DNA of 63,994 bases, filler included, from Sphacelaria rigidula (taxonomy: Eukaryota), in the NCBI GenBank assembly GCA_964200075.2. It is 4 parts of 4 records of this genome, joined end to end, with 100 filler letters (N's around TTAATTAATTAA, not from the genome) between each part and the next. Parts side by side here need not be neighbours in the genome. Positions count along the whole stretch, not along the records: positions 1 to 15,996 come from CAXNAA020001528.1; 3 more parts are not named here. One strand, written 5' to 3'. The notes under the pieces were generated by a model. That model was not told where the DNA came from. It saw only the letters and a program-made list of their open reading frames with translations, and searched no databases. The position numbers were made by a program, and so were the translations under genes. Below are positions 1 through 63,994 of this stretch, piece after piece. How positions within the stretch are numbered: the stretch's first letter is position 1; the number at the start of each line of letters is the position of its first letter.

Positions 1-902
1 GATGTCTGACACACTTATGAGCCTCTGTTTTTGTGCAACCAAATACCCCCCCCCGTATCGTAGGATGATTCATTTGTACAGCCTCCGCTGTTTGAAAGTC
101 CTCATTTTGCTGGCCAATTTATCCTAAAATTGGGCAAAAGGAAGGACTTCCGAACAGCCTCTGCTGTACAAATCCTACATCAATGTATGGGATTCGAACT
201 GCAGAAGTTGTTCAAAAAGCGTCGTCTTGCTCACCAATTCATATCAATTGGGCAAAACGAGAATTTTTCAACAGCCTCTACGGTACAAATCCTATATACT
301 GGCTGCCAGTATGTGTACACACGGCCATGCTACAAAGCAACAACCGGTGAAGGTGGATCTCTAGCATGTACGCGCCATTTCTATATACCTGGCTTTGAAA
401 AACCCGTAGTCGAGAATATACGAAAAAGCAAGATGGACCGAGCCAGAGGATCGAACAAAACGCCGTCGAATTATTCTGGTCGCGGTTTGTACTTTGATGG
501 GGATACGAATCAATACAAGCACGGTATGGTGCTGCACTAGACCGTACCATACCGTGCAGGACAGCACTATACGGTGTTGGAACGTGCATTGCTGTACTGA
601 AGAGTACGCGGTATGCGCTACGTATCGCTATCATTCGCATGTGTGTAAGTTTGGATCAGGGGGTGTTGTATGCCGTCTGCCATACACGCGTTGCTAACAG
701 TGCGAGCCAGAGTGTGCGTGTCTACGTGTTTTGTGCGGTAGGATGCGAAAGTGAAGCGGGCAACGTGCTGCACAGACAACGCAGGACTATCCGTACTCTC
801 TGCTTACGATACGACGTTAAAATTACTTGAACAGCGCGCAGCTTTGTACTGCCTGTACTGTCCATGACCGAGTACGCAAGTCGGTCGTCCGCCGTACGAC
901 GC

Positions 903-1110
903 CGTTCCGTCGCAGACCCCTACGATGAAAGAAGATGCTCAAGTTTTCGCCAACAAAAAATAAACGCATCATACCCAACTGCTGCAGCAGTGTATCTATC
1001 CCTGTGTCCAACTCGTGCTCTATGCTGCAGGGTTGCGGTGGGAGCTGGGAATGGGTTGTGTGGGGTTTGCATGGTTCTCTGGACGGCTGGTGGTATCTGG
1101 CGTGGTGGTC
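903..1110 (+). repeat. Dispersed repeat (second copy at 26521-26725)
   Basis: Shared GTTCCGTCGC...CCCTAC...GCCAACAAAAAA...CATACCCAACT...GCAGTGTATCTATCCCTGTGT...CAACTCGTGCTCTATGCTGCAGGGTTGC. Confidence 0.85.
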
Positions 1111-2003
1111 AACTGCAAGATTGTTGGAGTTGCAAAAGTGTCCTGGAGACCATGGGGGCACAAGTGTCCTCTAGAGGCTTGATGTAGTCGAACTCCAGAG
1201 GTGAATTGACACACTGGAGAGGATTATTTTTCTATTTTCCCCCAGAGGCATCCTCAGTGAAATCATGTGCCCAAGGGGATCATGTGTCCTCTAGCGACTC
1301 GTGTGTGTCCTCCTCAGCGGCATTATGACCCACTTGAGGGTTTTTTATTCTCCGGAGGGCCATTTTGCTCTCTAGAGAAAAATAACGCGATAGTGGGATT
1401 TCGAGGAAAAGCCGATTAGCCGCGTGTGCATCCATCGAATGGACATTTATTTTCGCTCGAAAATGAATGAACGGCCGGTACGACGCACACCGGCGTTCAA
1501 TACGTTTTACCGGCTTGGGATCATTGCTGCACTACAGCGCTTTGTTGCAAAGTACAAACCCGCAGCTGCTGATGAACAAAAGGACGATTAGGGACGCGAT
1601 GATATGTCGTGGGCGGAAAATACTACTGCAGAAGAGGGTGACTTGATCCCTCCACCTGGCAACGAACGCAACACCGCGGAGAGGGCGGTAATTAGATGCC
1701 AGGACCCGTCTTTCGTCCTAGCGACGAAGGACATCGTTAAACCTACTTGGGAGGCAGGACGCAACAGGATAGAGGCGAACGAGACAGCGTTACGCCTCGT
1801 CGGTTCTGGCGCGATGGTGCTGTTTCGTTGGCCTCCCCAAGCCGCGTCCTACATCCGGCATAACATCTAACGGCATCCGCTTCCATCGTTCGGATAAGAA
1901 GCTTATCTGACATGTTGCCCTCACCCTCCTCTACGACATCATCTTCCACCTGTAACATACCTTCGCATTTCTCACGATCCTCTTGCAAAATATCGACCTT
2001 CAT

Positions 2004-2032
2004 CTGCTGCTGCTGCTGCTGCTGTTGCTGCT
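2004..2032. repeat. (CTG)n microsatellite
   Basis: CTGCTGCTGCTGCTGCTGCTGTTGCTG seen directly. Confidence 0.9.
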
Positions 2033-3169
2033 TCCTGTCTAAACTCGCAACCAAGGAGCAACGGCCTCAAGACGATTGTGATCCTGTGAAATATGAATCT
2101 CAGCCTTCATCTATTTTCCTGCTCACGGCTGCACGCTATGTTCACGAACACACCAGTCTTCTCGTGTTCCCGAGGGGGCGCTGTACAGTGACTGGGATTA
2201 CTAAACTTTGAAACAGGGGCTCCAACTTCAGCAGAGCCCGACGACAAATCTCAAACGTTGTTGAGTCGATGATTTCCGCGGTCATCAACCCGGTGATGTT
2301 TTTACTTCGAACGAGTATGTAGGTGCAAAGCCGACGAAGTTGCTGTCGACGCGAAAATAAATATTTCGATTTGCTGCTATTTAACACTTTGACCGTCGGT
2401 GGTCATCCGTTGAATCGCGATCAATCATATTCGACAAGCTAATGCATGACCCAGGTGATCTACCCTATCCTCGAGGTCAAGGACTTGACACTGTTAACAC
2501 CCCTGGGGGGTCAGTTAAAGTGCGACATTAAATAAAAAATCAATAACACCAGAGTAGGTCATGGGTTGAATGAGCATCCTCTTCGCTTGAAAAATGGATG
2601 TAAGATATGATCTACCCTTGCGGTCACAGGGATACATATGTCTTTTGAACATATGTAGTAATAGATTGAGATCTTTGGTGAATTTTGGTAACGCACGACC
2701 AAACGTATTCGTGCCGTTGGGGTTGGTCAAATGTCCGCGATGAGGGCCGAACATTTGACACCCATCAAAATTCGAACGGGGTGCAGCATCCCAGTGTCGT
2801 TTGCAAAAGCTCAGAGAACCCTTGCATTATAGGAATACCCTGCCACGGCAACTCACCGAACGAGATGTCTATGCTGTAAAGGCACCCCCGTCAAGCAGAT
2901 GCGAGTCAATGGCTGCTATGGCACCCTCTGCGCAAAGACGCGTGCGACGTTCATATGCTCCGCATCGCCCACACGCTGCTACGGCAGCAGAGCTCGATTG
3001 AGTCTCATGGGGAGGAGGGGCCCTACAGTGTCAGGTCTTACGGTACTCAGGCCGGCCGCGCGACGTGTGGCGCCGCACACATCGAATAGAGGCCTTGGGG
3101 GGGTATGAAGCATGGGTACACTATCGATGTCGCGGGCACAACCTTTTGAGCGTTGTTTTGGGTTGTGCA

Positions 3170-3440
3170 CAGTGTGTGCTGTGCTGTAGTGTATGACACT
3201 CCTGCTGCTTCTGTTGGCAACACGCTGCATGTCATGCTGTTCTGTACAGCTGCACTGTGCTGCTCCACTGTGCAGTACTGTTCTGCACTACTGCTCCACT
3301 GCGCTGTACTTTTCTGTACTACAGCTACACTACTCCATACTGCTCTGTATTATGGCTGCACTACTGCTTGTACCACTCTCGGTGCTACAGACAGTACATA
3401 TCCTGTACGGCCGTATTATCTGTATCGACTGTACTGCACC
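3170..3440. repeat. Degenerate CTGTA/CTGCA/CTACT low-complexity tract
   Basis: Dense imperfect short repeats that explain the overlapping Cys/Thr/Leu-rich spurious ORFs. Confidence 0.7.
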
Positions 3441-4799
3441 CGCGTTTTCGAACGGCGACGGGTTACCCACCGTTCGCTTAGGGGTACTAACGTCACTGAA
3501 CAAAAATATGGAGGCGACCAGTAAAATACAAATTCAGGTAGTTCGCACGCGCTTACTTTTGTGTGACTCGAAAACTTGATTAGCGAATTTGTTAGTCGAA
3601 AACTAGCTAAACATTTTTTCGCAACACTCTGATTCCCTAAATAAACATGGAGAAATCTGGAATCTTACAACGGGAGCATAACAAGAAGTGAGCGTCACGG
3701 GCATGACGTTGTCCATGGAAAAGCGCACTTCGTCTCGTGAGGGCATCGCATTTTTCCGCCGATGGGATTTCGAGCCATTCATTTGGAAGTCGCATGCGAT
3801 TCAGCCCTCCGATTATCAAAATGTCGTACTTCCGTGTCAACAGATGAAATTAATTTTCGAGCTGTTGTTCAAAATGCCATTCACGAGGTCCTCACAACAG
3901 CCGTTTACCGAACGATGGGAAGCCCCGGAAGATGACCATCTCACGATGTATCCGGCGTTTTGAAAGAGTTTGAGCATGTTGTACCGAACAACGAGCGTTT
4001 TCCCACGACTCTAGGCAAGATCTAATGTAGTTTAGGTCCCCCAAGGCACTCTCTGACCGAGCGCAATCAACACAGCGTACGTGTCGATCGGATAACTACT
4101 AGCACCGCAGGTTCTAGGCTGCATATTTTGCACTTGAAGCGCATAGCGTTGTTCAACAGCCGCACGCGGTCAACGACTCTGGGGATCCTCTCCGTCTCGC
4201 AGCCAGCTTTTTGAACCTAGCCTTGAGTCGCGACTTGCACACCGAAAGTTGTCCCGAACAGACATGATGATCCTAGGCCCTGTTGGTTGTCCTTCCTGCC
4301 TCGTAATTTCTGATTATGCCTTCGATTCCAGGTTGCTGGCAATCTCGGCATATCGACCAAACAGCGCCCTAGCTCCGCGGCCGCAGCAGAGCAGCGACAA
4401 TTGGTTGATGTGGCGAATCATCGCCGACCCTCCAGTGCAGTTTGTCAACGGTCGAGCCCGGCACACGTCGGTTCAAAAAGGTGTAACGAAATAACCCTAC
4501 GTTTTTCAAAGCATGGCACGGGTGAAACCGTACGATTATCAGGAGCGAACATAACCCCTGCCCCCATGTTATGAACACAGTCAACCGGTTTTGTTGAAGA
4601 GCAAAAGCGTACTCGCACGTACTTCACTTCCCCCTGCCTAACGAGTTCTTGTGTTTCAGCAATGGCCTAGCCTTACTTTTCTATCGATAGACCAGCAGCA
4701 GGCCTCGCACATATCTCATCTCTCATGTATACTGTCAACTGCACCGCCACCGCATCCCACCCCACTCTTCTCGCCGTTCTCATTCCCCGACCAAACTAG

Positions 4800-7700
4800 T
4801 GGCGGGAGGGGAGCATGGAATGGCCCACCATCCAACAGAAGACCCCCTCCTCCGCGGGGGTTCGTTGGGAGGGGGCGACCAAGGCCGGGCGGACCGAGCT
4901 GCTGTCCACGGTGCGGATTTGGCCGTGGAGGGAGAGGGGGATTGCGTCCTCACGGGTCCCCGATACTCGGGAGGGGCCCTTGCTCAGGTCCGCCACGTGG
5001 ACGAGGCCCGCCCCCACCGAGGGCAATGATCCGAGGGCCAATACCTGGCAGAGCGATGCTTGGAATGGGAAGAGGTCCCGTGCCGCCCCGACCCGGGATG
5101 GGTAGAGGACCGAGGGGACCCATACGCGCGCCTGGTAGGGGTCGAGGGCCTGGGGGCAGGTTTCCGATGCGCCCGGGGGGGAGGGTGCTGGTGGTGGGTC
5201 CTAGGCAACCGGGACGATGGAGGGGTCCGCCCCCGCCTGGAATGAGCCAAGGGCCAAGGTCTCTTGGGTCAGGGCCGCGACCGATGAGCGCGAGGGGAGG
5301 GGATTGTGATCAGCCTCCGGTGGCACCTTCGTGGATGTCCACACCGTTGGGCGCCGCTGATGATGATTTCGCGCAGCCTGTTCCTGTCTCCAACAAGTCC
5401 GTCGTTCCGAAGGAATCTACAGTGGGTAGTGAGCCCTCACGCGAAATTTCGGAAGAGAAGGGCGCTGCGCGTGAGGGGCAGCCCTCGAAGTCGCGCCTTC
5501 CTCCGTGGGCGAAGCCGTTGAAGGCTACGGCAGCAGAACCGATGCAGAAAGAAGCAGGGTCTGGCAAGAGAAGATCTTCTCTGGGAGGCGGCATGCCGGC
5601 CTGGGCCCCGAAACAGACAGTCAGCGCGACAACTTCGAGTAGCAGGACAGACGCGCAAGAAGAAGCGAGGTATGTTTTCCAAGCGAAATATAATGTGACA
5701 GTGGAACGGGCACAATTTGATCCTTCTATTGAGTTGATGCCACGGGTAAAGGGCATAATTAACATTGCTACGCTAGTCTCTGCGACTTCTGCACATTGTT
5801 ATATTCCGTTGTGTTCCTTGCTGCCTTTTTGTCTGATATCCTGGATTCACGCACCTGCTTTTTCAGCTCCCCACCTCGTCAGGACGGTCTTCCGGACTGG
5901 TTGCAGCCGCAAACGGGCAGTTCGGCTGCGCTTCCGGCGGCAGTGACATCATCAACTGATAAAGCCGGCAGCGTCGAAGTAGGAAAAACCGGAAAAACCA
6001 TCACGGACGGGGCCGTTGACGGTTTGGATTGGCTGCAGGCACTGGCGACGAAGCCGACCGCTGCTGTAGCGCCTCCATTGGATGATGCGCCGGCCCCGCT
6101 GCCCACAGTATCTGGGGCAACTGAGCTCGGCCTTGCTTACTCCGGCGAGCAATCAGGGGAAAAGGATTGGCTTGCGGCTGCTTTGAGGGGGGAAACCCCC
6201 CCACCTCCAGCGGCGGCAGCGAGGCCGACTACAGCTGTTGCTATACCTGGCGCAGGAGTTGTGGAAGGTGCTAGCTCCTCTTGCTGTCCTCGATCGATAC
6301 GTAGACACGACGTTGATTTGTGACTGAAACTTGTGTGCGTCCGCGAGACAAGGTTGCTTCATGTAACTGTTCGGTACTGCGTTTCCGCCCCCGGAGCAGG
6401 AGAGCCATTCATGTCCTGGCACGACCGACATCTTCACGCAGCCATCCGTTGAGTAGTTAAATACCATCTCCCCTCCCCCCCTCCGCACTTTTATTTAGGT
6501 GCCACAGATGCGGCATCGGGAGACTGGCTTACCGTAGCTGCGGCCAGCGGTGGGGCATCAAACAAGAAGACGCGGCAACGTCAACCGTCTACGACTGCGT
6601 CGGCAGGGTGGTTGTCGGGGAGCCTCGGTCTTGCTGCTAACGACGACGACGATGCGGGTAAGGATTAGGAAGGATCAACGGTATACGGTGAAATCAGCTG
6701 AGGGTGGTCGCACGATAGAGGGTGGGGTGCTTCAAGCCATTTTTGACACGAAGAAACTAATTTGCTTGAAACATCTGTGCAGTCTTGTCAACGGTTTCAC
6801 CCGCATGAAAGCCCAAGCGCGTGACAAGTGTTGCGGGGTTGTGAAACACGCCCATGAGCTCCTTTATGTCGTGCATTAAAGCGTGCCCTCCCTATATCGT
6901 TGGCGTCACCTCGCTAGACAAGTCGATGACGTTGCACAGGATGAGTACAACCCCAAAGTACCCTGCTACTGCGTTTGCGAAATAAAATTGGTAATCGTAA
7001 TATAGCGTTGTTGTTGTGTTGTGTTGTCGTCTCATCTATTCTGGACGCCGGTCAACACCGTTCGGTATATGTGGGCGCACCAGTCAGGGTCAAACGGGAG
7101 GAAGGCCGATACAGGAGTTTCTTATTTTTTGTTTGTTTTAGTTCTCCACCTTCTTTCTGTGGTGCTTGCCTTTATTTTTTATCGCGAGAGGGCTTCCGCT
7201 GTCCTTTACCCTCGTCGACCATTAAGTCGAATTTTGTGTATCCACGACATAGTCGCTCTCCACTGTTGAGCATTGTGTGAGAAAAAAATCCTAGATTGCT
7301 CCGAGATTCGAACCCACGACCCAACCATCAGAAGATTTCGAGGTTACCAACTGAACCTCCGGGGCGTATATGATACGACAGCTCGTGCACGAAGACAAAT
7401 TATACCGAATGCAAGGACCAACAAACATTCCGCCGGCGCCAGTTTTACGCATTCGACGGATCAAAAATGAAGACTGACGGGGGACCGTAGGCACTGATCG
7501 ACATCCAATACCACCCGTTTCATCCGTAACGGAAGAAAATGGTTTGACTCAGCTACATCGCTTTGTGCTGCATAACAGGATCTGGGACTTGAGAATGCGA
7601 TTCTGTCACAGGGCCAAGTCCTTTTCACGAAGAAATGTCACCGCCGCGGTGTGAGCTGATAAAGCGCACCCTGGCCAGACTCTACCTCTAGCTCAACATC

Positions 7701-10700
7701 CCCATACCCTGTTCGTTGCCGGGTGCGCCGCTCTGTCATTAGAGGAAACGCTCGGTCCGGTAACCAAAGCCAAGACCGTTGCGACTACCGGCATAGTTGG
7801 TGGTGACTGGCTAACCTCCGGCAAGCTCGGAGTGTCGGTGGATGACGATGAAGAGGAAGCAGTGATCGTAACAAAGAAGGCAGCGAAGAAGAGTGCCAAG
7901 AAGGAAAAGTCTTCCAAAAAGAAAAAGTCCCCCACTCCTACTGCGGCAGCCACCGGCGGATGGCTCACCCAGGCTGCGACGACGGGTTCCTTCGTCGAAA
8001 CTCGCGATTCGGAGGGCGAGGATAGCGAAGACGACGATCAAGATACCGACATCCACGAGCCCGTCGAGAGTACCGCATCCCTTCAGTCATCGCCCAAACG
8101 CCGTTCCTCACTCGGGGGTGGGATGCCTGCTTGGGGTCGACCCACTGGCGGTAAGCCTGCATCAGCGAGTGCGGCAACCGACCGATCCACTGCAGCTGAA
8201 CCGAAATCAGCGCCGACCCGAGGGCTTGGCGGGGGTCGACCACCTTGGGCTCCGGCACCGCCACCACCGGTGGCAACCCCTGAGTCGGAACCCGAAGCCA
8301 AACCTGAGTCTCTCGAAGATACCACGAAACGTGGTGAGGAGGGGGAGAATAGCGGTCTTCCTGACTGGCTTGCTGCTGCAGCAGGGGCGGGGGTAGGGGC
8401 TAAGAGTGTGCAAGTGAGTCCGGAAGGCTGACAATGGATGCACCCGTGAGAAGATGGGATGACACAAAGAGTTTCGCGCTAGTTCAGTGTTGCGCTTGCG
8501 CGTTTTCGGGTACCATTCTGTTCTCGTGTCTGCTCCATTTCTTCCCTCCTCTGCTCTTGCTAGATTACCTGCTTTGTTAAGGCCACTTCGTAAAAATCTA
8601 AATAAAGTTTCTAGTAGAAATGTCCAGCAGTGACCTTCTCCCGACGTGTTTTCCCGACTAAAACAGTCTCCTAAACCTTTTATGACTCCGGGGGGAAATG
8701 ACGGGATCCACGTCAAGATAGGGACGCCGGCTCGTGCGATACATGCCATCACTAATTTGATGAACAAAACAGCGGCCGCTACACTGTCCGTTGTCTACAA
8801 CTGTCTATTGTCTAGATTACATATTTCCGTAGTCGCATGTGTAGTAAAGCGCTGCCTGTGCGGCCGCATTGCATGTGCCGGGCAGTATGCTGCTGCCGTT
8901 TGTGCTTGCATGCGTGTAGCGTAAAGGTATGTGCTGTAGCTGTGTGTCTTGTATACCCTGTTTCTGACGAATTTTGATCTCGCCGAAAAACACTGTTTTT
9001 CTTGACGAGATGGGCGAGGAAAGCACCTCTCTGGAGAAAAATCCCAATCTGGGAGAATTGTCCCTCCAGCAAAAGGGGCCTACAAGCATTGGTTCAGAAA
9101 GAAACCCTCGAACACGCGCCCGAATTTTTTCTAGACTGGAGTTTTCCAAGAAGCGGCCTGACTCTGCAGATGCACCGCACCCGTTGAAATTCCAACAAAT
9201 CCGGACAACTTGAATTGCATGTCGTTGAATACCTTACCTTCAGGGTGGTACAGCAAATGCAGATTGCGGTGACGTCCTACCAGTTTCATCAACGGCAGCA
9301 GATGATGCGTCTACATCTGCCGCGCCACCAGTTACCGCAGAAGATATTCTCGCCGCTGCGCTTGCCGGAAAGACGATCGCGACCGGGTCTTCCACCGCAC
9401 GGGTGGACGCTCCTTCCACTCCTCACGCGGACGAACAGCCTTCTGATACCGTCGCCACCGCCGCCAGCAGTACTGAGGGGCTGGACTGGCTATCAGCTGC
9501 CGCGGCGGACCCGAAGTCAAAAGAACGGCCGATCACTACCGCTGGCGATGCCGCCACGCCAAGAAGAAGGGCATCTAAGGCACCCTCGCAGTCGGCACCC
9601 GGCGGCTGGCTCACGTCCGGTAAGCTGGGAGTGTCAACCGGGGACGATAGCGGCGACGAAGCTGCGGCTGGCAAAGACAAGACGGCTGGCGTGGGTGAGA
9701 CGACAAAAAAACGGGCGACCAAGAAGCACACCAAAGTTCCGAAGAAAACAGCAGGAGCGCCCGCGGTCACGGACGCGACTGGTGAGCCTGGAGGATGGCT
9801 TACGTCTGGCAAGCTCGGCGTGTCATCCGACGACAGTAGTTTTGACGAAGAGGGTGATCAAGACGGGGACATCGGCGATAAACCCTCGGGGATCACCATC
9901 GGAACGCAGTGGGACGAAGGTGGCGGAGAGGCGGTGGCCAAGGCTGCTGCTGAGTCGAAGCTCCCTCCGTGGGCGAAAAGGTGGACTCCACCGGCAGCTC
10001 CAGAACCGCAGAATGTCGTGGAAGAGAATTCTTCCGCATCAGCAGACTCTGAGCCGACCGCAAGCGGTGTGGACTGGATTGCAGGTGCCATGTCCGGTAC
10101 GTCCGTGCTAGAGAAAAAAACCCCAGGTGCTCAACAGCGCGGCGGTGACGATGTTAGTGGTGGAGATACCAGCGGCAGCGGTGGATTGAGTTGGCTGGCG
10201 CAAGTTGCTTCATCTGACCCCACTGTAGCAACTTCTGTGTCCAGGTTAAACGAACCCCTCGCCGCTTCCCCGTCGGACACGCCCGTTTCCGTCGCGGGTG
10301 TAGTAAATGGTGGTGGTTCTGGCGGCCTGGAATGGCTTTCTGCGGCCGCGGTTGGTGGACAGATCACGAGAAGACCGTCCGCCGCTGGCGCCGCCGTGCG
10401 AAGGCGTTCGCTCGCGCCTAAGACTCCGGCGCCCCCGACGGTGGCCGCAGGTTGGCTGACCTCCGGCAAACTCGGGGTTTCGACCGGAGACGGTAGCGAC
10501 GACGAAGGTCCGACCGCCGGGAAGGAAATATTGGGGTGCGCCAAGACGAAGCAGAAGCTGCCGAACAAGGGCAAGAAGAAAGCAAAGGGGGCGACAGCAG
10601 CCGCATCGGTAGCCACCGGCGGCACGGCGGGTGGCGGGTGGCTGGCTTCTGGCAACCTCGGGGTTGTAGAGGACGAGTCTAGCGAGGAAGATCCTGACCC

Positions 10701-13700
10701 TCATGGGACGGGTGGTGGTGTACCGAACACGTTCGAGATGGCAACGCAGTGGGACGAAGGTGGCGGAGAGGCGGTGGCCAAGGCTGCTGCTGAGTCGAAG
10801 CTCCCTCCGTGGGCGAAAAGGTGGACTCCGCCCGCCCCCGATCCGCCGCCCACAGTTGAGGAGAGTCCTTGCTCTCCCACAAATGAAGTGAAGAAGAGGA
10901 GAGGTAGTGGGGTAGATTGGATCGACGGTGCTATACCCGGCGGGACGGGTGAGGCCCCGGGTAGGTCGATGATGATTTCTTATTTCGGAAACTCAAGTCA
11001 ATCTATGTCGAGGAGTCGCTACCAAGTATTTGCTGTTCATAGTGCGCGCGTCGTGTCTGCGGTGAATATGTATGAATGTCAATATCTGAATCGGGGTGTG
11101 CGAGGTGTCTCACTTTAGCAGTTTCCAGCTGAATCAGGGGAGTTCTGTAACTTTTCGTCGTCGGCGATTTTCAATACCTTCCCCCGTGCCACCGCTCATC
11201 CCAGTGATCACTTGGTCCCAAATTTTTGGGATCGTGAGACACAAGGCATCTGCTTCACATTCCGAAACAAACAACATATCTGCACTGAATATTGAAGGAC
11301 TTACGGGCTGACCGGTCCTCGGGGGTCCCGCGACTACCAAGCCCTAGGTTCTCACCCTTGGGTATTTTTGCCCGATTGAAGCCATCCTGATCGCCCTCGT
11401 GAACAAATATAGCGAATTGATTTCGAATTTATACCTGGTCATTGCGCTAGGGCGAAATAAACGTGTTTTTCGGACCAGTATCGGTCGATAACACCCCCTG
11501 ATAAATGGGGTCCCAACTCCGTATCACCTCGACAACACCAACTGGAGTATTGTGTGCTGAGCACCACCTGCTTCTTTCGCCATGATCTATCACGCTATCA
11601 TGGGATTTTCGAGTGTTGGGGAAGAATATTATACGAGGAAATCCAGAAAAATACCCTGCTACAAAATTGCCCAACCGAGCTCTGTATCGCAAAGCGGGGG
11701 GGGGGCGGGGGGGGGCGGGGGATTCGCGATCTTGCATGCCATAGTCATATGACCATTGACCTCGCATCCCTACAAAGCCGGGACGGACGGAGAACGCTGG
11801 GTTTTCGCCGTACCAGGCTCGCAGAAATCACCAAGCGAGGGGGGGATGGAAGGGTGTACTCTTTTGTTGCTTACCTTGGTCTTTTGACCACTGACCACGC
11901 ATCCCTTTCGAGACGAAGCACCGTCCCTATTCCTAATAGAGACACGGAGGGGTACTCATTCATAGTTGCTTTAGTCGTATGGCCATTGACCACTCATCCC
12001 CTTCGACACCGAGCACCGTCACTGTTCCAAATAGAGACACCTTCAACATCTGGGTGCTCATTGCGTTTCTTCCATACATTACACAAAATCATTTTACACA
12101 TCGTATTCTCTACCTCTTTCGCCGTCTGCGTCCACCATATACCTTCTCGTGAAGTGATCGTTTTCTCGCCACTTTGAATCAACCGATTCCATGGCACCTT
12201 ATTCTACTTGCCGCATTTCCCCCCCCTAACACTTTCCGTTCCTCCTTGTATAGTTCACGTCCTGCCACTTTTATGAGTTCTACTCTCTTTTGCTTTGCCA
12301 CAGGGGCAATTCTGTGCATGTACTTCCTCCTCCACTCGACTACTGGTATACCTCTTTCTTCTTTCTAGCCAGGTCCCCCACCCGAAATCACAGTACAGGG
12401 GTTGGGAGGGGGGGAGAGTGCACTCATTTGTTGCTTGCCTTAGTCGTTTGATCATTGCACAAGGGGAGGGTGAAACAACCCCGATCGCGCATGTGAATAA
12501 TATTTCATTTTGTTTTTCTTCAACCTATTCATTGCGCTGAAGCCGAAAATAAATATAAAAATCGAGTAAATATTCTGATTCAACTGGAGAGTACTGTAAC
12601 GCGGACGCCCCTCGTTTTGTCAAATAAACGATACCGGTATCCTGTGCTTTCGTACATAAACACATCTCGCTGTTCTCCTTGATTGACCCCGTCATGTGCC
12701 ATTGTACCCAGACAGCAGTGGAGGATTAGGCTGGTTAACACAAGCTGCATCCGGAAACACGAACTCACCCGACGACCTCTCCGTGGCTGCTCTAACGGGC
12801 TCACCATTCGCGGCACCGGCGGCACTCAGTGCAACCACCGAAGGCGGCGACGGCCCGGACTGGCTAGCAGCAGCAGCAACGTCCAACGCCCACCCCCGTC
12901 ATCATACACGCAAGAAATCACACGGTACTGCTGCTTCTCGAAAGCCAATTCGCGGGCCTTCGATTTCCGCTGCCGCTCCTGGCGGCTGGATGACGTCGGG
13001 AAAGCTCGGAGTCTCGATAGGGGACGATGATAGTGACGAGGACGGTGGCGGACGAGGTAGGAACCGTGCGAGTAGGGCAGTCGGAAAATCCAAATTTAAA
13101 CCCGGGGGAGGGCGGCAAGCGCCACCTACGGCCACAGGTGGCGTCGGAGGATGGCTGTCCGCCGGGGGCGCGTTGGGGGTGCCAGTGGATCCTGAAAGTG
13201 ATGACGACGGCGGCGGTGGGGGTGACGGTTTTGGCAGAGATCGGCCTACGATGGTGTCCGGGGAGACTCAGACAGACGACGACATTGAAGGGATCGTGAA
13301 GAGGGGGGAGGTGCCTAAGTTGCCTCCGTGGGCAAAACGCTGGACGCCACCCGCCGAGCCGGTTGCGGAAGACTCACAGCATCCGACCGCTGAGTCTTCT
13401 TCGGCTGCTGGTGGGGAGCCAGACAAGCAGGTGAACACTGCTTGGAAGCGCTATGTCGCATGTGCGTGGTAGGATGCTTTTGGCAGCAAGGTACCTACGC
13501 AATTGCCCATGTGAAGTTGACGTCGGACGGTAGCGTCCATATTAAGGTGGCGTCGGCCGGTAGTGGATACGTAATTGTATTGAGCTGTCAGTACTGGTTA
13601 AGAGAGATCACTGTGACCGACTGATGGATTTTTCTGGTATCGGCGCATATCTACAGCAGAATTTGTATACACCACTCACCCAGAGTTACCGGTGCGACCG

Positions 13701-14526
13701 CTGCGCTCGTTGCATATGTTCGCGCCTGAAACGCAGGACTCCAAGCCCCCAGCACCAGACTGGATCCTGCAATCTTTAGGGGGTGGGGCTCGAGCGCCCG
13801 GTGACGGTGACGGTGTGGTGGCAATCGGTGGCAACGGGGGGCTGGATTGGTTGTCCCAAGCTGTCAGCTCCGATTCGCCTTTTGCGACTGAAGGTATTCT
13901 GCCGTACATGATATAAGACACATCCCAGTAGTAGTCTTCAAGAGCGATATACCCACTGCGGTAGATATCTTGAATGCAAAATGTTCCCATCAGAGGAGGC
14001 ACACATCCTCAAATATATTGACGACCACTCACGAATACGCCAGTTGCAATATGCGAAAAAGGAATTTTCGACGGCAACAAAAGTATCACCACTGCCATAC
14101 CGACAACATAAGCAGGAAACCCAGAATAAACGATGCCAAAACCCTAGTTTCACAATAATAACCACACGAGGATCCCTACACGCACCCCCCGATCGTCCCC
14201 CTCCAGGCTCCGCGTCCCACGGTGCCGGGAGGGGCCCCGATTGGTTGACACATGCTGTGGGGGGGGCGGTGATCAAGACCAAATCAATCCGTCGGTTGCA
14301 CGGAGTTAAGGCTGCCGCTCCCCCACCATTATCATGGATGAGCAAGATGAAGCGCCGTTCGTCCATGGATCTCGAGGACGAAGCGGTCGAGGCCGCGGTC
14401 GAGCAGGCCAAGGCGGCAGCGGTGCCCGGCGGTTGGCTTCAGATCGGAACATTGGGTGCCCCCGACGCATTGCAAGAGGAGAAGGAGTTGGAGCAGGCAC
14501 GGGCCGCCTCATCCCTTGTCAGGTGA
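4800..14526 (+). CDS. Large intrinsically disordered repeat protein (RG/P-rich N-terminus, many Trp-centred short motifs); 8 exons, 5'-partial, possibly 3'-partial
   Basis: Phase-consistent GT-AG exons: 4800-5669, 5867-6267, 6499-6657, 7743-8413, 9244-10960 (alternative donor 10948), 12712-13430, 13737-13893, 14207-14522 (or stop TGA 14524-14526). Motifs xGWLTSGKLGVS, G/PDWL, LPPWAKRWTPP and KRRSSLGGGMPAW recur across exons in the spliced frame. Start codon not identified. Confidence 0.85.
7007..7366 (-). mobile_element. tRNA-derived SINE, family 1 (intronic)
   Basis: Reverse strand begins CGCCCCGGAGGTTCAGTTGGTAAC...GTGGGTTCGAATCTCGG (Pol III A and B boxes), followed by a body and a CAA/CA-rich tail. 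Homologous to copies at 45526-45865 and 46196-46555. Confidence 0.8.
11299..11510 (+). repeat. Dispersed repeat / transposon end (second copy at ~60949-61150)
   Basis: Both copies begin ACTTACGGGCTGACCGGTC and share later blocks (TCCTGATC, CTAGGGC, ATAACACCC). Confidence 0.7.
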
Positions 14527-15996
14527 ATGGGGCGGCCCTGGCCGAAGGGAGGGGGGGGGGGGGGGGTTCTTATTTCTTGCCTTCTTTCATTCGAAGCACG
14601 CGGTTTGATTCAATTGCGGCCATTTGCTTATTATAAGGCGGCAGCGGGATAGGTTGTAGGTGGTGTTTTGTTGGTCTGTCGTAGCTGTTGTCCCACAAAG
14701 GCAAGATCTGCTACTGCTCTTCGCCGCCCGCCTTAGAGCGGATGCTGGTCAACACCAAGGCGGATATTTAGGGGTGGTGGATGATCCACACTAGGGCAAG
14801 ATTTTTGTCTCGCCGCCAATCACCACCCTAGTTTGGGGTCGGCGCGAACTGATGATTTTCACGTGGGGTTTATGTGTATTGTATATATATATATTTAAAA
14901 TATCTGTGGATTTTGTTACATGCACAAGAACTTTGGAAGAGATTGTAAACGTTATCATTATCAAAGATGTAGCTGTACGGAGGTACGACGATGCAGCTCA
15001 CATGTTTCCAGCGGGTGGGGAGATGTGGCGGAACAGTTGTTTCCCCGCACCAGGATGTAACTTAAAGTGGCAAAGACAAGGAGGGCATCAACCAAATGCC
15101 ACGGCGTGCCACGCTGGGTGGGGTGGATTTTGCTTAAGCCCACATACAAAAAGCTTGTATGTCGTATAATACCATAATTCATCTTCGTGTTTGGCGCCAA
15201 CACCCGTGTGGGTAGTCGAGAACCCGCCATAGTTCGATCTGAGCCGGCAGCCCACCGTAGATCGAACTGGGACGCGATTTTACACGCCAGACGGGAAAAT
15301 TTTACCTACGCCGCCTAAGAAAGAGCCCATCGCTGTAACGAAAACCTGTATATTTCAAAATATGTAAGGCTTGTCCTCCCCCCACGAGCAGGTGATCGAA
15401 CCTAGATGCTCTTGACTGCTTGAGTCACTCCTTGTTCGTATGGGGGGGAATACTCCGAGGAAAATCGCGTTCAAATAGCTAGTTCCTTGTATAGAATGAA
15501 CACGGATGTCAGGGAGCATGAGTCAGCTTGACTAGGACACACAAAGGGGCGCTTTGAGGTGGGGGGTTCTTATGATCTTGCATTCCGTCACCATAAGACG
15601 ATTGCAAGAGCAGGTCGGGTAGGGTATATTCAATTGCGGGGTATTATGAAAGTCGTACTTGAAGTACACAAATTGGGGTAGGGTGTTAGGAGTCGCCCTC
15701 CAGTCATTTTTTGGGCTCGACTTCTAGCACCCTCCCTCAATTTGAGTACTTGAAGCACTACTTTCGAAATAACCCGCAATTGAGGTTACCCTACTGGGCC
15801 TGACCCCCCTCTGACCCATACAATGCCGAAATGGAGCACGCCAGGTTTTCGCCGGCCCACGCTCGCAATGACCAAGCACGAAGCGCTGTGATGCTGTGAT
15901 GTGTTCGGCAAGTCGCATTGGGGGCGGGGGGGGAGGGGAGTCATGATCTTGCATGCCGTAGTCATGTGACCAGTGACTTCGCATCCCTTCAAAGCC

Positions 15997-16096
15997 NNNN
16001 NNNNNNNNNNNNNNNNNNNNNNNNNNNNNNNNNNNNNNNNTTAATTAATTAANNNNNNNNNNNNNNNNNNNNNNNNNNNNNNNNNNNNNNNNNNNN
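15997..16096. other. Artificial contig spacer (N44 + TTAATTAATTAA + N44)
   Basis: 100-nt spacer with a six-frame stop linker, identical to the other two spacers. Confidence 0.98.
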
Positions 16097-19000
16097 GGGG
16101 GGGGGGCGCTCTTGTTTGTTGCGTGGCGGGGTGGGGGGACCCTGGCCCCGCCCGGGCGGGGGGGGGGGGGGGGGGGGGGGGGGTGAGCGGGCTGCCTGAG
16201 ATCGATCACCTGCTGTTAGTACAGTATTTGCGGATGCAAAGCGCCACAAACGTGGGGTATGTTTTTCGTCTGATCTGCTTCAACCTGTGCAGAGATCTAG
16301 TACAAGGCGACCCGTGGGTTGACTCAGGGTGTCTCCGCGCTATCCAGGGATCACCATGACCAAATGTTCCGGGGTGAGGAGATGACGTTAGGTATGCCTA
16401 CCGATGAGGGGGTAGTATGGTGCATCGCCGAGTGACGGAACGGCGCCATGTTGTCAGAGAGCTCATCAACTCGGATACTTGTCATCTGCATGGGGATAGT
16501 GAACGTGGTACACATTCATTTTTTTGTGGAGTCAGGATGTGTGGGTTGGTATTTTGTGATGTACGTACTCATTCATGAGTGTGACAACATGGACATAAAT
16601 ACCGGACGCGTGGTGTGTGTTTCTTCATGCCGATGCTGCTCGCGGCATCTTTTGAGGTTGTTTTTGTGCTGGCGCTGCTGACTTGAATACCCCGTACACT
16701 GCCAACGTCCATCTGATGGGTGATGCCGCGATAGCCCCCCCCCCCCCCAACCAGTCCCAAAAATGTGAAGAAGGAAATGGCCATGCAGCGCATGAAAGTC
16801 GGTCTCAGACTTTATGATGCCCCTCATGTAGGCAAACACTGGCGAAAACGATCCACAGCGTCGGAGCTATCCAGCCTCGTGGTGTGCTCGGCTTTTGTTA
16901 TTCGATTCGCATGTACAGCTTTGCCTCCTCAGCCAGCCACTGCTCTGGGGGGGGGAGGGAGGGTTGTCGCGGTATCACTCTGAAACGTGCAGCCGGTTCA
17001 TCTCTGCGTGTAGAAGTGCGGTGTTTGCCTATTTCACACCTATCTACATCATATACTGTATTGCACGGCGATGTTGTTGTGCCTCCATGGCTGTAACAGC
17101 ACTCAGTGCAGGCAGGCTGTTACCCGTACCGATTGTGTGCCGTCTGTACGTATTTCGTTCAGCAAAGAGCTTTTCTTCATCTTTTTTTCAAGCAGAGCAA
17201 AACAATTTGTAGCCGAAACGAAAATCCCGGTACATTATCCCAGGTGCTACTATTTTTTTTGTTTTCATCCCTTCATTGACAATATACCGGCTTCGACCGC
17301 CACCACAGGAAAAGTAAACCCGCCTCCACGTATCGTGCAGCATGCGATGGCCGCCGATGGTGGCAGCAACGGCGGCGGCGTGCGGCAGTAACCCGCTGCT
17401 GAGCTCCCTACGAAGCTGTTCAAAACCGCGGAAAGACTCCTGATTGTTATGTGCAGGGGTCTCAATCTCCAATCCACATAATCTTTTCTTAGTCTTTGCC
17501 ATCTACATTCAAGCGCACTTTTTTTTTTTTTTCTCTTCCCAAGCAAAACCGTGGTTTCAGAGCGCGGCGCTGGCTCTACCAGTACAGTACATCTCGAATA
17601 CCGTCGAAGTACTGTGCTGTATGGACTGCTGTGCTGTATGTGTGTCGTCTACCAAAATAACGTGCACAATAGGTTTCAGTGGTAACCAGAACCTGGAAAC
17701 TTGAGAATACGCACGAAATACACTTTCCCGAACAGCGGTCGGAAGTGTCACTGTTCACTGCGTGCATATACGTGCGTAATCAGACCCAATCAACACCCTC
17801 ATAAATACAAGACAGGACAGGACAGGGCAGGACTGTCTCTAGAGCCACGTAGATTGTTTTGTTTAGTGTGGGAATGAGTCAGCCCCGTTGGGTGCCCTCT
17901 CGCGTTTGGGCCGGTGCCGCAGTGCTGAGCGTCGCCGAGTGTGGGCTTTGGAAAGACGAGGGCATTAGGATTCTAGGGATGGGGGTTATGTTTAGGGTCC
18001 AGCGTCGGCTCGAGGCTAGGGTAGGCGGTCAAGGTCTGGGGCTAGGGCATTTGAGTTTCCCACGAAGTGGGACGGTCGGGCTTTTGGTGGCAACGGCTAC
18101 GGACGGCTCGCTTCCAACATCCAAACTATGATCATTGGATTGTGGAAATAGATCCCATCAGCGTTCATCAGAGCACGCCGTGTGCTGGGTATGATTTTTT
18201 TTCGGTATATCGGAAAAAAAGTCCAAACATTTGAATAACTTCAAATTATGAGATCTTTCTAACGTCTTCTGCCCCAGCCCCCTATTTCTTGGCTTTCTAC
18301 ACATGAATCACACATCAACAAAAACTACCAGAAAAAGCAGTTCCACTTCATTTGCAGTAGCTTCAGGAGTGTCCTCAGGCACGTAGGGGACTCGTCAGAT
18401 GAACCCATCTTTCCCCACAACTTTTTACGGGATGCGGGGACTCGTGAACTTAGTCGCTCCACTGGTTTCTGCCGACTACATGAATCCGGTTTTCTGACTT
18501 GCGGTCGACTTTCACTTATCTCCGGAAATCAGTGGGCGTTGTTGGTCCGACTCCCGCAACAAACTCTCAAAACACGCGAACCAACATCGGTTTTCAATCA
18601 CATGAGCCGACTTCAGTTGTCTGTGTCATTCCTTTTTAATAATATGGAGGCGTTATTTTGGGAGACTGGGCGCGTCCCAACACAGTACACCTCGCGTCTG
18701 ATGATGCTGAAACTTTGTGTATGTGCGGCTTTAAGCCGCAGGTAGATGTTGATGCAGCAGTTTCGGTGACCCAAGGCGTGTTGTGCGCTGCGTGGCTTGA
18801 AAGGGTGATCACGCGCGATGCTGAGGTGTTTTGGAGGGAATACATATGAAATTCGCGAGGAGGCAGCCGCTTATAAGTCGGCGCTGGTAATAACACCGTA
18901 AACAACCACAAGTCGGGGCTCGTCAAATGTTCGAGGCAGATGCCCTTGGGTTTTCACACCGAGTGGCGCAAGATGCGGCCGTGCAGCCTAGCCGCAGAGA

Positions 19001-19773
19001 AGCGTATTTTGCCAAGGACCGCTGTGAACTTGTTCGGGTGTGAGAGCAACGTCTCTTTCTAGACAGGGCAAAACTTAGCGGGCAGGATACCACGACGGTC
19101 AGGCGACGACAGCGGCGGTTGCTGTATTATTCTTTCATCAGAATCAACCGGAAATTTTTAGTGCGAATGTTCTCACGCGTGAATATCCTGAGTTTTCTCT
19201 GACAGGCGCGTGATTTCCCTTTTGGGGAGTCCTTCACCATTTACTGTAGTTCCAGAATAGGACAGAGCGCAAGTTGGAAGTTGCAATCTTCACGGATCGT
19301 CGCGGGTATTCCAGCCGTGCCAAGGCATAATCCACATCGTACAGTCAGTTCTACAGTACTCACTGTGCTAGCGGCTCTAAGCACACAGTACAGTGTCAAC
19401 TTTGTCGTGTTTTGCCGGGCTGCGATACATTTAGTGTATCAAGTGCTTCCGCCCTCTGCAGTGACACGCAACCGTTGCCATCCGAGCGCATCAGCCTGCG
19501 CGATTGTCTGTAGCGCCACCTTGCCGTGCTCATGTGGACTCGTCTCTTCCAACGACGTTCGACCCTCTAGTCTCCGCCTATTTTACACCTTGGAGCATGG
19601 CAGTCTACAATGAATGCCGCATGCACTGAATTATAATCTTTATGAAAATGCCTCCATAACATTGAAGAGGAACAACATTGTTTTGGAGTTTCCGAATACA
19701 CCTGGCAGCTCAATCACTTGAAATTGGAGTGCCCCGCAACTTGTGCTCGTGCAGTGGGATGGGGTGGGGCTTA

Positions 19774-20646
19774 GCCTTTAGTTCCGTATGCGCGTTTTTT
19801 GCTCGGAATTAAGCTTCTGAAAAAAAATTAAAAGCTTTTCTAGCGCAAATTAGGCGCGCTTCATGCGCCTTGTTCCCGTCCTTATCGTGGCGTTGTGGCA
19901 GTATCCCCTCACGAGATGCGCTTTCTAGCATGAGGACAAGACGACAAGTTGGGCATTCGAAGCTTTCATGTTTATTTTCAATTGAAAAATGAAGCCTTTC
20001 ATCAGTCATTGAGGTTGATGGCCACAGCCTGCACACTTACACCCTAACCCACTTACGGAAACAACAGACGCCACTACACTCATGATACATGCTACAGGAG
20101 TAGGATGTGGTAGCCTCTGGACACAGCGCATTGCAGCCTTTGGCATCTCACCCGGCAAGCTCCAAGCTCCAAGCTTCCACTCCCCCCCCCCATCATGTAC
20201 GGTCAGTTGACATTGAAAATCTTGTCGACCTACCGGTACTGATTGTACGCTGTACAAATGTACTGGTCTCTTGTCACATTTTTGAAAACAAGAGAGTACC
20301 ATGAATGGAGGATATAAAATGGAACCATCTGCTGATCAGACCCGCAACAAAGCAGGAACACAAAAGACGATCATGGAAGTTTGGAGTATTGAAGCCTGAA
20401 GCCAGTCGGCGTGTCTGGTGACGAGTCACGCCGCATGTAACGCTTGCAAGCAGCTGGCTGCAGGAGGCACGTTCAAAATTATCGCAGCTTTATGCGCGAT
20501 TTTTGGGCGTTTTATGCGTGTTTCAAGCATGTTAAGCTCGTTTCAAGCATATTACGCTAATTAAAAGCTTTGCGATAAGAAGGCCTATTTAAGCTCAAAA
20601 CCACCAACTTAAGCTGAACTTTATGCGCCCATACGGAACTAAAGCC
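19774..20646. mobile_element. Non-autonomous DNA transposon with 17-bp TIRs and TA flanks
   Basis: TA|GCCTTTAGTTCCGTATG ... CATACGGAACTAAAGCC|TA (1 mismatch). No intact transposase ORF inside. Confidence 0.7.
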
Positions 20647-22625
20647 TAGTGGGGCTCCGTTACTCGACGACTCCGTCTTTCAATACCTTGCACCAAGGGG
20701 AGAAGTGGTCGCTAGGTGGAACAATTACAGCCCCCTGGGGCGTGAATCGCAGAGCAAACATACCTCAGAATACGCAAGGCATTGATTGATGTCCAGGTCG
20801 GCCTCGACATCGACATGAAGCATCCACTCGTTGCCCGTAAAGAAGAGGTGCACCGGCGGGGTCCGACTTCCTCGCTGCGTTCATCGTGGAGGGCGATCGG
20901 GGGGGTATGTGCAGGGTTCATATCTACTGGTAAGCTTGTCAGCGAGTGGGTTTTGGGTTGCGAGGTCAAGAGGGGTCAAAACATGGGCAAGGGCTAACTG
21001 TGTGAGATGTGGGGAAAGCGACGGCGGCTGGCGGTGCACAAAGGCAAAAAAGGCAAATTGGCTGAGCATCACCGGTCACGAATTATGGAATTTAGATTGG
21101 TGTTTTTAGGGCGTGTTAATGATCGACGCCTATGTGTGTGTACGCGCGCGCGTGTGCGTATGTTTGCGGGGTAAACATTACCGTCTGTTTGTTGCTCGGG
21201 TTCGTTCGGGCATTTTTCTTCAATCGGAACATCGGTGTTGAATACAAGTTTGAATACAGTAAAAGCGAAACAGCGGCGGGATACGCGTGCAACTGTTTGT
21301 ACCGTATCCACGGGGAAAACGAGAAGACTCAAAAGACAGTCGACGCATCTTCTGTGTCCTCGGGGGGAAGGGATAGCAAGCCCCGGTGAGAATCACATGC
21401 GCGCAGATTTTTCTGTGGCTTGTGAAGCTTCCACTAACACGGGGGCGCAATATCATGTGGTCCGTTTGCCGTCACTCTGATGGTGGCAACATCGACCCCG
21501 TGCGCCGGAATCAAAAACAGCTGACTCGTCAAGAAACAACTGACACCCCACCAGGGGCCCAGTTGTTTTCAAGATTGCCAATCTTGTACGATCATCAGTC
21601 ACACACCTTGCTGCGCCTCTTGAAGTGCGGAGCACCGTTCACATCCCACTCTCGCAGGTACACTCCATCTAGGTGTGGTGCACCCCCCCCGCTGCGAGAT
21701 GCCAAGTCCGCACCCGACACCTCAATAGCCTCAGGATAAGCAGCAGCCCCGTCTCTATCCTCTGTATCAGCTGCTTTGCCCCTCGACGGAATACCACCCC
21801 CCGTAGCGGTCATGATGGTGTTGATCGTTTTCGACGCGTAGGCTGCCGTTTGCTCCCCGGAAATGCCATCAGTAGCAGCTGCTGCTGTGTGGCTAAGACC
21901 ATGATCAATTCCTCTTTTCCGATTTTTGTTGCAATTGCTGTTGTTATTGTTAGCCCCCGCGGCGGGGGCGAAGTCGTCGTTTTGTCTAAGTAGAGATTGT
22001 CGCGATAAGGTATGGGTGCCTGGATTTTGCTGACGACGGAAGTTGAGGGGGGTGCCGCCTGTCACGATGCATTGAAGTAGTACAACAAGGCGTGCGGACG
22101 AAAGGAGCAGCGGATAAAGGCGCAATGCTCGCCGTGATACTTCTCGCATGGGTGTGCGTACGTTTTCTACTACGATCTGCCCTTGTTGTGTATCGTGCAG
22201 TGCCTGTTTCTTGGGCTCAAGTTGAATAACGACTGCCTGAGACGCGGTCTTTGTAACATCGTCTACCCTTCAGTCATTTTCTGATATCTCGGCCGTGTTA
22301 TTTCATTTTCCAAAATATCGACAGCAACTAGGGGAAGGACCAGGTAAAGACTCTCCTTCTCATTTTTTTGGAGGTATTTCCCATTCAGATCACAAATGAC
22401 CATCGTTTTTACCGTGTGCTACTATCATATCAGATGTCTTCCTGTCTCTTTGTGTGATGATCCCTGACTGTACCAACGCTTACTTTTGTTAGGTGACTTC
22501 GACTACGGGTCTGATTTACGCATTTTATATCGTCTGTTAGCATGAAAAACATCATGTATCCTATCGATGGGACTCAGGACACCATCTCTCTCACTTGATG
22601 GCGTGCTGGTGAGCTTGTGGCAACC

Positions 22626-25600
22626 ATGAGTGATACATTTTATGCTGCGGCACTAGGTCTGGCAATACCTGTGCTAGGAATTTCGGTGTGTGGCAGGCTA
22701 TTGAAGCACGGGCGAGCGGCGTTGCGGGGGCGGAAAATCAAGGACCGGAAGGATAGCTTGTACAACATAGGCTTTGCTGTGCGAACGGGGGTGCTGATAG
22801 CGGCATGGTAAGCTACTGTACTGTGATTGTAGGCCACAGTACTACTCTGGTGGAGTTTACGTTGTGCGATGTCGTAGTCTGTGAGCTTATTTTGCGCCAA
22901 GATTACTGGTTTACATCTTCCTTTCAACCCTGAATAGGCCATGTATACACGGTGTTACTCTCGCCAACATTTGCGGTTGTTTTGTTACCGCTACAGTATG
23001 CGGTTGTATGTGTGCGGACAAGGGCTGTGCACCAAACCGGCACATCGAGATATACTAGCACCATCAGTTTCTCGCTTGGCCCACACTAATGTGCATTTCA
23101 CCACACATCACACGATTTTTTCTCGTTTATTCTGGACTGTGTGCGGCGTTGAGTCGGCCTAGGAGGTGATGGTGTCCATACAAAACACAACAATAGAAGG
23201 ATACCGGACATGTGTACGTTTTCGAAGGTCTGAACGGTACGGTGCTCTATATACAAATCAGCTATTCCCTGCCCTGTACGACTGTTCAAAATTGTAGGGG
23301 TGTGGAAAGGAGGAATTTTCGATCGATTCTGTTTATCAATGCGTTGGGCACCGAAGACTTGTGACAAAAACCGGATATGACGTGTCTGAAATATTTCGCC
23401 CCTGGCTGTCAGGAGGAAGCCAGACCTGGTGTCCGCATGAAACGCACCACCCGCCTTGAACAACAAGTCGCATGAACGCCATTGCTTCGGCTGCGAGCCT
23501 CACTTCGGAGCAGTTCTTCTCCAACCATAACTCATTATGTTTAACAAGCTCGACTCGGCCATATCGCTGTGAACTGCAGGCCAACCTGGTAATGCACGAC
23601 ACCGCCGCTGGTCGATTGGCGAAGTTTCGGCGATGATGTTTTTGTACTGCATTGAGTACCGGGAAAGTCTCGTGTCGTCGTGTGATGGCGTGTCTGATGG
23701 AATTTCGTTTCACGAAATGCGGTGGAATTACGATAGGGAATTGCGCCGCACGGCCACGCGTTGACTCGACATACGCAAGCAAAAGCATACTGATACGAGT
23801 AGTACTGCAAGATGGCATCAAGGTTGTCAACAGCTCCATCATGGGAGAGAACCTCCAAGCCGAACGTCATTTACCACCGTAAGAGGGAGAAGTACCACCT
23901 CAAACCGCGCTATATACCCCCAGATGCAAGGCGCTATGCCAGATTATCCGCGAAAACAAAATGGTCGTGTCGAGGTTCAAACTCGTGACCTGTCTATGAA
24001 GAGGCGGTTTTGTACGTTTGACCACCGGGTGCCACACGAAAAATTGGATGCGGTGGGTAATTCGAAGAGTTAGGCGCTGAAAGTTTTTCACAACGTTTTT
24101 ATCATCATTACGCACAGCATTCCTGGAGGTGCACCAGTATTTTTTTTCACGGAGTTACAGCCTTTTTCTAGTTTTTGCAGAAACTTCAAATCGCTCTCAC
24201 TTCATGCTTTTTTTTTAATGTACCTCGAGAAATGTTGTGCGTTGTCATAATAGAAATGTTGTGCCACAAGTTCAGCTCCTGACTCTTCGAATTACCCGCC
24301 GCATCGCCAAAATACATTGAAAAATCACTGTCAGCTGGCCCAGCCTGTAGCGTGGTGACGAATACTTTGGGTGGCGAGAAATATACGAAGACCCGTCGAA
24401 CAGCCGAGGAAACTAGCGCAATGTTCACACAATTGATCGATTAGCAAGATATTTTCTGTACAAGGTGATTCGTCTTTGACCGTCTCACAGCCAAGCCGAT
24501 CTCTCCATTCTCCGAGTAAGCAGAAGTATTTTCATGCTTGAGCACACAAGAGAGGAGCTGAAGATAGGGGCTTTCACTGCGCAATCTCGGCCATTTGGCC
24601 CTTCTTGGTTGCCAAGATAAGTGCACGCTGTCAACCGTTCGGGGCTGAATTTTGCTTGGTTTACGCAGCGGCAAGCGCAGAATGTGGGCATGTGCAGTGG
24701 AGGGTGATGATATGTGCGCATGTAGGCGTCAACACCATAGTGAGTCTTTACACTGGAGAAAGGGACGAGACAGGACGAGACGGAAAGCAGGGTGTCGGGA
24801 CGGGACGAGAAGTTCCCGTCCCGTTCCGTTCTCACGCGAAAAGGAAGACGGCCCCGTAAGAATGCCGTCCTGGCGTCCTTTCTTCACGGGAAACGTGTGC
24901 CCTGGGCTCGAAATACATGCGCTGGGGCCAGAATTTTGTGCAAGCGACGCATTCACGCATCAGCAAACAAAAAACACTGCAGGTTTCATCCCTTTAAAAT
25001 GAGTAATGACTCACGTTTGGAAGTATCTAGGTATACCTCAAGCGTTATGGTCCAAGGCCCACTCTTAGGCCATGTCTTGAAAAAAAATGGCGACGAAAAC
25101 GTGTGGTGAAAATTGAATCTGCTCGTACCTGATAAGTCCACGGCATTCGTGTTCTCAACCATTTGGGAAAATAAATGGCTGGACGTACAGGCTGGACCGC
25201 CCGAGAAACGGACTTTTGTTCAGCTGGTTCTAAGTGGCGATGGATTGAGCTGTGCCTACTATGACTGTGGCAATGTGCAAATCAACGCGCGTCTTTCACT
25301 TCACGTAGCACTGCGATCCGACAAGTTTCCATCAAACGAAATACCACACTGTAGTCAGCTGCGAAGTGTAGAGAGTTGAGGGTGACATTTGTGGCGGAAT
25401 TAGGGGGAAAAAACCGGCTGAAATCGCATTTTCGGTTACGGCCACCTGTGCCGCGGCCGCAAAGTGATGGTGCTGCACAAGTTGTGGTTGTAAAATAATG
25501 CTTGCCGTACTATAAGCGCGCAGTGTCTGAGATGGCACGCAGACGATATCTCCAGCGCGCCAAGGCGTCTGGTAGTAGTGTGCGAACCGATGAGCAGCGG

Positions 25601-28600
25601 GTGAAGAAAGCGTGTAGAGAACGTCAAAGTTCCGGCCGAGGTTGTTATATTCGAAAAGCAAGTCAACCGGTTCTCAACAGAAGAGCGAGGTTGCGCTGGT
25701 CAATTTTGAGTCGTGTTCCGTGAAATTTTGACACGTTGTACATGAGATATGTGCGAAGCCCCTATCGTTCCCTCTTTATTTTTTCCCTGCTCATGAGTTA
25801 TTTGTGATGAAAAAATCGGAATATTTTCTCGGTACGAAATCGTCGACAACTCATTAAAAAAATCAAGGGGGACAATATAGTCTTTACAACATAAGTTATG
25901 CACATCGTGTCAGTATTTCATGCGAAAAATCTTGAAGATTGAACATCATAACAGCGTTTCATTTTTCGTGGCTGGTCCATCTCCACATAGGATTTAGTCT
26001 TCGACACGAACACGCGATTATGCTGCTCAATTTTTGGTCGTTTTCTATGAATTTTCGACAGGATGTACGGGACGTATGTGCGAAGATCCCATCATCTCCC
26101 CCCCCCCCCCTACATTTTGTTTTTTCTCCGTGAGGTTTTGGCGACTAAACCATTCAGAATAGTTTTTCGGAACTAAATCGTGAATAGCTCGCGAAAAATA
26201 AAGGCAGGGAAGGATAACCAGGTCCTCGCACGTACGTCCTGTACATGTCAAAATTTCATAGAAAACGACCCAAAATCAAGCAGCATGATCGCGGCCCATC
26301 CTGTATCTGTATCAGATACGAGCGAATTCGATTCCACTCCATGTGTTGGGCACCAAAAATATGAGAGGGGCGTGTCTAAGTACATTTTTTTCGATGGGAA
26401 AAAAGGGCGGTGGAAATATTTGTAGCGAAATTCGCTCATTTTTCTGGAGTTGAGGCTGGGCGAATTTTCAAGCTTTCGATCGAACTTCGTGCACACAACT
26501 CCGTTGCCCACGCTACCGCGCAGTTCCGTCGCCGATCCCTACAATGACAGAAGATACCCAACTTTTTGCCAACAAAAAACAAACAAAGCATACCCAACTA
26601 CTGCAGTGTATCTATCCCTGTGTGCTCAACTCGTGCTCTATGCTGCAGGGTTGCCGTGTAGCTGAGAATGAGTTACGTGGAGTACGTATGGTTCTGTGGA
26701 CGGGTGATATCTGGCGTGGTGGTCTGTAAGATAGACGGCAAGTAAGTGCCCCTTCGTTCCTTTCGACCGTACGTTTTCGATTGAAAAGGGCTACCTTTCT
26801 TGTTTTTCACTTCTTCTCCTTGCGCAACTAATTATCAAAATAGTTGAAGCCAACTACAAACAGAAATGCGGTGGACCTATCAGATCCAAGATTTTATTTT
26901 CCATCCCACGTTTTCCATTGAAGAAAATGTGCCAAGGTCGTGTCTAAGATAATCTTTTATGACAGTCAACAATATCATTTTTTTCGAACATCGGAGGGAA
27001 AATAATAGAGGAGCGCATTCAATAGGTCCCGAGTTGGAGCAAATCGGGGGATGAAGAATTGGGGTGTCACGATCTCAGAACGATTTCCCCGCAAAGGCTG
27101 GGAAATATACTGCCCCTTGTGTAAACGACCTTTTTCTTCTACTGTTATCTACCGAACCTGACGCCTCCGGGTGTAAAACTAGAAATAATGTAATGTGCGA
27201 AACAAACCCGTAAGTGAGTGATTTCCTAACGGAGATAGATGCGCCCTACTGTACTAGGAGAAATCAGTCAATGTGAAGGGGACTCGCCGTGAGAAAAAAT
27301 GATCAACTACTCGTGGTGGTGACGGCCCAGCTGAAGGGCGGAAAACGTGGAACTCTACGAATAAATTTCACGAACGTTCAACTTACGGTTAGCCTGGGGA
27401 TCAACCATTTTGATTCCAGGGTACACTGACCGCAGCAAGATGGATTTCAGAGACAAGATGAAGGGGGCGTACTCATTTGTTGCTTGCCTTAGTCGTTTGA
27501 CCATTGACCACGCATCCCTTTCGAGACAAGATGAAGGGGGGAGAGGGGGTTCCCCCGAACCACCAGATTTCTCCCGCCAAATCACGATGAACGCGAACAC
27601 CGGTGAGTGAGTAGCACATCTTGTGGAAGAGATCCGCAAAGGCTGAAGAACGCTGGAATTACCTCGGCCGACTCCATTATGAATCTTTCCCCCTGTCTGT
27701 TAACCTTGTCATATGCGCCCGCCCTCCCCCCCCTCCTCCTCCCCCTCGAAACGAAACGCCCGACATGATACACGGGATCACGGGACACGGCAGTGTCGCG
27801 TTCAAGCACGTGGCTTCCTCCATGAAGTTGGAGCCGGAATTTTTCGATCCCTACCAAATCCTGGAACTTCCGGCAAGGGGCGCAAATTCATCGATGATAA
27901 GGTTAGTCTATGCTTCCCGGCAGCGTGTGTGTGGGGACGGGAGATGTTTGCGAGGGGAGGGGGGCGGGGCGGGGAAGATGACGTTGAGCGGGGGGCGTTC
28001 ACTCCTGCGGCAAGCGGGCCGTAGATGTTGAGTCCTAGATCGACGACTGGGAATATGCGGTTGAACAAGACAAAATTAGTCAGAAGTTGAGGGCCGCGAA
28101 ATATGCGGTGTGTTCCGAGGAGAGAAGTCGGTGTTCGCAACTGGAGAGGATCTGGTCAGCCACGAACGTCGCGGTTGCAGGCGTTGAAGATCATTTCATT
28201 CGGTGATATTGTTCCGAAATTAAGTGTTGCGGCCAAGCGGGTTGGGAAAGAGCATTGAACGTTGATCAACAGGCAGACTTCGGGTGCACAGGCACCTCTG
28301 ACGCTCTCTTTTCAGGCAGACACACTGGTGCCGGAATCATCAACCAAGCCACTCACGCGAAAACTAGCGTAATTTTTCGGATATCGCTGTCACGGTGTTC
28401 TACACGAACTTCCCCCCCACCACTTCCCTTGCATCCCGCATCCCACCCCCCCCGCCTTCCCGCGCGCGTTTTTTGTTTTTTGAATTTTTCCTGCGCGAAG
28501 ATCACAGTATCGCCGGCTCTCCCTCAGATACCATCCTGATAAAAACCCGGGTAATCGTAAGCAGGCCGGCGTACAGTTCAACAAAGTTGCCAATGCTTAC

Positions 28601-29303
28601 AAGGTGAGCGGGTTTCGTCACCAATCGTGCAGCTTTCATGCTATAGTCGTGGTTTCGGCTTCCGTTTATGGCCCAGGGTATGCAGGCAACAATGTCGAAT
28701 TCTTCCAATACGAACTTGAAGTGTGTCCTTGGCCGGCGCACTTTTACTACTTCAATTGAGCAAACGAGATTTTGTCGAGCTTCGTTATGTGACGTGTTGA
28801 AAGTGAAGAAACGCACTCGCGGACGGACGAAACCAACGGACGACTCACAGAAAATGAAGCAACTCATTGAAGGCCGTCATCCAACAGCAAGATAAAACGC
28901 TTCGAGCTTGGACAATCTTGGTAGGATGCCGCTCGCCTTCATGCGACTCGCTGAACAGATTACGGCGCCTCGCGCTTGGTGATTGATTGTGAGACTGGTC
29001 CGTTGAGAACTCGACGTGCTCCATCCGGCTTTGTAGGAATGCGAGCTCAATGGTCATATGACTACTGCATGTAAGATCATGAGTACATCCCCGCCCCCTC
29101 ACATTTGCACCCTGTTGCCCCGCTGTCCTTCAATAAACTCCCCGAAGGCATTGAGCGATTCCAAGGCACGAAAAAACTGGGAGGAGTATGGACATCCGGA
29201 TGGTTACCAGCCGTGGACCTTTGACCTCGCCCTCCCTGCCTGGCTGACGCCGGATAAGGACACGGACAAGTGGACAATGCTTCTCTACGCTATCGGCTAC
29301 ATT
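22626..29303 (+). CDS. SEC63-like ER membrane J-domain (DnaJ) protein, N-terminal part; 3' end unresolved
   Basis: Exons 22626-22807, 27794-27901, 28501-28603 and 29148-~29303 splice in phase to MSDTFYAAALGLAIPVLG...VLIAACVAFKHVASSMKLEPEFFDPYQILELPARGANSSMIRSQYRRLSLRYHPDKNPGNRKQAGVQFNKVANAYKALSDSKARKNWEEYGHPDGYQPWTFDLALPAWL. This gives two TM-like segments, a J domain with HPD, and the SEC63-typical RKNWEExGxPDG...ALPAW signature. Confidence 0.88.
26013..26292. repeat. Inverted repeat with ~75-bp arms (MITE-like, intronic)
   Basis: 26013-26088 is the imperfect reverse complement of 26221-26292. A third degenerate direct copy lies at ~25700-25760. Confidence 0.8.
28860..29095 (+). mobile_element. 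MITE family A copy in an intron of the SEC63-like gene
   Basis: Aligns by eye with 61720-61930 and 31940-32088; ends GATCATGAGTACATCCCC. Confidence 0.8.
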
Positions 29304-29535
29304 GTAGGTCTTTCGTTTGGAATAATCCCTTGTCTTTTTTTTTTTGCTGTTTCTTGTCGTACTCCGCGTAAAACCTGCACACCCTGGATAATGACAAAAG
29401 ATTCCACGGTAACAAAGGGTACTGCATACAGTATGCAATCTATTGTCCATTGCAATAGACGCAGTAGTCGATACTCTATGCAGTACCCGTTTGACACTGT
29501 AATCTATCGTCATCATCCAGAATGTAGAAAGCCAC

Positions 29536-29803
29536 CACAGGCACCGTAGGCGAGGTAGGTACCCGGTACCGGTACTTGGGACATCTCATACCCTACCGAT
29601 ACCGGTCCAATCCGGTATTTTGAAATGTCATATCTACGATACCTACGGTACCACGGTATTTTGAAATTTCAACACATACCGTACCCGCCCAATCCAGTAT
29701 TTTGAAATGTCATACCTACGATACCGACGCACACCACGGTATGGGATACCCCGGTTAATACCGGGTGTACGCTCGGTACGGTACCTTACTTACGGTGCCT
29801 GTG
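29536..29803. mobile_element. hAT-like MITE
   Basis: TIR CACAGGCACCGTA / TACGGTGCCTGTG; 8-bp flanks AAAGCCAC and AAAACCAC (1 mismatch); internal GTATTTTGAAAT three times and many GGTAC/TACC subrepeats. Confidence 0.75.
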
Positions 29804-31089
29804 AAAACCACCGTGTATCGCAGGGATGCTTTATTTTTTGGAAGGTGTACGGTATGCCATCATTTTGGCTGCTTGGCTTTGTTGGTTATGCAGCGCGTCT
29901 GTTTTTTAGGTGGTGGCGTCGTTTTGATATTTTTCTGTGTCATCAGCGTTTATTGTTGTTGCCGCATGACTTTGAATGTAGATCTGTATAGTCGTCTCTG
30001 CGCCGTTGTTATGGCTACACTTTTGTCCCTCGAAATCCTTTTTTTTCCTTTCATTTTGATATTGATGGGATATCATTATTTATTTTGCCCACCTTGTTTT
30101 GTTTGAGAAGTATACACTACGCGTGGCGGAGTAGATTATTTTTTTTCACTGGTTGTCATGCATCCCCGAAACCCAACAGGTGTACGAGCTGGGCAAGCCT
30201 GAACACGGATTTGAGCTCTCAAAGCAATATCTCATCGACACAGACGAGTTTGGCTATAATCCGCATGCTATATTAATCGTCTGACCAAGGGGAAGGTGCC
30301 CATCTGCTCAAAAGTTTGGGCCAATATTTTGTCGTTGATCAAGCCCCGTGTCGAGTGTTTCCTATATCCAACGGAGATAGTGTCCATACTAAAATCTCTA
30401 TGAAACCCCGATCGATACATTTAGCGGATGACGACGATTTTTGGTGTGGACATTCCCTGGAGCACGGGGAGACGGTACGTACCCTCACCCTCACCTAATT
30501 CGTGATCTGTCTCGAGATATGGCGCACATAATTTTCCTTACTAAAATCCGTATGTTACAAGCAAAGGCAGTAGATGAGCTAGATCTGGATATCGCGTCTC
30601 AGTTTTTGAAAATTGTCCTATGAAATTTCGTATGGAGAACCGCTAGGGCACAATAGAGCCAACAAAACAGCTCTTTCAATTTTTCAGTTTTTTTTTTTTA
30701 TTTTTTTGGGGGTTTTTGGGTCAGTTTTGAGGGAAAATGGGCACTGCTCTTGGGCCTCATCTCAATTTTTGAACTCAGTTTTTAGAATTGTGACCTGAAA
30801 CTCAGCATGCTGAATTAAAGGAAAAACGGGCTTTCATTTATCTTTTTTGTTGGGAGAGATTCGGGCGCCCTCGTAAAAAATGGCCGTGTCCATACTAACT
30901 CGCCCTAAACTAGGGAAAAAACGAATAAAAACCAACGTGACCCGCTTTGTTTTGTTAATGATGCCCCAGCCACGGCCCACACAAAGTTTCAACACACAAA
31001 CGCCAAACGTGTGCCGGTAAGGGGCCTGCAAAATACTGTTCCGAATTTCTTCTGACTCTGTTACTAAACGGACCATTAACCGACCACTA

Positions 31090-31315
31090 TCTAGAGTTGG
31101 AGCCTGAAATTGGTATGGGCAATGAATAGGGCATGATACGAATAAATACCAATGCACACAAGTTTTTTTCTTCATGAGTTAAGGGCAATAACCAGTTTTG
31201 AGGTATCAGTACAATGCCCTTGACTAATGGAGAAAGAAAAAAAAACTCGTGTGCACTGGTGTTTGTCTTATCATGCCCTACCCATTGTCCATACCAAATT
31301 TCTGGGTCCACCTCT
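31090..31315. repeat. Imperfect foldback with ~100-bp arms
   Basis: TTGGTATGGGCAATGAATAGGGCATGATA pairs with TATCATGCCCTACCCATTGTCCATACCAA; TTAAGGGCA/TGCCCTTGA lie near the loop. Confidence 0.8.
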
Positions 31316-32088
31316 AAATATTGGCCGTACAATTGGCCTGCAAACTACAAAAAAAGTTGAATTCGCTTTTCGGCTGGCCCAGCTCGTAGTTCCAAGCCCT
31401 TTCGCACCAACGCCAAGCGGCGTGCCTCTGAAAGAGACACTAAAAGCATTAACGTACTGTGTGATTGCTGCGCTTTCGCAATAAAATCAAGGAAAATAGG
31501 AGGGCATTCATGGATGGTTTGTTACAAAGTAGACGAAGCGAAATTCCTTTTTTGTATGTATCTTGACCTGTGTTGCTCCGAACACCGTCTCATAAATCTA
31601 CGATAAACAGACCCCCCAGGTCCGGCAAAAACCCGGCGTGCTCCGTCCCGGCTTTGCAGGGACGGACCCCCTAGCGGTTGACATCCGTTGACGATGACGC
31701 TGTAAAACACGCCCCTCACTACGTAAGCTAGACAAGCAGGTTGCCGTTTTTGTTGCGAGCTCGCGTTTTTCTGTTGTTGCGGTAACCATGATGGTAGTCG
31801 AGCTAGATCATGTTGTGCGGCGTGGGAAAACCTCAACTCCGCACAGTGGGGATGATCATATTACGTAGTGTGTAAATGGTAAGACGCCGATGAGGCAGTG
31901 TGTAACCCATAGCTGTCTCTGGAAGTGGCGATACCATGAAAGAAAGCAACTCGTTGTAGGCTGTCGTCCATGTGCTAGATACCCAGAACGCTTCGGGCCG
32001 AACAATCTTTGCAGGATGCAGCTCACCCTTCATGCGACTCGCTGAATACACCACGGCGCTTCGCGCTTGGTGATTAATTGCGAGCCTG

Positions 32089-32188
32089 NNNNNNNNNNNN
32101 NNNNNNNNNNNNNNNNNNNNNNNNNNNNNNNNTTAATTAATTAANNNNNNNNNNNNNNNNNNNNNNNNNNNNNNNNNNNNNNNNNNNN
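32089..32188. other. Artificial contig spacer (N44 + TTAATTAATTAA + N44)
   Basis: Same 100-nt spacer. Confidence 0.98.
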
Positions 32189-32415
32189 CCGTGGTCTCAA
32201 GGACGAGCCCGTGGTCTCAAGGGATCAACACACCTTTGCTCCAGTACACGTCTTACACTTTGGTATCGCGGACTGGATTAGAACACCCCCACCGCGTCGA
32301 AATATGGTCAAACAAACGGTTCACAGAAAAAATCCATACTAAACGCATCTGGCGAGAGTCGAATCCCCATGTTCCTGAGCTGTTAGTGTTAGTTGTACCA
32401 TTAGGCCACCGAGGC
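32189..32415 (-). mobile_element. Probable tRNA-derived SINE, family 2 (truncated by contig end)
   Basis: Reverse strand GCCTCGGTGGCCTAATGG...GGGGATTCGACTCTCGCC has A/B-box-like motifs but no complete cloverleaf. Single copy in the window. Confidence 0.55.
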
Positions 32416-32801
32416 CAGGCGGCATCGCGCGTGTTGACATATAGTCGTGAAGCAGATGAAACGTGTCAGCTGTGACTCCTGTATTACAACCTATTGCAGC
32501 CAAATGATGACATCTCAAACCGTGGTGGAGTTGGATGCCTCCCGGAGTAGTAAATTCTCATTCTAGAGCTCAATACGCCCTTCGGTACACTTCGAACCCT
32601 TCCATTGGTGATTACTGCCTTCTTCGTTCCATGGTTTGGGTGGCTGACGCCCGGCGATTGATAGATGGGAAACTTGTCATTATCCTCTGGTTATGTGCGA
32701 TTGATGAAGAGCGCCAAACCATTACACTTGTAAACTTCATTCGTTTTCTGCAATGCTCTCGCTGTACATCCCTGCCCCTGCCTTTCTTGCTGAAACCCAA
32801 G

Positions 32802-35800
32802 TCGCTCCAACCATCATCGCGGTAGGAGTAGACACCGGGGGACGTCTGACAGTGGTGGCGATAGTAACGGTAGCGACAAAAATAGGTACCGTCATCGACA
32901 AAGAGGGCGGGATGACGACCGGGGTAGTCGTGACAACCGTGAAGGACGATGGCGCGACGCAGAAGAGCGCTCGAGAGTGGACCGCGGGTACGTACGAGGA
33001 GATCGAGAGAGCCTGCGTCGGCGAGAAAAAACTCACGATGACGGTGAGAACCAGCGAGAGAAAGGGCGAGAGGGGTCACCGTGGGGAAGGGTTTCCGGTA
33101 GAGTGCGAGAAGATCTGCGCAGTGGAGAGCGTGAGCCATCCGAGGGTCCGAGAGAATCAACGTTGAATGAAGGAAGTAGAGTGGAGGTCAGATATCATGG
33201 CAAAGGAACAAAGTTTTACAAGGGTAAAATCATGAGAGTAAACTCAGATGCAACTTTTGACATTGCATATGATGACGGCGACAGAGAAGTTGGGATCGCC
33301 CAAGAACACGTGAAATCTCTCGAGGGTTCTGGAGACCGTGATCGACAGAGAGTGGGAACGGACAAGTTTTCCAAGGGAGATGCCGTGGAGGCTAAATACC
33401 GTGGAAAAGGCAGCAAGTACTACAGAGGTAGGATTTCCAGGGTTAATTCCGATGGCACGCTAGACATCGCATATGATGACGGAGACAAAGAGGTAGGCAT
33501 CGAAGAAGTACACGTGAGATTTCTTGAGGGGGCTGACAATCGCGAGCGCGGATGCGAAGGGGATGATCGCTCGGTACGTGAAGGAGATGGAGTGGAGGTG
33601 AATTGCCGCGGGCGAGGTCGGTACTACAAGGGTCGCATAAGCCGGGTCAATCTGGATGGCACTTTCAACATCAACTACGATGACGGAGAAAAAGAGCACG
33701 GCGTAAAGGGCGACTTAATTCGTCGCGCTCGCAGCAACGACGTGTCATCGACAACTAGGCGTGAAGCTGAGCGCCGCAGCTCCAAGAGCACACTCCAGAG
33801 GGGCGATAGAGTGGAGGCCCGGTACCATGGCAGAGGCACTAAGTTCTACCGGGGTAAGATCTCCCGCGTGAACTCCGACGGCACGTTCGACATAAGCTAC
33901 GACGATGGCGAAAAGGAGCTGGGACTGACGGAGGAGCATGTGGTCTCTCTGGAGCCAGGGGCCACCCGAAATTCCGAAAAGAGAGCCGGTACTGCGAAAC
34001 TGGCGCGAGGGGACCGAGTCGAGGCCCGATACCGTGGCAAAGGCACCAAGTTCTACAAGGGCAAGATCTCCCGCGTGAACTCCGATGGCACGTTTGACAT
34101 CAACTACGACGATGGCGACAAGGAGTTGGGACTAGCGGAGGAGCACGTGGTCTCTCTGGAGCCGGGGGCAGGGCGAGACCCCGAGAAGAGAGCCGGTACT
34201 TCGAAACTGGCGCAGAGCGATCGAGTCGAGGCCCGGTACCATGGCAGAGGCACCAAGTTCTACCGGGGCAAGATCTCCCGCGTGAACTCCGATGGTACGT
34301 TCGACATCAAGTATGACGATGGCGAGAGGGATCTGGGACTAGCGGAGGAGCATGTGGTTTCACTGAAGCCTGAGGGGGGGCATGATGACGGCAAGGGAAT
34401 CGGTCGGTCGAAACTTGCGAAGGGCGACCGGGTCGAGGCCCGGTACCGTGGCAAAGGCACCAAGTTCTACAAGGGAAAGATCTCCCGCGTGAACTCCGAT
34501 GGTACGTTCGACGTAAGCTACGACGATGGCGACAAGGAGCTGGGACTAGCAGAGGAGCATGTGGTCTCTCTGGAGCCGGGGACTAGTCGAGACTCCGACA
34601 AGAGAGGCGGTACTTCGAAACTTGCGAAGGGCGACCGGGTCGAGGCCCGGTACCGTGGCAAAGGCCCCAAGTTCTACAAGGGAAAGATCTCCCGCGTGAA
34701 CTCCGACGGCACGTTCGACATCAACTATAACGATGGCGAAAAGGATATTGAACTAGCGGAGGAGCATGTGATCTCTCTGGAGCCGGGGGCAGGGCGAGAC
34801 TCCGACAAGAGAGACGGTACTGCGACACTTGCGAAGGGCGACCGGGTCGAGGCCCGGTACCGTGGCAAAGGCACCAAGTTCTACAAAGGCAAGATCTCTC
34901 GCGTGAACTCCGACGGCACGTTCGACATCAACTATGACGATGGCGAAAAGGAGTTGGGACTAGCGGAGGAGCATGTGGTCTCTCTGGAGCCGGGGGCAGG
35001 GCGAGACTCCGAGAAGAGAACCGGTACTTCGAAACTTGCGAAGGGCGACCGGGTCGAGGCCCGGTATCATGGCAGGGGCACCAAGTTCTACCGGGGCAAG
35101 ATCTCCCGCGTGAACTCCGACGGTACGTTCGACGTAAGCTACGACGATGGCGAAGAGGATATTGAACTAGCGGAGGAGCATGTGGTTTCTCTGGAGTCGG
35201 GGGCAGGGCGAGAGTCCGAGAAGAGAACCGGTACTGCGAAACTGGCGCGAGGAGACCGGGTCGAGGCGCGGTACCATGGCAGGGGCACCAAATTCTACAA
35301 GGGCAAGATCTCCCGCGTGAACTCCGATGGTACGTTCGACATCAACTATGAAGATGGCGAGAGGGAGCTGGGACTAGCAGAGGAGCATGTTGTCTCTCTT
35401 GAGCCGCGAGCGAGTCGAGATGCAACGAAAACAAATGAACGGGTGAGGGGAGATCGGGTCGAGGCTCGGTACCATGGAAGGGGTACCAAGTTCTACAAAG
35501 GCAAAATCTCCCGCGTGAACTCCGACGGCACGTTCGACGTAAGCTACGACGATGGCGAAAAGGACGTCGGACTAGCGGAGGAGCACGTGCTAGTTCTTGA
35601 GTCGGGGGCTAGCCGAGATTCCGCGAAGACACGTGTACTGACGAGGGGCGACCGGGTAGAGGCGCGGTTCCATGGCCGAGGTACCAAGTTCTACAAAGGC
35701 AAAATTTCCCGTGCGAACTCTGATGGCACGTTCGACGTTCACTACGATGATGGCGAGAAGGAGCGAGGATTGGCGGAGGAGCATATCAGATCCCTGGAAA

Positions 35801-38652
35801 CGGATGATCCACGGCGTGAGGAGCGCAGATGCAAAACGCTGGCGCGGGGGGATCCAGTGGAAGCGAGGTACCGTGGAAAAGGCACGAAGTTTTTCAAAGG
35901 AAACATCACTCGTGTGAACTCCGATGGTACGATCGATATCACGTACGATGATGGAGATAAAGACGTCGGTCTGGACGAACAACATGTGAAGTCTCTCGAG
36001 TCCAACCATGGCAGACATCATGGAGAAGACGTGACCCACTTCATCGATGGAGACAAGGTGGAGGCTGACTTCCGGGGACGAGGAAGGTACTACAGAGGCC
36101 GCATAAGTAGGGGAAACCTTGATGGAACTTTCAATATCGACTATGACGATGGCGAGAAGGAGCGCGGAGTACCTGTTAAAAACATTCGCTCCCTCAACAC
36201 ATCAGCTAGTCCCAGGAGTAGCGGTGGTGGGGCAAGTGCTATCTTGAAGGGGGACAGAGTAGAGGCAAGATACCGCGGACGAGGAAGCAAGTTCTACAAG
36301 GGTAAGATCATTCGTGTGAACTCAGATGCTACGTTTGACATCGACTATGATGATGGTGAAAAGGAGCTGTGCATAGATGCAGAGCACGTGAGGTCACTAG
36401 AATCTGCACGTCCAAAACGAGGAGGGCGTACGAGTGGACGCATGCCGCAAGAGGGAGACAAGGTAGAGGCTAATTATCGTTGTCGCGGCCGGTATTACAA
36501 GGGCCGGATCGATCGCGTGAACAAGGACGATACTTTCGACATCACGTACGATGATGGTGAGAGGGAGCACGGTGTGGTCGCTGAAATGATTCGTCTGTCT
36601 GTTGTAGACCGAGGTGGCACGGTGTCTGACCTTCGCCACAACTGCGGGAACGACGGCAGACTGAAGAGAGGCGATGTCGTTGAGGCGAGGTATAGAGGGC
36701 GAGGTGCCAGGTTCTACAAAGGTGTGATAGCTCGGGTGAACTCCGACGAGACGTTCGACGTTGACTATGATGACGGCGAGAAAGACCTGGGCCTTGCCGA
36801 AGAGCACGTGCGATCTCTGACAAGCAATGGCAAAGAAGGCGGGGGGAATCGGCGCAAGGCAGAAAAAATTAGTGAGGGGGATCAAATCGAGAGCAACTAT
36901 CAAGGACGAGGTCGCTACCATAAGGGACGGGTTCGTCGCATTCACCGAGACGGTACCTTCGACATTGACTACGATGACGGGGAGAAAGAACGGAATATCG
37001 ATGCGAAAATGGTGCGCGCCTTGAGCACAAATCCTGCTGTGTTCGATGGGCGTTCGATTGTCGACAAGGTGGACCGTGGCAGGGACAAAAAGTATCCGCT
37101 CAGGAGGGGAGACAGCGTAGAAGCGAGGTACAGGGGACGAGGGACGAAGTTCTACAAGGGTAAGATCTCCCGCGTAAACTCGGACGCAACGTTTGATATC
37201 AACTACGATGACGGAGAGAAAGATTTCGAGCTAGCGGAGGAACACGTGCGACCTCTCGAGTTGCACGCGCAGGAGGAAATACGCGAAAAGAGACCAGCTG
37301 CACTCCGGGAGGGAGACAAGATCGAATGTAATTATCGTGGAAAGGGTCGTTACTACCAGGGGCGGATCAACAGATCAAATCTTGATGGTACTTTCAACAT
37401 CGACTACGACGACGGAGAGAAGGAGCGTGGAGTCCCTGAAGAAATGATAATTTCCCTCAGTGCGGGTGAACGAGGAGGTGGAGGACTATCCCCATCGAGC
37501 AAGCTACGTGCCGCCGCCAGCAGAGTGGCAGATCATGTTGGTGGTGGGCGTGGTGGCGGGAAGCTGAAGAAAGGGGACGCAGTGGAGGCTAGGTACCGAG
37601 CGAGAGGAACCAAGTTCTACAGGGGCAGAATTGTTCGTGTAAATTCGGATGCAACGTTTGATATCGACTATGACGACGGCGACAAGGAGCGTGGCATTGC
37701 CGAAGAGCACGTGCGTTCCCTCGAAAGTAGCGAAGTCGCTTTCGATGAGCGAAATAGTGGTAGAGCTCGTCCTGCTGCCAGTTTCCACAGGGGAGACAAA
37801 GTAGAAGCACGGTATCGGGGCAAAGGAAGCAAGTTTTTCGCGGGGAAAATAGCACGTGTCAACTCCGATGCCACTTTTGATATCGCGTACGATGATGGAG
37901 ACAAAGATACTGGTCTTGTCGCAGAGCACATTCGGTCTTCGGAACCCGCGAGCCCAAGAAGTGGGAGGAAAGTATCGAACGCGGGGTCGGAGTTGCAGCT
38001 AGAGGTGGGAGACAGGGTAGAAGGTAACTACCGAGGACGAGGTCGGTACTACAAAGGCCGCATCAACAGCGTACATTCTGACGGCACTTTCGATATTGAC
38101 TACGACGACGGCGAGAAGGAGCGGGGCTTATCCAGGAGAATGATACGCACCAGCGACAATACGGGTGATCGTGTGTCAGATGTGGCACGAAGTAGAGATC
38201 GGAATCAGCGGTCGGGAAACGTTAGCCCCCGTAGCAGGGACAGAGACCACGCACTACGCACCAGCAATCCGTTGCAGAGAGGTGATGAAGTCGAAGCCAG
38301 GTATCGGGGTCGCGGCACGAAATTCTATAAGGGTCGAATTGTCAGAGTCAACTCCGATGGCACGTTTGACATCGCCTATGACGATGGCGAGAAGGAGATC
38401 AGTATTGCTAGGGAACACGTGAGGATCCTCGGATCGCCATCGACAACGACCAATGATAGACGAGACAGCACCCCGGCGGCGGTGCTGGCGGAAGGTGATA
38501 GAATAGAGGGCAACTATCGAGGAAAAGGACGGTACTATAAGGGTCATATTAGTCGGTGCAACCTGGACGGAACATTCAACATTGACTATGACGACGGAGA
38601 AAAGGAACGAGGGGTCGCTTGTGATATGATCCGCCTTTTCAATGGTAGGTAG
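32802..38652 (+). CDS. Giant exon encoding 26 tandem Tudor-like (53BP1/PHF20/LBR-type) domains after an R/D/G/S-rich region; gene partial
   Basis: The 1891-aa ORF stays open upstream to a pyrimidine tract and AG at 32800-32801. Repeat consensus GDRVEARYRGKGTKFYKGKISRVNSDGTFDIxYDDGEKELGLAEEHVxSL; 26 copies counted. Ends at TAG 38650-38652 or at a GT donor (38645 or 38649). Confidence 0.9.
33814..35460 (+). repeat. Coding tandem array with 207-bp (69-aa) period inside the poly-Tudor exon
   Basis: The EARY codons start at 33814, 34021, 34228, 34435, 34642, 34849, 35056 and 35263 (exact 207-bp steps), then at 198-bp steps (35461, 35659). Confidence 0.95.
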
Positions 38653-41600
38653 TATGCTGCGGCGGCGTGTTTTCCTGAGAGACGCCCACAGAGCAGTGGC
38701 GGGTGCCGGAGCGTGGGTGTACGCACGGCGGAAAACATGTTCCGTGATACACGCTAGGGTAGATGAGCCCAGTACACGAGAACGTGGGACAAGCTGCGTA
38801 CGAGGGGGGAAGAAGATTCGTGACGTCGCACATGAAAGCGATGGCACAAGTCCGTAGATAAAGTAATACTTGCCGCATTAAACTGGTCACCACTTCACCA
38901 TCTTGTTGTTGCTGCTGTCGGTGGGTTTCGGTGTGTGTGTGTACATAGCCGTGAATGTATAGAGGATACACCCGAAGGTTTGTGGCTGTTCGTGATTAAG
39001 ACCCAAGATACATGGCTTCGACGGAGTGTTTAGAGTAAAGTGGTCTGTCGGATTTGTGCCAAGAAGACGAAAATAAAACGTTCGCTGGGGCTTCAACCGG
39101 TTCCGCAGGTTCACAGGACCTTGGCTAACATGTACGGGTGCGAGACCATGTTTTCTCACACTCGATTGATGTTGATTGCTCAACATGGCACATAAGGTGC
39201 CACCCTACTCGGAATTTTGAGCACAAGTATCACGACCATTCGGCGCAGAGCACAAATGGAACGTGCTGAACTCGAAAAATAAGCGACGGAGGGTACCACA
39301 ACTCAGCGTATTAGGCCCGAATCTCGGTATACAGGGCTTCAAGGTCCTGCTCAAGAGCTTGTCTTCTAATGGCTAGCGCCCGCTCAACTAGCGTAATTAC
39401 CTCACCCAGTTGCCCCTGGTACAGAATAAACAGCATATTATGGCGTGGTGGTCGACTAGAAACATTGAGAACATGGCCACATGAACCCTGGTGAAAACAG
39501 CGGCGGTAAAGGAGCGGTGAGTCCTCTCGTTTGTCTCTGCATAACGTCCATTTAGCAAGTGCTCAATAACTTTCCTCGCCTCTGCGTACAAAACATCTCC
39601 ACAGCAGGATGCCCCAAACTTATGGCATTCTCAAAAATGATGAGCGCTCGCTCGCACAGCGGAAACGTGTCGCCGTATCTGCCCTGCACAATAAAAACAG
39701 CACACCACACCACAATAGTGCTCGCCTGGTCAGGGTTAACCTACGGTTCTGTCATGCAGTCTGTTAATCCTCATGTTCACCTATCAACGGGAGCGGGTGC
39801 CCGAATCTCGCGTTTTCCCTCAAAACTGCAGTCCGGAGAAAACGAGAGGGAAGTTCGCGCGACCCACATCAGTCTCAAATCTTTGAGGTGCGCCAAACCA
39901 CAAATGAACCTCGAATACGTGGGAGTCTTTCTCGACTGTCGCCGGCAAACAGCGTCAGCGTGTTTTCAAGAACGTTCACACAGACAAGAGTGTCTGGCGA
40001 TGATTTTTTCCACTAGTTTCGATCCAATGAAAGGTCAGATTGGAAAACCTCGAACATTTGACGTTCTACGCAAACTCTACAGGAACATGCCGAGACAATA
40101 CTGACTCAAAATCTGCTGTCTCAACAACGAAAAGCCACACTAGGTCATCAGTTTTCCTCCCGGTCTGAGGGTGGTGGCCCGCTATGCTCAATACTGCTTT
40201 TCGCGACGTGTTAGCAAGCATCTAAGAATATAATCTCAAATTGATGGAGTCGAGCTGCACCTTTATTAGCAACGCCCTTCCGATAAATGCTGCTACTTAC
40301 CTCGATTTTCGGATCGTGCGGGTTCACTGCTGTCTCCCATATCGCGACTGCACCAATTTAACAGAGGCTCGACTCCTTCGTATTGGACCCATGAATGCAG
40401 TGCGATAAAGTGGTGTTCTCGTGGTCAGAAGAGGGAGGATAACGCTACGCTACAAGTCGTTTACACCAAGAAACACAATAGTCCTCCTCAATAGATTTTA
40501 GCAACAACTGTAGGGAAGATTCGGCGTCCAATGTCTTCACCTGATACGGAGATCAAGACGAACACAGCGCCGTGGTCCAAACCGGGCTGCGGCGTACTAA
40601 CCCATGTCATAACGACGCGTCATGTGCTTGAGCCAAAATGCAGCCGATTCGCTTTGATTGCACAAAGTGGTGGGTTATTTTCGAAGTTGTTAGAAACATG
40701 CACCTTGCAAGCACAACTAAATACTCGTCACATCTGCCCTAAATATATGCGAATATGACTTTTGGTTTGGTTGTCAAATCCACTCCATGTCCTCATCAAT
40801 TATACCCTCGAGGTTTCCGAACTATAAAATATACACAAAATTCTGTCGACATCAAGTTTTGCTTCACTCTTCTCCTGTCTCTGCCTCGGGCCAGCGCTCG
40901 GACCTCGATCTAAAGCGTGATTACTCTCGTGTCCACCTTTATATTCCAAATGTGTCAACTATTATTGCTGTATTTTGTTCTTTACCTCTGGCTAGAAGAG
41001 ATTCGAGATGAACGCGTTTCCCTGCGGTTACACTTTGTTTTTTTCTCGGTTCACATGAATGACATTGACGGGCTTTGTTTTGTCACACTTTTGATTTCTT
41101 CCCTTCCTCGAGACGAGGCTGTGGTCTTAAGGGATCAACCTACCTCTCCCCCGGACCATCGTACGAAAACACCTGTACCTTTCCCTCGGATTACTTCGAA
41201 CAACGTGGCGTCCTTCCGGGTTTTGACCTATCCCAACATCCCGAAAAACTTCACACCGTAGGAGTTTTGAGTACATCTGTTCGAGTGTTTGTGAAAACAT
41301 AAACGCACGTCAGTCCTCGATCTCTCGTTCTACAGCTATCAGTAACCTAGCTCATTGTTCCGGGCCGGAATGTACTGATGCAAATGACATTGAAAATTGT
41401 ACTGGTATGTACCAGTGCATATCTCAAATGTTGGAAATTACGCGAGACCTCAAAGTGTGTAAGGTGATTCCTCTATCTCATAATTCAAGGCAGTTAACAT
41501 TGTACGAACCCTTGACCGTGTCCGATTATTTTCCCTTTTTTTCAGTGGATTATTTTGGCGTTTGGATTGTTGAAACCAACAACAGTTGTCAGCGGATACC

Positions 41601-44600
41601 GCTTACCCCGCGCGGCGGAACGGCCGAAAAACATCAGCAGGCCCGGTAGTGGCGATATTTCGCGTCCCCTGTTTCGTGAGCAAAAAGAAATGAAAACGCG
41701 GAGACGACGGCAAAAAACAACGCGATAAACTCTTCGTCTTAGCTTACTTCTCGCGCAGAGGCCAGCTACGCCTCGTCCGGAGCCACTTCGTCGCGCCACC
41801 ACTCATGCCCAGCACAACAACGGCAAAATTCGGTCGAGTTTGGCAAATCCCGGACATAAAGAGGCCAAAGTTGGGTAAATTTTGACCCGAATTTTGAACC
41901 GACAACAAGCGGCGGGGTTTTTTTATTCTCATCGACTTTCCCTACGTTTCATCTTTCCGATGATGACAATGTCAGGGTCGTACACACACGCTGTTGGGGT
42001 GAACGCTCGTTCTAAACCCAAAGACCCTAACTCATGCGACAGAGGATGTATACAGCAAATATGCTTTCCGATATCAGTTCGGAGCAGTACTTTAGGGTTA
42101 GGGGCGATGAGCGCGCTGATAGATACCAGAAATCGACTATTGACAGATGATCACTTGTCAGTCGCTGAGCACTCTGTGAAGCAAACATATTCCGATTCAA
42201 ATCATTTTTCGGTTGACCATATTTGCCGCGGGTCAGAGTTTTATTCTTGACCTAAAAGTTTGCATGTGTGCGAAGTTTTGATACTAAAACAACTTATGTT
42301 GGTATGAATTTCCGCCTTTAATTCCGAGTTACTCGACAATACTCCTCTGATCATCCTCGAGGTTATTCATCTGTTTGTATCGACATCATTCCATTCGAGA
42401 AAAAATCCTCAGACTCAGGTGTGAGTCGTTTAACGGTCAAGGGGGAGGAAATGTACAGTATTGTCCCCCCCAGTCAAGTCTATTTGTATATCGCCTACGT
42501 TTAAGGTTATGGACGTTCTAGAGGAGAAGCTATCATGAGGAGGAGCGCCTTATTCCTCACCTTATAGAATGAAGGGCGTAATTTGACCCGCCTCTATCGT
42601 TGAACGACTCGTATCCATCTGTAGGGGCTCAAAGGCGAACGGAATATCACTGGCAACCAGAATATTAACTCGAGATTGCAGAAGCGAGTGCATACACAGC
42701 CGAAGGCATTCACTTGTGATATTACACCTTGAAACGCGAATACTAAATTGGCAAAGAGTTTGAGTAAAATATTATCGTTGTTTCCGTGGTGAAACCAGCC
42801 TGTAGTGTACACAAACACGGTTAAGTACAAGCCTTCCCACCCGGCATTCTTTGCGTCTTCACTCCGAAGAAGCGATGGTACATACTGCTCAAACGCCACG
42901 AACAGCTCGGTCGTGGATACTGCACCCAGACAAGATGTTGCACCACAGGATCACGATGGTTTGCAACAAACACCCCTCAACGGAAACTGGGCGCAGATCA
43001 GCCGAACTTCGGATCGCACCTCCCATTTCGTGCGGCTGTACAACGTGACTAAGCTCTGTTCATGGGTATGCTCGAGAACGCTCGCGGTGCATGTGTGGAT
43101 GTTTTTCTACGTACGAGACACTGTTTATTCCGAAGTTTGTTCCGGACGACATGTAATGTACAACACTATGTGAAATACTAGCCAATCAGATTCAGATTGC
43201 TGCTTCGACTCTCGAGACGTTGGTCGTAGGTCTGTGTGCAGCGTAACTTTGGAGATATCCAACGTTCGAACGCGCGCAAAGACCCAGCCTAGCCGAGCTT
43301 GCCCTGATACAAGTACAAACCCCGAAGGGAAAATGTGCCAAAAACGTTGTGGAAAGCAGGGCATAGTTCGCACTTGGTTCGTACGTTGAGCGGCACGGCC
43401 GTAGTGTGTAGCCAACCCCTGGTTGGTGCCTCGGAGGCGATTTCGTTTACGTCTTGTCCCCACGGTGCGTAGTCGTACTAGCAGCTACATACATATGTAG
43501 GTACAGCTGGACAGCTTGGACGCCACAGTGTCTGCAAAGGTCACAACAGACGAGTGCTTGGACGGAGTACGTCCTCACCACTCGATAAATGGAAGCTTCT
43601 AAAAGCAATCAAAGTAGGTGGCTGATACGGTGCGAACATCGATTTCAGTTTTGATTTCATCAGATGCTAACCAGCCTGAGAAAATCGTGGAATATTCCAA
43701 GAATTGAGCTGAAATTCACCCAAACAAGATGCAAGCTACGTACGTTACATGCGTGTAAAAATCTGGGTACACTACGCTGAGCGAGACTGAATGGCGGGCA
43801 GGGAAGGAGTAAATTCTGCCTCTCCGTACGTAACACGTTTGGAATCACTAGTGCAACGATTAGCAGGAATCCTGTGCATCAACGCAGTACACAAAACATA
43901 TACAAACAGTATACAATGAAATATAATTTGTGCATGACTCAAGTGACACGAGACGCTCTGCAGGGGATGGATGCACAGGGTATGATGAATTCAGCATACG
44001 AGCGTTTGTGCTCTCACGTCGAACTGCAACATCACTCCTGAGGTACCCGGATGTTGGGCTACGTGCGAGTGGAGGGGACCAAAGAGTATGTTCACCAATC
44101 TCCAGTTCACGTCTGCACGGAGGTTTCTGCTTCCTCTAGCTTGTCCTGTGTGGGGCGATCAGACGTAGGGCACATCCCAGAATCTGTGGCAATCCACCGC
44201 TTTTCTGTGCGCCGTACAAGCAACGCGCCAAGCTGTTGAAAAATGTGAACCTTTGGTGGCTACTGTCTCTCACATGTATGTACCCCACACATTGCTGATA
44301 CAGCCTGGGTGGGATTGGAGACAGGACTGCGGCGCTGTTTTTGCCACTCACAGGCAGCGGACGAGAACAACAGTTGCTCGAAGCTGAAAGCTCACCCCCT
44401 TTTTGTCAACATGCGACCATTGATTGTACGATAAAATCTGCTCCATCATACTTCCAGATCGTTTTAGTTTGCAACCGAAGAACGACAAAATGAACACGTG
44501 GAGGTCGAGGGCTACGCCCAAGGGGAAGGAGCGATTGTTTTGGTAGGATAACTTAGTCATTATTGGCTCATTATGCTCGATCCCCTCCTGATCGCCTACC

Positions 44601-45525
44601 ATCGCCTATCTCGCAATGAAGCCGTATTTGACCAAAACTACAGCGACAATAATCCATTCAAGAGCAATAAACATAAAGCGGGTGTTTGCTGGAGACGCAG
44701 TCATCGCCACCTGCCTGCCCCCCTTTGTGTAGTTCAGATGGCTGGCTGCACAACGTCGTACTGTAGAAGACCATGCAGAGGATTAAAAGAAAACGGCGTG
44801 GACTGTGTGCAGTGAGGGCGAGGATACTGATTGCTTCGCGTTGTTACATTTAGCCAGCTGACGAAAAAAGTATGGGTGCACTACGCAGTAGCAGAATGGC
44901 ATAGTACGGTGTAGTCGTGACCGTGTCGCGTGCACTGCAGCATCGGAAGATCGTGCTCAAGGTGTACCAGTAATACCTCAGGGTACCGAGCGTTGAAAAA
45001 GGCAAAGAAATTGTTTCTCTGGATGAACTGCAGCAGTCGTAACATACAGCGTGCACTACCACGTGCCCGATTGATGAAAATGGTTTATGATGGCGAAAAT
45101 GTACACTCGAGTTGGTTGAGAACATACGGCAGAATAAAGTATAGCACGTCCGCATACTTGGGAATATAGGTGCCCAACAAACACAACACGTCTGTGTTCG
45201 AAGAGGAGTCACTCAGACCCTATTCAAATACTTGCCAAATGAGAGAAATCTCCCCACTCGTTGTCGGGCGTTCTGCCACTTTGGCACAACTTCCCAAACG
45301 TGGTCAGGTGTTATACTAGTCAGGGACAACTTTATTCCTAAACGTTTTCAGGTGTTTTCGGAGTCGATAACGATCGTCCGTGCCGTTATCAAATATATTC
45401 CAGGGTTGACGACACTTCGCCCAATGTTTCCACAGTTCAGGTCTTCTAGCAATCACGAACGACATTTCCGCGATGATGTGATGGGTCCGGGGCTGAGAAT
45501 CCGTTCTCTTTTCACCATTTGACCC

Positions 45526-45865
45526 GGTCACCCCGGGTGTTCAATTGGAAACCTCGAACCCTTCTGACGTTTGGGACGTCGTTTCGAGTCTAGGTGAAGT
45601 CACACGATATGGGTTTTCCCCCTCACATAATGCCCAACAATGGAGAGCGACAACGTCGTAGATACACAGAATCCTTCTCGCGATAAAACGAGAGGCGCTC
45701 GCCGCAGAAGGACGGTGGGAAACTAAATGAAATAAAAATTGAAACTCTGGTGCTGACCTTGATTCTGTATAACCTCGGCCACACATACCGAAATGTGTCG
45801 ACTGGCATCCAGAACACATAAGATGGCAACACACACACACGAGACACAAGACACAAACACACATA
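45526..45865 (+). mobile_element. tRNA-derived SINE, family 1
   Basis: GGTCACCCCGGGTGTTCAATTGG...GTTTCGAGTC head, shared body (GGAGAGCGAC, GGCATCCAGAA) and (CA)n tail. Confidence 0.75.
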
Positions 45866-46195
45866 CGAGTGTGGGAGTGGGATGGTGTTTGTTCGTCTTT
45901 TGCCGTTCGGTTTGCGTATGTGCGAACGGGGTAGCGGGCGAGAATACTTCCTCGACGCTAGCTTTCATACCCAAGCATCCCAGTCAGGCTTGTTCTGTAT
46001 TCCCTCCGGAGACAGACGGTAGTGTATACCACAGACTTCGAAAATAAACTTTTTCGCTGCAGGTATATGACCCATTTTGTCTTGAAGGCAGACCGGGGGA
46101 GAATTTCAATGCCCCGGTTTCCTATCCAAACGGTGTATTTCCGGCGCTTCATGTGAGGACATGTGCGAACGTCTGGCGAAGATCTGAATACAGGG

Positions 46196-46555
46196 GTTGT
46201 GTGTGTTGTCATCCCATCTATTCTGGACGCCAGTCACACCTTTCGGTATATGTGGCGAAGCAGCCGGGATCACACAGGAGGAAGGCCAACACAGGAGTTT
46301 ATTACTTTTTTCTTCGTTTTTGTACTCCACCTTCCTTCTGCGGCCTTATTTTTCATCACTAGAGGGGTTCAGCAGCCCATTTCCCTCGTCGACCGTGAAG
46401 TCGAATTTTGCGTACCCACAACATGGTCGCTCTCCACTGTTGAGAATTTTGTGAGAAAAAAAATCCCAGATCGTATGACTGCACCGAGATTCGAACTCAC
46501 GACCCAATCGACAGAAGAAGGATTCAAGTTTACCAACTGAGCCACCGGGGCGACC
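46196..46555 (-). mobile_element. tRNA-derived SINE, family 1
   Basis: Reverse strand GGTCGCCCCGGTGGCTCAGTTGG...GAGTTCGAATCTCGG; body aligns by eye with 7007-7366. Confidence 0.8.
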
Positions 46556-48178
46556 GGCTGCGCTTCAATATCTTCGATTTCCGGAGAAATTGGCTAGAGG
46601 TTCCCATCGTGTCGACGGAGCGTGCCGTCGACTGTAAAATGATGTCCCGTGAAGTACGACGGGACGAATGGCCCGGACGTCCAATAAGAACGGAGCGACA
46701 ACGGGAAAGACATAATTAGATGGGGAAGGAAGGGGTACGTTTCCCGGCGTCCTCAAGAACGACGGAATGGGACAGGGCGGGTACCACTCTCGCTGCCTAA
46801 AAGAAAAACAAAACCGGACGGGAAAAATGGGAACGGTCGGGGCGAGACGAGAGGGGACGGGATGGGAGTTGTCGTCTTATCTCGGGGGATTTTTCTTGAG
46901 GTTTTTTACTCGTGAAAATCGGGCACGCTGCAAGCCATATGCCGACCAAAATTGTGTACAAAACGACTTCTGAACTGAGTCGGTTTATTTTTGTTTTGGG
47001 GCAGATGTTCATGATTGACACAGGAACATGACCGTAAAAAGAACGGGAGCTTGACTGAGGTAGACACTACAGGTCATATTGCACACGAGATATTTGACGC
47101 TCCACGGGCCCCTGCACATGTAAAGATCTCTTTCTATATACACGCATTTGCCAGTACCCGCAAGCATAGACTCCCTTGACCCAACGATGATCCTCTCGTA
47201 GTTCTACAGAAGAGACTTTGGTTTCGCGGGAATCGGTTCAGCAGGAAATATGTAGCAGTCATGCGCGGTATTAAGAGATACAAAATTGTTGTATTTCGGG
47301 ACAGTTTGCATCTCTTTGAATGCAATGGCCACCGAAAAAAACGGTTTTCACTACGTCCTCGTTATATTTAGCCGGGAAACAATACGCCGTACTCAGCTGA
47401 CCGCGAAGAGCTCAGTTTTAGTGTGAGTGTTGTTGCATGACGGGCAGCAGTAGAGCTCGCGCAGTGTAGTTGTAATCGTGTGTGCATCTTGACCGTGTTT
47501 CCTTTTCGTACCCTTTTGGTTGCATTGTTCAACTGATGTTCAACTTCATCGACTTGGATACTGATCGTCGCACTTTGACTGCCCCGCCAGGATTTAGAGG
47601 CTCTATTTCGTGTCGGTGAGCCAGCAAAAGAACAAAAAAGCCCCAGACCCCCAACAAGTACTAGTATTGAGATATCCCAGTACGTTGACTACATCCCATC
47701 AATACACTCGAAACGATTTAGCTGGAAATTCTCTCGAAATAAATCGCGAGAGAGACGGTAAAGAAGGGCGGATGGAGGAGTAAAGAGTGGACGGGTAAAG
47801 CACTAGTAGTGCTGTTTTCGGAGTTCGTAGCGATATGACAAGAATAGAGTTTAAAATGAAATGCATGGAAGTTGGACTATACTGTTGGGCAAGAAGAGAA
47901 GTAGAAAGGGAGGGAGAACACTTCCGACTCACGTTAAAACAGAGCGCGAGCAAGGAGTGGGAAAGGAAAGAGAGAGGTGAGGTGTCGGCATGGGTTAGAA
48001 GAATAGAGTGGAGAGTATGCGTAGCTAATGGAACAACCAACGTAGGACGTAGTCCACGGGTAATCGGAGGGGGAGAAATGCATGAACAGGTAAGTGCCCG
48101 GCAGGGGAAGGGGGGTGTAGTCATGATCATGCATGCCATAGTCATTAGACCATTGACCTCGCATCCCTACAAAGCCGG

Positions 48179-48278
48179 NNNNNNNNNNNNNNNNNNNNNN
48201 NNNNNNNNNNNNNNNNNNNNNNTTAATTAATTAANNNNNNNNNNNNNNNNNNNNNNNNNNNNNNNNNNNNNNNNNNNN
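48179..48278. other. Artificial contig spacer (N44 + TTAATTAATTAA + N44)
   Basis: Same 100-nt spacer. Confidence 0.98.
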
Positions 48279-48419
48279 ATGTCTGCGCGGCATTTCTTTT
48301 TCCGCACTGGGCATCTGACGCGGACGCCTTTCGTGGTCACAGCACGCGATCTACCCAGAGCAAGGCGTAAGGCCACTTCGTATGTGTCGGAATAAAAGGC
48401 TTGTTGAAACTGCCTTCCT

Positions 48420-48960
48420 TCGTCTCTTTACGCCCGATCGAAAGGAGGGCTAGGCAAATGTGAAACCCTTGGATCGGCTTGCTCGCGTACTCGTTCAGAC
48501 CGTGCGAGGGTATCTTCGCGCTTCCCGGTGGCGCGCTTTTTTTGGGCTAAAGCTGCATTTTCAAAAACACATGGACAACGGTCAAGTTATCAACTGCCTT
48601 CCCAGTTTTGTGGTAGCTACACTGTTACTGAAAATGCAGGTTTGGCCAAAACAAAAAGTGTGTCCGGTGTGGAGCGCGAAGAAGATGCCCGACCGGTGCT
48701 GTTTCACGCCCGAAAAGAGGGCTAGGTGAATGGATGTTGATACCCCGGAATAACTTGCTCTAATCTCTGAAACCGTTTCAGGGCACCTGTGCGCTTCTCG
48801 GTGGCTGAACGTTTTTTGGACCAAACATGCACTTTCAATACCAAGCAAGTTATCAATAAACAGAGGGAAAACCTGGGAAAACTGTCATTTGTTGATTACG
48901 TGGCCATCTGTCATTGAAAATGCAGGTTTGACCGAAAAAATAAGTGCAGCCACTGGGCAG
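48420..48960. repeat. Diverged tandem duplication (~275-285-bp unit), likely transposon subterminal region
   Basis: GAGGGCTAGG...CTTGCTC...GCGCTTCxCGGTGGC at ~48445 and ~48717; TGAAAATGCAGGTTTG at ~48629 and ~48916. Confidence 0.6.
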
Positions 48961-49286
48961 CGCAACTTTGCCCTGGAACGGTCTCGCGTAGAGCAAGTCA
49001 TTCGAAGGTGTCAACATCGGCCCAGCCCTCTTTTCGGTCATAAAACGAAGGAGGCCCAAAAGTCTTCGGTTAACCAAGTTAGAGATTCCGACAGTATACT
49101 CAGATACTGTACTGTCACCAGGTTTTGGTTTCATCATGTTTGCGATTGCAAGTGATTACCAAATTTCCGTCGTGGGTGTGCTCGTGGTTTGGGTTTCATT
49201 GATCTACTTACTGTCGGTAGGCAGACCCAAGCACACTCCGCCTCACGCCTCTACGTCTTGTGTGCCCTGCTTCACGATTCTCGCAG

Positions 49287-51078
49287 ATCGCTGACATCCG
49301 CGCTCGAAGCGCAGGGCATATCCACCGCATCTAGGGGCCTCCAGCGCCCGGATTTTGGAGGGCGGGTACGAGTCAACTACCCGCCGAAACGCGACGAACA
49401 CGACGGTGCCCGATGTAGACTGCGTGCCGGGGACGAGATTGCCAGACCGACAAGTAGTAGCGGGGGCGACGTGTCAACGTGGATGCACGGGATTTATCTC
49501 GGGGACGAGCAGGTACGTACGGAGTACGCGGCTGTTTATTACGTTGCTAAAGGCCATCGGGATTCAATTCCAAGGGATCCCGTGGGACTTCAGGTGTACC
49601 AAGGACAAGGCGCATAAATGAACCTTTGCAGGTGGTACCTGTATCCCTATACTTCAGTCCTGCGCTGTGCTTTGATGCAGTAGTGTAGTCACCGTTGGAA
49701 TGTTGGATTTACTGGAGTGTGAGAACATCGAAAGATTTGTCAAACTAACCTGGATTTCAATCATTGTACAGCTCATCAGTCAGCTTTTCATCCTGGACGG
49801 AGGAAATAATATCCTCCATGACTGACATTTTTTCACATCATTGTACGCATATGACTTCCACCGTCAGCTGTCATCAGTCAGTATCATGGGGTCCGCGACA
49901 AATACCTCACTGAGAAACTGATGCATATGGCAGAATGGCAGATTCGATATACCGAGTTTCCTACGTTTTTGCGAACAATATGTGTGCCCTTTCTTCGTGT
50001 TTTACATGTTTAGCTGGCGTTCGAGAATGGGTACCTGTAGACAACGTTGAAAGCAAAGTCGATTACATGACACACTCTTCACTTTCGTGTCATCGAGGCT
50101 GTGCGGAGTAAAATCCTGTACTCGGGGGATATTTTTTACCGCAGTTGGTCTCAAGGTAAGGTTTTCGACTGTAGCGCAATCAGTAGTCAGACTACTTTTC
50201 ACGATCGGGATTGGTTGAACTCAGCGAAAATATAAAAGAGAAGAAAAACCTTGGGCTTGGAAACTCGTAGGGACCCCAACGACCGGTTAGCACCGCATGT
50301 CGTTCAAAACTGGTCCCAGCGATGATTTTGTTTTTCCGACTTTGCGTCCAGTGCGATAAATAGTATATCTTGCTAATATCTCGTAGTCATTCGATCCCCA
50401 AATGTTATCATACATTTCCGTGATGAGTCTGGATGCACGAAAAAGCTGCAAAATCGCTTCCAACCGATGATATTTCACCCAGTCGTTGCCTCAGTACAAT
50501 ACACGATGGTACCACGGCGTGTCACAAATTCGTCTGACTGTGCCGTGGAGGAGGTGTCGCTCAAAGACTCAGGAGTTCGGTAGATCTACAGTACCCCCTC
50601 TCCCGTCTGATTCACCACCACGGCGTCACTCCCAGATTTTAGTGCCCCTTGCACGCTGGAGCTTCTTCACTACTATCTCCCTTCCTCACTCGGTGCTCAA
50701 CCCCAATGTATCTCCTCATCTCTGCCTATCCAGGTATGCTTCCGGCATGATCCCACCGTACCTCCAGAGGAAGTATCAATGACTGAGTTTTTGGGCGGGG
50801 AAAGCTTCGTGGAGGTCATCTTGTACACGGGCGACTGTGATCAAGCCAGGAGAGACACAGCAACAACAGCGCGCATGGCGGCGCAGACGGAGTACTGGAC
50901 AGAGGGACCTTCGACGTGCCGGCACTTGCTTGGTTCTAGCTCGGAGCACTTCGCAGCGTTCTGTCGCACGGGGCAGGCGCATGGTTTTGCTCCCTTTAGA
51001 GCCGTGGCGAAAGCTGCACGAAGTGTGTTCTGGGGCATGGCAGATAGCGCATCCCAATCAGCAGCTTACAGCTACTGA
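49287..51078 (+). CDS. LRAT/NC-domain (permuted NlpC/P60) protein, last two exons; catalytic Cys replaced by Ser
   Basis: Exons 49287-49512 and 50734-51078 join in phase 0: ...LRAGDEIAR...WMHGIYLGDEQ|VCFRH...EVSMTEFLGG...RHLLGSSSEHFAAFCRTG..., matching the LRAT H-box (HxGIYxGD) and NC-box (NCEHFxxxCRTG). Upstream exons not found. Confidence 0.8.
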
Positions 51079-52700
51079 GCGCTGTTGAGTATACATGAGA
51101 TAGTGTTGTTTGGGGCTGGTATTCCTGTGGCCGAAAACTCCTCCTGGAGTGCACGAATAATAGGTGGCCGGCCCTGTCTTTACGCGTAGTATTGCGGTTG
51201 GGGTTTATTCAAAATTGCGACAGCCTCAAGCAGGAGCGGGGTGTTCGGGCCCTTGTGGACTAGCTTGAACGTGTACGTGTGGCGTCGCAGCCTACTCTTC
51301 TGACATCATGTTATATCTGTTGCGTAGGATCCACAGATACAGGCGTTTCGTATGTACGTAGTGAATCCACTGTGTCCGTTGGGGTTGAGTAGTTCTTAGT
51401 TAATTGTGATGAGTATAAGTACAAAATTCGCACGTGAATTTAGGTTTTGCCAAGTGCTGTATGTTTTTATTGCGTGTTTTGTCCTCGCAAGCGCGTTACG
51501 CGTGCATGAGGAGCTACAGACCATGTTGTCGTGCGAGACCGATCTTGGTCCCAAATCAGCATTTTTGCTTGTACACGACAGCGTAAAATACTCTAGTCGT
51601 GGGAGTGTTTGCAGTCGGCCGCACGGCTGTGTTGTTCGCGTACACTTGACAGCCGAGCCTCCTCGTGCTACATGCGTGCTGAATGAAAGGTATCATTATT
51701 TGGTGGCGACTTGTATACGCCCAGTATTGGGACGAATTCACGGCGTGTAGTAAGTGCATGTATTGGGGATGGGGGAACGTCCTTTTTGGCCGCTGCACTT
51801 GTCGCAACAACGATGAGCGGTACTAGAATGTTGTTTTTTTCATTCAACCCTTGCTGCTATGGATAGCCTCTCGTTCTCGTGGACGAAACACCTAGGTGTC
51901 AAGGCGTGTGAAACCTTTCGTACGCTGTTCCTCGTATGAGCACAAAGTCAAACGGGTGGAAGATTGAACTGAGATATGGCTGCATGCAGTTCAACTTGCC
52001 TAGTCGAGGGAGAAAAGTGAAGGTTGGGTAGGTGGGTGCATGTCGTACATAGCAAAATCCGCTACACAGTAGAAGTGTAAATACACCGTGAATTTGCCCA
52101 ATAACATACTTCTTTTATGTCTACGCCAAGGGTGCCCGCACACTGGAATCTCGGATACCTTGAGTCCCCCCCCCCCCTCGGAGGGAGCTTCTTTGGACTT
52201 CGTCGAGACACGAAAGGTGTCCGAAAAGTGAGCAGTACTTTCTTTGAATTTCCAATGGTTCACGCGTGTGTACTTCATATATAATTCATGTAAGAAAATG
52301 CAGTACCGTGCACCTTTTGTTTCCATTACTGCTGTGGCTTTAGTCCGTACCTGACATTGTTTTCGTGAGATTGAGAGTCGACGATACGATTGAGAGTGGA
52401 AAGCGGTTCATTAGTGAATGCATCGTTTCAGTTCCGAAAGGCCCCCTTCACGAGGCCCGATATGCTTTCTGTAGTAGCTTGCCACTGATGCCCTTGATGC
52501 CCCTGAGTAGGATATCGACGTGTAGCTGTAAGCACACGCTGGTGATGGAGGCAAAGAACAGCGCACGCGGAATGCAAATATGGATAGGTTGAAGCGAATT
52601 ACCAAAGCCACTCTCATTCAGCGCTCTACTCTCCATCTCGCGAAAACGTTACCTGTAAATTATACTTGGGCCGTGTCTCAGCATATTATTTTTCATGGAA

Positions 52701-52849
52701 AATGTGCGGTGGAAAAGAAAAACTCCGATCTGACAAGTGACGATTTCTCTGGTGAGTGGTGATTTCTTAGATGTGCGATGAAAAAGGAAAACTCCAATAG
52801 AAGAAATCATCACCCATCAGATCGGAGTTTTCCTTTTCCACCGCACATT
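52701..52849. repeat. Inverted repeat with ~48-bp arms (MITE-like)
   Basis: AATGTGCGGTGGAAAAGAAAAACTCCGATCTGA...(52701-52748) pairs with ...TCAGATCGGAGTTTTCCTTTTCCACCGCACATT (52802-52849). Confidence 0.85.
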
Positions 52850-53860
52850 GTCGATATGAAAAAATGGGCCACGACCCGCCCTTACATTGAAAACCAAACG
52901 TATAGACGTGTCTTCAACTTCGATGCCTTCATGAACAAGCAGGTGTAAGTGAAAGGTGTGACGGTTTAGGAGATAACCAACTAGACGACTGATTAGTCAG
53001 CGCTGACTGGCCAGTAGTCTAGTTGGCTGTCTCTTAAACCGTCACAAAAGTTAGTCGCTGGTGCGATTCCCGTTGGATGCACTTTCAATGAAGGAGAATG
53101 AGGAGAGAAAACCTCGGTAAAAAATTGGCTAGGTAACCCAAAGGACGTGAAGGGGACGGGCCGAGGGATGCTGAGGCATGTGTCAATGATGGACACCGAC
53201 GTGACTGCGACACGTCAACACGTTCGATATGCAGTCGAAATTTCTCTCAGAACTAGTGGCCACGATGCACCCTTCCTTGAATCAACTCCCAGTTGATGGA
53301 GCCGAAGCAGTTCTTACAATCACCACTGATTCCACCCTTAAACAGCGATCGTTGCCTCAGAACAGTTTCACAGCCGACAGTTCAGGAATATCCGGAGGTT
53401 TCCAGGTGGGGGTGGGAAGTGGTTTTTGACGGAGCGATGGGGGCCTCTTCGCAGAACAGTCGAAAAGCTCACCAAGTCAACCAAGTGTGTTTGGAATCCA
53501 ATTCCCGAGGCCGAAGAGGAGGGAAATGGCCCTTTTTACCGATCATGGCTATCACAATGGCGGCTTTGTTCCCCTACAGGTGGACTGCAGATGAACTTCG
53601 TTTTCTAGCCGTACTTCTTGTTTTGGCCATGACAATGCCATCATATATCACATGGACACATATGACGTGATTTTTACTCTGCTCGTGGTCTATACCGGCT
53701 GCCTGACCCCTCATGTGTTGCCACCATAGCTTCACACTGCCTGTAGTGTTGTGGAACAGTACAAGAGGTATCTGAAACTCGAGGTTCTTGATATATACTA
53801 TTTTTAATTACCGTGAAATATACCGGGAATCTCGAGTTTGAGATTCCTCTACTATGCCAA

Positions 53861-54306
53861 GAACAGCCGATCATCGCAATCGAGGATAGAGCTTTTCATT
53901 GAGGATGAGAACCCGGAGGATTAAAATCTTCGTATCCACAACAAATCTTCGAAGTATGGTTCTATTCTTCCCTCTACTGGTGGCTATTGACAAGTACTAC
54001 ACGTCAGACAAATTTGGATTTCGATCACCGAAATGTTGGGGTCCTGGGTGAAAAACCGATTTCGAGGAATATCGGCCATCCGATCGGATCGACTAAATTC
54101 CCAAATTTGTTTTGTCATCTAGGACCACAACATTTTCGTTATTCATGTCCAAATTTGTAGGGCGTGTAGCAGTTGTCAATAGCTACCAGTAGGTGAAGGA
54201 ATGGAAACATATTTTGAAGATTTGGTGTGAATACGAATATTTTAATTAATCCGGGTCATCATCCTCAATGAAAAGCTCCATCATCAATTTCGATGATCTG
54301 CTGTTC
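53861..54306. repeat. 446-bp imperfect palindrome (foldback)
   Basis: Symmetric about ATCCGATCGGAT (54078-54089). Example arm pairs: GAGCTTTTCATTGAGGATGA/TCATCCTCAATGAAAAGCTC, CTACTGGTGGCTATTGACAA/TTGTCAATAGCTACCAGTAG, ACAAATTTGGA/TCCAAATTTGT. Confidence 0.92.
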
Positions 54307-54601
54307 AAGACATCAACAGCACGCATTAGACTGTTCAGTGGGGAGCGATGGCACGCTGACCATTTCTTGTCGTTGTATCCATAGTAGACATATAGCACAC
54401 ATACTGACTCTGCACGCAATGGGCTTCAGGGTAAAAACCGGTCAAGGGTTCTCCGGGACTACCTTCTGTATAGATCTCCAACATCCACATTCTCATGAGA
54501 GAGGCGCCTTGTGCAGCGAGAAAACAACTGCTTAGGATCCCAGATATGATGTAGTCCATCTGAGTCCATTGGAGGGGGGTTCGCCGTCTAAGGGTTACCT
54601 C

Positions 54602-57600
54602 CTAGCCATTTCCGGCGTCAGTGCGGTTCTCGGAGATTTCCTGTAATATTCCCACGACGTATGCGGGACCTTTGCCCTTGAAACCGATTTCGTAGTCCGC
54701 TCCTTTGGGATAGTTCCCCGGAGTTCCGCAAGTTACCCCGTCGAACGACCAGCCGTCGGGAAAATTAGCTGCAGTAACAACGCCCACAACCACGCGATAA
54801 GAGCGCCAGCCCAACAACGGCACATAGAGCACGGGACAGAGGCAAACGCGCGGTTTTGAGGTGTGAGAAGGAAAATCATTTGCAGTCTCTCACGGTCAGG
54901 TAGCCCTTTAACGGGATATTTTTTCACAGCAGAGGTTTGACACCTGGGTGGGAAAGGAAGGAAGATGAACAGGGATGAGGGGGGGGAGAAATGCGTGAAG
55001 CCGTGAGGGTACCACCGCACACAGCAACTAGGGAGATCTGCTGAGGTATTTTTACATCTGAAATGAGCCTATCGAGCTCAATAGCAAAATATGTACGGGG
55101 CGTCAGGAGATTGTAGAAATACCTCTCAGCTTTTGTCTAGTATTCGTGTGCCCGGGCACACGTCGTGTGCAATATAAAATGCGAGATTCTGCAAGTGGCC
55201 GGCCTGGTGTATCGGACGTCCATGCTCTCAGGCAACGGCACGATCAAAAGGGGCTACACGTAATAGACTCAGCAAAGGTCAGAGGTCGGGAAAAGGTATG
55301 CCATGTGACTTTTCGCTCATGTATTGTGCGGCGATTTAGCGGGGTTCTCCTCCAAGGCATCGCCGCAAACATGCTGGGATGTTTTCCTGCTCCGTATGTA
55401 CCGCAAAAAACAAGTACTGAACAAGCAGGGTGATGCTTAGCAGCGTCACAAAGTTTCGGACAATCCAGCAAAGCTAGGCTGTATCATAAAAAGCCCCCAA
55501 AACAACAAGGAATACTCACTCTCCTCTGCTTTGTTCGGGGGTGATCTTAATTTGCCCATTATGTACATCTCTTGGGTACTGGCATATCTCTTGTGTCCAC
55601 CTACTGTCAATATGGTCAACGTTAGCAATGTAATCGTCATCAGCGCCAATTGTTTCCTCGTTGAACACATGGCCCAAGCATGGCATATATCCTACACATG
55701 CGCGGACGGGCACCCGTTACTCTACACACAACAAACCCATACACAACGTACGCTGCCCCTGCTCTGTACTGCGTAACCAGTATCCACTGGTAGGCTTAGC
55801 ATCAATCGACAGGGATGGATACCGCATTATTGAATACCCATACGTATAGGTGTTGCGCATAAGCAGCCGTAACTTGTTGCACCGATCCGCCGCTGTCATA
55901 GGTCGATTAGTTATCGTGGTAGCGGGGGCGACCCACGACATGCCATTCACAATGATCATTTGATTTGGACTCGCCGCGAGGATGCACCTTGCTGACCATG
56001 TCGCCGTCCCAAACGGTGGGAAATGAAACGCTAGAATACACCCTTTTTCCTGGCCAGAGTCATGCTACGATAGGGAGGGGGGGGGGGGTATTTTGGGCCG
56101 TTTTCTTTCACGAAGTTCTGCTTGCAATAGTCGTTGATAGCAGCAACGGCAGTTCGAACACGCTTGCTTCCAATTCGTAACGTTCATTCGTACTGTTTGA
56201 CATCGCTTTTATCTAAATACAAGCGCACCGCGCACCGCGAGTGTGTTGGGTCTTCTGACGCACCTATGAGCCCATTTTTTCGTGGAATCGAACACCTCCC
56301 CCCCTATTGTAGCATTGTAGCCTGGTGCGGCGAAAATCCGACGTGCTCCGTTCCGGCTTTGAAGGGATGCGAGGTCAATGGTCTCATGACTATGGCATGC
56401 ATGATCATGAGTACACCCCTCCTCCCACCCCTCCCCCCCTATTATAGCATGACTCATCAGTGCTCCAGATATATCATTCATATCGAAAATCACAACCCAG
56501 AAATCCGCACGAGAGCGTTGAGGGTTTTCGCGTACGGCTGTTCACCGGTCACCGATTACTCCATTCATTCCGAGGACAACAATCGATGCACGACGCCCGG
56601 ATACACAGACACATGCCGTGCATATCAAGTTGTGCGTCTTCAAACGCCGAGCCGAAGCTATAAAATATGTCATACTCCACGTCGATGTCAAGAACGCATC
56701 AGTCACCTACAGTGTGGCTGGACCCCCGCCCGCGCGCCATATACCACGGGCCACGGACATGACAACCGATGCGACCACGAATTTCGAAGAGCTGGAATGA
56801 ACAAGCAGAAAAGTGACACCGAAACGTGAGCAGAAGTCGGGCCTCATGGGTTATAATGGAGTGTCTACATACGAGTCTAATACTGTTTGCCTTTACCTGC
56901 CATGAACGCCACCGAGTCGTCAGTGCCAAACCTCCATTTCTTCATGATCGCGCTTTCGGATTTGGATGCCCGGTCTACCGAGGCGGCACTCACGAACGTT
57001 GAGCAAAGCGCACTGTTGAGATTTTGGGGTCCGGGGGGGGGGGGGGGGGGAGGCGAGAAAGAGAAGCGCAGGATATCAGATAACATGAAATACAATGCGA
57101 TATGATGAGGATGATTTGGTAGCGACATACAACGTACATCACTATTTCGACAGCTTGACAGTGCAAACACCGGCCGATTGTGAGATGTGACCCCCCCAAA
57201 ACTGCTTCAACCTTCATCATTGCAATGAGATTGGATTTTTGGTGCGTGCTCTCTCTTTAGTGCCAGGTTTCAGTATTGTTTGATGCTAGGAAAACGTCGC
57301 AAACAGAAAGCCTACCTGCCTGGAGAAGAAAGACTGGCCAAGACACGCAGCAAGCTCAGCAGTTCGTGCTCCTCAAGATACCTGGAGCCCAAATATCACG
57401 GAACGCAACCGATGCACGACGGCGGGGGGAGCGGGGAGGACGGGCGGCTTTAACATTAGAGGTTGGTATCCTATTACAACATATCATACGTGATATATGA
57501 TATAACACAAGCATAGCAACATCGCAAAAAAAAACGCGATATCGATATAATATATATATATATATATATCATAAGCAGGTGAGTATACTCATGCGCAAGT

Positions 57601-60600
57601 ACGTTCGCACGTTCCACGTCACGTTCCACGTCCTTGTTTTTACATGATTCTTCTCGCACTGTCGACTGTCGCACACAACAAAAGCGATAGGTCGTTTCAT
57701 GCGCCCGACACTGCTGTCGTCTACTTCAGTCGTAGAGTGCACGTGCACGTGACACCAGTGACCCTCTCGGCGGTGGTCGCCAATGCCTTCTACCGGGGAG
57801 GCGGGTTCAGCAGCAAAAAATGCGGAACACGCGAGCGCGTTCACGGATGAAGCTCGGGGGTCGCCGACAACCGAAACCATCGAACTGACGAATGTCGAAG
57901 AACAGTGCGACCCCGGTGCCGACGCTTCGTCATTTATGGACTGTTGAAAGACCTGCTTCCCAGCAGTACGCAGCTGTACACCCATTGCTAGCAAGTAGTG
58001 AGCTGCCACTGGGGAGAAACCACTGTCCTCACTGGGCCTTTGCTTCGTAGGCTCCTTTTTTTCTTGTTTTTGGGCCTCTGAAAAAAACAAAATGGGGCTC
58101 TTGATTTCTTTTCGGCGCCTCTTCTTTCGTATTCGACCTCAACTGTTCTCTTCGGCTTCTTATTCTATTTTTGGCCTCTGATTTTGTTTTCGGCCCCTGA
58201 AATTTTCTTTCGGCCCCAAACCTTTTTTGCACTCACCAACCAGGCGACAGCCGGCCCCCTGCTCCCAAATATTGATGGATGGTATGGTGTGTGGTGTGTT
58301 GTTATCTGACAGACAGGTAGGCAGCCCGACACGCCCCCTTCAGTCGGTCCCGCGGAAAAGGGCTCCGACAGAAAAAAAAAAAAGCTACCTCGAAAAAAAA
58401 AGGTTCCCGGGGAAGGAAATGAGTTCTAAAAAATACAAAAAAGAATAATAAAAAAAGCCATCTTTGGGTTCCAAAAATAAAAGGTGGACCTTTGGGGCCC
58501 AACCCAACGGAGCAACGGCCCAGTTTTCACCATGGCAAGCTCCCTTGAGCCTAAGCGCATGCTACCCAACTCGCCACAGAGCTATATTCATGGCTCCATG
58601 TTATGTCATTGGCATAGCATAAGATATATATCTATCAATTTAATATATTATCGCTTTTTTATTAGAATATATAATACACCATAAAGTGCGTTTTTCAGCG
58701 TGATACTTATCACTACAGTACGTGGCACCGTTAGTCGTGACTGTATGTCCTCCCGAGCCTGGTCCGGCGAAAACCCGGCGTGCTCCGTCCCGGCTTTGTA
58801 GGGATGCGAGGTCAAGGGTCATATTACTATGGCATCCAAGATCATGAATACACCCCCTGACATCATGGTACTTTGTTTTTTGTTCTTGTTGTCGACCCTT
58901 CCTCTTCCCCGAGACGGCTCCGTAGTCACAAAGGATCGACCAATCTATCCCCCATTATCCGCTCAAGAGCGTTGATTTCGAGAACTGGATGAGCACCCTC
59001 GCACCCCCGTGTGCCCTCCTGCCATCTCGTTACTATTCTCTCGCTCTCCTCGCCCTCTTGCCAAACGACGGAGAACAAACTCTCCTCAAAAAGATCATAT
59101 ATATCGTAGTTCAACCCCACAAGACCCACGATGACTCGCCATAGGTGCACCGCTCGGGCTACCGTTGCCCCGCGGTGCCTTTGTAACAGCTCATGACAGT
59201 ACCATATCAGCACCATGGTGCATTTGATGGAACTTCCACGGGGTACCGCCTGATATCATGGGAGCTTCACGAGAGGTCTATCGTGAATCAGGTCTCCGGG
59301 AAACCCTTGTATGTGCGCCCACCCGTGCAGCATCGTCATCATCGCTATCTGCAGATGTTCTACATACCGGAACCGTTGCTGGTATGCGTAATGGTTTCAT
59401 GCTAACAGGCAGCACCTAACCACCCGTGAGCTCCGTAATGATCCAAACCCAAACCCGAAAGCCTGAACCTCTCCCGAGTGTTGACCTCATACCCATGAAC
59501 CTCTGATGGGCGTGGGTGCGGTGCGCATGCGGCGATATCATACATATGTCACGATACTACCATGGTACTACCCTGAGAGGGTTGCCCACGGAAGTGGCAT
59601 GAGTCTACTTTGAGAGTTCCATGATAGTATCATAATGGTAGGATGGCATAATACGTTCATGGTCCTTCTATTACAGTGACAAGGGACCTTCATGAGGACA
59701 CCTTGGCAGTACAACGGAATCCCCTTGGTACGCCCTACTACTTACACATGAAGGTACCTCGAACGAACTTGGCTATCATGATATTATCATGGCACTATCT
59801 TGGAGGTGGAGGGGAGGGGGGGGGAGCAGAAGCAGGATGGAGAAATATACATATATATATATATATATATATGGAGTATATATATATAATAACTCGAACT
59901 AAATGCTTGTTGGGAAAAAGCACTGCGATCAAGGTGTTGATCAAGTGACGATCAAGGTGTTGATCAAGTGAGAATGAAGATGCTGATCAAGGGAGGATCA
60001 AGGCATTCATCAAGTAAAAAACGAGAGTTTCAATGGCGTGTGTTAATTTCCTCCACAAAAGCAAGCGCCAGTGGGAAGTGTTGGGTTTCGCAACACCAAA
60101 ACACCCTCGGCCAGGAGAGTGGCGGGTTGACTGATTGATTGATTGACTGACTGACCATCCCACATTTAAGCTGATTGCAACAATCCAGCCCGTGGTCAGG
60201 AGCAGCAGAAAAAGAGCAGAAAGAAATGAAGAAACGAAACAGAAAAAGACAGAAGCAATAGCCACGGACAACAAAGAAGAAAGGAAGCAACGACAACAAT
60301 AGCAGCATCATCATCAACAACAACAACAACAACAACAACAACCACACAAACATAAATATAAACATAAACAAGATAACTATCTCGCATTACATAGCTGATT
60401 GCGGGTACAGGCTCAGCATTCCTTGTGGTTTTGCTCACATTGTCAGGCCTTCCAGGATCCATGCACTAGGCAGGCTCCGGTCGAACCCCGCATTGAAGAG
60501 CTCTCCCTCCCAGCCCGGTTGACAGAGATCCGCCTCCACCGCTACCACTTGTGCGCGGCCGGGAGCCCACTCGCCTGACGCACATTCTTCTGGTCCATGC

Positions 60601-63591
60601 TCTCCTTTACCTTTCATGATTGATGACGCTAAGCTGCCGGCTGCTTGAGAAAGGAGATCGTGCTTGACTCTGAGGACTGAGGCTTGGTCTACCTCGTACA
60701 CCTTTGCATTCGGGGTTATTTGTCATTACGGCCGATAAACCGTACAAAGCACAAAACGTACGAGCAGAACGACGTACAGTAGCGGGCGGTCTCACTTTTT
60801 ATTTTGTGGCATTTTGTGATTTTTTCATAATTGGCGGTTTTCTTGGGCTCTTTTCGCTTGCCACCGCCTATCACATCGGAGATCTGAAGATGTTCGTATC
60901 TGCTCCACATCCCAACGAGAGAAAAACATGCGTACTCAATATTGATTGACTTACGGGCTGACCGGTCATCAGGAGTGCTGTCACATTTCAGCCCAGATTC
61001 TTACTCTTCTGTATTTTCGGTCGATCGAGCCCGTCCTGATCATATATTTCAAGAAATGTGCAGTTTTCATTTTTGAAATTCTGCCTTCTTATTGTATGCA
61101 CTAGGGCCGAAAAACTGTTTTTCACGGTCAATAACACCCTCCCGGTGAACGGGGCATTTACTCGTTTTGCCCGATAACATTAACTAACACTGACTTGGGC
61201 ACAGTGTTTCGAGGATGATCTGCTTTGTTGTACCAAAAATTACCGACGCTAGCAGTTTCGAGTCCTATCGAAGAGTAGTCGCGAGGAAAACCCCAAAAGA
61301 CCCCTAAATAGTTAGACCGCTCACTACTGTATATGTTGCGTTTGGGCAAAGATGGTCAACATTTTTCGAGTTTGTGTTCTCGCAAGTCCGCAGAATGCAT
61401 GCGGATATTTAGAACTCTAGCCAGACACCACGCTCTCACTATATGACAATATTGATACCTTCGTACCGGCTGCCGCCTTGAGTCGTAAACCTCTGGTGTC
61501 CATGCCAGCTCCAAGAAGAACAATCTGCACAGAGGATAAATACAGAGAAAAGGTGCCGTCACCTCTCGGGTCATTATTTAGCAGCATCGACTGGTGATCT
61601 GGGCTGTGCTTTGTTATGACTAATACGCTGTTCTACCCCAGGTCTTCCTCGTTCAACCACACGTGAATACACTCCAGGTTTCACAGCTCGCTTGCCTTAG
61701 TCGTTTGACATCCGAATGCAAGATAATCAGTACGCTTCGGGCCGAACAATCTTAGCAGGATGTAGCCCGCCCTTGATGCGACTCGCCGAACACATCAAGG
61801 CGCTTCGCGCTCGGTGATTGACTGCGAGCCTGGTCCGGCGAAAACCCGGCGTGCTCTGTCCCGGCTCCGTAGGATGGCGAGGCCAATGATCGTATGACTG
61901 CGGCATGTAAAATCATCAACACACCCCTCCCATCCCCTGACAAGGTACAAGTCTCAACCGCGCGGTGTGGTATGGCATGTACATTTTTCGATGGGTGGTA
62001 TCGACAACGGAACGAGATACTACGAACTTACACGTCGATATAGGGAGACGGTTGTGACTTACGGATGGGTACTTACCCGATAGGGTGGTGAACTAGTCTT
62101 CGAGAGTGACGAGAGCAGGGGGAAAACCCGACGACCAAGTTAGCTGCGTGTGACGCTATTGTCCATGCCAACTATTACTACCGCGCCACTTCTTTTTTTT
62201 CCCCACAATCGGAAATTTTTTCAGCAACTACAAGCTGGTTCAGATTGGACACCCAAAAAGTATTCCCCGGCATTTCCTCACGCCGAGTTTTCGACTTACA
62301 ACACGAAAATTTGCATACATGTTCTCGAGAGCAATTTCTAAAACTCGAAGACCGGGGTTTTTTTTCGGGGGGGGGTTGGTGTCGAGATAGTCGAGATCTG
62401 ACCCTTCCCTCCCCCCCCGGTCAAGTAGGTCAATCGCGACCTCGGATAAAAAGCCATCAACATAAAAAAAAACGGTCTTCAGGTTTTAGATAGTGCCCTC
62501 CAGAACATGTGTGCAAATTTCCGTGGTTCAACTCGATGGAACGGCGTGGGGAAATGCCAAAACGTGCGCTGAAGTAAAAAAAAGCCTGCGTGCCCCCCTA
62601 ATTACTTGATTAAAGTATACTTCGAACGTTTTTTTACGTTGTCACGACAGACGACCCCGCCGCGTCAGTCTGGTGCGTTATCCCACCAAACTTGGTACGA
62701 ATGTTCCTTGGGGATTGGCGAAGCGCGTGAACTTCCTACTTTTGCGAAAGAGGATTCTGTACCGGCTTTCGGGGGTCCTCAGACTGGGACCCCCCAAAGC
62801 CGGTCAAGGACACACCTACAGTAAACACATCGAAACACCTCCCAAATGTTTTTCCGTATTTCGCTTCGTCAGCATCTACCAAGTTGCCAAGTTTGAGAGT
62901 GATTGAATTCTTCCTCGGGGAGATATGAAGGGAAATGTTGGCGCCGGCTCTCTGTTCTTTAGCCCTTATATTAACAGGAAATTTGGCATCGTCGTTATCG
63001 AAATATCACGTTTTAGGGCATAACTCCATGCCAGGACAATCGTTTTTAAAACGTTTTATTTGTCAAGTTCGCTGGAGAACAACTATTGCTGTGATACAAA
63101 AATGTGGAGATTGAGCAATGGGTTGAAAATTCGTATCTTTAGTTCTAGACAGTTTGGAGGCCGCTGATTGACCGAGACTACATTTTCGCCTATATTTCCG
63201 TACCTAACCCTTAACTCCTAAAAAGGAAGATGTCCCCCTGTTGTGCTACTCGTGGGAAACACTACGATATCGGATTCGTGAAAGTTGAGCTTGTATTGCG
63301 TTCATCAGTCGGGGAATAAAATTGGGGTATTCAATCTGAACCAGCTACTAAGAGATCAACAGAGAAGGGGAACGACGCATCCTTATGACGGTATGGAACA
63401 CCAAGCACGAGGTCAACATGCGGTTCTACCCCCGTACGTAGTGTTTCTGACCTGCTTGATACCCGCAGAAATGGTGCAACTCTCGAAAAAATCGTCGCAA
63501 AAACGCGTTCGGATAGCGAGTCGGCGGTTCGACCCCGCGTCTTGATCGCCGCCATCGGCTCTCGCTTGTTTCTGTCGCTCCTCGTAAGTCC
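54602..63591 (-). CDS. Class I SAM-dependent methyltransferase, LCM (leucine carboxyl methyltransferase-like)/TIGR00027-type; 6 exons, 5'-partial
   Basis: Minus-strand phase-consistent exons: 63591-63452 (RLAIRTRFCDDFF...KQ), 61524-61459 (IVLLGAGMDTRGLRL), 60701-60439 (VYEVDQ...VEADL...AGFDRSLPSAWILEGLTM), 57381-57316 (YLEEHELLSLLRVLASLSSPGS), 57012-56897 (...WRFGTDDSVAFM), 54768-54602 (ANFPDGW...stop). Family motifs occur in the expected order. Confidence 0.92.
60288..60345. repeat. (CAA)n/(CAT)n microsatellite (intronic)
   Basis: Seen directly. Confidence 0.9.
61690..61935 (+). mobile_element. High-copy non-autonomous element (MITE family A), most complete copy
   Basis: Core CCGGCGAAAACCCGGCGTGCTCCGTCCCGGCTTTGTAGGGATGCGAGGTCAATGGTCATATGACT...GATCATGAGTACACCCC also occurs at ~11700-11820(-), 15830-15996(-), 28860-29095(+), 31615-31670(+), 31940-32088(+), 48105-48178(-), 56320-56420(+) and 58755-58860(+). 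Left-end fragments at ~11850, 11950, 12415 and 27465. Confidence 0.85.
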
Positions 63592-63932
63592 CTATTGCCT
63601 CGTTGCCAGCCTAAAACGACAAAAGGAGATGCACACCACAGATAATGACCAAAATTTACGCGACTCTTTACACACTTGATCATGAGCAGAAAATCAAGGG
63701 GGGGTGTACGGCTTTACGTGCCGGCGGAATGGTCAATGCCGCGCAATATGCTCACTAACAGCTTGCCAGGTCTTGAGAAGGCTATAGGATCCCGCCCTGA
63801 TATTCGACTACGATATTGAAATAAAATATGTGACTACGGTACGAGGGTCCTCAGTGTTTTTTTTAAAAGCCCATTTGAGACTATTTTCAAAAGTTGAACA
63901 AACCCTCCGCGATGAGCCCCCCCACCCCCCCC

Positions 63933-63964
<32 letters not shown>

Positions 63965-63994
63965 ACCCCCCCCCCCGCCGCAAGCGGCGCCCCC

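Follow-up and report, generated by a model that had tools for sequence, protein, structure and literature searches.

The window, a stretch of 63,994 nucleotides of Sphacelaria rigidula DNA, holds the front part of a gene for a large disordered protein, which has an ordered architecture of Trp motifs under selection, splicing seen in part and no fold. We propose, giving this reading about an even chance, that the product is a brown-algal, intrinsically disordered multivalent scaffold of about 4,100 aa, cytosolic and non-plastid, clamped by LC8 and regulated by kinases. The initial annotation had described an uncharacterised disordered scaffold with several motif classes, and this core is upheld by spliced RNA-like contigs, by motifs more conserved than linkers and by the lack of a match to any characterised family; what it overlooked is the true size, the ordered super-repeat, the LC8-type TQT anchors and the RRxS kinase sites.

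Gene structure and extent

Eight exons on the + strand (window 4800-14522), with all introns GT-AG, join into 1,669 codons with zero stops. This agrees with the product of about 1,670 aa annotated initially, which is nevertheless a fragment and not the whole protein, as a spliced RNA-like contig continues past 14522. In the following list, X1 and X2 are presumed RNA contigs; they carry no RNA label on record, and their status was assessed from cover that is confined to exons.

4332..4480, + strand: probable further coding exon on the 5' side (phase 0 to phase 2), not within the coordinates of the initial annotation
4800..5669, + strand: exon, RG/P-rich, with CCPRCG, the first LPPWAK (5497) and KRRSSLGGGMPAW (5566-5604); GT-AG; RNA-like contigs
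5867..6267, + strand: exon with three DWL motifs; GT-AG
6499..6657, + strand: small exon with DWL and GWLSGSLG plus acidic run; GT-AG; tblastn match to P0002
7743..8413, + strand: exon with DWLTSGKLG plus acidic run, Lys-rich run, second KRRSSLGGGMPAW (8096-8134) and PDWL
9244..10960, + strand: large exon that holds core units 1 and 2; GT-AG
9892..9918, + strand: LC8-like anchor, TQW variant ITIGTQWDE; Trp at +1 violates the published mid-size rule
10732..10758, + strand: LC8-like anchor, TQW variant FEMATQWDE; motif match
12712..13430, + strand: exon with core unit 3; GT-AG; X1 records 5 and 6, X2 records 14 and 15
13254..13280, + strand: LC8-type TQT anchor VSGETQTDD; LPPWAK (13320) begins 17 residues past the Gln
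13737..13893, + strand: 157-nt exon with PDWI and GLDWL; GT-AG; gap in X1 record 6
14207..14522, + strand: best-conserved exon, with PDWL, SWMSKMKRRSS, GGWLQIGTLG and EARAASS; ends in a phase-2 splice donor
14523..15996, + strand: intron leaving the contig end; next exon G000:C1571:1155-1680, phase 2

The RNA-like contigs cover 4860-5148, 5219-5466 and 5507-5667 in the first of the eight exons, whose RG/P tract and CCPRCG are common to Scytosiphon P0011, and lie between 7853 and 8387 in exon 7743-8413. X2 record 8 departs from the genomic sequence at 5667, where 138 of its letters remain, in agreement with an X2 depth of 0.77 in the bin 5710-6210, while X2 record 11 joins it at 9244, preceded by 18 letters from elsewhere. 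Moreover, X1 record 6 matches 13204-13426 and 14205-14522, and the 159-letter gap between the two fits exon 13737-13893. The exon check proposed with the initial annotation thus succeeded for part of the gene; exon 6499-6657 is uncovered in both X1 and X2, and the 5' end was not found.

Upstream, a further coding exon is likely at 4332-4480, judging from its AG/GT ends, a phase compatible with exon 4800 and a weak tblastn match to the Ectocarpus N terminus (41% over 37 aa, E 9e-4, within 5 kb). X1 and X2 give no cover of this exon, nor any between 2704 and 4707. The ATG exon lies farther upstream: the window gave no convincing match to it. Four genome matches with E values of 0.09 to 0.8 were put down to chance. 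A WLSFL look-alike near 4284, which sits inside a polypyrimidine tract, was also rejected. Downstream, X1 record 6 extends 142 letters beyond 14522; hence the TGA at 14524-14526 belongs to a splice donor, and the stop annotated initially falls within an intron.

The same cassettes resume on G000:C1571 (several exons) and C5181, where the last exon lies (about 2074-3301), and the exon order C1528-C1571-C5181 agrees with that of the orthologues. The end of C1571 and the start of C5181 have 93 nt in common at 96%, possibly a repeat. We estimate a whole product of about 4,100 aa. The gene is probably single-copy, and growth through tandem duplication of exon blocks is the best explanation of its structure. 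In the unit tree, core units 1/2 and 4/5 of the S. rigidula gene are sister pairs, and 87 nt of unit 1 recur without mismatch in unit 2 (10743 = 9903), where they overlap the anchor; the tree gave no overall grouping by species (214/500 shuffles equally low).

Cassette order, conservation and disorder

The motif content of the window product bears out the initial counts. LPPWAK occurs four times (0 in 300 shuffles) and KRRSSLGGGMPAW twice; the "about nine" xGW(L/M)xxG(K)LG motifs correspond to seven strict [GDE]W[LM]xxGxLG copies, a pattern that the shuffles never produced, together with two looser variants in the sequence, and the "more than ten" W(L/I) motifs to 19 copies of a slightly widened xxW(L/I) pattern. 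A/S/T/G/P/E make up 61% of the product, and Trp (41) far exceeds Phe (11) and Tyr (1). There are four or five fixed contexts in which Trp occurs. Eight core cassettes share one fixed order, DWL, GGW(L/M)xSGKLG plus acidic run, basic run, second GGWL plus acidic run, TQT/TQW and KLPPWAKPW; units 1 and 2, in exon 9244-10960, read DWL, GGWLTSGKLG plus acidic run, basic run, GGWL..GxLG plus acidic run, TQW anchor and KLPPWAKRW. The spacer arrays between cassettes carry RRxS(L/F)xGGxPxW 14 times and SWMSKMKRRSS blocks three times. RRxS, the consensus of basophilic kinases of the PKA/PKG type, is present 7, 10 and 11 times, where shuffling gives means of 0.4-0.5, and KRRSSM is identical in 5-6/6 across six orthologues; the sites are thus kept as expected of PKA/PKG substrates, and their phosphorylation is a prediction.

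Orthologues were found in Ectocarpus, Nemacystus, Cladosiphon, Scytosiphon, Hapterophycus and Discosporangium, and exon 14207-14522 is about 58-60% identical to P0001 and to P0003. The Ectocarpus siliculosus orthologue, Esi_0136_0042 (CBJ29172.1, UniRef100_D7FJS0; 2,761 aa, annotated "hypothetical protein"), shares with the Sphacelaria gene the cassettes and their order, eight core units, a TQW-type last unit and an IQC near the C terminus; the Sphacelaria copy differs in being longer, with its own duplications and extra RRxS repeats, and in having TQW within internal units as well. In 6/6 named orthologues conservation of the motifs is roughly double that of the linkers (63-76% versus 30-35% identity), and pN/pS is 0.15-0.31 in motifs versus 0.54-0.83 in linkers; on these sequence comparisons, the motifs are under purifying selection. 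Every named match is a brown alga; the 99 profile matches mostly lack names, and 16/99 were looked up. Judged from these sequences, the gene persists in brown algae from the order that branched off first through to Ectocarpus. Database entries describe it as "hypothetical protein" alone, often broken into pieces, and no description of the protein was found in the literature, as far as search listings extend.

The absence of a globular domain noted initially was confirmed. Pfam returned no family in three window exons or three orthologues besides one sub-cut-off match (E=0.074), and ESM Atlas searches matched no characterised family. The AF2 model of one unit, based on an alignment of only 8 sequences, has a pLDDT of 49.7 and a pTM of 0.15, with no fold around the anchor (pLDDT 46-53) and helices only on GWLTQAA and DWLAA, both short and of low confidence; the ESM Atlas model of an orthologue has a pLDDT of 0.37. 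The FoldIndex-type score (0.047, near zero; 61% of windows negative) is uninformative, because the chain is Ala/Gly-rich.

LC8-type anchors

A TQT/TQW anchor lies upstream of the LPPWAK-type motif in 121/123 unit copies, nearly always 15-28 residues away, a count that is partly circular (the profile included the motif, and the regular expression fixed -1 and +1) and that includes near-copies and the Sphacelaria genome's own exons. The consensus (n=121) is V at -5 (72), T at -4 (86), I at -3 (57), E at -2 (69), T at -1 (111), Q at 0, T at +1 (97) and E/D at +2 (117), and [TVI]Q[TV][DE] is found 112 times, compared with 3.4 after shuffling. When compared with the LC8 position rules drawn from the available text of PMC6607443, 84/121 anchors satisfy all seven. 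As in LC8 anchors, 97/121 are TQT-type and 117/121 have D/E/P at +2, the TQW copies being excepted at +1; among flanking positions, 107/121 are large at -3, 119/121 hydrogen-bonding at -4, 121/121 non-aromatic at -2 and 120/121 free of internal Pro. The disordered setting, judged by AF2 and ESM Atlas pLDDT, is likewise that of LC8 clients.

The Sphacelaria gene carries five TQT, three TQW and one IQC anchors. The TQT anchor of the window, VSGETQTDD, is close to the phage-selected LC8 consensus VSRGTQTE (PMC3078936), in which V at -5 raises affinity, while its Gly at -3 is less favourable under the LC8 rules. Anchors with Trp at +1 (24/121, including 2/3 in the window) break the mid-size rule, and -3 is mostly Ile rather than Lys/Arg. 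At -1, T varies to V/I, which LC8 accepts, as in gephyrin GVQCE (PMC12057147), and a phospho-Thr site would not.

LC8-family genes are present in the Sphacelaria genome, but none of 8 candidates there proved to be the canonical LC8. The predicted complex of the anchor with an LC8 paralogue from Laminaria, not the canonical protein, lends weak support to binding: it scored 0.38 against 0.00 for the best control, with no interface given, a contact agreement between runs of at least 60% and a partner pLDDT of at least 43. The mark of the fold tool was attained by 51/78 solved pairs and 2/108 mismatched pairs, and at scores of 0.60 or less by 5/78 solved complexes and all 4 passing mismatches; moreover, LC8-TQT complexes have already been solved, so the pass may reflect memorised structures.

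Alternative readings and the proposed scaffold

The 41 Trp in a disordered chain, the alternation of acidic and basic blocks and the RG/P-rich N terminus would also suit a self-associating condensate or RNP-granule scaffold with an RNA-binding RG-rich head, where each Trp would serve as a generic sticker or an Argonaute/CCR4-NOT hook. We consider this unlikely, as fixed Trp contexts and a fixed order under purifying selection exceed what generic stickers need. GW182/TNRC6-type proteins hook Argonaute/CCR4-NOT via repeated GW/WG and are likewise Trp-rich within Gly/Ser/Thr-rich disorder; the Sphacelaria protein, unlike them, has a hydrophobic residue after Trp (L/M/I/A in 33/41), with GW 10 times, WG once and GWG never, and the hook was dropped. 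The Ectocarpus AGO paper, in its available text, names no such partner. A similarly low probability is assigned to a membrane-lining or vesicle-coat scaffold, compatible with LC8 binding, in which DWLxxAA forms many short amphipathic helices or DW binds adaptor appendages. The modelled helices, the Asp before 13/41 Trp and RRWLAFLDC, identical in 3/3 orthologue N termini examined and possibly, by analogy, a lipidated anchor, speak for it; but the model places little confidence in these short helices, the Sphacelaria genome yielded no N-terminal exon and the TQT anchor is left unexplained.

EB1 ligands use SxIP and the villin headpiece contacts actin, and by analogy KLPPWAK might bind the cytoskeleton directly in either manner. 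Basic runs lie beside the motifs and SKLP or SRLP occurs in 24/123 copies, but Ser is not conserved (S-x-L-P in 25/123; PKLP commonest, 55/123), so the EB1 ligand was dropped, and direct binding appears decidedly unlikely. FHA domains recognise pT-x-x-D, and T-Q-x-(D/E) accommodates both TQT and TQW; with the Lys-rich runs as possible nuclear localisation signals, the TQ sites could be ATM/ATR phosphosites of a nuclear DNA-damage scaffold. This is very improbable, given Val at -1 in 10/121 anchors, Ile in the C-terminal IQC and a V-5/T-4/I-3 strand pattern that fits LC8 over a kinase site. Least credible of all is a pyrenoid Rubisco linker. Repeated Trp motifs within disordered spacers recall the sticker-and-spacer layout of PYCO1, EPYC1 and CsLinker, PYCO1 has several sticker classes (PMC13655443) and Trp in its RbcS sticker (KWSPRGGS), and Ectocarpales bear pyrenoids. 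However, the Sphacelaria protein has other, cytosolic-type motifs; the signal and ASAFAP transit check proposed initially found neither a signal-peptide core nor an ASAFAP-like motif in 3/3 orthologue N termini, which are gene predictions (best 12-residue hydropathy 0.7-1.4); and an orthologue exists in Discosporangium, of an order without pyrenoids (PMC6492006). The EPYC1/PYCO1 analogy of the initial annotation is therefore not supported.

In the LC8-clamped scaffold that we propose, LC8/DYNLL-family dimers would likely clamp the TQT anchors and keep two chains parallel. With about 225-560 aa per anchor in Ectocarpus, the rungs are far apart, which implies a flexible ladder and not a rigid rod. 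Pairing of the chains would likely bring neighbouring Trp motifs together, so that partners are bound bivalently, and PKA/PKG-type kinases might, more tentatively, phosphorylate RRxS serines beside the Trp motifs and switch binding. Its place of action may, again tentatively, be the flagellar apparatus or the cytoskeleton of motile cells. Esi0136_0042 is one of 1,148 male-only genes, found in male and not female gametes (logFC +32, FDR 3.3e-5; PMC3879662 supplement, a single weak dataset); since IFT172 and IFT74 carry the female sign in the same table, this signal shows no flagellar role. The gene identifiers do not occur in the supplementary files searched from PMC12629598, PMC6742357, PMC8278619, PMC3652789 and PMC6337836, and a full-text match concerned another gene of that genomic scaffold. 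We regard as rather unlikely the fuller hypothesis of a motile-cell scaffold, an LC8 ladder with kinase-switchable cassettes and four or five new Trp motif classes per rung, which could frame a lineage-specific flagellar structure.

KANK1 linker L2 and ASCIZ/ATMIN are also long disordered chains with repeated TQT-type anchors; the databases searched reported no homology to these multivalent LC8 clients. According to the available text of PMC12803091, the sites of KANK1 follow one another at a spacing of 3-4 residues and give rise to rods, whereas the Sphacelaria-type protein has one per 225-560 residues, each in a fixed cassette of 5-7 Trp motifs, unlike KANK1. One LC8 site per large multi-motif cassette thus contrasts with the close-packed KANK1 array. 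Ectocarpus is reportedly open to gene editing (PMC12853178), and knock-out and localisation are feasible. For this large conserved protein, the analysis names LC8 as an initial partner that can be tested and an RRxS kinase as its regulator, together with four or five sharply conserved Trp motifs to which receptors may bind.

Gene model and extent of the coding region

In the Sphacelaria rigidula assembly (244 Mb, 27,214 contigs), eight exons joined in an open frame through GT-AG introns provide 1,669 stop-free codons (window 4800 to 14522), in agreement with the product of about 1,670 residues initially annotated. Recovery of the 5' end yielded one likely further exon, and the ATG exon, looked for in the window and in the genome, was not found.

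Features of the window
1-15996, contig C1528
4332-4480, likely further exon, upstream of exon 4800-5669
4800-5669, exon
5867-6267, exon
6499-6657, exon, no X1 or X2 cover
7743-8413, exon
9244-10960, exon (units 1 and 2)
12712-13430, exon (unit 3)
13737-13893, exon, 157 nt
14207-14522, exon, ends at a GTGA donor
15997-16096, 32089-32188 and 48179-48278, N-linkers between the four joined contigs; neighbours across them are thus not genomic neighbours
29037-29546 (+ strand), open frame with a YGHPDG stretch, presumably resembling Sec63/ERdj2
32794-38649 (+ strand), single 1,952-aa open frame on another contig, with tandem Tudor/Agenet-like repeats (21 Tudor_5 stretches, E 2.9e-103)

Splicing was assessed with four of eight sequencing runs compared with the window, the RNA status of runs X1 and X2 being the tool's guess. 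The cover of X1 and X2 falls on exons, with unique introns and 2704 to 4707 empty, while X5 covers all positions about 27-fold. X1 record 6 matches 13204 to 13426 and 14205 to 14522 with a 159-letter gap between them, which fits the 157-nt exon; the matches of three further contigs to the genome (X2 records 8 and 11, X1 record 5) start or stop at most a few bases from the borders of three more predicted introns. Exon 6499-6657 showed no such cover. X1 record 7, an RNA-like contig at 14575 to 14787, falls within the intron that follows the donor with the in-frame TGA and counts against a simple splicing picture; candidate explanations are pre-mRNA, a repeat or a short isoform. Introns at about 7000 to 7350 and 11750 to 12450 hold very high-copy repeats, whose depth is thousands-fold above that of unique sequence in both RNA-like and DNA-like runs.

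Since X1 record 6 extends 142 letters beyond 14522, the TGA at 14524 to 14526, with which the product had been thought to end, is part of the GTGA donor, and the 1,669 codons are a fragment. In a genome search (9 matches among 15 candidates), the core unit, a fixed motif series ending in LPPWAK, occurred only on this contig (C1528), C1571 and C5181. The first C1571 exon begins in phase 2, as the gene model requires, and seven exons of that contig make an unbroken frame of 1,056 codons. In the unit tree, the C5181 unit is placed with the terminal units from Ectocarpus, Nemacystus and Scytosiphon (94/91, under the starred level); the 93 nt common to the C1571 end and the C5181 start could be a repeat. 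We estimate the whole protein at about 4,100 aa, with the remaining exons added by eye and the phases of the last five provisional. Exon end and first intron bases are nearly identical in duplicated blocks (14501 to 14538 and C1571 7252 to 7289).

Motif architecture and conservation

The joined eight-exon product contains four copies of LPPWAK and seven of [GDE]W[LM]xxGxLG (each 0 in 300 shuffles), two of KRRSSLGGGMPAW, and as many as 41 Trp residues, compared with 11 Phe and 1 Tyr, which bears out the repeated motifs first described. The absence of a recognizable domain was likewise confirmed: Pfam returned no family, the AF2 model of one unit (8 sequences) reached pLDDT 49.7 and pTM 0.15, and for an orthologue of 845 aa the Atlas model had pLDDT 0.37. 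Each cassette runs DWL, DWL, basic run, GGW(L/M)xSGKLG plus acidic run, basic run, GGWLxxGxLG plus acidic run, TQT or TQW, KLPPWAKPW, with eight copies in this gene and eight in E. siliculosus. The inter-cassette stretches hold 14 RRxS(L/F)xGGxPxW repeats, RRxS being the PKA/PKG consensus, and three SWMSKMKRRSS exons. An 87-nt exact repeat (9903 to 9989 and 10743 to 10829), spanning TQW to LPPWAK of units 1 and 2, suggests recent duplication or gene conversion. CCPRCG, at about 4898 to 4915 within the RG-rich head, is kept in Scytosiphon P0011 (109 to 114), and other CxxC motifs occur in linkers of Nemacystus, Cladosiphon and Ectocarpus.

Homologue searches returned 3 and 10 proteins, and a profile search of 1.84 billion representatives gave 99 matches. 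The named homologues, a minority of the profile matches, are all from brown algae (Nemacystus, Cladosiphon, Scytosiphon, Hapterophycus, several Ectocarpus species and Discosporangium). In E. siliculosus the orthologue is Esi_0136_0042 (CBJ29172.1, 2,761 aa, "hypothetical protein"), split over three consecutive accessions in CCAP 1310/34. With motif positions set from the window sequence alone, Trp motifs are 63 to 76% and linkers 30 to 35% identical to all six named orthologues compared; among the duplicated exons of this gene, uncorrected pN/pS is 0.15 to 0.31 in motifs and 0.54 to 0.83 in linkers. The gene is real, conserved, transcribed according to the RNA-like runs and previously uncharacterized, no published description having been found in the open-access papers and readable supplements searched. 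The proposal of an uncharacterized scaffold holds.

LC8-type anchor

A [TV]-Q-[TW] anchor precedes 121 of the 123 distinct LPPWAK-type copies with 45 upstream residues; near-copies and exons of this genome are among them, and the profile and pattern used partly select for the anchor. Its consensus is V-T-I-E-T-Q-T-(E/D)-(E/D); the natural LC8 motif is [D/S]-K-X-[T/V/I]-Q-[T/V]-[D/E], and in the selected motif VSRGTQTE, Val-5 (Gln as position 0) raises affinity twentyfold (Rapali et al., PMC3078936). All seven LC8 position rules of Jespersen et al. (PMC6607443) hold in 84 of 121 anchors; Trp at +1, contrary to rule, occurs in 24, including two of the three in the window. In the first screen of that study, only 7 of 19 motif-predicted peptides bound.

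We also modeled unit 3 residues 168 to 211 in complex with an LC8 paralogue from Laminaria, present in two copies; over the matched exon this paralogue is 97% identical to the one at locus L015 of this genome. The complex gained weak support, scoring 0.38 against 0.00 for the best control. The fold-test mark was passed by 51 of 78 solved complexes and by 2 of 108 mismatched pairs; those passing at this score level were only 5 of the 78 solved pairs but all 4 passing mismatches. Runs agreed in at least 60% of contacts and partner pLDDT was at least 43; no interface was reported, and LC8-TQT structures were already known. Taken together, LC8 binding at the anchors is predicted with somewhat better than even chances. 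The exon at L015:1501-1611 (C3646) belongs to a divergent LC8 paralogue common to brown algae, Phaeothamnion, Chrysoparadoxa and Tribonema, which is a candidate partner besides canonical LC8.

Compartment and proposed mechanism

Three orthologue models start M...RRWLAFLDC, and their N termini showed neither a signal-peptide core nor anything like ASAFAP, the plastid-targeting motif. The gene is present in Discosporangium, despite the Discosporangiales being without pyrenoids (PMC6492006), and the stickers of PYCO1 differ from the motifs of this protein (PMC13655443). The analogy with pyrenoid linkers does not hold, and a Rubisco linker role is unlikely. Esi0136_0042 was detected in male gametes only (logFC +32.4, FDR 3.3e-5, positive sign being male; Lipinska et al., PMC3879662); this signal is weak, since the male-only set of those data numbers 1,148 genes and the table gives IFT172 and IFT74 the female sign. 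An enrichment of LC8 partners in the ciliary-centrosomal system has been reported (bioRxiv 10.1101/2023.09.15.557927), which is compatible with a motile-cell role but no proof of it.

Among the other explanations, a condensate scaffold or a membrane-binding scaffold could coexist with LC8 binding, and a cytoskeletal binder or phosphorylated TQ sites are further rivals. The most likely reading is a disordered scaffold of the cytosol, two chains of which would be clamped at each TQT by an LC8-family dimer. The protein resembles a multivalent LC8 client and is a candidate member of that class. The conserved RRxS sites adjoining Trp motifs are compatible with putative PKA/PKG control. KANK1, with LC8 sites 3 to 4 residues apart, is turned into a rod by such linkers (PMC12803091); unlike these, the LC8-type sites of the Ectocarpus orthologue are 225 to 560 residues apart, so we infer that the brown algal protein would form a flexible ladder, the rungs of which would pair adjacent Trp motifs.
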